64,000 bases of DNA from Clavelina lepadiformis (taxonomy: Eukaryota): positions 18,900,288-18,964,287 of the forward strand of contig NC_135246.1 of the NCBI RefSeq assembly GCF_947623445.1, in the 5' to 3' direction. The notes under the pieces were generated by a model that had not been told where the DNA came from, did no database searches, and saw only the letters and a list, made by a program, of their open reading frames with translations. Positions 1 through 64,000 of the stretch are shown in pieces. Position 1 is the stretch's first letter; the number at the start of each line of letters is the position of its first letter. Both the position numbers and the translations under genes were made by a program.

Positions 1-1477
1 ATGTGTTATTTTTCCTTTGTTGCGAAGGTTTTGTGTTGATGTTCTCACGATTGCTAAATTCAGCAAATACCGGTTACGGGTCTTGTATACAAATGCACAA
101 CCACAGGACGCCTTTGTGTACTAGAGCCCAGCTAAATAAATTCTGACATCATCTGGTTGTGCACTTCTGCACTAGGCTAGACCAGAATTATGATTTCATT
201 GTTTATAATAGGCTAGTTGCCTGCTGCCACATTAAAATTTGGATCTCTGCAAGCAGGATTTCTCATCGAAAACTGCAATGTTTGCCAGTGTGGTCTATAG
301 TGTGAGTGTACTTTAGTCTCTAACAAGTGTTTTATTTTTTACTATTGTGCACGCACTAATTATAACAGTACCGATAATTGGTAACATAGGCAATTGACTA
401 TTGACTATGGTCTATATTAGGGGTTGGCAAAAGTATTTGATGGAAGAGCCAACTTGCAGAAAACCACAAAACACCAGAGATCTGTAAAAATCAGTTTGTA
501 ATAAGTAATAATACTATTAAGTTTAAATCCAATTTGGCTTTCCATACATGTTTGAAGCGCCTGATTATGCTGGTATTAATGAAGAAGGGGAAAAGAAGCA
601 ACGTTTACACAGACTGCGCTCTTTGAAGCCATTACAATTTTTTTTAATCTTACGATTCAACTCAGCGAGCCACAAAAAACATGTCAGCCACAGTTTGCCC
701 ACCGTTGGTCTATATAATTAATTAATCGAATTTTAAAAATGCAAGGTGATTACACAGATATTCTTGGTGTTTGTTTCGGCTTGTATAGATTTAAGCTATA
801 TATGAAGCACCAAAATAACAGTGTTGGTTTTCATGTCATTACTATGTTGCCACACTGCATTTTTTGACCTTTTTTGACAAGATCTAAGGTCAAAAAATGC
901 CTAAGAGTGTACTTCAAGTGGGCACTCACAAGCTGCCAGGTGCTGGTTTTGATGCTTTAACACAGGGTTGTCCAAACCTTTTTCACTGAATATCTGCAAA
1001 GTTAACCAGTGTCCTGGCCACTTACTATGTTTGAAGATCGTCGCTTGCCTTCAACGCAATGAATATCGTAAAGATCATAAACAAAGGCATTGGCGGAAAA
1101 TTTCATTAATTCTAACTAAAAATGTTAAATAGTACTCCGAGGAAATATCGCCCAAAGCAATAAAAAATCACACAAATGTAGCGACTCACTTGCCCCTGCA
1201 ACACTAACAGGTACCACAAACTCAAAGTTTATGCCGCCCTATATAAATAAAAAACCTTAGAAGAATTAATTTAATGATTTCATTGCAAAATGGGCGGATA
1301 AAGATTGGCAATATTTAAACGTTCTTTGTGGGCGCAGTGATGCGATGGTAAAGACATCACTAGGGCAACCAAAAGTCAATATGGTCAATTTTTTTTTACC
1401 TGCTCAGAATGCTATGAAACAAGCACAAAACAAATTTCAGCTTTGTACGACGTGTGGTATAGAAGTTATTAGGTCAG

Positions 1478-1560
1478 ATAAAGTCAAAATGTTACGTTAG
1501 GTCAAAATACGGTCAAATTGTTTCGTTAGGTCTTTTTTTTAGGTCAAAATCTATTAAACT
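1478..1560. repeat. Tandem array of AGGTCAAAA(T)-containing units (array 1)
   Basis: aggtcagataaagtcaaaatgttacgttaggtcaaaatacggtcaaattgtttcgttaggtcttttttttaggtcaaaatc. A second array at 1862-1960 reads gaggtcaaaatttaaactttttaggtcaaaataaggtcaaaatttgcaaattttaaggtcaaaatttaaaatttttaggtcaaaaaa. Inverted copies occur at 868-900 (ttttttgaccttttttgaca...aaggtcaaaaaatg). Confidence 0.6.
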
Positions 1561-1692
1561 TGTAATTTTGTAACCATTTTGTAATATTATTCTTCCGTTT
1601 TTCTCTTTTCTTGTACCGCAAACAATTCCAGTCCCGCAAATTTTACTTAGAACCCAAGCCACAAAGAGAGGGAAGGCTTTTCAGCGCGTTTG

Positions 1693-1716
1693 GTGACGTC
1701 ACGATGTGACGTCATT
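1693..1716. promoter_or_regulatory. Paired perfect CRE-like palindromes TGACGTCA, about 1 kb 5' of the TMC start
   Basis: ggtgacgtcacgatgtgacgtcattg holds two copies of the 8-bp palindrome TGACGTCA (CREB/ATF consensus, established knowledge) 5 nt apart. Function not demonstrated. Confidence 0.3.
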
Positions 1717-1861
1717 GCATTTGAAACTGCAAGTTATCAATCTTAATACGCAGAAACGAAAAAAAAGTCAACACTAGAAAAGCATTTTGTCATTTTTAAA
1801 TGCAGCTTTAGATTAGAAAGTTGCTGTAGACAGTGTAGAGACTATCAGTATAGCGTTTTTC

Positions 1862-1960
1862 AAAATGAGGTCAAAATTTAAACTTTTTAGGTCAAAATAA
1901 GGTCAAAATTTGCAAATTTTAAGGTCAAAATTTAAAATTTTTAGGTCAAAAAACTGGTTG
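1862..1960. repeat. Tandem array of AGGTCAAAA(T)-containing units (array 2)
   Basis: Six copies of (t)aggtcaaaa with 10-20 nt spacers. Same family as 1478-1560. Confidence 0.6.
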
Positions 1961-2736
1961 CCCTAGACATCACATAAATGCTTCTCAGTCTTTCTGGCTC
2001 TCAGTATATTTTGGTTAAGACTTATAACAATGAAGATGTTTAATTTGTGTACGTGTGTTCGAAAAGTTCCTTTGGTTCTGCCATATTTGATGTAACAGGT
2101 AACAACATTCAACCGTTAACTGCAGTTTACAGGCACCACAGGGTCTTGTGACAGGCGGGACCATAAGAAATTACAGTATTGTGTTGTTCTTGTCCACGCA
2201 ATATCTGCTCAGTATTGTACCGTAACTTAGGTCACCTTACAATTAACCAATGCAAATTAATAATTACCGCCAAATGCTTGGAAAAATAATTTGCACCTGA
2301 ATTGTTTGAAGTTGAACAGTTTTATGTAAGCCATGTTGAAATAAAGTTTGATAGACTTAAACTTCAACTTCATTTGTTTCATATTTCGTTATCTTTGGTA
2401 CGACATTAAGTGTGACCTTAATGATGGCCGCATGCCAATGATAAACAGGTGCCGGTCCGCAGTTGGCCCGTGGGCCGTAGTTTGGACACCCCTGCTTTAA
2501 CAAGCCTACGTCAGCATTTCTGCAAAACATTTTGCTATAAATCATGTAAAAATGCATAAAATATGTGTCCTCAATTGATTAAATGCATACAAAACTCAGC
2601 TAAGTGCGCATGATTGTGCATAATAATTTTCTGTTAAATCGTAATGTGTTTTATGTAATATACAGAGCTGTATGGTCTGTTGTATTTACATTTGTGCAAT
2701 AAATGTGTGTAAAGTCAGCAGGATCTCTGCTAGACG

Positions 2737-5700
2737 ATGAATGTTTATGATACAGAACTGGAGGAACATCCCATCGTAACTCAGCAACATCAGAACTACA
2801 GTACCAATGGTGAGTTAGGTGGGTAGCATTGAATTTAATTTAGCATAACTGTATGTTCTGTACCTTTGTGGAATCCACATAATATACCGTTATATGATTG
2901 ATTTTAAGTATTTGAATTGTCTATTCATACACATATTTCTGAAGTAGACATACATGGAGTAACTTTTGAAAGTCTACAAACATAAAAATTTAACTAAAAA
3001 TCCTTTACTTGAATCGTTGTTTTTGTCTATTTTTTTTCATTCGTCAGAAATTCAGAATCATCAGTTACAACAAAAGAAATAAAGCAATCAGATAAAGAGT
3101 TCTTTGACTAGTTGCTATAGTATTATGCTTTTCACAATGCTCATCAAATAGTCAAGGTCTGTACACTCATGCATATGCAGCTGTTAACTGTTGACATCTG
3201 ATTAACACCCTCTACCCCAGGAAAAATTGAGATCTTTGGCTGAGATGAGATGAGGTGAGGATTTGATCATGGCAAGATATGCTATATACAACCCAAATCA
3301 TGAGAAAAACAGAAGAGAGAAAGAGACCGATACAGAATTACTAAAAACATCCACAGACCATCACAGGACAGCTGGTGCAAGTGTTAAAACAGACAATTGC
3401 TGCAGAATGTTGCAGATAGAGTGTAGTTAGTGTGTTATCGTAAGGTTCTTTCAGCTGTCTTCTCGCTGATGATAATGACAATTACTGGCATGTCAATTAG
3501 TGTTTTATCCTAGTCGGTTTGTCTAACTCAAGTTGTTTTATTGCAGGATACCAAGGTTACACACCTGCTGCAGTTTATCAAGGAAACAATGAATTGGACA
3601 GAGATGATGACCCTTATCAACCCTACCCTCAAGGTGTGTATGATTTCATGTGTACGACAACCCAGTCAATTTATTTGAAGACTGGAAGCTCAGTACTGTG
3701 AATAAATATGACATTTTTGCTGAGTAAATCCTACTCTGTTATCTAATCTGGTTTAATTGCATTGGTTGATTGGTTATTCAGTATTCGGATAATCTTAGAC
3801 TAAGGCAAGCCCTATGAATTTTAGGAATGATATGTTTGAAATTATTTGTTAAGATGCATTACTCCGAAATAGGATGCCTACTGCCAGGGAAGCGGCAAGT
3901 GGCATTGAAGAGATTATCATGGAAATGCCAAGCCGAACAATAAGTGAGAATTCCGTTTCCCCGTCACAATTTTCTTCTTGGGCAATTTCATAAACAAATT
4001 TGAGCAAAATTGTTGAAAACTGATAATTAAAGTTATTCACAAATAAAGTGGCCAGCATTTACATTAGCATTTACATTAGCATTACGTTAGCATTACGTTA
4101 GCATTGCATAGGCCACTAATAATGTTCAAGCTTTTATCCCACTGCAGTTGTTTTGACAAATAATGATGTGTAGCAGGTAAATGTAATGCCAATTTTCTAA
4201 CAGGCAGAGGGATGGGTGGCCATATTGGAACTATGGTCAACGCTACCTTGGCCCGGCGAAGTGCTTCTAGGTATCGCAAACGTCAGTTGGTTACGCAAGG
4301 TACTTTTGATGGAATAGAAAGACCGAACGATGAAATTCAAGAACTTTATGAGGAATTGGCCGATGAACAGACTGGAGGTTAAAACATAAAAAATGCTTAA
4401 GTTTTATTTATCAAATTAAATTCACGTTTAATTCAATTTTTTTTTGAAGTAAAGTTCAGCGCATTAAGACTCCGTTCAGACTAACAGGCTGTGACAGAAC
4501 AAAGAGTTGTTTTACTTTCTATTGTTTTGCTACTTTTATTCATTCTGCACGTTATGTCTTGTTTTGGTTGAATAACTTTTTGATTCGTATAAAAACATTT
4601 TGTTCTTTCAGAAATTGACAATGAAGAGCTCCGACAATTTCCAGTCAGCATGGCCGTGAAAAAACAAGTCAGGTAATGGCTTAGGCTTCGTCTTATTTTC
4701 TTTGTTATTATCATCAAATTACGAATATTTTTATAGTGCGCTGAACATTTAAGATTGTTGATAATGGACATTTTAATTTAAACAGATCTCACGCAAATGA
4801 AAACCGTGAAAAGAAAAAGTCCAGGACCGTTGGTTCCTTTAAGATATGGAGATATAATATGTCAATAGTAAGTGTACCAATTTTTGTGTTAATTTGTAAG
4901 TTGTAGCGGAGATAATTCCATGTCATATTGTAAACAGTGGTTGATTTGTGCTCTTGAAGTCCTGTTTTATTTTGATGTTGTTTTTACAAAATTTGATACT
5001 TCTGTAGTTGATTTCAAACGTTCTGGTGTTAGCTGTTGTGTTTTCTAAGTGGTGTTTTTCAACTAAACTCACAAAGCCTGATGTGATGTCATAATAGGTA
5101 GCAGGAAGTGCCACTTGAATGTGGTGTGTTCACATAATAATAGCTGTTCCATTGTGCATTCTAAAGTGCTATTTTGTCGTTAACGACTGCAGTTCTTGAC
5201 AAAACATTGCACTTAATCTAATGATTGCTTGCCAGTTGCTTCACGCAGGAGCCTAAGATCATGTTTGTTTTAGAAATGGCGTCATTTTAAACAAGACACC
5301 AAGAAATTTGCTCAAAACTTTCGTCTCTGGCAGCACGACCTGAAACAAGTGGAAGGCCACTTTGGCACAGGTATACCATTGTGAGGTCATAATACTACAA
5401 CATCACGTAAATTTGTACAATGAATATTTTCAGTATCCAATAATGTACTCTTGTGTGATTTTTGATTTCAGTCTATTTTCCCAAGCATTGTGACAAGATT
5501 AATCAAATATATGCTTTTATTTCAACAATAAAGTCACCATTTTAAAATTAGATTTTTCTGAAGAGTAAACTTTAAAGCAGTGTTTAATACTGCTGCAGGA
5601 GTAGAAAGAATATGCCAGTGCATGGTTAATAATGTATATGGGCATATGGCATGAGTTATCAAAAGCTGAATTGGGTAAACACTGGGTGCTTTAACTGCTC

Positions 5701-8700
5701 TTTTTCTTACCGACTTTTTTATGTAGGAGATAATCTTTATGTGTTATCTGCAGGAGTGTCATCATACTTCACATTCCTTCGTGGGTTGTTCCTTCTCTCG
5801 ATTCCGTCATTTATCTTCAACTTTGCGTTCATTTCCCTTCCTCAACTTCTCCAGCAACCAAACAGAACGGATCCCAACATCACCTTCACTGGAGAAGAGC
5901 TGCTCACTGGTGCAGTAAGTAATTTCAGTGTGTAGTGTGTGATGTGTTGCTCTAATGACTATAAAAGTGGGCCTTACATCAAAGAAGACTTGTTCTTAAA
6001 CATTCTAAATCTTTGTCTCAAAATATTTCATGTAAAAAGCAATTATCTCCAAACATGTGCACTATGAAATCGCAAATTGTTGACAGGGTATGGCAATGCA
6101 ATTATGATGTCACAACGTGAAATCAGTATGCATTGTGGCTGGTGTTTGGTTCAAGTATGAGTGAAACTTACCAATTTGTGTTGAATTTAGCCTGGTATGT
6201 AGCAGTCAGGGTTTGAGCATGGGAACGTCCAGCAATTCCTTGTTTCAAAGATTTGTTTTTTATGGTATATTCAAAATCACGTATGTAATCTTTCATTGTT
6301 CAATTATCTAATGCAACTAAATGCTGTATAACAATACAAACATGTTGGATATTTTTAAACCAGCCATGTCGAAGAAATAAACTTGGTTACCAAAACCCAA
6401 AGTCCATAAACTACAAGTTCTGTGATATTCCATGTACTCCAATTTTGTCACATTGTATAAATTGTATCATTATCGTGACAAAAGTACCGCGCCCTAGCAT
6501 GTATCGGGCTTATTTTTATAGTTTTACGTGACAATAACTTCTATGATTGGACTACACGGAACGCTTTGGCAATTCAGTACTTATTCTATCTTTTAAGCTT
6601 CTTGCTGTGATTGTAGATCGTTGATTAATATTTAAGGAAAGGATATTTGGTAAAGACTCAGCTACATTTATTGAGCAATAAACTATAAATGTAAGGTGAG
6701 TTCTTTACACTAAACAAACACCAAAGTGAAAACATGGGATCGCATTTATTCAGCATAAGTTTTATTGCCAGGTAAATAACTATTGATCTTTAGCATTTTC
6801 GCTTCAATACTCGTTCTACGTCCCATCTGGAATTTCCCACTTTTTGCTACGCACTATAAAACGCCAAGCATATGTTGTAATAAAGAAATATATTGAAAAG
6901 AAAACCTATGTTAGTGCTGATCTCGTGCAACATTAAATTTGCTTGTGTTTACCATTTACGTCACTGGATGTGTAACTTATTAACCGAAAGGTCTGCCGCT
7001 TGAAAGGTGTTTTCTTGTTAACAATTCAGCATTATGACATCACCCCATAGCTTACAATATTTTTATTTAAATGTACTGAATAGTACTTTTAATGTTGACA
7101 ACATTATTCTTAGTTGGTCGCACAGATTAATGTGTAATTTATGTGTTGGGAACTAGAATTAGTTTATGTTTAGAACTGGCTCACCGAGACCATCATGTAC
7201 TATGGCTACTACATCAATGGGACAATCGAAGCCATACCAGGTTCAGAATATGACATGCCGCTTGCTTACCTTCTTGCCACTGCCGGCTACTTCGTTCTCT
7301 GTCTTATTTTGATCGTTCGAACGTGAGTCCATCATTGACGATTTAATGTTGTTGAATTTTAAAATGCCTGCTGGGTGCAAATACATCGGTCATCTGAAGT
7401 AAACTGAATACTTTTTCTTGTGAAGAATTAGTGAAGATTATTGGTTAAGAAACTTAACCACATTATTTTATACTATTGTGCGCTCACTGTTTTTTTTCAC
7501 CAGTTTATGTGTTAACATTCAGAACGGCGTCATCATTTCGACAAAATTATGTCGACGGGAGAAGTGATTACAATAATTTTATCAGTAAAGTATTCTGTGC
7601 TTGGGACTTTGGAATTACGTCGGAAACTGCCGCCAAACTCCAACATAAAACCATCACCACAGAATTGAAAGTAAGCTTCTGAGAGAGAATGCCATTTCCT
7701 AAATCTTGGATGGAATTTAGGTTTAGCCTTGGCTTGACTTTTTCATACCAAAGCTTACTCTGTGAATTTAGTGGAAGTTTTCTTCAGGCGTCAGTGACTT
7801 CATACTTAAAATTTAACGGTTAATGCAGGAAATTCTGTCTGAGCAAAGACGATCCGGAGAGAGCAGAGATTTTCAGGAGAAGTTGAAGTTTTTCTCCTTG
7901 CGGCTCCTCACTTGGACTCTTTATCTGTCTTTGACTGGTGGTTGCATGGCCCTTGTCTATTTTGTTAATGACTTTTTGCTGGACGACATAAAGGTATGGG
8001 GGACAGTGCACTGAATGTTTATTAACATTTTCCTACTTCTTTTGAGTTACTCTTTCAACGATTTTGTCTTTGTTTTTGCAGAAAGGTTTGGGGGGCATTG
8101 TCATTCTGGAACAAATTGCGCTTGCACTCATAGTGTCTTCGATTAACTTGATTATGCCAATTATCATAAACCTATTGACACATTTGGAGAAGTATAAATA
8201 CCCACGACATGAGATTTACATCGCTGTTTTCAGGTAATTGTCATGTTATGAGGAGTGTTTTCAATTTCTAAACATGCCAAGGGCCTCAAGAATTGGGCCT
8301 TAAAACTTGGGTTTTAGTGGTGGGCCACGTGTTGGGAAAATATGAAAACCACCGACCAATGTTGAAAATATCTCCCAGAGCAGCAGAATAGACTCTAGTT
8401 TTAGATCATAGCTTTTGTATAACATGCATGCGCAAATTGGAATCATTTTTTTATCTCAGTCTTGATAAGAATCATGTTTCATTTTTTTTAGAAATTATAT
8501 TCTTAAAATGGGATTGATTGCTGTGATATGTGCATTCTGGACTGATGATGAATTAAAATCGACTTCAAACGACAACAATGGATCAGCAACTGTAAGTATT
8601 GTCCGCTGCAATATCATTTAAGTGTTTTCTGACAACAGACAAATCATAAACTTTTTGTGCAATTATTCAGACATTTTCTTTTCACCTTTGCTTAACAATG

Positions 8701-11700
8701 TCCGGTTTCAGTGAAAACCACGAAACACAAACACAGCTAATACACTTATAAGCATAAAAGTGCACATTTTTTAACATAAACTTAAACAACTACTCATTAC
8801 AATGCAAATTAAAAGCAAACTTCTAAAAGAATGTTCAATTGAAAGGTGGAGTGCTGGGAAACTGAACTTGGGCAAGAAATTTATCGTCTGGTCATCATTG
8901 ACTTTCTATTCACAATCTTCTTTGCAACATTTTGCGCTGAATTTTTGAGAAAGTGAGTTGTTTTTAAAATGTAAATGTGAGAGCAGTGCTTCACTCTGTC
9001 TAATGCCTTTTTGAAACATTGTATGGATATTGGATGCATAATGTGCTTAGTGCATGTTTAGTTACAAAATCTACGTCATCAAAGGCAACTTTGATGCATA
9101 ATACATAACAGCTTGCAACATACCGCAGGCTTCTCGTGCTCTTACTTGATGGCAAGGAAATGTGCCGAAAGTTGGATCGGGCTGAATTTGCCATCGTCAA
9201 CAGTGTCATGGACTTGATATACGGACAAACTCTATGCTGGTATGTGCTTTAGTCTTGCGCTGAACAGACAACTTGGCGTGTATGAATTGTTTGATTATCG
9301 TATTTAATAGATCAAGTAGCTAGTAAACATGATTAGTTAAGGGGTTATGCTTTTTTCAGGATTGGAGTCTTTTTCTGCCCCCTGTTGGCCGGCATTGTCT
9401 TCATCAAATACTTTTTCATGTTCTACATTAAGAAGGTAACGCTTGACCAGACAAGTCAAAATAGAAACATTAGCTACAAAATTCTAATTGAAAATGCAAC
9501 TTACTAATTAATAAGTGTGTTCGGACAGTTTGCTTGCAGTGATTTCTTGTTTGGCCCAAATGTTTCCCATAGGACCGAGAAAATTTGGTTGGTTAATAGT
9601 CGCTAACGGCAAAACGTTGGAAACGTGCTTCTCTGTTGATCATTTTTATGCTTGAATAGTTTGATTCCTGGATAAATGTCGTAGTCTAACATGATATATG
9701 CATATGCTTTTCACCACGCTTCTTAAGAATAAACAGTACTTTTGCCTGTAGTTAACAACGTAACTTGCAATTTAGCGACTACGGCAGCTAACCACCAGCC
9801 AATGGCTAATGCCAACCGGCTAACAGCTAAAGATAATCAACTAAATTACCAGCCCTAGTTTCCTGCACTGTGAGTGCAATTTTCCCAAAACCTACAAAAT
9901 AACATACTTCGTAACTTTGTTAACTTAATGTTGCCTAAAGTAGATATTTCAAAGCAATTTGATTGATTTTAGAAAATGCTTATAGAATAAAAATGGTTAC
10001 ACCAACTCTGGATATCTCAGGTTATAGAGCAGATAATTCAACCCTACAGCATTGAGCTTTAAAAGCCTACGCTGCATATTCAGTTTTATTGTGCTCCTTC
10101 ACTGGTTTACCATCCGACTTCTTGAATTGAGATCATTTTCAGGTGAGCGTGATGCAGAATTGTCGTCCTTCTCGTAAAAGATGGAGAGGTGGACAGAGCC
10201 AAACAATCTTCATCGGACTGCTCTTGCTGAGCTTCCTGCTGTCTGCTATATTCTTGTGTGTCGTTGTGTTCAGGTTTGTGTTCCTTGAGTATCTTTTTCT
10301 AGTGTTCTGAGTACTCTTTTCTGTGGCTGTGAGTGCCAGTTTTACTGACAACCACTCTACAGATGCTTCGGCTAGCATCGAATCCTTGTTTTACAAGAAG
10401 TCTTACATAGAAGTATAACTACATGAATGTACAATGTACATTTTAACGTGCATAACTGATCGTATTATTATTTTATGTGATGTCATTAGGGAAGTCCCTT
10501 CCACGGCATGTGGACCATATCGTGATCAAGATCGAAGTTACGATGTCGTGGTAAATCTATTTAACTCGCTTTATGCAACGTCGTCAGGACAGTGGTTCGC
10601 GACCATCATGGATATAATTTTCAGTGTCTGGTTCCTCTACTCGGTTGCTGCTGGACTTCTGTAAGTTCCAAACTTCGTGCAACTTTTAGAGAAACTTACA
10701 TGCGCTTTGTGAACATCTGTAAATAATAGCAGCCTGATTTTTTATGGAAAATAATAAACCACTATAATCTACAGACTTACGCGTTTAAAATATATTTCCC
10801 AAAGTTTTTTGATAAACATTTCATCCTCACCAGAATTTGAATGCTAAGTAGCATGGTGATAACATTATTTACATGTCAAAGTCTGATCGTTGTTACCAAC
10901 AATCGAGTTTAAATTAGCGATCAATTGACATCATATTTCATGCAGAGTGTGGGCAGTCATAAAAAGCAGCGAAGCGAAGGGGTACGAAGAGCTTGTGAGG
11001 TCACTTCGAGCTCAAATTGAGCTGCAGGGCGATGACAAACAACTTCTTCTCAAGTGGCTTCAATCGACGGTCGCCAACCAGAACGGGAAGCCTCCTCCCA
11101 CTGGTGGGGCTTTCCAGGGCGGGAAGGAGAATGTAATCGCTTGTTATGTTTTGTTTGAATCAAGACTAGGATGTATTTGTGTGTTGTTGTAACCAGAGTG
11201 TTGAACTGGAGCTGAAGCAACTGTTCAATCACGATTTAGCATCCTGGTCATAGCCTAAATTGTGTTGTTACCAAGTTTTTTTTATCACAGACCCACCCCT
11301 GTTACCTGTTCTAATTGCGCTGAACAAATTCAAAACTCGCTCGAAGAATATTACAGCCATTTACCACAGAATTCTTTTGCAGCATGTCATTCCTATCCTA
11401 CATCATCGTGACTCAGCAAAAAGTACACCCTGTCCGTCCCGATCCGCATCAGCGAGAAACTCGCCCAAGCATGACATCAATGCTCCAATGACTGGCGACG
11501 TCTTGACCTACGTTGACCCCCAGCATGTGCAGGCCAGCCACTTGGTTGGAGAGAGAATGGTAAAATAGAAATGTTATGAAATAGCGCAACATTTATGAGA
11601 CTTACCTGAAGCTCATGAAAGATAAATCACACCACTCCTTTGAACAAATTCTAGCCAGATTGCACTTTAAAGGATATTCAACAAACCTGCAACTTTATCA

Positions 11701-12989
11701 TGATAATGCTGTGATCTTGTTGATATAATTTTGCCTATTTTGCAGCTTCTAGTTAACCTGATAAAAATGTTATAACATAGCAACCTAAATATTTCTTTTA
11801 AAATCTAAATCTAATTTCAATTAAACCCTGAATAGCTAAAATCAACTTTCTGCATACCCATTCTCCTCGCCAAACCGCATAATTTTAGCAATAGCCTGTA
11901 TGACTTAATTAATATGATGGAATAAACTTATTTCTATATAATTAAGCGATTCTTTCAATGGCTTGCAACTTGCTGATACAACATTTTCTTTGGGCAGATG
12001 GCTACAACATCATTTTCAAATCCCTCGCAGATCTCGCTGAGACAGAGAGAACACAAGGATCCTTTGCTACACAAGGCGCTGGCCAATCAGCAACGACCAC
12101 GCAGCATGTTCGTGGAGGGTCAGTGGCTCTTATTGACTCCGTTTATTGTCGTTGTTATGAGGTCATAATGTTTATTTATGAAGTGAGGAAAGTCTTTGCA
12201 CGACTTAAACTCAATGATGGTTCTTCATTGCCCAAGCCCAGGTTACCGAGCTTGTCTTTGGTGCAAGTTCCAAACAGCAAACGTTTTTATTTGTTCTTGC
12301 TGTAATGCCCAAATTTAGAACTGTTCACTTGATCCACTGAACAGGAACATCGTTGATGCCTTGCCTAAGGGCATTGAACACAGGTCGCAATTGTGTGCCA
12401 AGTGCTCTAAGCACTACCAAGCCCACCATAGTGTTGTTATTGCTTCGGTTTCTGTCCAAAGAGTTAGGTTTCAACACAAAATTGACGGCGTTTGCTTTTC
12501 GCAACTAACATTCCTAATCTACTCCAGCTGGTTACGGCTAAAGCAATAATACGGCCAATTGCAACTAGAAGAAAAATTCTATAAACGACCTTCCAATGTG
12601 TAAGATTTTGATCAAGGTTTTATTGCACAGGTGTGCCATCGTCTTACGACACACAGAGAAGAAATAGCTTCGCTGGAGCTTCTGTGGACTTGGAAGACTT
12701 GGATACGGTACGAACCATGAATCTATTGTAAATGCTGTGAAACGGAGATGAAACCCCTGTTACCCCAAATGATTTGTAAAAATTCGATTAGATAGTTCAA
12801 ACTTGCTGGACAACTCAGGTTTGTAAATGATGAAAAAAAATCTTTTTGCATCAGGAAACCGTCTACGAGGAAATTTTAAGTGATCCAAATGGTCCATCTC
12901 CACTATTGCTTGCTCTTTCGGCCAAAGTTCAAGCGGAAAAAAGTCAATCAAGTGAGCAGCGGCCTGGTTACGGTCGTGGCGGATATTAG
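2737..12989 (+). CDS. Transmembrane channel-like (TMC family) protein, about 919 aa, 22-exon model
   Basis: Exons (+): 2737-2809, 3547-3633, 4204-4377, 4612-4672, 4786-4867, 5274-5370, 5754-5914, 7174-7322, 7523-7670, 7829-7993, 8082-8233, 8492-8591, 8846-8953, 9112-9239, 9360-9435, 10143-10273, 10490-10660, 10946-11132, 11383-11559, 11999-12119, 12631-12707, 12855-12989 (stop TAG). Summed length is 2760 nt, divisible by 3, and the splice phases chain consistently through all 22 exons with GT donors and polypyrimidine-AG acceptors. Diagnostic TMC motifs: exons 6-7 give ...LWQHDLKQVEGHFGTGVSSYFTFLRGLF (compare TMC ...[20 protein letters not shown]); exon 8 gives MYYGYYINGT; exon 9 gives KVFCAWDFGI (TMC CSWDY); exon 13 gives VECWETELGQEIYRLVIIDFLFTIFFATFCAEFLRK, the TMC-domain CWETxVGQElYrL signature. 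Seen in sequence: the first ATG at 2737 follows an in-frame TAG. Which TMC paralogue this is cannot be decided by eye. Confidence 0.75.
4055..4103. repeat. Short tandem repeat (about 12-mer catttacattag / cattacgttag, 4 copies) in a TMC intron
   Basis: catttacattagcatttacattagcattacgttagcattacgttagcattgcatagg. Confidence 0.7.
8846..8953 (+). CDS. TMC exon 13 encoding the TMC-domain signature (CWET...GQE.YRL)
   Basis: ag|GTGGAGTGCTGGGAAACTGAACTTGGGCAAGAAATTTATCGTCTG...GAGAAA|gtgagt translates to VECWETELGQEIYRLVIIDFLFTIFFATFCAEFLRK. This is the hallmark motif of TMC proteins (established family knowledge). Confidence 0.85.
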
Positions 12990-15780
12990 AGAACGCCACG
13001 CAACGTTTGGCAGGTTTCTTGGCTGTTATTTGTTTTCAATATTAATGATAATGCCGTTCCTTGTTGTGTTAACTTTGAACAAAGGATCTTCTCTTAACTT
13101 TCCTGCATTCGTACTTTGATGATAATTTTAATGACAGTTTTTTACTGATAGTTGTAATTTCTACAATGTGCAATCCGTAATGTGTGTGACTTGGTAACAA
13201 TCGTACTTTCTAGTTCATAATTATCAATGCTTATCGCTGTGCAGTGCTCTGTGAAATTATTAGTAGAATCTTCAATTGTGACATTGTTGAAGTATAAGCT
13301 GCATCTTGCTGCATTTTTGTTTTGAGTATTCAAGCTATTTAATTCTGCTAATCCATGGCAATCATCTTTTTTATTCGCTTGCAGAGTTATATTTTTGTTG
13401 TAAATTTCCCATTTTATTTTGCAACACTGTCTTCATAATTGTGCACTTTTGAGAACCCACGATTTTTGAAATCATGTCATGAGGTTGATTTCTTGTATTT
13501 TTGCTCAGTAGCTTGTGCTATAATTATTAATGCTTTGAACTTGCTTGGGCGAAAGCAAAATTTTAAATGTTTTAATTGAAATCTTTGGGTAATCTTCTGT
13601 TGATATTTTTTATCTTATGCCTTGTATCATGAAACAAACATTTTTCTTGAATGCTCTGGTATTGTGAAACCTATCTTGACGTTATGTAAATTGTAGAAAC
13701 AAGTCTAATTTCATTCTGTCTTCCAAAACTATTTTATTTGTTCGTGGGCAATAAGCATTAATATGTTGAGTTAGTTATATCAAAAATCCTAGAAATAACC
13801 TGGTATAATAATGTATAAGTTTGCCGAAAGCCAGTGTGTCCATGTATTCCCTGAAGCCAGCATATTTCTTCTGGAGTTGAGCTTTAATGCTGGCAATACT
13901 ACACGTCTTTTGCAAGAATCGCAGCCATCCATTTCGTTATTAAGTTGTTTGTTTACAAAAAAGGTTACAAAGATATTTGTCAAACTCTTTAAGCGATTAA
14001 ATATGAAGCTTTGAGATGGGGTTCTCATTTTATGCAGAAATAACAAGAGATTTAGCTGATTGCACGAGCAAAACTGCTGGTCATCAGAATTCGACTGTAT
14101 AAGCCGATGACAGTAACCTTTCATTTAGTAATGGAAACAAGTCTTAATAGTCTTGACACAAGTCGAGTCTTTATAATTACAATCCAAAGTCAAGTCGAGT
14201 CAGTAACGCTTATCAAGTTCAAGTCTTAACACATGTCAATTCACAATTTATTTTAGGTTGAAAGTAAACGGCTTTCTGAATACACATAACATAAATACAA
14301 GCATAAAATCTCATTTCTGACGCTTTTTGTCATTCAGTAGATTGTCTTGCATAGTGATTTTTGAATAAATTGTAAAACTTTTTTACAAATGTAAAAACGA
14401 ATTTGAAATAATTTGTTTTGTGACTCGAGTCAACTCAACCAAAATTTCCATGTTAACACGAGTGAAGTAGAGTCTTTAAAGCACTAAAACCCAAATGAAG
14501 TCTTTCCACAAACCTGTCTTCCGTTTTTGCTTTCATTACAACAGGTTAATTTTATTGTTATGAGATAGCTCATCTGGCTGACATGGGGGCGGCTTGTTCA
14601 TATTACAAAAAAATGGGTTAATGAAAGGTTTTAGTGGTCCAAGAATGATATACTTGAATTGCTTTCATTGTTTGAATAGAAACACTTTTTAATTATTATC
14701 ATATTTTCTGCATTTCAATATCACCAGCGAACTTCAAAAGTAGTTTTTAAAACTACATGATTTTGAATAATCACAAAGCATCAGTTAAAAGATTGTTATT
14801 TTCATTTTTTCATGACAAGCATTCCAATTAAGTACCTAAACATAACAATAAACCACAATGAGTTCATATTGTATATTACGGAATCACAGGAGTATAATGT
14901 GCTGTCTATGTTTGGTTGTAGAGGTGTAATATCATTTATTGATAACACGGTCAAAACACAAATCATTTAAACGAAATAAAAACATTCATTGCAAATAAAC
15001 ACGAAAGCTTAAAAACAAGGCATCGTTGTGAATGATTAACTATGTGACATGAAAAGTGATTGTTTGCGATTGGTTTAACATCTGCAGCTTATGCTTATGT
15101 GATTGGCAAACTTTGTGCACAAAAGCAAACATATAAAAGCTTGCGCAGGTACTGCAATGATATGAAACACTTTTATTAAACCATTCCTGATTTTCCAGGA
15201 ATTTTCACTGGCAACAACAGTTCTGTGTTGAAAACACAATGACAAAATGACCAAAACATCGCATCGAAATAAAATTAGTTGGTAATTAAAACTCTAAGTG
15301 ATAAATACGTGCACCAAGGTGAACATGCTTATATACAAAATATATATAAGCAAAGAACTTATTTTATTGCACTTCTGCTTTATTCTATATTTGGTTGCAA
15401 AAAGACAAATTACAACCGGTCTAGAATTTTGAACAGTCAAATTATATCTGACCAAATGTCGAGTATATCAAAGCAAATTACCTCCTATAAGAAATAAATA
15501 TTTGCAAAAAAGCTACACAACATTGGATGATGCAGAGTAGTAACAAGAATCAATGATAAAAGAAAGTGATTAATTACCACAAACTTATAATTCATCACAG
15601 ATTAAGGAGTTTGAGTAGGCTTGTCTGGTTAACCCCCTCACATGATACTGAATCAATGATAAATTTAACAACCAAAATATATTTCTTGATCTAGAGCTTA
15701 ATACAAGTTGAAGGAACAGGGGGTTTATTTTGCAACTCGACAAGGAATAAAGAACCATTCTTGCATTAAGAGCAGAAAAA

Positions 15781-18700
15781 TTATGGTTTATAATTTGCAT
15801 CGTTTATGGTAACTAGACAGGAGTAATGGCAGTTTTGTGGTAAAAGTGGAATTTTGTTCATGATTCGAGTGGGAACTGCCCAAACGCTAAAAGAGTTTAA
15901 GTTGTAGACCCCGGCTGACGAAATACACGCTTTCATAGTTACCGTGTGGGTCTTTTTAGGCTGCATAGTAAATTTCGATAAACATTTGCCGGCCCACAAA
16001 AACCTAGTACTGGCAGCTGGTATTCCAGTGGTCTGTGTTTGATTTGAGTCCATTCCATTAACATCGACATTCAGTTCACAGTCGTATTGATTTTGCAAAA
16101 CAATCTTAACCTTTACAAAGCATGCACCGGAAGTTATAAAATCATGCTGCTTGCTTCTTTCAAATTCCAGTTTCCATTTGACGAGCTGATGCAGAGCAAC
16201 TAAACTCTGACTGCTATCTTCAGCTGCGTTCGAGTTCTTTAGGAGTCCGATTTTCGACAACGAAACTTTGCTGTCGACCAACTCAGACAAGTGCAAGTAA
16301 TGTTGGCCAACCAGGGTTTCACCTTGACACCGAGCCTGCCATTCCAGCGCTACGAGCAGGTAACCAGGATTTTCTGGGGATAAAATATTTCCAAAGTCTG
16401 ATACAGATTTGAAAGAAAGATTGTTTCCTTCAACAGAAAACGCAGATGAAGTCATTCCAATTTTTTCAAGAAGGTCAAGCTTCTGTAGGTTTCCTTCCAA
16501 ATTTTCATGAATGTTATTTGCTTCGAAATAAACTTTGGCTGATTGAAAGACATCTATTTCTGGTGATGGTGTCTGTGATATCGCACCTAGCACCCAGTCT
16601 TTGGAACTGCACAAAAGTTTTGCACCGTTGAATGCACAAGACTGACTTATGTTGGTCATGTTGACCGATATCAAAGCTCCTTGCCTACTGTTGTCCCAAT
16701 TTACAAGAGGTTGCACAGATAACGATGGCCTTGTAAAAACATCATTACTGTATTTCAACGTCCGAGATTTCAACTGTCCGTCAATATTACCGGCCGATTC
16801 GTAATAAAAATATAAATTCAAGGGATGAATGTTGTCACTGGATGGCGCGTGTATCCAACATAGAAGCTCCACACTTTCATTTGGTTTTAGCTCTCTGTGG
16901 ACAAGAGTCTGTACTTGACAGACTTCACCTTCATATGACTGGCCAGTCACTCTCAAGAAGTGGGCCTGGGCATCAAGTAAAGTCTTGTCAGGGGGGGTGA
17001 AAAGGCATTTTGTGTGAGACCCATATGCAACCTTCACATTCTTCATGTTGCACTGGCCAATATTCGCAAGACAAACTTTATTTGACTTGAGCTCTCCACA
17101 CAACATCTTATGAGGAAAATTTTCATAAATCACATCCAGTTTGGGAGCAGATGGACATACACGGATGCTGGTATTAGCACCGGACCGAAAAAGCTGCTGT
17201 CCGGTTAAATCAAGTGTTGAAATGCTGGTCTGTGACGTAAATCCTGTAAGTTTTGCGATGCTGAGTTGGTAAGAGATCCCAACAAGCTGAAGGTCACCAA
17301 CGCTTTGCGGATTTATTTCAAATGTTAAAACATTTGTGGAGTCCTCCGGGATAATAAACTCCTTAATAGGTGGAACATTGATCTCAGCTTCTGATTCGTC
17401 TTCTTTTGTGAATTTATAGATCAAACCGACATTGGCAAGGGACAACGCAACTTGCAAGGGGTTACAAACAGTGACATCTACCCAAAGGAGCTCGTTAACA
17501 ACAGCTTTAAACGACGAAGACTTACCAATGCCAGTGAAGATTGATGAATTTTGTGGCGATTCTTTCGTGACAACAGTCTGAACAGACTCCTCCAATAACT
17601 TCCATTTAGAGTCGGGAATTACACTTCCGCCAGATGTTGCGTTGCGTGCTGCTATACTAGAATGGTTTATGAGAGGAACTGGAAGATTGGTGACAGCTTT
17701 TGTGGCTTCAGTGTTTCTCTTGGCAACCTGGAGGTATTCGTGAAGAAACATAGCTTGCTGGCTGGTGGGCTGTTTGGAGCCATTGAGCAGTTTACTAAAT
17801 GACTCACATGCAACTTCTAGCTGCTTCAAATTAAACGACTGCCTGCCAATGGTAAAATTGATGTGATCTTCTGCTAAGTTCCACCCACTTCCTCGATAGA
17901 CCTGTAAGGCAGACCTGTAGCATAAAAGGGCACAAGAACGTTGAGAAACTTTTCCATATCTATGTCCAGCTAGCACAATATGAAAGGCGAATTTTCGAAG
18001 CTGAGGCTTCTGGGTACGTAGAAAGCAGTGTGCAATTTGCTCCAGTAGTATTGCACTTCTGAGGTCATCCACTTCACTTGTTAGACGAAAAAGCTGAGCA
18101 GATGCTTCAGCGTACAAGCCCTGCATTCGAAGACATTCGAGACTAACAAGACCACATCTTAAAGCCAAGTAATCGTCGCTGGTTGTAGTAGAATAAGTAT
18201 CGATTGCTGAGTCCACGTAATGGGCAGGATACGCTCTTTGTGAGCGCGGTTGCATGAAGTTGGCTAGTGCAGCCATTTCCGAAGCTCCAGCAGCGTGAAT
18301 CCATACTTGCTCATTAGCGAAATCTTTTCTAACGGCGTGGTAGTAATGATAGGCCTGATCGTACATCTGACAGAGAAAATAAAGATCTGCTAATTTCCGA
18401 ACTTGCAGTTCTGGTGATTCCAGGCCACCACTGCCATAGTTTTTCAGTGCGGGGGCACTGGATGTCTTTCCTCCACCAAAAAAGGTCCGCGTTGCCCTGA
18501 AGATGGATCGATGTATTGCTTTTCTTGATGCAATTTGTTCACTGAAATTGCGAATCAACTTTTCGATGTGAGGGATCAGTCCACGAGAAGCAAAATCGTG
18601 CATAAATGTCTTCAACCCCTCATGATCGGCCAAGGTGAGACAGCATCCGTATCCTTTATCAGAGATGTTGGCTTTCTGTTTCAAGTCTTGCATCCACTTC

Positions 18701-19566
18701 TTATCAGACGGGTGCACTTCGGTGGACGATACGGAAAGGGGGTCAGCTGACAAATCATTAGACGGAATATCGGACATGTTAATGCCGTTTGCTTCAGTGG
18801 CCATCTCTGGCAGTTTGCGATTCAGGAAACATCCCCATGGATCAGGTAGTTGCTGAGTCTCACTGGCATCTTTGGAATTGATGCGCAGAAGGTAGCAGTT
18901 GTTGTTTCCGTACATAGATTGAAGATCATTCATCACAGACTTTGCTCTTTCAAAATCGGGGTGAGAATTATCATGCAGAAGGACGTAATACTTCAAAGTA
19001 TTTGGTACCATCCATCGCACCGAGTGATGTTGAGTGCTGTGCTGTATTTGATTTTGATGTTGGCTAAGCTTTCCAAATTCTTCTACCGGATTCGGATGAC
19101 GAGATGAAACTACCAACATGCAAGCTGGACAGTGGTTGATGAACTCGTGCGGCTTTTGTGGAGCCGTGGCTGTCAAAGTGTCACGATATGCTTCAAACCA
19201 AGGGCAAGACATGTTGACTGCAACGCTGTAGCCATCTGATGAAAGAGAAAGCGTCTTTGATGTTTCTAATATATTGGCCGCGTCACTCACTACATCTGAC
19301 AACAATTGTTTAACGGCATTTTCATCGGCTGGGGAACATCTCATATCACATGTTGTTATGTGAAGATCACGGATAACATAAGCTTGGTTGTTGGAATCAT
19401 GAACGTGTATCTCGGAGTTAATCGTACAAAATGGACGAATTAACTCAGCGAACGAAAGATTATTTCGACGGCTTATGATCTCGGCATCTTGACTGCACAG
19501 AACTCCCACTCTTGGCCCAAACAAAGTCTTAATGAAGCCATCAGTACTTTGTGAGCACTGAGACAT
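15781..19566 (-). CDS. TRAPPC8: Trafficking protein particle complex subunit 8 (TRAPPC8 / Trs85 homologue), 1261 aa, single uninterrupted exon
   Basis: ORF-track ORF of 1261 aa. The N-terminus MSQCSQSTDGFIKTLFGPRVGVLCSQDAEIISRRNNLSFAELIRPF parallels human TRAPPC8 MAQCVQSVQELIPDSFVPCVAALCSDEAERLTRLNHLSFAELLKPF. Conserved internal blocks include NHCPACMLV, IPNTLKYYVLLHD, GCCLTLADHEGLKTFMHDF..GLIPHIEKLIR, PELQVRKLADLYFLCQMYD, FHIVLAGHRYGK and AEDHINFTIGRQS. AATAAA sits about 50 nt 3' of the stop on the - strand (about 15727-15732). A possible acceptor tttttatag lies just 5' of the ATG on the - strand, suggesting a 5'UTR intron. Confidence 0.9.
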   Translation of the reverse strand: MSQCSQSTDGFIKTLFGPRVGVLCSQDAEIISRRNNLSFAELIRPFCTINSEIHVHDSNNQAYVIRDLHITTCDMRCSPADENAVKQLLSDVVSDAANILETSKTLSLSSDGYSVAVNMSCPWFEAYRDTLTATAPQKPHEFINHCPACMLVVSSRHPNPVEEFGKLSQHQNQIQHSTQHHSVRWMVPNTLKYYVLLHDNSHPDFERAKSVMNDLQSMYGNNNCYLLRINSKDASETQQLPDPWGCFLNRKLPEMATEANGINMSDIPSNDLSADPLSVSSTEVHPSDKKWMQDLKQKANISDKGYGCCLTLADHEGLKTFMHDFASRGLIPHIEKLIRNFSEQIASRKAIHRSIFRATRTFFGGGKTSSAPALKNYGSGGLESPELQVRKLADLYFLCQMYDQAYHYYHAVRKDFANEQVWIHAAGASEMAALANFMQPRSQRAYPAHYVDSAIDTYSTTTSDDYLALRCGLVSLECLRMQGLYAEASAQLFRLTSEVDDLRSAILLEQIAHCFLRTQKPQLRKFAFHIVLAGHRYGKVSQRSCALLCYRSALQVYRGSGWNLAEDHINFTIGRQSFNLKQLEVACESFSKLLNGSKQPTSQQAMFLHEYLQVAKRNTEATKAVTNLPVPLINHSSIAARNATSGGSVIPDSKWKLLEESVQTVVTKESPQNSSIFTGIGKSSSFKAVVNELLWVDVTVCNPLQVALSLANVGLIYKFTKEDESEAEINVPPIKEFIIPEDSTNVLTFEINPQSVGDLQLVGISYQLSIAKLTGFTSQTSISTLDLTGQQLFRSGANTSIRVCPSAPKLDVIYENFPHKMLCGELKSNKVCLANIGQCNMKNVKVAYGSHTKCLFTPPDKTLLDAQAHFLRVTGQSYEGEVCQVQTLVHRELKPNESVELLCWIHAPSSDNIHPLNLYFYYESAGNIDGQLKSRTLKYSNDVFTRPSLSVQPLVNWDNSRQGALISVNMTNISQSCAFNGAKLLCSSKDWVLGAISQTPSPEIDVFQSAKVYFEANNIHENLEGNLQKLDLLEKIGMTSSAFSVEGNNLSFKSVSDFGNILSPENPGYLLVALEWQARCQGETLVGQHYLHLSELVDSKVSLSKIGLLKNSNAAEDSSQSLVALHQLVKWKLEFERSKQHDFITSGACFVKVKIVLQNQYDCELNVDVNGMDSNQTQTTGIPAASTRFLWAGKCLSKFTMQPKKTHTVTMKACISSAGVYNLNSFSVWAVPTRIMNKIPLLPQNCHYSCLVTINDANYKP

Positions 19567-19822
19567 CTTTAACTCTCACAATAGTTTGCTCCTATAAAAA
19601 CAAAAATGTTTGTTTTTGTTCCAGTTCAATAAAAACACTCCATGTATACCAACTTCAAAATTCCATCAAAATTGAACCATAGGCTATCAAGTATTGGCAA
19701 GGAATGGTCACATAAAAAACACTGTCAAACATTGGGTTATCAAGTTATGTACAGATTTAATGTAAAAATACAAATAGGGTAAGATAAACTGAACTGGTGC
19801 AACAGACCAAAATTAGCACATA

Positions 19823-20297
19823 CAGTCAGACCTCGTTAATCCGGACCACTTCGCTTCGTCATAAAATGTCGGTTTAGCGGGGGTATCCGGATTATCGGAA
19901 AGCGAAAAATCAATCAATCTTGTAAATGTAGCACTGTGTTCAAAAAGTAGTATGCACCTTACTCCAATTCTAAGTATGCGTAGGAGTTTAAAGAGTGGAA
20001 CTGCAACATTATTATGTGTAGATTATCGGCTATAATCGGCTATTTTCGTCAACTAACTACTGTGTCTAGGACAATCGTGAATCATTTTCGCTTCACTCTC
20101 AATAATCCGGTTTGTCAGAATTAATTGCTATTTATTTAGCACATTTGTTCCAAAACTTTTGTGTCAGAGTTGGACAGCAGGGTTTCCAGATTAAAGGGGA
20201 AAAATGCATAGGAAGAAATCTGTTCCCGGCATTTTTGTGTCGGATAACGGGGATTCCGGTTGTTCAGAGTTCAGATTAATGAGGTCTCACTGTATGT
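19823..20297. mobile_element. MITE-like non-autonomous element with about 25-bp terminal inverted repeats and nested internal inverted repeats
   Basis: The left end tacagtcagacctcgttaatccgga pairs with the right end tccgg..cagattaatgaggtctcactgtatgta (reverse complement tacatacagtgagacctcattaatc). Internal inverted copies of ccggattatcggaaagcgaaaa and ttttcgcttcactctcaataatccgg are also present. It has no coding capacity. Confidence 0.55.
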
Positions 20298-20436
20298 ACA
20301 TTTCAATTTAAAAACTATAGCCTTTAGAATTGCCATTCACCATATTCATCCAACTAGAAAGTATGGCATTTTTCGACGAGAACTTGTGCGTGCAAAGCTG
20401 TGAATTTAGGCGTGCACTTGAGCCTCAATTCTTCAT

Positions 20437-20543
20437 TTGGGTCTAGCACAGAAGTACACAACAAAATGACATCACAACTTGGATGACAGTGGTCTAGCAT
20501 AGAAATGTATCACGCGTTTGTGCACTTCTGCACTAGACCCTTG
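20437..20543. repeat. Short inverted-repeat unit of a dispersed repeat family (gtgcacttctgcactagaccc)
   Basis: gggtctagcacagaagtacacaac (20437-20460) is the reverse complement of gtttgtgcacttctgcactagaccc (20518-20543). Related direct copies occur at 150-182 (tggttgtgcacttctgcactaggctagacc) and 26847-26872 (tggttgtgcacttgtattctagaccc). Confidence 0.45.
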
Positions 20544-22387
20544 TTTTATTATAACTTGGCATCCAGGTGACTAGCATTTGTTGTTTATTTATTATAAATC
20601 GGCGTTAAGGTAAAAAAGTTTGGTTCTAGTACTGTATACAAGTGCGCAAAGTTTGGCATAGACATGTACCACCTTATGTACACATTGATGAGCTTCGTGC
20701 GTGCAGGTGTCACACTTTCCACTATGGTGTATTCCTCTTTTCCTACTTTGGTGAACGGCGGCGGCGGCGGTTAAGATAAGTGTCTAGGCAGCTTCACCGG
20801 CCGCCGTTTACCGAAATAGCCTAGGAAATTGCGTAACCAGCTAGCCTAGTCGTTTACTGAAGTAGCTTTTTCCAAATTCGGTATATGGCAGTCAGTGAAA
20901 CAGACGCTGCCTTGATTAAATGCACAGGCGACAAAATTCAGCCAAGTGCATATTTATTCATGTAACTGTGCGCATTAACGTACCTGAAGTGAGCTACCGG
21001 TACTGAATCTCATGAAAACTACACTTGAGTGCGCCCTTAGGCTTGTCCAACTCTGCAGACCGGGTTACAAGCCGACAAGCCTGACACTGACAGGCTTCAG
21101 GGCTTGGGTTTAGATTAGTAGCGGTCTACCCGCGGTGTGTTGTATAATATAATCCGTAAGTTTTGAACAGAACACTAGAAAAAATATTTTTGGACGTACA
21201 AGTTTTTCCTGTGAAATAATGACAACCTAAATTAATCCAGTATCAAATCATTTTTCTTTCGATTAGGCTAGCTGCAATCGCATAAAACAACTTTCCCACT
21301 ACCGGTAACACTGTGAAGCACCTTGAAGAAGCAAAGACTGGCAAAAGTACAGCCGCGGTTTCAAGCTATTCGATCATGCAACAGTTCTTATCGCTTAATG
21401 CACCGGTAACGGCATTATTTGTTACGTCATGCGTGTGTCATGTTAAGGTTTTTCGGTGATGATGATACATTTTGATGACAGTTAAAGAGGAGAGGATTCG
21501 TGCAAACAAATTTAGCTTATATCAAACAGCAGTATTCACTGATTAAATTAGGGTAAAAGTTAGTAAAATTTGGCCGCTGTACTAATCAGTAATCACTATA
21601 GAATTTAGACTAGGCCTATAATAGCCTACGTTTTTTCTTTAGATTGTATTTTAACTTTGCTCATTCCAGACGCTTAAGTTTTTGCTGCTTTTTCTCATTT
21701 GTTTTTGCTGCTATTTTTATCATGCCATAACGTAATGGTTATCAAGTTTATTGTTCGAACCCCAGATGCAAAGAGGAAAAATAATCCTTGAAATAAACAA
21801 AGTAACCTACTCATGCTTTGACGGTAAACTAAACAAAAGGCGTGAAAATTTCTAATAAATATTGAGACAGTTGTGACGTTTTGGACCTGAAAAGCCAACA
21901 ATGGGTAAATAAATAAACCCTGTGCTAGGCAACTTGATTTTGAAAATTTTTATGATGAATCAAAAATCTGATACCTATCGCAATTAAACGCATGTACCTT
22001 TCCATAACCGCTTGTAATTTATTTCCAAATATGGTTAGTTCGATTACTCAATGTACGTGAAAAACAAACGAATTTATTGACATTCAAATAAAGCACCAAT
22101 TGTGGAAAATAAAATGTGCATATTTTTAAGGAAAAGAACCGCAAAAACAGAAGTCATTCAGGGCAAGTCAGAGACGTACGCAGCAGCCTATTTTGACGAA
22201 ACGAAAACTGTCACGTTTGGACTTCTAAAAAAATTAGTTTCATGCACATCGCAAAAGCGTATAGACTGGTCCAAGTTTCGCTTTTCTCATATTCTTGGGT
22301 TATCTGACGGTGCTGCGTGACTTTCATTAAAAAATAGACATCATTTATTATCCTTATACGCAGTTTCTTTTGGGCATAATTTAGTTG

Positions 22388-22911
22388 CCGAACGGTTAAA
22401 ACCAGGGCTTTGGAGCCGGAGCTGGAGCCCGGAGCCGGAGCCCCGGAGCCGTGCATTTTCAAAGGAGCTGGAGCTGGAGCCGGAGCTCTTCGTGAAATTC
22501 AAATGGAGCCGGAGCAGGAGCTGGAGCCAGTTGTTTGAAACATAGCTCCGGCTCCGATGTATTTCATAAGATGCTATGTTACTAGCCTACTACTATTGGC
22601 TGAATTCACATAATTTAAGAGCAACCCTTCACAAAATTAAGAATTACTGGGGATTTGACAGCAGAGCAGTCACATGTTCATAGTAGCAACCGATGGTACT
22701 GACTACTGACTGACCCATTGAGCTATATATTCCAAATTGAGCCTTCATCCTTAAACCTCAGTTTGTGACGTAATGGAGCCGGAGCTGGAGCCGGAGCAGT
22801 GGTATCAATGAGCTCCGGAGCTGGAGCTGGAGCTAATTTATGATAAAAGAGAGCTCCGGAGCTGGAGCTGGAGCAATTTAAAATTTACGCCTGCTCCGAA
22901 GCCCTGGTTAA
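22388..22911. mobile_element. TIR-bounded element carrying (GGAGCY)n hexamer arrays
   Basis: The left terminus gttaaaaccagggctttggagccggagc (22388) is inverted at the right terminus gctccgaagccctggttaaaac (about 22890-22911). The interior holds four blocks of GGAGCC/GGAGCT hexamer repeats at 22411-22450, 22470-22500, 22770-22800 and 22815-22880. The ORFs in this interval (22211..22462 -) are repeat artefacts. Confidence 0.5.
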
Positions 22912-23296
22912 AACGCCCGGCACACAGTAAAATAATGTCACCCGATTCCGATACCTATCGGCTTTCAAGTTATAACGTTTTTCAGCAACGTATAAAAATC
23001 GCTTACTTTTGATCAATGATCCTGCAGGGTGGACCAAGCAATTTGTTACAAAAATCAAAAACAAACGCAATGTTTTATGTAGCAAAATTGATCAATTTAC
23101 GCGCACTAAGTATTATAAATATACCTTTTCACATAGGATCAGTAACGTTACATAGGCTTGTAATAGAAAAATAATGATTAGGCCTACGTTACACAGTAGA
23201 CTACACACCGTTTAGGTTAATTACCACAAACATCCACCACTTCGAGGTAAGCCACAAATTAGGCAAATTTTGTTGGATAAATTAAGTAGCACTATC

Positions 23297-25239
23297 TCAT
23301 AGATTTGATGAAAGCTTGAAGTATTCTGCAGCAAGTTCGGTCACTTTTTGTGCGCAACCCCAATGCTGAGCTATACCTCTTGGACCGTGCCCGTAATTGT
23401 GGATGATTGGAGTTTTCCTATTTCCTCCCTTTGCGCTGATAAATTCAACTTCAACCCGTGGACCACTAATGCGTCCAGGTGCTATGCCAACGTCCACTTT
23501 ACGGATTTCGCCTGCTTTCAGCGCTGGTGAAACGGCCTCAGCTTGCCGCAGAATATTGTTTGGATCCTCGGGCTCTATTTGACAATTCCATCTTCCCACT
23601 TGATAAACACCAGCAACCGCCGTGTCGTTTCTTCTTGGGACAATTACAATGTGATTAGCACAAAAACATCGCTTCACTGGGCATGTTAAGCTGAAGTATT
23701 GACCTGAGAAAAAATCTTACCTATAGATAGCCTAATTAAGAAAGTTACTATTTCACCGTACGTGGGCCAAGACGAAACAGAGGTTTAAGACATCCTAAAA
23801 GGATAGATATCGCAAAAGGTTGATTTTAGGGGTTTTCTTAGGGTTTTAAAGTTAGATTTAAATTAGAAGAAAGATTTAGGTTACTACGTCACAGTATAGG
23901 CCTAATGTTCAAATTAGGTTAACAAAAAAAGGAAGAATAGTTTCGAACGTTGGCTGCGAATTCTCCGGTGAAATAGTGACAGCCAGTAACCAAATAAAAC
24001 AATTTCAATCGAGTTTAGCAATTTTCACTTCAATCTATCTTGAAGAAAATCACACATTAAATGTTTACTGTACATTGACAAGCGGTTGTGGATTACGAAA
24101 CTGATTTTTTCACCTCTCATAGGAAGCACATATGGATCATCGCATAACTCTCTAGCGCCAACGCCCGAGCAATTAATAATCAAATCACATGGTTGAAGAT
24201 CGCTAAAATGAACCAGTTTTCGATTCACAAAATTAACCCTTTTTATTCTTCCATTGCTATCAAGGAAAAAATTAAAGTTTTAAAATAAAATACTTTTCAG
24301 ATTGCCAACACTTTTTTCGTATAAATTTTCATTTTTTGTTGAAGAGACACAAACCTCTTTGTCAATTCGTCCAGCCTTCTTCTCAGCCAAGGCAGGTAGA
24401 CGGTGGGATCGATGACGTAATGATGACTTATGTAGCCTTGCAAAGAAACATTGCTGATGTTATTGTCTTCTAGAACCTCCGCCAGTCCGCGGTTCTTTTC
24501 TACGTACCCTGCTTCTTGCATTTCGCGCTCCGTCGCTCGGCGAACGTCGATTCCAGAACCAATCAGGTTTGTAACTAGACAGAAAGCAAGATAAAGCCTT
24601 GTTAGTCGCACAAACATCTTCCAGGTTACCCGGGAGAAGAATAACGTAATCCCGCAGAAGTAAAGCGGTTTTGTTTAGGGCTATTGGCCGAGTCACGAAC
24701 CTTCAACGGGCGTGACAGGGCCCCGTTTATGAGCCTTCCTTGTATTATTCTCGTGAAAATTAATCAAAGAGAATATCTCCATTAACTCAATGCCCCGCTC
24801 TCTAGCTTCCTCTGGTGACAAATCATGACAGTAATCACGTGTTTTTTGAACGAATTTAGTGACGTCATCGTGGTCCATTATACCCAGCTTTCGGGTAATG
24901 ACTAGGCCAAAACCATGTTCGCTGAAATAAGTAAATGAATATTTACACCAAATTAAATGAGGTATCGAGGTATAACTGAAATAATGGTTTTCTCCAGAAT
25001 AAACACCCTTCCAATAATGCGGTTTTACACACATCAATTTTATTTATTCATAAAGTTTTTGATTGAATTTTTTCATTTTTAAACAGTATTCTAAATTCGA
25101 TAATTAATCGAGATTACCTACAATTCCCGGTTTCATTATCAGCTGACGTGATCGTGATGTCACAAAACGGAAAGCGTTCTGCAAGGCAATAAGCTGCAGA
25201 AAGTCCATTGATGCCGGCACCAACCACTTCGACTTTCAT
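23297..25239 (-). CDS. D-amino-acid oxidase family protein (DAO/DDO-like), about 366 aa, 5-exon model with C-terminal -SNL (PTS1-like)
   Basis: Exons (- strand, approximate): 25117-25239 (MKVEVVGAGINGLSAAYCLAERF..., a Rossmann GxGxxG FAD motif), 24701-24921, 24354-24574, 24102-24256 (DLIINCSGVGARELCDDPYVLPMRGEKI, compare DAO DVIVNCTGVWAGALQ..PGRGQI), 23297-23676 (...TPIIHNYGHGPRGIAQHWGCAQKVTELAAEYFKLSSNL*, compare DAO [23 protein letters not shown]). The C-terminal tripeptide SNL matches the PTS1 of human DDO (established knowledge). The upstream in-frame ATG at 25329 would add 30 aa that are unlikely to be real. One exon boundary is off by 1 nt in my hand model, since the total is 1100 nt. 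Confidence 0.7.
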
Positions 25240-28200
25240 GTTTAGTAAAACTTTATGTACATTTGACGGAGAAAGGTCACTATGCCTGCCTTCTACTTTG
25301 TACAATTCGAACACTGAATTTAATTTCATTAATAATAAACTATTCTAACACTGTTTATGGGCACATTTCCATATACTGCTGTGAATGACTATCATTCCAT
25401 ATACTGCTGATAATCGTTGTAGACTACAAGTTCTGATAAAAACAGGCATTTTTATTTTTTATGGTTTGTTTTTTTTTGTATTGTGTTTTGTACCGAGTTT
25501 TGAACTGTTTACCAGGACCACCGAGCATCAGCCATTAGCCACAAATTAACCACGTAATCTGAATACTCCCCATATTTTCATGTCTCTAGGCGCCTGACAG
25601 CTGTGCTATATAGATGCTGAAAATTAAACGTTAAGCAAACAATTATCAAGGTTATAATCAGCTAACCATATGCAGCAACCCTCGTACGTATTTTACAACT
25701 TCAACGCTGCAAAGCTATTGTTTAGAATTAGATGATTTAAAATAGATTGACAGCGGGTTGCTTTCCGCCGAACCATTCGCATAACGGAGCATTAGCTTTT
25801 GTCAAGCAGAAATGCGCTCGATAGCTTGCGAACTAAAACTATTTCATCAAAGATCGAGCCGCGTTGTATAAGTTCCTAAAATCGCTTTGACCGCTCAGGC
25901 TGTTTGTCTTTGGGCCCCGGGGCCTTTACTGCCTGGTTATCTGATACACGAAAAGCTATCAAGTTGCCTTTTCAAAACAAATTACATTAAGTTAATATAT
26001 ATATATACAGTATATATACCTAGGCTATACAAAGCTGTGTAATAAACTAAAGTTGCTTGCTTTCATTGCAAACGAAAGCACTTACATGCCTTGAAGAAAT
26101 CAAACACTTCTTAAATTCAACCTGCAGTTATATAAAACAAAGTTTCTCTGACGTGTAAAGTTGGAAACGATTGTGGTGTGTGAATGAACTTGCGGTTGAG
26201 CTAGGTCAGATGATCACCCTATCAGGTTACAAAACGCGGCAGGTAGTTTAGAACATGAAAAACTTATTTGTCTTTGCCAACAAAAAACAAGTTTAGGAAA
26301 AATACTAATCTGCAGAAGTAACAAGATTAATAAATCTACAAAAGTGACGGCGTAAAGAGCAGAATTGATGAAGTAAATCAAAATTCGAAAGCAATGGATT
26401 TAAAGAAGTTACGTTTTGAGGGTGTTCCTAAAGAGTATAAAACACTTTGGTTAATTACACTTTTATACTCTTTCGTCTTCTCATAAATACTTAAAATTTG
26501 GGTCCATGGGAATTCGTTTTAAGTTAATTTAGGGTTTGTAGAGAATATTATTATATTTTTAATTTAAAAATTGACTGCTACTTCAATTTGTAGGCTACCC
26601 TAAATGCCATTTAACAAATTAATATGGCAAATTCCGCAGCTCCTCATTTCCTCACTTCCGCAGATTAGTGTTCGCCCAAGTTCTGCATTGACAAAATCTG
26701 GCACCTTCAACTTCACAGGTTGCTTGGCTGGGTTTGGTAAGGTATACGAGTGTACAGCCAAATGATGTTACAATTTGAGTAGCTGGGGTCTAATATTTAA
26801 TATTTAATATTTGAATAGGTAAGGTCTAGTAAACAAAAGCATCCTGTGGTTGTGCACTTGTATTCTAGACCCACTTACGGATGTAAGCTATTTAGGCTAT
26901 TAAGTTTCAATTTGAACATTACCAAAGAATAGGTTTTGCTGGCTTAGCTTATTAGGGGAAGTTTATATGCTAGCCTAGATGTCTTGAAAGCTTGCAAGGT
27001 GCAAGCCTTTTTTTCTATTTTTACGCAAGACCAATAGACAAAACAAAGCAAAAAACTTACGCAAAAATTTGTTTTTCATTGTAGGTGGTTTCATTTTAGA
27101 ATTTATTTTGTTATTGTTTCTATAGACTGATGGTAGATTTGTATGGTGTACTTATTCAGACCATTTTGATGTTGTTCCAATGAAGATATTCTTCTGTTAA
27201 TAATTAAAAAATTGCATCCCCATTTAAACAACTGAATATGCCTTGTAAAATTATTTGGTAGGCTATGCATGGTGATGGATTTTGTATGTGCTTGTTCATC
27301 ACACTTTTATCACGTTCAGGTTTCAGCAGCAAAACATACATTTAATTTGCCTGTTACATAAACTGTGTTAGAGCATGAAGTTAAAGTTTAACATACTTTT
27401 TTGGCAATTACCTATTGACAACAAATGACGTCTTAATAGAGACAGCTAAAATGTGCGAAGCTCCCAATGTAGACTTTAGCGCTTCACAATTCAAAGCACA
27501 ATACAATTCAGAAGATGCGTCAAAATACAAATACACGCCACAATACTGATTCTCTGTAATAAAACAGACAAATTGTAAATAATGCAGTCAAGGTTACAAG
27601 TGAATAATAAAAATTAAAGACACTTTCTGGGCCGTTTTACTTCCAACCTGCACAGTTGAATGCAATAAAACTCAGAACAATTTTTACCTTAATAAGCCTG
27701 ATAATTCTAAACACTGCAAAATAACTCAATGTTACACTTCAAACAGGTTACTGGCGGCATAAATAACTCTAACCACCAAGAAACTGAAGAGATTACTTGG
27801 AATATTAACCACATCATACACTTTTCAAATGGCCAAGTTCTGTCATATGGATACAACTAATCCATCATGACTGATATGCACCAAAAAATATATACACAGG
27901 CATCATAATCTGTACTTGATTATTATATAACATTTAATATATGTTTATATGAACTCATCTAACCCTGGTACCAGGTTTGCAGTGATTATGTCTACCAAGT
28001 AATGGAATAAGTAATTGCTTATATGTTAAACTAATTGGTTTTATTCGATTTTTAATAGGACTTTTTAGAGTATTGTTACAAATAAAATGGAATAATTTAC
28101 CAGAACCTGTGCATTATTTGATTAAACAATTGATTTGTCTAAGATTTTGGCCAATTAAACCGAATAAACTGTGTGATTTAGATGAATAAATCGATTACTT

Positions 28201-29567
28201 TTCATACACGTTATAGAGCTTGGATGATTACTTCTAGAATGTTACTAGAATAAATAAAGTATTCAATAAATAAACCGAATTCAGCAGTAGTTTCAAATGC
28301 AAAGCAACCCAAAAAATTGTTGTAATAGCTTTGAAATGACACGAAACATCTTAACTAAGCATTGACTACGACAGGCTTTACTTGCGTCACACCTATGAAA
28401 AGCTGTGCAGCATTTTAAGATTGTGAATAAATGTCTATAAACCCAACGCCTTCAAACAGTTTTGCTGTTTTACTTCACATTTAAGCAGTGCACGTTGTTC
28501 TACATTTACTGTAAGTTATTATGATGCCTTAAAGGTATTGTTTCTTACAATAAATAATACTTGATTGACAGTGCTGTCGGTTAAGTGTTGAAAAACAAGT
28601 ATTTATTGTTGCTTGTGTAAAATTACCAATTAATAATTAAAATTAATTCTATGTGGGATTGCATATGACTGGAGAATTGATCACAATTTGAATTAACAGC
28701 AAACTTTTAGCGAATAAATCAATTGTTTTTCACTTTTGTACCTTACAAATTGAATAATCAACCGATTATTTGAGACTAAGCGTGAGTTTATTCTAATAAA
28801 ATTCGATTCCCAGCAAATGCATATGATAGACAATAGATTACAACTAAGGATTAAGATTGCCGCAGCCCATACTGGTACTTATTTTAAACTTATACATATA
28901 TATATACTTTCATACATGAAAGCTGGTTTTTGATTTGGTGTATGTTTTTACATTAATATTTGTACCTCTGCCTGCACGAAGTCTCTTTGAAATCTGCCGT
29001 ACTTTCCGTTTTGGCTATACAAAGATATTTTATGTTGATGTATGGCTAAATAGATTGTGCTGTGCCATGGGCTGTATCTATGCTTGCTGTGGGCAGATCA
29101 TATCAATTGTTGCTTGGCTAGATATTGAAAATTATTTGAGCCCGGTACACGTTTTCTTTTCATGTGTTGTTGCCTCCTTTGAATGAACAGTTTAAGTTCA
29201 CTTATTGTCTGTCATTCTAAATATAGTCAAGTGGGGCAAAAAAATGCAAAATTGACAAACTTTTGATTTTCTCGCTAAAAAATGCGCCAAAAAGTCAAGT
29301 TTTACCCTCTATTGATCAATATTAATATTCCATTGATGTATCCAAAAAATTGGAGCATTATGTTTATTCTTTTTATTTTTATCGAATATTTTGTGTTGCT
29401 TTTTTTTCCCCAGTGTTTGGGGCAATAAAAACCATGCTCGGGGTAAAAAAAAACAATCAATTTTGACAGCAAATTTTGTTTATTAAAAGCAACACAAAGC
29501 AGAAGAAATAGCAATATATACAGATGAGGATGAAACTGTAACATCTTGTTCAAACAAACAAAAAAGT

Positions 29568-30338
29568 TTATGCATTATGAAGTCCATATTTGCTTAGGAA
29601 CACAAATTTTTCTTTCACTTCCTCTTCTTCGGCAAAACCAAAATATGATTTTGCACGTCCGACAGAAGTTAACACTGCGGTTGAAGGACCCCAAAAACAA
29701 TTTTCAACGGTGACTATATCTATGTCTTCCTTTGTTTGCCAGTCCCAATACACTGCATCTTCTGAAGTTGATTTCTTGTCCCAAAACTTAAATTCAGCTT
29801 GCTCAATTTTTCCATCAACCTCGTCTCTGAAGACCTTCAGAACTTTTCCCCAATAATATGTTTTTGGCTTCTCCCAAAACACTGCAAAGTACTTTCCAAC
29901 TTGCTTTTTGTTTATTTCCAATTTAAATGTTCTCTTTTCTTTCTTCTGTTCGTTTACACTTTCTTCAGTTACATCTCTTCTCTCTTCCTCTACATCTTCC
30001 ATTCTAACAACTGTGTCTTCTCTTGTTTTGTCATTCATTTCTTCAGATTCATCGTCAGACTCTTCTACCATCTCATCCTCTGTATCTACTCTCCTCATGT
30101 CTTCATCCATTTGTTTTTGAATTTCCCGCTCCATCCTTCTTTCTATTTCTTCCTCCTCCTCCAAGTCCAGTGAATTTATTTCTTCATCTTCGTCTGCGTT
30201 CCTTTTCCTTCTCCCAGCTTTTTTCTTTTTTGCAATTGTTCCATTTGCTTCAAAGTTTTCAACTTGCTCGTTAAATTCTTCATTTGTTAAAATGCTTCCA
30301 TTCATCTTCACTCTTTTTTCTTTTTTTCTTCTTGTCAT
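29568..30338 (-). CDS. Orphan single-exon ORF: highly acidic (E/D-rich) 256-aa protein with basic N-terminal patch
   Basis: ORF-track ORF. An in-frame TAA lies immediately 5' of the ATG. The composition has long E/D runs (EEEEEIERRMEREIQKQMDEDMRRVDTEDEMVEESDDESEE), a KKKKAGRRKRN basic (NLS-like) patch, and an aromatic-rich C-terminal block (KYFAVFWEKPKTYYWGKVLKVF...AVYWDWQTKEDIDIVTVENCFWGPS). I recognise no family. No introns are needed. Flanked by G/A homopolymer repeat clusters (see findings). Confidence 0.35.
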   Translation of the reverse strand: MTRRKKEKRVKMNGSILTNEEFNEQVENFEANGTIAKKKKAGRRKRNADEDEEINSLDLEEEEEIERRMEREIQKQMDEDMRRVDTEDEMVEESDDESEEMNDKTREDTVVRMEDVEEERRDVTEESVNEQKKEKRTFKLEINKKQVGKYFAVFWEKPKTYYWGKVLKVFRDEVDGKIEQAEFKFWDKKSTSEDAVYWDWQTKEDIDIVTVENCFWGPSTAVLTSVGRAKSYFGFAEEEEVKEKFVFLSKYGLHNA

Positions 30339-33300
30339 TTGTTTGTCGTCCCCTTGATTTTAACACACTTTCTATCGAAACCGATTCATCTTTTGACACA
30401 AGCCGTATTTCATACTTCATCCCTTCGGGAGCGTGAAGTTGCAACTCATTGATGATGTCCTTTGTTGTTCTGATCCGTGATTGTACTGTGGTGCTCGTCG
30501 ACGGTGTGGAAACAGCTTAAATGTTGCGGATTGATGAGGTGGATGGCATTTCTTCCACATTACTTGACCATTCAGTTTCCTGTGGACTGGTCTTTTCCAA
30601 AATTGGATTGCCTTCTTCATCTTTTGGAGAAACACAATGCTACCAGGACTGGTTAAACTACTACTGAACAGAGACTTCTGAAACTGGAAAATGCTTACAA
30701 GAAGGTTAAGCTTTTGAATAGCTATTTGGCAGGAGTTCAACAAAGTGGAATGGTACATAAATCAATTAACTACAAAGAACAACACAAAATGATTGGAGAG
30801 TAAAACTTAACGCTTAACTTCACTCGCTTAACTTAATTTCAAATGAATCATCAGTACATTAGGATTAATGTATTTACTAGTGATCAGGAAACTGAGACAA
30901 TGCAAGTAAAGCATTAAAGTGCTAGTTTAATTCCTTATAGCAACCAAAATCGTTTTAAAATGAAAGTTATTAAAGATGGGGTAAAAAAAAACAAGCACTG
31001 GGAAAATAAAAACAACTGTTTTTTTTTGCCCCAACACATTGTGTAGTTTTGGGGTAAAAAAAGACAACATAGAATAGAATGAAAGGTTAACAGCAATCAA
31101 AATTGAAGTACTGGAGTACAATCATACTAAAATATCATGTAGATACACATAAAAAGATTGTGATTTTTAACCATCGTTTTTGATCCACAAAAAGTTTAGT
31201 AAACAGCAAAAAAAGTTTTTTTGGACCGTTTTTGGGTCAATTTAGTGATTTGCATAGTTCCTGAAGAGTACTTACCTCTAGACCTGTATTGTATGTTAAA
31301 AAACTATGCAAATAAATGATGTTTCTAACCATGCAAAGCTTTTTCAAAAAAATCATTCTTAGGGGGAGTTGGGGGGGCTGTCCTTTTTTACCCCAAGTAC
31401 CCCTATGTTTTTTTTTGCCCCAACTGACTATAATGCAATACTTTGATTATTTTTTATCGTTTTTCTCTGTAGCACTTGTTAGTTTAGGTCCTTCAGAGTC
31501 TTTTGTTGATGTTTTTATTGTTACAAATATTGGGTGGTACAAAATGTGATGCAATGAGTAACAAATTGATAATAATAACAAACCAATCATAGACCACAAA
31601 ATGGTTAGGCGAATTCTTGGATCAACCTCCATGCAAGTTTGCTATTAGGTGATTGTGTTTTTGTTTGTTGTTATTTATTGAGTCAAATTGTTGTTAAATA
31701 TTTGGTACGAAAAAAGTGACTTGCACTCGAATCAATACAGTAAGTCAGAATGGGACAATGTTTGTGCTTTAGTTGCAAAAATTTGCTTTGTAAGTTGTTG
31801 TTTTCCAGCACTGGTGCTGTCATACCATCACGCGATGTTTGATTACTCTTCATTTGACTTGTGTAACTAAGTGACATCATTAATGACATTGTGACATCAT
31901 ATTCGACTACTTGGCCGAGTAACGAATTTAATTAGTTGGATCTGGCAAGTCCAAGTGCTTTTGATTTGCCTCAACCCTATTCTAAATGTATAGTTTGTTT
32001 TTTCTTTTAGGTTTTTCGCTTATTGTGATGTTAACATTTTAAAATACTTTTGGGTTCATGACAACTTGCTTGAAGTGATTGAGGTGGAAGAAGCCCTTCA
32101 ACTTTGTAGTTTACTACGGTAAGTGAAAACCTTATTGTGCTTGGTAGGATCTTACAATCTTTTTTAACGGTATTTCCAAAGTGGCTGCTTAACATTTGAA
32201 AAGGTTTTCAAATGCTGTCTTGATTGTCTTTTGTGCTTTGTCAATGTCCGTAATTATATAATCACATTTTCAACTTCTTACATAGCTTTTAAGATCTTGT
32301 GGATTCTTTAGTGCTTTTTTCCCCACTCCTGTCAGATTAAAGTATAATTGGATATTCTCAATCTGTTACCAAAAGTAGTTGTGTCCTTATTAACTTAACA
32401 ATCTGTTGCCTTCCACTGACTACTTACCTCATTCAAGTGGGAACATGAATAGTTTTTTGGAATTTGAAGTGTGTAAGTGTTCAAAGATTTCTCCATTTAA
32501 AATGGGTTGAGTGTTAATTTTGCCAGGCTAGTGTATGTTGTGTCATTTGCATCTGGCGATTGCTGTAGCGTTTAAATATTTCTGACTGACACTGTGAGAG
32601 AAGTTTGTCACAAGTAGCATCATGTGTGCAAATAATTTGTGTGAAAGAAATTTAGAGCACTGTGTCGATAATTCAAATATAATTCAATGATAAATCAATA
32701 ATAAGTTGATAAGTTGTAAAAGGCAAGTTATTGTGAGAGTGTTTCAAAAATACTTAAATGTATCTCTGCAGTTGCTCTGCTCAAACATGGCAAGTACTTA
32801 AATTTAGGGAATGAATACGTCCAAATATAAAGGCTAATGTTTGCCTTGCTGTTCATTTCAGTGGGTTCTTGAAATGAAAAGCAATATTAATAAGAGGACG
32901 TAAATTGTTCTGATAATGTGACGTTAAATAAATAATGTCAGATTTTTAATATTAATCAGATGATTTAAATGGTCTCGTGGGCTAATAAATTATTCGGCAC
33001 TGTCTCATGTGTGTAGGTCAATAAAAAGTTTTTCTTGTACTATATTTTTTTCATATGCTGTAGCATACATCTTTATTTGTATTGTTATCTGTGGCGGGTA
33101 TGTCTTTTGAAGCATATGATTTATTTCGGTGCAATGGAAACATTCACCGTGGGTGGTTAGTAAACTAAAAACATTTGATCTCAACATTCTCATTTTAACA
33201 GGATAGCTACTTGGGCAGAGCAGCTATAACTAAAGCTACGGTATCGAGTATTGGGCTATAGTTTGTGCAATATTTCACACATTGCTTATTCTTTGTTGCT

Positions 33301-33827
33301 TTATTCCAGTTGATTTCTATTATCTTATGCAGTCTACAGCCTCTTTACTGTTAATTTATATATGATTTTAATATTTGATTTTAAAATTTGTTTTCTAAAG
33401 TTGGGTGTATTTTAGAATCCAAGATGTATTTTCTATTGTTTGTTTGTTTAACACGTACTTGTACGATATTTTACAGTTTTCTTTTGAAATCAGTTTCAAC
33501 ACGGTGTAATCTATATATCATGGAGTAAAGCGTTAAAATTATCATGTAAAAGTTGCATAATAAATTACAACCACTTAACTCAGCGTTTTGACTAGTATCT
33601 TAACAAATAAAAATTCCAGTCATGTCGTAAACTAATTTAATTGTGACCTAAGTCCTTTCGGTAATTCAGAGCTGAGTTTTTTTATATACAAGTGCAGTGT
33701 CTTTTTTGCTGTTAATGGATATTTTGTTTAAGTTTTGAAAAGACTTTCCAGCATCATTATTGTATTTTGTGATTCATATTTTTAGAAACTTAAAAAGGAC
33801 TCCAGTACCTTACTTCTTATACAGACG

Positions 33828-36800
33828 ATGTCTGTAAAGTCAAGGATACCACAAGGAAGGTAATAAAATATTTCTTTATAGCATTGTAGTTTATTTATTG
33901 CTATGCTCTTGCTGTATACAGCATTTGAATTGCATGTTATTAAGTTGGTATTGCCTCAGATTTTTAACTTGTGACTTTACTATTATTTACAGGCCTTCAA
34001 AAATCCCAGGTTTTGGTGGTACATCCAGGTTGCCGTTTGCCTCTGGCAGAAGCAAATATGGCGGTAGTAAGATAACAATGGCAATGAAAAATGAACCTCT
34101 CTCATCAAATAGAAACTCGACTGTTGTCAGCGCTGTTTCTGACAATTATAAATTGACATTTGTGCCACCTGGAACCACAGATTTTTATGAAAACCTTAAC
34201 GACAAAGTTACATGTGACACTGTGAATAATATTTCCGTTATGCAAAATGGTTCGTCAATCACTCTTCAAGCAGATGGCACTTGCCAAGAGTTTGAAGAAA
34301 ATTGTGAAGTTTTGTCTTTATGTTCAACAGATCCATCACCTACCAAGCATTCCAGCAATGATAACTTGATGCACCAAACTGGTATCGTATTTTGTTAAGC
34401 TAGAGATGCAAATATGAATGCAACACAGTCCAGAAATATTTGTAATATAATAAGTTAAGTTTATTAAATTGGGAAAAAAACATTGTGTTTTTCAGATCAT
34501 AACTATAACAACCTTTCTAGCGCCAAAACAGTTGCTGCCCTTAAAGATAAGATCTTAGCTGCAAAAAATAAATGGCTAAATAACAATGAAGTAGTTCACG
34601 ACTATCATCCACCTCTGCACGTGAAAGATCTTCTTGAAGATAACCACACAGACTCAGGTGCATCTAGCACAGGGGGAAGTAGCAAAGCTGGAACATCGAG
34701 AATCAAAAAACTGAAAAAAAGTAGTCATTCTACGAAATCAAACACTGTGAAGAACTTTCCACCTGGTAACATAAGTAAACAACCACTGACCACTACAAGC
34801 GCTTTTGTTAACGAATGCATCGGAGGTGGTAAGCTGTGGAAAAGTACAACCAGTCGGACAATTGTGAAGCAAAAGAAAATTACCTTGCCACAGAAATTAA
34901 CCACCACTGTTAACCCATCAAGTGCAATGGATTGTGTGGCTTCAAACACTGCCAGGGCTTCTAGCAGGCCACTTACTCGTAGAAGAGGCAGTGCAAACCT
35001 ATTCTCCGATGCCGCGAATGAAACTTGCCAAAATGCTCGTCCATCGCGCAAAATTTTAGCCCCCAACCATTCGGTAATGGATAAAAAATCGAGTGGGAAA
35101 TGGTCGAGCGACATAGACAGCGCGATGAATCTCGCTCGCCGAAACTCCAGGAAACCTGTTGACGATGAGGTTGTATTTTTGAATTGACATAAAATGAATT
35201 TAATAGAACTATGTTTTCTGTTCGTTACGTTTTTCTAAACCTTTTGCTTGTTTGGAAAGACAAAATAAAAGTTGTTGTTCGTAGATCGCGTCTAATGGTA
35301 GTGTCGACCGAGCAGATCGAAAAAAATCATGGCGTGGTTCGAGACAGCAAATGCAACTGACTCCAGATGGAGTTGAAAAGTAAGTAAATTTGTTATCTTA
35401 GTGGTCTTTCTGAGTTTGATAAGGTTCAGTTTAATCATTACCTGATAACTGTTTCTAAACTAACCACAATTTCTGACATCTTTGTTAGTTTTACTTGTTC
35501 AAAAAAGTTTGGTTTTCTGCATGCATCATTGTGGGAATAACTTTCATTCAATGCTTTTTATTTTTTTGTTGTTTACGCATCATTTCTAGCTTTGTTTGAA
35601 AAATAACTGAACGCTGAATTGCTCTCTTTTAACCATCAAGTTGTTTTGATTGCTAATAATGTAAAATTCTATAATGTTCATTTTGTGTTATTATGAACAA
35701 TTTGGTGTGATGTTCAGTAATTCTGAAGAGACATTGCATGCCGATGACTCCTTGTCAACTTCATTGAATGAAAATGACCTTTCTGGGTAGGTCTTAGCGT
35801 TAACTGTTTGCTCAGTGATAAGAATAGACCGTTACCGTCGTTTTGTTTCTGAGGAAGGTAACTTTTCAAATACCTCTGTAAGGCCCTAATGTGTGTCTTA
35901 CACTTCTTCTTGGAATCTTGTCGTTTGCTTCTCTTTCTAATTTAATTTGTGATGATTTTATCACCTTAGAAGCTCTCACTTTTCTCTTTCTGTTTGATTG
36001 GTTGATTGACTTAAAAATTATTAGTGACAGAAGCAGAACATCTGCAAGCAGAAAGTGCTGACATATGGTAGGCAATGCAAAAGTCACTGTAAAAACTTCT
36101 TTTCTTTCCTATATCCTGTTGGTGCTTGCATTTTCAACTCATACTCTTGTTATGCCTTGTTTTCACTCATGTACATAGTTTTGTAAAACTTGCAATGACA
36201 TATTTTAACACTTAACAAATGTGAACACTCTTTATAAAAATATATGCAAAAAAGTGCAGCTTGTAAGAAAATACCTGCAGTAGCATTTCTATGACAAGTA
36301 AATTGTCTGACTTGTTTAGAAATAAATCTAACAAAGCAGCAAATACTATCACAATAATTTGTAGAAAGTCCAACGGCCACAAATCGTCGAGTGAGACAAT
36401 AAAATCGGCCAATCGGAGCCCCAGAATCGCTCGACCTGTCACAAGACCTCCCCGAAGAAGGGGTGTGCAAAATGACAAACCCGACTCAACGGACGACCCC
36501 ACCACAACCCCAGATCAGGACACAGCAGGTGTCAAACCAGCTGACCCCGAGGAAGAGTCTGTTGTGCCAGCTCTGGTCCATCTCAGCCGGAGGGCGAGTG
36601 TCCCCGCTGAATCGGCGAATTCACCAAACGGAGCTCTACCAACGAGAAGTCGACAGAGACGTCGAGCTTCTGAGGCAGTAGCTCACCATCGCCACCAGGT
36701 GTCTAATCTCGGCCTACTTTTGTGTTTATTGTATCATATTCTTAATTAATTTATAACTCAACAATGTCATGGCAGCTAACTTTGCTTTAACATGAAATTG

Positions 36801-39800
36801 AGTTGCTGCTTGCTAACACACGTGTATTATTCGATCAACTTAGAAATCAGTGTATGATGTGTCATTAAATAGCACATTGCAACTATTTACATTTTGGTTG
36901 TCATCAGCGCATGATTTCTGGAGTGAGTGAAGAAAGCGGTTACATCGCCAACACAGCTTCATTTCTTGGCAGCTCAGGTTTGATAAATCACATTTTGATG
37001 TCATTATTTCGATATCAACTTGCTCTGTGAGTAAATTACAAATCTGGTATCTTGTGGTATGATTGACAAATATCACTCAATGTTCACTGAACCACCATTC
37101 AATGTGTTGTCTTTTTGTGTAGGAGATTCTGTCGCTGTCGAAATCGCTTGCTGGCAAGACCGCCTTCACCAGAATGAACGATATCGACAGATTCTGGAAA
37201 ATCCTGATATTGTCACATTTGGACAGTGGAGAGTGTAAGAAAGCATTTCTTGTGACATCACAATGCCCTTGTGGTTAAACAAATACAATTTCTCGGTTTA
37301 AATGAGCCTGTTCTTGATCACTCAAAGTTAATAGTAGTTTAAGTAAATGATGTCAGTTTTGAAAACTCCAATGTTTTTTCAGGAAAAAGGAGGGCAATTA
37401 TGCTCCGGAGGAAAAGTACGGGAGGACAGAACGACGATCGATTCGATCTTCCTCTGACAGCGACAGCATCTCCCCACGAAGAAGATTAAAAACGCCTGTT
37501 GATGACACCGCTGACAATCAAGCGAGGATTTCCAACGATCACGCGGAAGTCTTTTCCGAGTTTGACAAAAATCCGACGACTGGAACAGATTTAAGAGAAG
37601 TGGATGGTGAGTGACTTGAAGCTGTGCTATTGACATCAGTGTTGTAATGACTTGAATCATTGATTTGAGTCGAGTCACATTTTTTCATGACTTGACTTGA
37701 GTCAAACACTCTAAATGACTTGACTTAAGTCAGAGTCCGAAATGGCTCAATTCGCCATTGACATGACATAGGGAGATGCAGCATAAAAGGTCTGTGGTTT
37801 ACTCATTGCCAGTTTGGGTTCCTACCTTGAACGTAGCTCTGTGAGAATTCAAAATTTGTTGTAAGAATGCTCGCTAATAATTTTGGGTAAATTTTTCAAT
37901 TTTATTTAAAACTAATACTCAAACTTCCAAGAATATCTGAAAACCTTGGAAGTAGCGACACTGGTTTTTCGTCCCTTCTGCTCAAGTCTTTCTTATGCAT
38001 GCTTGGAACCTACAATATGATTGACATTATTACTTTAATTTCACTTTGAATGTATTTGCAGATAAAACACGCACACCTGAAAATACTTTAGCAGAGGAAA
38101 GCATGATTGACAGAACAGACCAAAGCCTATTGACGGTAAGATCAGACGCTGCCCATTTGTGCTTAGCATCTATATTCATGTCTAACAGTTGCTAGAAGTG
38201 TATATTTTATGGTCAGGACCTCCCCAGCATAGACAGCACTGCGATGATGGTAGATTACCTCACACGGAGCAATATTTCAAGCCCACAGGATGACGAAGGT
38301 ATGAAGCCGCGTCCTCACTTAACCCTGGACTCTGTTTGCTCATCTTGTTGAATTTGCAAACACAACCCTCAACTCAGGCGCTCTTAGCTCATGTATAACC
38401 GTGGGATTATGTCTTGCTTTTGACAGATGCCCTGATGACATCAATGACTGGAACAAGCACTGAGACGTCAAATGCCGTCAACAAGATCTTAAACAAAGGT
38501 CTGTTGTGACGTCTGCTTAAACAAACGGTTTCTTGTGCAGTTGAAATGATATTATATATAGTATATATATATGATACCATTATAACTGCTTACATATTTT
38601 TCCAGGTTTGAACGGGGTGTCTGAACGCTTGGCATCAGAGGTCATATCAAGGTCAAATGTGGGGAGTCCCCGATCGCATTCCAGTCCTCTGCAGAGGAGA
38701 GGTGAAACATGTTGTGTTATTTATGACTCTCGTTGGTCAAGTATACCACTGAAAACACAAAACGCCATATTGCAGTAATACGATGTTACAACTCCTTTCC
38801 ATATATACCGTGTTTCTCCAGAAATAAGACAGGGTTTATATTATTTTTCGCTTAAAAATATGACACTAGGGTTTATTTTAGGGGATGTCTTTTATTCTCA
38901 TTTATTAACAGCAAAGTTGAGAAATATGTTTATTCAAACTTCAAACGCGTAACTTCAGGTCATTGCACTTTCGCGCTATCGACGAGGTCTTATTTTAAAG
39001 GCAGGACTTATATCAAAATCATTCTCTAAATTCAGGCTAGTTCTTATTTTTAGGGTAGGTCTTATTTTTGGAGAAACACGGTAGGCGTCCAGTTTGCGTT
39101 TGCGTGACTGTTTAATGCCAATGCACCTTTGTTGCAAGAACTTCTAACCTTTTTTCTTATCCTCTATTATTTTTGCTTTAAATGTTGTCAGTTATGATAA
39201 TTAATTCAAAACATACATTGCTCTGCTATGCTGGGCAAAATCAGTTGACGGTAAATTTGCCCACAACAAAGCACTCTTCTCTTCCAGCACTGGATGACAT
39301 CAACAAGTTGAGTGAAGCGATTCGTGCGAGCGATGATCTCGCGACGACCATCGATGACGTTTTGAACGAGTACAAAGTCGTTCGTCTTGTCCTTGAAAAA
39401 CTTTACGACACCCTCTCCCAGGATGAAGATAAAATGGCCAAGTAAACTGTAGATTAGATCTTAAACTTGTGTTATTATGTCTTCCGTGATGAAGCTCTTT
39501 CATTTACAAAGCAAACATATGCAAGGCAAATTGATAAAAGCAAACAGTAATGTACTTTTAGTTTTGAAATACTGTGGTGTTTGCGAAATGGTTTTAGCGC
39601 ATGTTCAAAATGCATGCTTTTTAAAATATAATGTTAAACATTATTATTTGATGTTATTGACCTTTAGGATGTCGACGGAAAACGTGAAGTTACGTCAGAA
39701 GAACGACGAACTTACTGATGAGGTGAACAGAATCACACGACTGCTCGTACGTATTAATATTTATTTGTGTTGAAATAATCACGTTTTCATTAAACTAATT

Positions 39801-41399
39801 CATGGAGTTATGACGTCACATAGGAAGTCCAACAAGCTTCACCAATCAAGCGGAAGACGTTCAAGCTGGTGAGTTGTTCTGTCACACGTGTTTTATTTTT
39901 GTAATTATTGACATTGACAAGTCATCGTATTCCTCTGAAATATAAGTCAAATTTTTTTATGATAGTTTCTAGAAACGTTTTGGTTGGCTACTGCTGCCTT
40001 AATCAGCTGGTCTTAAACGTACGCAAAGGGATCTTAAAAATTTCTTTTTTATGAAATTTCATATGTGGAAAAATTTCAAACTGACTTAACATGAAGAGTT
40101 ACTTGACCTTGCAAAACCCTGTGAAATTTCTGTGCTGGTTAATGATCATGTGCGGTTATTTTGAAGCCATACTTCCATTTCATAGTCGTTCTATTTCTCT
40201 TTTAATACTTGCAGACCACCACCAGAAACGCTGAAGCTCAGACTGACCAGAACTGCCAGACCTGGTATAGAACAGAACTCAAGTATGTCGTTTTACTGCT
40301 TTGGTTTCCAGAATAATTCTCTTTTGGTTAATTAAATTCGTTCCTGTTGAGTTTTGGAACTTGCAGTTAATTTTTTTTTAACCCAGAATTAAGTCAGTTT
40401 CTCAACAATAGCATAATTTTCAATTTTTATTAAGTTTTTTTATGACTTGAACTCGCAAGGAACTTTAAATTAATAAAAAAAAACTTTTATAAGTTTTGCG
40501 TTATCGATGCCAATGGTGAGTGAAGCATGCATTGTGTGTTTCAGACAATATCGTAAATCTGTTGATATGAGGCATATATGGTGTAGTCCTGTCGGTAGTT
40601 TAGACTTTTGATGGTAAATTTAATTAAACTGCCGTGAAAGTGCAATCATACGTTGCTTAGCTGCATGTTGACAGTGGCAGCTGTGTAATGCCTTGTTCAG
40701 CTGGACCCCTAAAGTGTTGTGATAAATGACACAACATGGGTAGATTGCGCTTGGTCAATCAAGTCAAAAACATTATGCATTGATATGATTGATTGAAAAT
40801 ACGTTCATGATGGTTACAATGTTACAGCTTAAAAAAACACAGAATGATAAAATGATCATCGTTATTGATCTGAACGTCATAATTACTTTCCATAATACCG
40901 ATTAGCCAACAGGATTTTCCCTGAGTTTATTAATGATGATGCATAATGTAGATATCGTGTGACCTGCTTTGTTGCCATGTGAGGTGTGATTTTAATTGTT
41001 AAAATAGGAAAACTGAGCTAAATAGGTTCATGAATAACATGCATGGTAGTCAAAAATGTAAACAGTGCTAGCTTGTCTACATCTTTTATGTATGTGCAAA
41101 TCGATCTCGCTCTACAACATTTTTTAATGTAAATAATAATTTATAGATGAAAGTTTATTTGATATTTTTCTTAAATCATTTTTGTAGTTCTGTGGGATTG
41201 GATCTCAACGAAGCCAAGTCCGCTGTAAGTGCTTCCTTTTTGATAAATTCTAATTTTTGCTTTTCGTCATTTAATTTTGCTCTTGTGGTTACGTTTTTCT
41301 CTGTTATAGCTTCAAGATCTGAAGATAAACTTTGAAGACAACGTGAAAAAAGCCGAAGATAAACTGGATTCAATGCTGAAAGAAATGAAGCAAACATAA
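33828..41399 (+). CDS. Unidentified 19-exon gene: about 946-aa Ser/Thr/Arg-rich low-complexity protein with C-terminal coiled-coil
   Basis: Exons (+): 33828-33859, 33993-34381, 34496-35169, 35285-35379, 35718-35786, 36320-36698, 36908-36977, 37123-37234, 37383-37606, 38062-38135, 38217-38298, 38427-38498, 38596-38691, 39288-39441, 39668-39746, 39824-39868, 40215-40282, 41188-41224, 41310-41399 (stop TAA). Total 2841 nt, divisible by 3, with phases chaining across all 19 exons through GT donors and good acceptors. The two long ORF-track ORFs 33898..34398 and 34483..35187 are exons 2-3 and 36291..36749 is exon 6. The C-terminal exons 14-19 are heptad-like (ALDDINKLSEAIRASDDLATTIDDVLNEYKVVRLVLEKLYDTLSQDEDKMAK | MSTENVKLRQKNDELTDEVNRITRLL ... 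LQDLKINFEDNVKKAEDKLDSMLKEMKQT*). At 39441 the reading either stops (AAG TAA) or splices (AA|GTAAAC). The splice keeps the frame through 5 further exons, which favours it. No family assigned. Confidence 0.55.
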
Positions 41400-44300
41400 A
41401 AATGCTCTTCACAATCGTGATGTCACAATGTTGTCGCCTTTTGAACAAAGAGATTTATAAATTAAAGTGTGCTTTACAGATAGCTAATTTTTGTAGTTTT
41501 TGTCACAGTTTGTAGATATTAGTCGTCACTCTAGAAAAACAGAATCTATTTATAATACTCGATAAAAAAGATTGATTATTTCTCTTTTTGTGGGGTATAG
41601 TTTTGCACGAGTGAAATTCAGTGTTACCGTAAATTCCATGTAATCCAAAGTGTTATCAGCTTTGCCCATGTTTAATGCCACGCTATTATTTATATCCATT
41701 ACACAGTGAACACATTTAAGCGCAAATTGCCATTTTATGAAATGTTTCATGTATATCTCATTTTCCACTTAACGAATAAACCATAATATTATGATGATAC
41801 ACATGATATCATATTCAGTAGAATATTTTTTTGCTGTAGTACTTCTTAGCTTAGCCATACTGCATTGAAAATGTTTAGCATAATTCAATATTAGCGACCA
41901 CTTGTCTTTCAAAGCTGCTACAAACACTGTGTTTCAGTGGTTTGCAAAAAATATTTATTAAAATATGGTGCAAATACCGTTATAACTTTGTTTAGAAAAA
42001 CTTAAAAATTGTCGTTTAAATCTACTTCATTTTATGATATTCCTACGGCTTGGCATGAAATTTTAGCATCAGCCATATTTTGTGATAACCGAAACTTAAT
42101 GTTGAGCACGTTTTGAAAGTTTTTCGCACGTTTGTCGAATTTGCCGATGTGCTGTCAGAGTTAATCACTAATGCACTGTCGTTACTGCGCAATAAAATGA
42201 AAACGTTTTGAATCATGTGCAACAAGGACTGAAACAAAATATGGTCGCCCAAGTCTGGGTGTTTATTAATCACAGAATAGAGATAGTGTCAAAGAGACCA
42301 AGCGCTGAAGAGAATTGCCAAACGCTGTCTCGTTTCGTTTCTTCTCTTGGAGATTTTACTCCAAACCCTTGTAGTCAGCCATATACTGTATACACCAAAG
42401 TCGCGCCAAGTCGAGAGAATCGAGTTATTCCATTAAAGTTCGTGTGTTGTACAAGTCTGTGCTGGCCTCACCTTTCTAAAAGAATAAGCGTTTATATCAG
42501 CACTTCAAACAGCGGTCAGTATAGAGGCAAAACGATTACTTGGTCGGAAAACTGCGCTATGAGCTAAATGAAAAAAAGTGTAATATCTTTCAAAAAGTGT
42601 CATATCCTTGGATTAGGTAGATTTTGAACTTAGCGTTACAGACACTCAGGACAACTTGTATAAGTAACCTTATCAAGATAAATTGAAATAGCCTGCTGTG
42701 GGCTAGTTACCCAAGCCTAAAGTAAAGCTTTTTGCTGATTATCTTCTAATTTTACTGCAGTTTCATGCCAAGCAACTATAATCAGCTTTTTTATATGAAT
42801 TATTTCATAACAACCGTTTGTCTGAATTTATCTAAATAAGGAGCAGGTGACCTACTTTTGGTGAACTATTCGCTTCCTTTTCTGACCATGTAGCACGTCA
42901 CAAAAAAAACAAACACAAAAGTGGATTATGTTATACTGTAATGATATAATACGGACTTAATGTTTAAAAAGAAAATTAATTTCATAAACACCAAAGTTTC
43001 TGTTTCATTCTTATACAGTTCTATTCCAAAATATCCAATTACAGTAATAAATAAATAAAAATTATAGCTTTACTAACGAATCGTTTGCCGCATTATATGA
43101 TTTCTTTGTAGGGAGTTTCCCAAAGTTGATGTTAAAGGTTCCATTTTTTATAAAAAGATCATTGTATTGGTTAAAGCACGACGCAAATATTTATGTAACA
43201 AACCTTAAAAGTTTTTGCTTCGTACTTCATACATCATACTGCAAGGTATCTACACACAAACATATGCTAAATAAATAAAGGCCAGTCGTCTTAAAAAGAG
43301 CTAGCTTACTGAAGTTTAGACTGCTTGTTAAATTTAACCACTCGACGTCTTTGAAAATGCTGTATGCTTTGGGGTATGTGCATGCACAGAACTTAACAAG
43401 ATGAATCTTGGAAATTAAATTAATGGAAGTTTAAAACATAATTCTTAAATATAATTTAAATAAATTTTACAAAACTTTCTAAAACAATTGATTACGTTGT
43501 CGGTGGATAGGTTTGCATGGGTACCACAAATAAAAAGCTAATTTTACGAATAAAGTACAACAGAATGAAGCTGTTTAATTAAGATCATACTTTTAGGGAT
43601 CATTTCTATAGTATGTTTCTTGAAAACGTCATTCAAGCATGACAAAACCCCAACTACGATGATGAGTTGAAGGGTTTTTTCCTGAGCATGAAGCTTGATC
43701 GGATGTTGCTCTTCGGAGCAATTTCCGGTTCTTGAGGAATGTTCTTTGCTGCGCTTGTCGCTAGCGAGGAGGGAAGGAACTCATTCTGAGTAGTTTCATC
43801 TAAATTTACAAAATTCAACTGTTCTAGTAACCACTGCTTGATGTAAAATGTGGAATGAATAAACTTGCTTTGCTGTAGTGGAAATTTGCAAACGTACAGT
43901 TGTTGGGCAAATGCAATTGAGATGGCGACCGGTTACAGCCGGAAGTTATAAATTTCACTAAATATCTTACTCCGGTACCTCAGTCAAGTTACCTTATTTG
44001 CTACAGTCCTAAACTTCTAATTGATTTACATCTAACGTGAAAACTTTTTTCTTATTTTCAACGCTTAGTAGATATTTTGTTGCCGTCGCCGCTCATTGCC
44101 CGGCCACGATGTTAGTTGCAAGCAAAACTATTTTTGGTCATAAGAATCGGGATGTTTGTTGTCTTTGCAAAAGAACTCGCGCAAGACTTTTAATTTATTG
44201 TGAAAATATGATGAGGAAAGTAACGCATTTCCACAGGACAACGATATACACTAGAAAAAAATTTCTCTTTAAATTCTTGCCAAATGATTTTGAAATTAAG

Positions 44301-44902
44301 CTGCTGCTTGTATTTTTTGGATAAATTATCCTGTTCTATTCTCAACATCCTATTCATGTTCCCAGATCATAAAACGTCCTGACCAATCAAGATTACCCGA
44401 CTCGGTTAAAACAAAATGTTAAAACGAACGCAATACATTTACTTAGCGTATTCACAGAGAAACGTGGCAGTGAAGAGAATTAATCACAACAACAACAACA
44501 ATTCATGAAGTTTGCAGTCACCACCATTCCAGGCAAAACGTCCGCTTGTGATACTGTAACAGACACATGGCAAGCATGACCGCTTAGAAAATCGGGCAAA
44601 TTTTAAAAATATTTCTAATAAAAGGTAAATCATTACCAAGTTCAAAGTAAAGACACAATCAGATAACATCAGCATCGCTGTTGCTTTACCTTCCTTTGTT
44701 GCTGAGATGATATTCAATGGCAGTTACAGTCGCAATATTTAATGAGCAGCAAGGTTTTGCGAGATTCACCAACTTTGGCATCAACTCTTTTATGATTGTG
44801 TTGATACAACACAAACGTGGAATATAATCACATAGAGTTTGTAGGTTGCAGTTAAACATGTACAACAACCTTTGGCAGAATCGACAGCTGAAGACATTCA
44901 AG

Positions 44903-46458
<1,556 letters not shown>

Positions 46459-48180
46459 CTTCCGATCGTCATTTGCTTCACATGTCTTGCATTCACTGGA
46501 ATCTGGAAAAAATTCAAAGTAAGTACGCTACTCGACATTTGGAATAAAAACTGCCAATACAAGCTGTGTTTCAATTGAATTAAAACTACTTACCCATAGC
46601 GACAGAGAATGTGTTTCGACAAATGCACAAAAACCTAAAGCACTACAAGGCACCTTTTTTAAAACATGAGATGATGAGCAAGTAATGAAATAAATGCATA
46701 ATTATGATACCGTAGGTCAAAGCTTCAAAATCTTTAATTCTCGACCAAGGCTAAAGTTGGTTTGTGGCCGTTTATAAGATATGTACGTCACGTTTTATGG
46801 ACAACTGTACCAGGAAACTAATTCACAGGTGGAAACTCTACAATAAAACAGCTTTGTCACAAATTTTATTTAATTTCTACCAGACCGGTTAATTATGTGC
46901 ATAATTGAAGTACGAAGTAATGGTAAATGTCACATGATCAAGCATTTGTAATGTAACAGCAGCAGGTTGCCAATGTCAATCCGCATTGTAATAAAACCCA
47001 AATTAATCGTTGCAAAACACAGAAATTTACACAATTAAAATAGACAGCAACATCTCTTAAGCCTAAAACTTGGTTGCTGCATGGAAGGTTGCGAAACAAT
47101 GCAGTAAACACAGTTGCTGTAAACATAGTAAATGCATAACATTGCAGGGCTGGGAAATTTTGCCAGCAAATAGCTCTTAGCGACTATATATTTTGTTAGC
47201 AATTAGCTGAAAATGTACATGCAGGGGAAAATTTGGAGCAAAATTTTTGGTAATCTATTGAGTCACAGAAATTTGCTGTTCAGTTAATCATTTTAAATCT
47301 TTGCTATCATTTAAATACTTTTTTCCCGATAACTTTTGTGGCCTAGCATGACAAAAGTTGCTAATAGTACTCTTTTCATCACATTTATTTCTAAAAATAA
47401 ATATAGTAGTTTTACCTGTGATTAACAATGTGACATGACAGTTAGCGGCTATGGTAGCAAACGGTTAAAGGAAATCGGCTAAATTCCCAGCCCAATAATA
47501 TTGATACAATTTTGTGCACTAATGTTATAAAATTGAATTACACGACAAAATGTGAATGCAGTACTATAGGCTATAACGTGATGAATAATGTTGTGAAACA
47601 AATTGCAAAAGCTCCAAACTCAATAAACACAAAAAGGATGGTTACATAAAGCACTTTGCATATCACTTGATTCAAGATTAATATCAATTTGTAACATAAT
47701 GCTTGTACTTTGGCCTTAGCGCTACATTCGAAGGAACTTTTTACATCGTACATTTTTGTTGTTAAATTATAATTATCTAGCAATGTCCATTTCACAAAGA
47801 GCAAGAATCTCATTTTTCCAAGAGAAATTAGTTGCCTGATTTAAAAAAATACACCTTGGTAACAAAAAGTGAAACACTTCAGTTATCATGTGATGGATTA
47901 ATACAAGAATTACACAATTAATACTTTTATTTGGTGATTTTTGCGTCTATTCATGGTTGATTTGATATCGAAACAAGTGCAAAATTTGGATATTTTATCA
48001 TTAAAATTAATGAAATTAGATTTACATAAACTTTTATTAAAAGCATACAACTCTTGCATATTGTACAAGCAAAGCATTTATCCACACACAATATTTCTTT
48101 TCTCCTAACATATATATGCTAGATATTGCCCAAATATTTACAATTCAAGTTTGGTGCAATATATTGCAAAAAATCAAGTT

Positions 48181-48891
48181 TCACTTTTTTCGATAACAGT
48201 AAATTGAAGCCAAGAGTGGTTTAGATTTCTTTTCTTCAGAAGCGGATAAATCAACGCAGAAATAAGGAGCTAAGAAAATTTTCACTTTTTCCCATTTATT
48301 TTGTGTCACCAACGCATCTGCCTCGTTGGTTAGTTGCTTAACATAAGCATCTGCTGCCTCGTTGTACCTAGTGGAGTAGACGATCAACCCGCCTGACTTT
48401 GTAACACGAATCAAGTCTTGCAAGGCAGCAGGAATTAAATGGCCTGGCCCGAAACCTCCACAACAAACAATAGCATCATATGAATTGTCATCGAATAAAA
48501 TTGGTTTGTCGATAGAAATAAATTGCTCTTTTAAAATTTGGTACAACCCCTTTTCTTCGGCTATTTTCAGCATGCCTTCACTACCATCGATGCCATCAAT
48601 AGAACCTTTAAAACCATCGTTTCTCAGTCCTTGTGCGACTAGACCAGTTCCGCAAGCAATATCAAGTATCTTGCAATTGTCAAGATCTTTCTTTGTTTCC
48701 TGGAGGAGTTTCAGTGCTTCAGAAGCGAGAACTTGCGGTGTGTCGTATCCCATTCCCACAAAGTCTTCTTCATAACTTTCAGCGAGCTTGCTGTAATTGT
48801 CGACAGTTTTCTCTGAGTTTGTGACGTCGATGTAGGAACCGTAAATTTTGCGATAAAGCCCTGAAAAATCTTTATCTTTTGCAGCAGACAT
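48181..48891 (-). CDS. SAM-dependent methyltransferase, METTL27 (WBSCR27)-like, 236 aa, single exon
   Basis: ORF-track ORF. Motif I reads ILDIACGTGLVAQGLRNDGF..IDGIDGSEGMLKIAEEKGLYQ, matching human METTL27 ILDVACGTGLVAAELRAPGF..LHGVDGSPGMLEQAQAPGLYQ. The later D/A-rich and GG motifs (YDAIVCCGGFGPGHL, KSGGLIVYSTR) are consistent with a class I methyltransferase fold. Confidence 0.8.
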   Translation of the reverse strand: MSAAKDKDFSGLYRKIYGSYIDVTNSEKTVDNYSKLAESYEEDFVGMGYDTPQVLASEALKLLQETKKDLDNCKILDIACGTGLVAQGLRNDGFKGSIDGIDGSEGMLKIAEEKGLYQILKEQFISIDKPILFDDNSYDAIVCCGGFGPGHLIPAALQDLIRVTKSGGLIVYSTRYNEAADAYVKQLTNEADALVTQNKWEKVKIFLAPYFCVDLSASEEKKSKPLLASIYCYRKK

Positions 48892-50099
48892 TTTGATTTA
48901 TATGTTCCAGCAACTTAAACAGGAAAAAACACTAGGCTAATATAAACACAGGACGTTAATAGGCTTATACTAGATTGCTTAATAATTGAATTGGAGTTAA
49001 GTAAGAATCATAACCAACTAGACCAGCTTGAATCACATCAAAGTCTACGTATTGCGCTAATTCTTTTCTATGTAACCCTCTAAATATTGCAACAAAATTA
49101 GGCCTAAGAGCACTGTATACACAAAGAACTGAGGATTCGATGAAAGGCGTTATGCCAAAATTTGTATCGCTACATGCAAGATTCCTCATCAAAAACTGCA
49201 TTATTTTTTAATGCGGCAATCAAATGCAATCCCCCAAAATTGGTAAGTTGTTTGCAAAACAAAAGTGAAACTTCCACCAAAGGCAGAAACGTTTGGGATA
49301 AATCACCAAACAAACAGAAACAGTTGCCAGACCAATACAACTGAGCTTTGGATACCAATGAATACAAACAGAAATGCAATTGTAGACCTAACCATAATTG
49401 AGTAAATCAGGTACCGGTATCTTACTTCATCTACAATAACTAGCCTTCATAACGAGAAAGTAGATTACATAAAACAAGCGAAGGTGCAAAGCAGAGGAAG
49501 CAAACCAATTAAGTAAGCTAGCTTATTAGTTAATGGTTTATGTATGCTGTAAGTAAATATGTATATATAGGTGCCGACAAACAAAAAGGGTAATCTAGAG
49601 CCATGCAGTGTCTTACCGATCTTTGTTTTGAATGATTATAATGTAACTCGCCAGTAACCTAACCTCAACATTCATCGAATAATAAGCGATCATTTTACAG
49701 TAATGCTGTCAGTGAAAACTATTTTGTTATAAAGAACTATAAAAACAGTCGTTTTAAAGAACAATTCTTAAGTAAACAGCAGGAAATATTAATAGTTTAA
49801 GAATCTATATATGAAATAGGCCAGTAGACGCAAGTATACAATCGGCAAGTTAGCGGTAGCCTGTCCCGTCCGCACTTTCGGTACTACTGCAGGAATTACA
49901 CTTCTGGTCTCGTCCTAACTTTGGAACGGTAACAAACTTCACTTTTTGAACAATCAACGTACGAGCAAAAAGCGCAAGCCAAACATTTATTAGACTTTAG
50001 ACCGGTACTTGTACGCTAATAATACTAGCACCAACGAGTATAGGCATCACATAATAATCAGATCAGCTTTAGGCCTATTTGTAACTAAACGAGAATCGA

Positions 50100-50215
50100 A
50101 TTTGGATTATACGCGGGCGCGCGAAGTGAAAATAGCTCAAAACCGGCGGGAAAATACGTAAATAAATACTCAACAACAGCAAATATGGTGGCGCGTAAAG
50201 TCGCATCGCATTCGA
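50100..50215. promoter_or_regulatory. CpG-rich patch with E2F-like motifs (TTTCCCGCC, TTTACGCGCC) in otherwise AT-rich intergenic DNA
   Basis: tacgcgggcgcgcgaagtgaaaatagctcaaaaccggcgggaaaatacg ... atggtggcgcgtaaagtcgcatcgcattcg. The reverse complements give attttcccgccgg and tttacgcgccacc, both close to the E2F consensus TTTSSCGC. It lies about 1.2 kb 5' of the METTL27-like start and about 3.7 kb from the TYMS start. Speculative. Confidence 0.25.
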
Positions 50216-50571
50216 TCACCAAAAAATATGGTGACAATCCTTGTTACAGCATATGAGCTCAATAAAAAGAACAACATGTTGTGTTGCAATCTGTTGACAA
50301 AAAAGTGACCAACAACAAGAGCTAAGTTTTATTATTAAGTTTTCTGATGAACATAGCTTGTGTTGCGTAGGGGTCGTTACCCTACTCACGTTACAAACAG
50401 TTTGTGAAATGTTTCTTCTCAACATTTGTCTTGGAAAATACGATACCGATGATGATACGGCATGATTAATGGATGACTTAAGTTCGTTTTAACAACTCGC
50501 AACGTGCGATTAACTTTGCAGATAGTAGGCCATCAAATCTTTCTGGTTGACAACCAGAACGACAAGCAACC

Positions 50572-50635
50572 TGCGGTGTTCTAGTCATAATAATGACGTG
50601 AGACTCACGTCGTGAGTCGAAGTCGAAGTCGAAAT
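50572..50635. repeat. 17-nt perfect palindrome plus (GTCGAA)3 microrepeat
   Basis: tgacgtgagactcacgtcgtgagtcgaagtcgaagtcgaaatgacc. The palindrome gacgtgag-a-ctcacgtc is immediately followed by three GTCGAA units. Confidence 0.5.
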
Positions 50636-53600
50636 GACCGGTTGGCATACTGGTATAGACAGTGGTGGGATTCAATCTAGTTAGCAACCGGTTCGCCTAC
50701 ATACCCATTGTTGAAGATCAACTTATTCTTTGTATGGGTAATAAAAAATACAAATATTTAGGTAATAATTTTATTTACCATAATAATCCATATACTTCCG
50801 TATAGACAGTTTATTGCTATTATGTGAAGCTTCAGTTGAATGTTTAACTCTGGTATCATGTGGTTTTTTCTTAACCACATTTTAACCGAATCTTTTGCGT
50901 TCCACAAATTAAGGGGGAGCCCAATCAATTTTATTATCAAAAGATTTGATACGTTATTAGCGACGAGGCGCTTTCTTTTGTTGCTATATATGAGATTCAT
51001 GCTCGAAAATCTTCGTTCTGCCTCAGCAGAGCTTAAAGCAATCGTATTTATAATATTTTTTGCTTTTAATGTAATTTGATTGTATCAGGAAACCTTCGAT
51101 TTGAGCGATTTTGCACCACATTTTCAACGTAGTCACGGAAATCGTTCACACAGGTTTCATGATGGAATTGCAGATACAAGTTGTAAACGATGACTCAAAT
51201 AGTGCCAAATGATAACATCTGGAAAGTCGTTTTGATGCCTTGTGCTAACTTCAGATAATTAATTTGCCAAGCATCACACTTGCTCCGTCAGAATACAAGG
51301 CAATTAAATTGCGCTTCAAATATTGGTTGTCAAATTCTACGTTGTTCAAATTTTAAGCAAATTTACATGTATTGTTTCAGCATCTTGTGCTTCCAACTCT
51401 ATACTAAATTTAAGAAAATTGTTGGCAAAAAATCATCATCTTCATTTTTAATGAAAATGATCAAAACTGCTTTGCTAGATATTGTTGAAGCTTCATCAAT
51501 AATAACAAAGATCTTCAGATTTTGTTGAATTATTTTGCCAAACGCTGTCTGTTTAATATGTCCATCAATATGCTCAACTATTTTGACAGCAGTTTTCCAC
51601 TCCCATATCAAATCCACTTTTTATCTGCAATTCAATTTCATCTTCTATGGATGAAAGCAGTAGGTTGCGTTTTGCAATACTCTAAACTGTATTGAAAACC
51701 TTTGCTGTAGAACTTACATATCTATCATTTCTTTTGTCAATAGCTTCGAGAATTTCAGGTTTCCCACGTTGTTTCAGTTCGACAACGCACAAATTGTGGG
51801 CTTCAGATGTGAAGTGTTCGTGCATTTTTCCGTTGAGACGCCTGTCTAATAATTCTATTTTTTCCTTGTCCTTTGATATTATGACTCGCCCATGATTTGG
51901 ATATTTGTAGGCTATAGACTTTATATTTAGAGTCCCAAGTTCAGCACATGCTTTGCAGCCTAGTTTTCTGTTAGTGACGAGCAAATATTCGTACTTTTCT
52001 TTGGACATTTCAGCCTGCTTTTGATTCCAACACTCAGGAAGTTCATTATTTACGCCATATTCGTTCTCTTCATCATCTATTGCAGTGGCTTCTAAACTTT
52101 TTCAACTTGTGGCACACTAGAAAAATTATAAAATGCTGGCGGCACACTTACAAGAGAAGAAAAGTTGCTTTTAAAAAAAAATTTTCAGGTGTTAATGCGA
52201 TGGATGACGAAGAGCAGCCTTGGTCACGAAGAGCAGCATTTCAGTCACTGAGCAGCAATTAAGCAATAGCAAGGTGCCGCTTTTTTGGTTACGACCCCGT
52301 CTTTGCAATGGACATATTGGGCACTCCTGACCTCAAGGCCGTAGCCAAGGTAAAGTTTTTACGGAGGCAAACACGTCAAGTATGCCGCTAGTGATCAATG
52401 TTGTTGGTGTGGTAGTATAGTATCATACCATAGTACTCGATATTGTATTACAACGGTAATGTCCGAGAAGGAGTAAATCGTAATAAAACTGTCCAACGAT
52501 TTTGAAAAAAAATAATTTTTTGTTTTTTTTCTGACGTTTTTTTATAGCTAAAGTTTGACAAACGTTTTGAACGCAAAAATTACTATCAACTTATTGCAAA
52601 ATTGTTCAAGTTATAAAACTTCAAAAGTACATTGTCACAAAAAACACAGTTGTTACAATTCAGTAATCAGTAGCCTATTGTACGTCGAATAAGCTTACAC
52701 TAAGAAAATAAAGGGTGAAAATTTCAAGCATAAAATTATAGGTCGCTACATGAATAAAAATTATGCTTTCGGCGCTGACTAGAAGATTATATTGACGATC
52801 ATTTACATTGATGACAACCATGGTTTGGGAACCGCTGATTTATAGTTAAAACGTTTGATGCCGAAGTAGGCCTATAGCAAAAGCAGTTTAAAAAATACAA
52901 CCAAGAAATACAGAAAATATAACAAATAAAACCAGTAAATACAACAAGAAAAGTAAGTTTTAGGAAAACGTAACCATGATATAAGAAAAAGAGTCTGCAT
53001 GTTCCAATATCCACATATAGCTTACGTTTTATTTCTTTATTTATAGGCCTAATTCAAAACCAGGGTATTAAACTAATTTATACTATAACGCCTTGAGTGG
53101 CATTCTGAACACATAGCCTATATACTTCGCAAGGGTTTAAGCAAAGTTTCTTCTGTTGTTGTTGTTTTAGCTACTTTATAAGATCAAACGTTTGATGTCA
53201 TTGATAATACGAGCTCGTCATTCAGACTTTTAGGCGGTTATTTCGCACATGACAATTTTTCATGATGTCACTTAACTTGTGAGTTATAAATATCCTTAAA
53301 TATAACATGTTTCAATCAGTTACAAGCACATGGTGAAAACCTCAATTCTATTTTTATAACATAATGTTGCAAAATGTGCCAAAATTATGAGGTAAACTGT
53401 TTAGTTTTCCTTTTCGATTAGGTAACTTAAACCAATTACAGTATAGTTGTTTTTGCTTAAGGCTCAAATGTTACGTGGGGTGATTTAGTGGCCCCGCGTC
53501 CCGTGTAATTAAGTTGTAAACATGGTTTCTGTTTTTCTAAGCAATTAACTGTAGATTTGTTGGTGTAACAGGGGCTTCGATTCGGTAAGCGCCTAGTAGC

Positions 53601-53907
53601 TGGTATGGATTCAGAATCACTGCCGCGCAAGAAAGATCTGATTCAATGCAACAACCAGATAACTGGTCCGGGAAATCGTTTTATTGAAGACAGTTGAAGT
53701 ATAAATGACGTCTTTGAAGGATATCATTCCAACAAACAAACCAGCTTACTTCGCTTGATTTTAAAATAATTGGCATATGGGCATGTCTGACTATCACTAA
53801 TCTCAGTTATAAGATAATGAAGATCTTTTTTATTTTAACGAATTACATTTGTTTCATAGGAGTAAAAATAACAAAGTAGGCCTAAAGCATCAATTGCAGC
53901 TACAAAT

Positions 53908-56900
53908 ATGACCGAAGAACAGCAACCTCCAACTGCAAAATCATTGCAAAGTATGTATTATGAAGAATTACATGATTTAAACCAAAAATCTTTGTAAAAG
54001 TGTCAAGTGTGTGCTTTTAATATATTAATTCATTAGTAACGTCATGAAAATGTCACTATTTTATACATTTGCTTGTGCTTACACACTGTTTAAGCAAAGC
54101 TTTTAAACGTTGCAGTTGAGTTGCAAAATGAAAAGCAGAAATATCAAAATCTCTCGTCCACTCTTCAACGTGAACAGGAATGTAACGGGCAGCTGTCTAC
54201 CAAGCTTGCGGCATTAAACCAAGAAATGAGTGTTGTCTTCCAGAATAATCACAAACACATCGTCACATTGAAGTATGTATAAAACGGAATTGAGAAGTTG
54301 GTTAGGTTTTCTCTGCATAGAAACTTTTTTGCCAGGTCGTGGATGGATCACACCACCGCGGAATTGGTTTTTACCCAAAATAAAGTGAAAGAACTGAACG
54401 AGAGAAACGCGAATAAAAGGGAGGAAAGAAAACAACAAATAGAAAAAATGCAAAAAATATGTGACCAACTTGCTAGCGATATCAAGGCTAGTGTGATAAC
54501 GATAACAATATTGCGAATTATGAACTGCACTTAGAGGTATCTCTTACCAATACCTTGTCAAAAATAACATTTTATTTTGCTAACTTGGTTTAAAATTCTA
54601 GTGGATGCAGAGATCGAGCAATACATTTTGCGAATTTCACCAGAAAAATGCAAATGTTCTTAAAAACGAGTTTATGCAACTGACAAACAAGTAAGTATGT
54701 AATCTAGGTATATTGTAATTTTGAGCAAATAACATGGTTGAATACAGTTTTGAAACTATCGATCTCATTTATTTGATGTAACACTTCTGCTCCCTTATTT
54801 GTAAACGTAAGCATATGCCTACGACATTCTTGGGTGCCTGATCTCGCCTATACTCGTAAATAAAAACTCTTGCGATAGATAAGTCATACTCATGCTCGCA
54901 GAAAATACATGTTTAGCTAAATACTACATTTGCTTGATGCTTTAAACCGTTTGTTTTTGTTGCTTTTACTGTGTTTTTAAAATCTAATTAAACCCTTTTA
55001 AGACCTAATCTTTTTAAAACCTGATAGCTTCTTGATTAATATCACCACGACTTAATAAACAAATTTTGCATTTTTCTAAACGTATCATCTAGTTTTGAAG
55101 AAATGGTAGCTGCAGGAGAAACAGAGCGGGACATACGTTTGAACCTTCGTACTGTTTTGCAACAAAAAATGTTTTTTTCCGGTGCAACAAGAGACACGTT
55201 GAAGAAGATGCTGAATAAAATTGATAACCTCCAAAATATTGCCTGTAAGTATTATTGATCAGTGGTTAGCATATATCATAATATAATGGGCCAATACTTG
55301 ATCAAGATAACTACAGATACGATAAAACCTTTTTTAGGAAATGTGATGCATATCTACAATAGATTTGAAATGAGATTCTTGGCTACGAATAAAGGATAAG
55401 CCGTATTCTTCCAAACATTGCATTTCGGTGTCATGATACTCCAGACAAAAACATAATTTTGCCTCAGAGTATTAGACATTTATTCAGTATGTCACAAATC
55501 TTACCACCAATCTTCCTTTCTTACTGCAGTAAAAACATTTGAAAACTTTCATTGCGTACAAGTTAAGAATAAATGCCTGCACGACACTTTTGCTGTCAAT
55601 ATTGTTTGTATTCTAAAAGCTACTGTATGTTGTGTATTAATAATAAGTTAGGATTCTCGCTTTTCTTCATTTTATTTTTGTCTTATTCTCTCGTCCTCAA
55701 TGATATAGTAGTTTATACGTTGCTGATAAAATTTCTAAATTTGGATTTTGGAACGAGCGAATTGTGCGTGTCCGTTTGTTATTTAATACGTTGTTCTGCT
55801 TATGGATTTATTTTGCCTTTCAATTTTTGTACATGCTCCTTGTATAAAAAATAATCTGATACTTTACATATTTTAATTATTAATTTTAGTTTGTTTAAAT
55901 CATTAGTGATGAGAATAATGTGAATTACTTGTTGATAACATACTTGTATATTAGTTAAAGTAGTTGCTGAAGATGCTCTTAGTGATAAGTTTTAAATTAA
56001 CAACAAAAATATCAATATATGGCAGGGTTGCCGGAGATACAAATATATTTCAACAATTACGTAATTTCTAACCAACAGAACCTTTGTCCAAAACAATGCA
56101 AATTTGAAACCAAAATCCATAGTATCATAAAATATACTCTTACTTTTAAATATGAGCGCTGCACACTAAGCTATTACGATAAAAATGTAAAAAGCTAGTT
56201 TTGGGTCTCCAAAAACAAGTTAGGCGTAGGATCAACTGCAAATGCAAGATTAAAACAAGTTAAGCTACCAGAGTTAAAATCATGTCAAACAATGTAAACA
56301 TTCAATTCAACGAATAACAACGTTTAGCAATTTCAAAATAATGTATAGGCTACAGGTCGTTTTCAGCTGGTCGGCGCTAACGCTAATGTACTATATATAC
56401 CTATTCGTACATAGGCTTATTCGAAATAAACTTTGTGCTTGACTTGCATAGTTCATACTGAACAGACTTGTTCATAGCAGTCGTTTGTTTCTGCTTGAAA
56501 GGAAGTGCGTAGGATTCAAAGCACTGTATAACAAGAACTAAATGACATATTTTCAAACATTTTATCGCGTAAAAGAATTCATATGCAACTGACCTGATCG
56601 AAATCTTTACAATCCAATGCCCAGAGCGTTCGTAATTTAAAAATGAATCAAACTGGGTTAAAAATTTCCATTGTTAAGTACAGGCGATCGAAAAATCTTG
56701 CCACCTCATAAAATTAGCGGCGTTAAATCGGAAAGGGTCTGTTTTCCAAGCAACGTCTCCACAAGTACCCTGGTAACTCAATTTGTTACTGCTCTAGCCT
56801 ATCACTGTATAGCACGAAGCTGTCGTTTAACGGATGACTGATTTATTTTGCTTTGAAATTTTACAAGAGGCTTCATGAAATCACTAATCGTAGGTGTATT

Positions 56901-59823
56901 AGTTTATTGTAACATGATATTGTTTGTTTATTTTTAATATTTACTTGATTTATATCGATCCTTTATCTGAAAGCTGCATAAAGCAGCTGTTTTTCAATTA
57001 TGGTGAACGATTTTAACTTATTTTGTACAATGCTGTTTCGTATGTGCTTTTGCTTTTATTTATCAATGGAATAAGTGATCGAATGATTTATAGCTATAGA
57101 AATTTTGGTCAGATTGTTGTAGTTATACAATAAGCATACAGGAATGTTTATTTAGCATTGTATTGAACTTGACATTTCTACTCTTTTAGAAGTAAAATAC
57201 AAGAAAATAAAACGTTTACTTCAAGAGTGAATTGACCACTATAGAAGTGACAGAAAACTTGAGAACTCCTGTTGTCTAGAGAGTAAATTTCCCTTTTTTT
57301 CGAGTAAAACTCCCATCCGTTCAAAAGAATAAAACGGAAACACTCTTTCGGAAGGAAGAGAGGTAAAAGAATAAAAAAGAACGGATTTTGTTTAGAGTGT
57401 AAGCAAGCCGTTAGCATATAGCCTACTTCACATGTTAGTTGGCAATCGATAAACAAAATTTTAATAAGAATAGCCACCTGACACTGTAAAATGAACAGTA
57501 ACATCTAACCATAAAAAAAACTGTTTCTTCACTTTTTATGTGCGACGCAATCACGCAATCACGCAATCACGCAATCACGCAACCACGCAAACACGCAACC
57601 ACGCAACCACGCAACCACGCAACCACGCAACCACGCAACCACGCAACCACGCAACCACGCAACCACGCAACCACGCAACCACGCAACCACGCAACCACAC
57701 AACCACGCAACCACGCAACCACGCAAACACGCAACCATTATTTGCATCATTCAGGTACGAATAAAATAACAGTTGGTTGTTGCAGGTTGCGATCATTCGC
57801 CTTTAAAAGCATTGCACGCTTACCTAGGCATTCCTCATAATTATGACGTGTTTGGCCACGCTTTTCCCTTCTGGCATTAACAATTTTAGTTTCAGGTTCT
57901 TTGTGACCAATCAGATCATTAACGTCTGTTGTCAAACCTCACCAAAAAAACGTCGACGTAACTAAAATCAAAAAGGAACAGTTTTAGCTCAAGCAAGAGC
58001 CTGAAAATAAGAACGTTTCATGTTCCTCTATTCTAGAACTGCTTCGATATACTTCTTTGAATATTTTAGACGTTCAGGTTTTAGATTGATTGATTTGATT
58101 GATTTCAGAATTCATTAGAAGAGCTTGTAGCAATGAGCTCAATGGACAATAACCGTAAGTATTATGGCAAATTACCAACTGAAAACAATGAACTTACATG
58201 AAAATTTAGTAACTTAATTGTCAGTTTATAGAACGACATGTTTATACAACTTATTGCTCTTTGCTTGGTATAATTTTGTTATAACTTAAGTTTACAATAG
58301 AGGGTCAGAGGTTTGAAAATGAACAAGAAGACGCGGTCATCACTGACCTTCGCACCTCACTTAACACTGAAAAAAAGAGATCAGAAGATCTTCTTGATAC
58401 TCTTGAAAGCGTACAGAAAAGCAACCTGGAGTTATTATGCGATATTGCGACTTTAGACCAAGACATGAGAAAGTGCAACGACAAGGACCAGCGCCAAATC
58501 GTTACATTGACGTAGGTGGATGAGATAGAAAAGATGGTGTTGATATTCAATATTTTGGTGATGTTGTTTCTGCCTACAACCAACTTCTTTGTCAGATCAA
58601 GCTTGGAGCTGGCGAAAAGAAATTTGGAATTTTCCAAACACGAAGTTAACGAGTTGGAAGATCAACACAGAAGAGAAGAATTAGAGGTGCAGCAACGAGG
58701 AGACATGTTGCATAGACAGATAGAACAACAACAGCAAAGTTTAACGGCAAGTAAAATTGTTAGGATGCCATTATTTCATCAGAAAATTGTGCGTTCGAAG
58801 CTGTTTTTCACAGCTTCTTAACCTAAGTTAAACGCAACCTAGCTCTAACATAACAAAATTTTTTTTACCCCGGTCTACATTTATCTCAATGTTACTTCAA
58901 TGAAATGTTAAATACCTGTAGCTAAAATAACCGTTTGTCCTTAACAATATACTGCTTAACCTACCCAACACGCTAAAATGGTCACTTTCAATTTGCAATC
59001 AAAATTGGAATCAATGAAATGCATTAAAGCGTTTCTTGGTCCCTTATTTAGAAAAATACGACCTTTAATTTAAATAAATTTAACTAACAAAGTCTCAATT
59101 AAAATTCAGGTGCTGAAAAACGATTTCCATATGAAAAGCTTTCAGAATCAGGAAATCCTCAGGACATTTAGAAAAGAAATTGCACTTCTGAATGACATGT
59201 GCGTGCATGCTTTGGTTACAAGTAAAGTTTTAGCTCACAGTACTGTACGTGTGAAATACTTTGTTGAAACATATTTCAAACGAACGCCCCTGTTTCGCTT
59301 TTTCGTGAACACATAAGTGACTACTTTTGAAACATTAGAAAATCATGCCTCCGTAATAAGTTCCTGTTCCAGTGAGTAACAACTTATAGAAAAAAACCAA
59401 CCTGATTGTGCATGGAATGTGTTCATTTGTAATGATAATTACTCAAGTTTGGGTTTGAAATGGTCGTTGCTTTATTACACTAAAAAAACTTTATTGTCCG
59501 CGAAATGCCAATTTTTCATCAATCAATGATTTCTATCTCTACTGCAGATGTGGGGAAATGCTAGATTATGAGAACACCGAGTCGAGTAGGTGTGAAGCGC
59601 TTCGTGCCGCGTTGGATTGTAAAACGACTTACAGCCCTCATAAAGTAGATGAAATGCAGAGCCTGCGGCACAAAATCAGCGAAATGCAAACAATCTTGGG
59701 TAAATATTGCTCACAAGTTATCAGATGTTTTCGTAATAAACCAAACGTTTATCAAGCTAGTTTATTACAAAGATAACAAATCTTGCAGAGAAGCTATTGT
59801 TATGTTCAAAAGAAGAAACTTGA
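53908..59823 (+). CDS. Unidentified multi-exon coiled-coil protein gene (partial or uncertain model)
   Basis: Candidate exons (+): 53908-53950 (MTEEQQPPTAKSLQ; first ATG after in-frame stops), 54116-54272, 54320-54491, 54602-54690, 55093-55244, then a break, then 58109-58154, 58301-58511, 58596-58746, 59110-59221, 59548-59699 (or 59561-59699), 59789-59823. Phases chain for exons 1-5 and again for 58109-59221. A phase mismatch between 55244 and 58109, and another between 59221 and 59548, implies missing micro-exon(s) or two separate genes. Products are K/E/Q-rich heptad-like, for example ELQNEKQKYQNLSSTLQREQECNGQLSTKLAALNQEM and SSLELAKRNLEFSKHEVNELEDQHRREELEVQQRGDMLHRQIEQQQQSLT. Confidence 0.4.
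57541..57745. repeat. 8-bp minisatellite (ACGCAAYC)n, about 25 copies
   Basis: cacgcaat appears 4 times, then cacgcaac about 20 times with a few cacgcaaa / cacacaac variants. It lies in an intron of the coiled-coil gene. The overlapping six-frame ORFs (57538..57840, 57540..57764, 57559..57750, 57575..57796) are repeat-driven artefacts. Confidence 0.9.
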
Positions 59824-62800
59824 AGTGAACGTGAATGTTGATGGAGATAATATGCACTATAGTAGTCCAGATCGCTTACAGAAGACGAAACGAAACCAAA
59901 CAAATTCTTAACATATTAAGCAGTAGCGTTTTTTGCAGTGATTTAGACACAACTTAAACTTTTCTATGTAGTATTTGTCTTAAACTTGTAAGCCAAAAAG
60001 ATAATTGTCTGTTTTTTGATTCAAGTTAAGGACATGGTAGTAATACGCTAATGGGGAGATTCTTTGGATTTTCATTTTCGGAGAAGTGGACTGCGTGTGT
60101 TTGTTTTGCTACATCTTATATTTTTGACTTTTTCTTTACTATTGTTGCTTGTTGAATTAAACAATTTTGACCCTTTGCTTTTTGTTTCGTTTTACATTTA
60201 CCATGTATTGTGATATATATATATATGAGTCTTATGACGTAAATATTGCTATTTATTTTGATACAAGCCACAAAACACATCTTACACTTAATAATTTTTA
60301 AAACAGCTACCAATCTTGACAATTGACACCTACTTGCATCAAGCCTTAAGAGTTGCAAAATGATTTTTGTTAAGTAAAAAATGACCCAGATAACCTTCGG
60401 GCGATTGTTTTGTCGGTTAAAAAAGAATAAAAAGCACGGTTATGGAAACACTAACGTAACAATGGTCTAGCATTTAGTCCTTCGTTACACGCTTCGCTTT
60501 GATAGGTGAAAACAATACAAAGCTCCCTACTATGTAGCTCTTAACATGTCCAAAGCAACAATGAATGCTACTTTACTGCCACTCTTTGAAGAAATCACTC
60601 GACGACAAAAACGTTGAAGAATGAGTTTATCTTCAATGAAAGTACAGCAGTATGGAGTCTATGGACCGTCATATACTCCATGCTTGTACATTCAACTCAA
60701 ATGTTCGGGCAACCGATATCACGCATTAACACATCTGTACATTGTTCTTGTGATCATGTTTCCATTCAGTCCGTTGAGAATAAAATTGACGTCACAATTG
60801 CTTTTGTCTAGAAGAATGGTCCAAAAACTCAAACGAGCTCAAATATTTCTGGAGCATTGTTTAAGATGATGGAGACCCCAAAACAACTGAAACATGCGTA
60901 AACGTTTGACGATGCTGGCGGTAAAAACGCCATCTAATCACAAATTAAGTAATTTCGGAATAGCGCATACGCTTCGAATACGCAAAAGCAGAAGGTGTTG
61001 AAAAGCCACACGGTTCAGGTGGCTCATGGCTGTGATTCTAACCGTCACACGTTCAAATCAGTTCCTAGTTTGACTTGATTGATTTGTTAAGAAAAGAAGC
61101 ATTTGCAATTCTTTGTGAAACGTTCTAGGCCGTAGCCAGAGAAAAGCTCTTGCGGAAGCGGAAGCAAATATGTCAAGTACGTTCCGGGTTAAGTATGTTG
61201 TTATAAGTACAGTATATAATTTAACACTAGAAATGTTTTGTGCCAGAATTCCGCAAAGGTTCAGGCAAACATCTCATTTCACTCGATCGCTAAGACCTAG
61301 AAGTTGTTTATTAAATGAAACGTATATAAGGGTTTTGTCTTTGCCGTGTAGAAGACTGCTCGATGTAATTATTTCACAATTAGTATGGATCCAAATCGAC
61401 ATTTCTCGCAAGCAAGTTTTACGTTTGTGTAAAATAACCAACTAATCGAAATGCCTAATCTGCAGTCTTAAAATATTTGTGTGAATCCAGCTTTTCTGTT
61501 GAATTTGCGTTCTTCTGGGAACAATCAATAAATCTTCTCTTTGAAATCCATTTTGGAATTGTAGCCTACTTCTATGTACGCATAACTATCAAATTTTTGG
61601 GAAACAAATACACGTGGTTTACTTCTAATTTGTTCAACGGAACCAACTGAGTCCCGAAATCGAAAGGGGGATCACTTTTATTGGAAAGTTTGTCTGCTGC
61701 GTTTAGACTGAATGCGGCCCATAGGTTCAGTGAGGTCATTACACAAAGTAACCATCATCCAGTATGGATTTTTATTCAAAAAAATTAATAGGAAGTAGTA
61801 ACTAAAAGTGCGATTCTATATCGCTTTTATATGCGAGAAACATATAAAAATTGAGCTGGGTGGTGCGGATGTAAAACGTACTACTACATAAAATATACCG
61901 TAAATGTGGCACATTTTGGTGCAAAAAATATACTAGTACCATTAGATTCGGTGTTATTTACAGAATTCTTCCTCCCGTCCATTAACTTTACATTCCAAAA
62001 CTGTCTCTGCAGTAAAAACTTTGTCAAGACTGTTTCCCAAATCATCACATAAATAAGGAAAGGCTGTCGGGGTTGCGTATCTTACACTTGTTGCGAAATA
62101 GTCAAGTTCTGAAAGTTTTATGAGTGTTTTACCCAATTAATGACAGATATCCCGTTGTAACTTTTAATGCTTTTGTTTGGTTTTAGACACCTGTGCTAAC
62201 CAAAAAGTTTCAGACAACAATTTGCTCACAGTGTTTAACTGCTTTTCATCAAAAACACCAAACCAAGGTAATTTCACTGCGGTTCATGTTGTTTTATAAC
62301 AATGATATGACTTAACATATAATTATGATATAACTATAGGGCCTATGTGTGTACCCATAAGTTAATATGTACTTATGTGGTTTAAAATAGATATGTAAAG
62401 AACAAGGTTTACTGCAATAAAGATCAACTTAAGTATGGTACTATGACTAAGTTATTATGTTACAAGACAGTCGAGCCGCGAAGAATGAAAAATTAATTAT
62501 TAAAAGTTAAATTACTAAGGTAGAAATAGTTTTAATAATTCTATGAAGCATTAGATGCTTCATCACATGTGGATTTGTGATAGAAAAACATTGTGCTGTG
62601 GAATATATTTGCTGTTGTATGCAATCAAAGCATCTGGGTTTCCACTTATAAAGTGAAAAAATGACTTTTATTAAGTCTAGGTATCCTAATTTGTTAGACA
62701 CGGCGGTGGGCAAAGTTTGATATTCCGGTTTTTTCTAAATTTGCCACAATTTTTTCACTTCACACCATCAAGTATTTCTTATTTTTTTGTGTATTTTCTT

Positions 62801-63459
62801 ATTTTTTACTCTATCATTATTCAGTTGTTCTTGAAAATCGAAAAATTCTGGTGAAAAGACTCATCAAACAACTGAAATGGTTCTATAAGAAAGGACGGGA
62901 TGATATTTGGTGGTGTAAAGGTAATTTCATTTCACTTTTGCAGCTGCTTAGTAAAAGCATCCACGCCAACAAGATCACATCAAGCACAAGAACACCAAAA
63001 ATACAAAGTGTATGAAATGCATGCAGGATATGTGCAAATGTACATCAATCACATATCCTTGTGTTGTACAAAACACAGTATAGCGAATGTTCCATTACAC
63101 ACAAAAAAGTTAGCAGTCTAACCGCAACCTACCTTTGCTTGTCTCTATTGTACCTTGTACCTATAGCTTATTGTAATGTAGGCTTTCTAGCTTTTACAGC
63201 AAGCTTAAAGGCTTTATAATTGCTTCATATTTTATTATGTTTATATGTAGGCTTTTGATAACAACTTCTAAAAACAACTTGCGACAGTTAACAATGTTTG
63301 TCGTACAATTTATCGTCACAAACAAACACTTGCAGCTGTGGCCTATAACAATATCAGTCATAAATGTAGCCTAAACATTTCTAATTCTAATTTTTTACAA
63401 TCCGGCACATAATAGCCAGATTCAGCAACTATTATGTTTATTTAGGTGAAAACCAGCGT

Positions 63460-63705
63460 AGATACATTTCCTTGCTTACTGACGTCCATGAACTCTTTGA
63501 TGAGAAGTTGACAGAGAAAGCAGCTGAACTCTTCCCACAAATACTGAACCTGAACCGAACTAAGCTAAACTCGTCCTCTACCGCCATCTTGTGTGAGCTA
63601 CTGATTAAACAAAATAAATTGAAGGAGCTTTATCTGTGGGACTGCTTCTCGAACACCGACGACGTTGGCAGAATAATTTCGGCAATCATAAATTTACCCA
63701 GAAAG
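63460..63705 (+). CDS. Leucine-rich-repeat (ribonuclease-inhibitor / NLR-type LRR) coding exon; gene truncated by window end
   Basis: ORF 63472..63750 translates to ...KLTEKAAELFPQILNLNRTKLNSSSTAILCELLIKQNKLKELYLWDCFSNTDDVGRIISAIINLPRK, followed by the donor AAG|gtctgtg. It shows the LxxLxLxxNxL...xxxLcxxL periodicity of RNI-like LRRs. There is not enough sequence to name the gene. Confidence 0.35.
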
Positions 63706-64000
63706 GTCTGTGATTTTTTTCATTTTTTATCGTTTTCGTTGATTAATTGAAAATCCGGTAATAATGCGCTTTTGCATCGCAATGTGACGTCACAATTATG
63801 AGCATGTTAAATTTGATCAAAATTGAAATTTAAACCTTAAAAATTGAAGATAGTTTTCCGACTGTAATCCCAGGATATATTTCTGCAACTATACAGCACT
63901 CGATGTCGCTTGTAATTGGTTGCTCAAAATTCGTTTATTTTGTTTGAAAAATCATGAATTTTCTGTTGCTTCAGCAGGTTTAAGCCTGCATTGGTATGGT

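Follow-up and report, generated by a model that had tools for sequence, protein, structure and literature searches.

A single-coding-exon TRAPPC8 gene in Clavelina lepadiformis and in nine other tunicate species

Our analysis shows that the TRAPPC8 gene of the tunicate Clavelina lepadiformis has a single, uninterrupted coding exon, and that the same is true of all nine other tunicate species sampled, so the intronless state is a feature of the lineage. We put the probability that the trait is ancient and lineage-wide, and that the gene is functional, at about 95%. The coding sequence (CDS) was already intronless when inherited from an ancestor of at least all ascidians sampled; the trait originated neither at this locus nor within Clavelina. 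Most likely all of its coding introns were erased early in tunicate ancestry by a single event mediated by reverse transcriptase.

The TRAPPC8 gene and its neighbours

The DNA analysed here ("the window") is a 64,000-nt stretch of the C. lepadiformis genome (assembly GCF_947623445.1, NC_135246.1, positions 18,900,288-18,964,287). Its features near TRAPPC8 are as follows, numbered from the first nucleotide of the window.

8852..12111, plus strand: TMC, a multi-exon gene, 3' part, tail-to-tail with TRAPPC8 (motif; tblastx)
8852-8863, plus strand: TMC exon with the CWET signature (motif)
10479-10706, 10944-11078, 11443-11544 and 12037-12111, plus strand: conserved TMC exon blocks (tblastx matches to relatives)
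15724..15729, minus strand: first AATAAA hexamer, 51 nt past the TRAPPC8 stop, with more AATAAA further downstream (sequence)
15781..19566, minus strand: complete TRAPPC8 CDS, single exon (ORF, Pfam, protein identity, collinearity with fish)
15783-15781, minus strand: TRAPPC8 stop codon TAA, after 1261 codons
19566-19564, minus strand: TRAPPC8 start codon ATG
19576..19578, minus strand: in-frame TGA, 12 nt 5' of the ATG (sequence)
19592..19608, minus strand: 3' splice-acceptor-like site, a pyrimidine tract then TAG, with G as the next nucleotide: ttttgtttttatAG, then G (sequence)
23297..23677, minus strand: last coding piece of a DAO-like (FAD-dependent oxidoreductase) gene, upstream of TRAPPC8 (Pfam DAO, E 1.8e-7)

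In the ORF listing of the window, 15781..19566 is one unbroken frame of 1261 amino acids that begins with ATG; it is the longest by far (the second longest has 256 amino acids), and we estimate the chance of 1261 stop-free codons at about 1e-34, taking about 6% stop codons at the local base composition. Its product is identical over its full length (100%) to XP_076818289.1, [quoted passage not shown], and an independent second annotation, CAK8671239.1, is also 1261 amino acids long. The Pfam TRAPPC-Trs85 profile (PF12739) matches amino acids 12-482 over profile positions 1-452 of 453 (E 3.4e-107; 359.8 bits, cut-off 26.7), and the C-terminal TPPC8 Ig domain PF24542 matches amino acids 1128-1230 (E 2.3e-22). 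PF24544 scored 25.7 bits in our profile scan, under its threshold of 27.8, and is, with PF24545, among the precomputed Pfam matches of the identical protein; PF24546 has no match in any tunicate TRAPPC8 protein in the precomputed Pfam listing. The top PDB match is Drosophila TRAPPC8 (7b6e; E 9.5e-75, amino acids 317-615). Fish TRAPPC8 residues 1-1377 align with the Clavelina ORF in a single tblastn HSP, as do Callorhinchus residues 1-1403; the protein is collinear with its vertebrate counterparts, 33-36% identical to them over its full length, and shares their conserved N-terminus M-S/A-Q-C-x-Q-S, but is about 150-200 amino acids shorter (1261 versus about 1400-1480). It is thus a full-length homologue of TRAPPC8/Trs85, the TRAPPIII-specific subunit, and resembles the known members of the family (human TRAPPC8, Drosophila l(3)76BDm, 7b6e) in having both the TRAPPC-Trs85 N-terminal region and TPPC8 Ig-like domains. 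Homology to 7b6e and strong purifying selection (below) suggest that it has a role in TRAPPIII assembly, ER-Golgi traffic and autophagy.

The absence of coding introns, which a sequence-only reading of this DNA had reported, is borne out by the ORF, the Pfam matches, the identity to XP_076818289.1 and the collinearity with fish. There is no N-terminal extension and no coding exon upstream, because an in-frame TGA lies just before the ATG and the first methionine is invariant in an alignment of 13 tunicate TRAPPC8 proteins. It is conceivable that one or more stop-free, in-frame introns are spliced out of the long ORF, so that the gene is not truly single-exon. We give this next to no likelihood: the Clavelina protein has no insertion of its own of at least 4 amino acids relative to 12 other tunicate proteins, the fish and Styela proteins align with it end to end and collinearly in one HSP, and the two independent annotations both yield the whole 1261-amino-acid product. 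If the picture given below holds, the gene model in this window is correct, and the locus itself has nothing unusual about it.

The neighbourhood was said to be rich in introns, and in kind it is: TMC, TYMS and the DAO-like gene are each split over several pieces. The DAO-like piece listed above covers only the C-terminal third of its profile (positions 251-353 of 353), and the TYMS motifs, about 26 kb from TRAPPC8, are spread over at least four separate ORF pieces (45411-46341, minus strand). The METTL27-like methyltransferase gene at 48181-48891, also reported as single-exon, is indeed one ORF. In Ciona, 15% of the genes outside operons and 38% of those within them are single-exon (PMC2760879), and because such genes are common in ascidians the contrast between TRAPPC8 and its neighbours is less exceptional than it seems. 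TRAPPC8 resembles these Ciona genes in being a single-exon ascidian gene for a conserved protein with an acceptor-like site shortly before its ATG. It does not appear to be an operon gene of the Ciona type, which has a same-strand neighbour at an intergenic distance of less than 100 bp (PMC2760879); the nearest recognised same-strand coding piece, that of the upstream DAO-like gene, is 3.7 kb from the TRAPPC8 ATG, and TMC, which lies downstream, runs in the opposite direction.

Intron state across tunicates and vertebrates

In every tunicate contig retrieved, the TRAPPC8 CDS is a single ORF, by which we mean that its range equals three times the number of amino acids plus three and that its translation was checked. 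The nine species other than Clavelina are five relatives from the aplousobranch clade, two stolidobranchs (one of them Styela clava), a phlebobranch-like species and one that probably represents a pelagic lineage; Ciona, Phallusia and the appendicularians lie outside this exon-structure sample. The contigs are L001, L002, L003 (S. clava OZ123523.1), L004/5/6, L009, L011, L012, L015 and L016, and several of them are long and genomic (33 kb, 484 kb, 1.05 Mb, 2.0 Mb and 21 Mb). L009 and L011 are short contigs, and their flanks of 1-2.5 kb, free of poly(A), suggest that they too are genomic DNA. None of the ten sampled tunicates has any coding intron, none shows a partial loss, and the trait spans the deepest split among the sampled ascidians, that between Stolidobranchia (S. 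clava) and Clavelina's clade. The ancestor from which it was inherited was probably shared with the pelagic (thaliacean-position) lineage as well. A neighbor-joining tree of TRAPPC8 proteins with vertebrates as outgroup matches the accepted tunicate relationships, as expected of single-copy orthologues descended from one ancestral gene.

The vertebrate gene is very different. In a fish, the TRAPPC8 coding sequence is spread over 21.5 kb in at least 25 separate blocks, compared with one coding exon in Clavelina, and this agrees with the earlier statement that orthologues in other animals are strongly multi-exonic. Relative to fish, the coding introns are truly missing in Clavelina; this one vertebrate locus, together with general knowledge of intron conservation among animals, points to an intron-rich ancestor.

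The sequence-only reading had offered two origins for the single exon, retrocopy or wholesale intron loss, and had added that intronless orthologues in close relatives would mark it as a lineage feature and not a local event. Wholesale loss of the coding introns did happen at some point, probably through reverse transcription of an mRNA; the idea of a local or recent event falls, because the CDS is a single ORF in nine further tunicates. A recent retrocopy or processed pseudogene peculiar to Clavelina, with an intron-bearing parent elsewhere in the genome, has in its favour the bare fact of an intronless CDS amid intron-rich neighbours, and is in our judgement extremely improbable. The intronless CDS is common to species as distant as Styela, and in two relatives (L002 and L016) tblastx finds TMC matches downstream of TRAPPC8 with their order and their opposing strand unchanged. 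The gene is also under strong purifying selection: a comparison of two relatives gave pN 0.105, pS 0.735 and a dN/dS of about 0.04, and 143 alignment columns are invariant over the 13 tunicate proteins. Among the best 120 matches there is only one TRAPPC8-like protein each for Clavelina, Styela, Ciona and Phallusia; the two Clavelina annotations concur on the Clavelina protein, and the 64-kb window holds no second TRAPPC8-like fragment or relic. The marks of retroposition that had been proposed as a check were not found either. There is no genomic poly(A) tract 3' of the gene (no run of A follows the first AATAAA), and no target-site duplication around it, only brief, inexact AT-rich repeats of the kind that chance would give (for example 26 nt at 73% and 17 nt at 82%). 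Their absence is expected after several hundred million years, yet nothing positive points to ectopic insertion. A processed pseudogene or young retrocopy was rejected on the strong purifying selection, the lack of poly(A) and duplications, and the lack of a second copy among the best 120 protein matches and in the window.

The 5' leader and the history of intron loss

The acceptor-like site upstream of the gene has its AG at 19593-19592, so that an exon joined there would start at 19591 and run 25 nt before reaching the ATG. Comparable sites lie no more than 70 nt from the ATG (14-65 nt) in six of eight tunicate loci against 1.9 expected, an enrichment whose thresholds were set after the data were seen. 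The site could equally be the acceptor of a cis-spliced 5'UTR intron or of spliced-leader (SL) trans-splicing. It had been read as a hint that a 5'UTR intron is retained, which would argue against a recent processed pseudogene; the site is real and recurs, but the argument is weak, since an SL acceptor or a de novo intron would fit as well. With ATTCTATTTGAATAAG taken as the Ciona spliced leader, there is no match at the 5' ends of the metatranscriptome contigs L007 and L008 and none adjoining TRAPPC8. In Ciona, 11,797 of 12,615 transcript models whose 5' ends are defined by full-length ESTs are SL trans-spliced (PMC2760879), and retrogenes can gain 5'UTR introns de novo, as amphioxus SYCP1 has done (PMC5803294).

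As the specific mechanism we tentatively favour retrogene replacement, at a little short of even odds. A spliced TRAPPC8 mRNA would have been reverse-transcribed and the DNA inserted elsewhere in the genome of an early tunicate; the retrocopy would have gained expression signals and the multi-exon parent later been lost, and TRAPPC8 would since then have behaved like any other single-copy housekeeping gene, with purifying selection acting on it. Today a short 5' leader, from an upstream non-coding exon or a spliced leader, is probably joined at the acceptor before the ATG. Retroposition removes every coding intron at once, which supports a retrogene origin. The data fit conversion in place by cDNA as well.

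We think it possible, if unlikely, that early in tunicate evolution recombination between the original locus and a full-length cDNA of the spliced message removed all the coding introns but kept the promoter, perhaps with a 5'UTR intron. Intron loss by way of reverse transcriptase is a well-established model (PMC3652778). As in TRAPPC8, such losses are precise and leave the reading frame intact. Such a conversion predicts no poly(A) or target-site duplications at any age, and the recurrence of the acceptor-like site fits a 5' intron that escaped it, although the same site may equally be a trans-splice site or belong to a new 5'UTR intron (PMC2760879, PMC5803294). Typical in-place cases involve one or a few adjacent introns, whereas TRAPPC8 has lost every coding intron. 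Conversion by cDNA usually acts mostly toward the 3' end, and removal of all of the approximately 25 or more introns of a 3.8-kb CDS in one conversion would be unusual. No deep synteny is visible, and the immediate neighbours of TRAPPC8 in Styela (a flavodoxin/FAD/NAD reductase gene and a zinc-finger gene) differ from those in Clavelina (DAO-like and TMC). In human, TYMS and TRAPPC8 presumably both lie on chromosome 18. With TYMS 26 kb away in Clavelina, this hints weakly that the linkage was retained, but a coincidence of that kind is at about chance level among five neighbours.

Piecemeal loss of the introns, singly or in small groups, on the long stem branch of the tunicates, complete before the sampled lineages split and belonging to a general turnover of introns in a lineage that evolves fast, appears fairly improbable. 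Tunicates are listed among the lineages with unusual intron dynamics, mainly for Oikopleura (PMC3488318); in Ciona the mean number of exons per gene is lower in some classes, and 15-38% of genes are single-exon. On the other hand the neighbouring genes in the window retain many introns, all ten sampled species stand at zero with no intermediate, and approximately 25 or more independent losses from one gene, its neighbours being spared, would be far less parsimonious than one event.

Known parallels and significance

Lineage-wide intronless orthologues are already a known kind of event. A close parallel to the retrogene replacement proposed for TRAPPC8 is amphioxus SYCP1, whose coding sequence is one exon of 3.2 kb, whose parent gene is lost and whose multi-exon 5'UTR arose de novo (PMC5803294); in both cases a gene that is multi-exonic elsewhere has one coding exon of about 3-4 kb in one chordate lineage. 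TRAPPC8 also shares with SYCP1 and with "orphan" retrogenes (PMC3548309) the lack of a detected parental copy, a retained function and a 5'UTR that is possibly spliced. It differs in that the new site of SYCP1, beside the ParaHox cluster, demonstrates ectopic insertion, whereas relocation of TRAPPC8 is only presumed, and in that the TRAPPC8 event is older and belongs to a clade at the level of a subphylum and not to one genus.

TRAPPC8 may, in an improbable extension of retrogene replacement, be one survivor of a burst of such replacements on the tunicate stem, enabled by the origin of SL trans-splicing. If so, a promoterless retrocopy in any transcribed region could be capped and expressed once an acceptor preceded its ATG, and retrocopies would survive better in tunicates, even those of very long housekeeping genes. 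This would account for why ascidian genomes and operons have single-exon genes in excess, and the acceptor-like site near the ATG in most of the loci compared would be the footprint of the mechanism.

Our literature search found no published description of an intronless tunicate TRAPPC8. If the picture given here holds, the gene is a clean and datable case in which a housekeeping gene of about 25-30 exons lost every coding intron once, early in tunicates, and the intronless form has been the only detected copy since, on both sides of the deepest divergence in the ascidian sample. TRAPPC8 would then be a useful marker for the timing and manner of tunicate genome remodelling after the split from vertebrates, and a test case for whether SL trans-splicing helps retrogenes to survive.

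The TRAPPC8 coding sequence and its surroundings

In the colonial ascidian Clavelina lepadiformis (Tunicata, Aplousobranchia) the gene for TRAPPC8, the TRAPPIII-specific subunit of the Trs85 family, lies on the minus strand between a TMC gene and a DAO-like (FAD-dependent oxidoreductase) gene.

TRAPPC8 and neighbouring genes (window positions)
8852, plus strand: TMC signature motif CWETELGQE
10479-12111, plus strand: four or more additional blocks of conserved TMC coding sequence
15781..19566, minus strand: TRAPPC8 coding sequence, an uninterrupted 1261-AA ORF with an ATG start
23297-23677, minus strand: piece of the DAO-like gene with only the last third of the DAO domain (Pfam)
45411-46341, minus strand: TYMS motifs, spread over four or more separate ORF pieces
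48181-48891, minus strand: METTL27-like gene, one ORF of 236 AAs that carries a class I SAM-methyltransferase domain (Methyltransf_25, E 3.8e-13)

The TRAPPC8 ORF is the longest in the 64 kb, fivefold over the runner-up (256 AAs), and its GC content is about 0.42-0.43 as against 0.32-0.36 across much of the surroundings. Pfam finds in it a TRAPPC-Trs85 domain (AAs 12-482, E 3.4e-107) and a TPPC8 C-terminal Ig-like domain (E 2.3e-22), and the closest solved structure is that of Drosophila TRAPPC8 (7b6e, E 9.5e-75). Over its full length the ORF is 100% identical to XP_076818289.1 ("trafficking protein particle complex subunit 8-like", Clavelina lepadiformis), and the product of a second, independent Clavelina annotation, CAK8671239.1, is likewise 1261 AAs long. 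An in-frame TGA is present 12 nt 5' of the ATG, and the start of the protein, initiator methionine included, is conserved throughout the 13 aligned tunicate TRAPPC8 proteins. In tblastn the fish and Callorhinchus TRAPPC8 proteins each give one HSP, from residue 1 to near the C-terminus. The ORF, its identity with XP_076818289.1 and its collinearity with the fish protein bear out the single uninterrupted coding exon proposed in the sequence-only reading, and the coding sequence, as judged from these comparisons, is complete in that exon. Introns missed in frame inside the ORF are extremely improbable; the protein alignment contains no Clavelina-specific insertion that could hide one.

The TMC blocks are on the plus strand at 8852-12111, and TMC therefore converges tail-to-tail on TRAPPC8. 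The same-strand upstream neighbour, the DAO-like gene, stops 3.7 kb short of the TRAPPC8 ATG and is multi-exon, since the piece found there holds just the final third of its domain. The coding sequences of TMC, the DAO-like gene and TYMS are all split over several pieces, so the intron-rich neighbourhood described earlier is real, and the METTL27-like gene was correctly picked out as the second single-exon gene of the window. Between the DAO-like gene and TRAPPC8, an element of roughly 520 bp (22395-22914) has 25-nt inverted repeats (84% complementary) at its ends and an interior of GGAGCTGGAGC-type repeats; it resembles a small transposon-like, or MITE-like, insertion. The window also contains a complete gene for U3 small nucleolar RNA at 43581-43794 on the plus strand, about 1.6 kb away from the exons of TYMS; the match to Rfam RF00012 spans model positions 1-219 of 219 and scores 156 bits, where the gathering score is 34.

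TRAPPC8 in other tunicates

Exon structure was compared in DNA encoding every tunicate TRAPPC8 homologue with a contig on record; six loci were translated first and then five more. At every locus compared the gene range equals three times the number of AAs plus three, and the translation is free of stops.

Tunicate loci with a single-ORF TRAPPC8 (locus, protein, source)
L001, P0002: ENA, 33 kb
L015, P0003: ENA, 18 kb
L002, P0004: ENA, 1.05 Mb
L012, P0005: ENA, 2.0 Mb
L016, P0006: ENA, 484 kb
L004/L005/L006, P0009: ENA and JGI metagenomes
L003, P0011: Styela clava chromosome OZ123523.1
L009, P0012: Logan, 7.4 kb (short contig of unspecified library type)
L011, P0096: ENA, 5.9 kb (short contig of unspecified library type)

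The comparison left out the TRAPPC8 genes of Ciona (protein XP_002129871.2, encoded on a 10.2-Mb contig), Phallusia and appendicularians. A scan of metagenomes for loci of more distant tunicates gave only extra contigs of one species already sampled, and an exact-sequence query with the Clavelina protein matched nothing in the contig index. In a neighbour-joining tree of the proteins, with vertebrates as outgroup, Clavelina joins the P0002-P0006 clade (Aplousobranchia), Styela groups with P0012 (Stolidobranchia), a further group has Ciona, and Phallusia with P0009, and P0010 (from Tara metatranscriptomes) and P0096 group together at the position expected for thaliaceans. Judged from these proteins, the branching agrees with the accepted phylogeny of tunicates, as it should for single-copy orthologues. 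The single ORF at all loci and the shape of the tree together map the intronless coding sequence to the common ancestor of all sampled ascidians, from which it would date, and it was probably present in the ancestor of the pelagic lineage as well.

The TRAPPC8 gene of the fish Brachionichthys hirsutus occupies 21.5 kb and has at least 25 coding blocks; the polarity of the change, from an intron-rich ancestor, is taken from this one vertebrate locus and general knowledge. Erasure of the introns did happen (at least 25 blocks as against one exon), but not as the local event that the sequence-only reading had considered. It had itself named intronless relatives as the result that would overturn a loss confined to Clavelina, and the relatives are likewise intronless.

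Clavelina TRAPPC8 is, by all sequence measures applied, a working gene. Between the two closest relatives compared, pN is 0.105 and pS 0.735, with a dN/dS of about 0.04 (an approximate value, given the near-saturation of synonymous sites); the 13 tunicate proteins share 143 invariant alignment columns, and the domain architecture is kept. Among the 120 best matches there is one TRAPPC8-like protein each for Clavelina, Styela, Ciona and Phallusia, and searches of the window with Clavelina, Styela, fish and Callorhinchus queries for a second or relic TRAPPC8 gave nothing better than E = 2.8.

The only conserved neighbour found by tblastx is TMC, in two of nine relatives (L002 and L016) and again tail-to-tail, so TRAPPC8 has been at its present position since before Clavelina split from the clade of these two. 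No upstream neighbour is conserved across the nine, and the neighbours in Styela differ from those in Clavelina. In L016 an RVT_1 reverse-transcriptase ORF (1-706) and a piggyBac-like transposase ORF (DDE_Tnp_1_7, 595 AAs, 3058-4845) are both in the region 5-10 kb upstream of TRAPPC8. The species of L004/L005/L006, which the tree places as sister to Phallusia, differs strikingly from other tunicates in codon composition: its coding sequence (6001-9774 in L004) is 57% GC in a locus of 43-45%, and the other tunicate coding sequences are 37-43% GC.

The 5' end of TRAPPC8

An acceptor-like sequence, ttttgtttttatAG/G, ends 25 nt 5' of the TRAPPC8 ATG and is probably functional. A pyrimidine tract with a YAG site at most 70 nt from the ATG is present in six of eight tunicate loci (1.9 expected), and in four of eight (0.9 expected) at the stricter of two relaxed thresholds; the initial strict criterion (at least 12 of 15 pyrimidines) gave almost no such sites at these loci. 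The relaxed thresholds (10 and 11) were set post hoc, so the enrichment is only suggestive. The candidate acceptor on which the earlier reading remarked is thus present, but it is no proof of a retained 5'UTR intron, because ascidian mRNAs are very often spliced-leader (SL) trans-spliced at an acceptor just 5' of the ATG (this holds for 11,797 of the 12,615 Ciona transcript models whose 5' ends were precisely defined; PMC2760879) and retrogenes can gain multi-exon 5'UTRs de novo, for example amphioxus SYCP1 (PMC5803294). A Ciona-type operon was rejected, the same-strand upstream coding piece being 3.7 kb away as against a criterion of <100 bp (PMC2760879).

A short motif family, ccgga(t/a)..ccg...acacaaaa / TTTTGTGTC(A/G)GA, recurs in several copies 300-700 nt upstream of the ATG (about 19850-20290); these may be regulatory repeats or belong to a dispersed repeat. 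The Ciona SL 16-mer has seven matches in the window with at most three mismatches (among them 53345-53360 and 9481-9496, both plus strand) as against 2.3 expected, and none of 100 shuffles reaches seven; this excess may only reflect AT-rich composition. None of the seven is near the TRAPPC8 5' end, and an SL relic there was dropped as a candidate.

Loss of the introns

All coding introns (at least 25) are absent from TRAPPC8, in ten species alike, and the neighbouring genes have retained their introns. The simplest explanation is a single reverse-transcriptase-mediated event, which would have taken place in an early tunicate. We favour, with a probability of about 0.45, retrogene replacement, in which a TRAPPC8 copy would have been inserted ectopically and the parent gene then lost; complete removal of introns would be automatic, and a close chordate precedent exists. 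Conversion by cDNA, which would have removed the coding introns in place, is rather unlikely. TYMS and TRAPPC8 are 26 kb apart in the window, both on the minus strand, and both genes are on human chromosome 18; their proximity hints weakly that ancestral linkage was retained, a point relevant to deciding between retroposition and loss in place. Stepwise loss is improbable, and a recent local retrocopy is scarcely credible given that the intronless coding sequence is common to nine other tunicate species.

No poly(A) tract was found 3' of TRAPPC8, where the first AATAAA is 51 nt past the stop and no genomic A-run follows, and there is no credible target-site duplication among the direct repeats spanning the gene, which are short, imperfect and AT-rich. 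Such missing scars are uninformative for an event older than the deepest split among the sampled ascidians, which is several hundred million years old.

Single-exon genes make up 15% of non-operon and 38% of operon genes in Ciona (PMC2760879). At 3.8 kb the TRAPPC8 exon is at the long end of this class, and this one exon contrasts with roughly 25-30 in the vertebrate gene. We found no description of an intronless tunicate TRAPPC8 in the literature, and the recent tunicate genome papers examined do not mention introns, single-exon genes or retrogenes. Events of the kind seen in the intronless tunicate TRAPPC8 are already known, and the erasure of its introns is ancient and lineage-wide rather than local to Clavelina.
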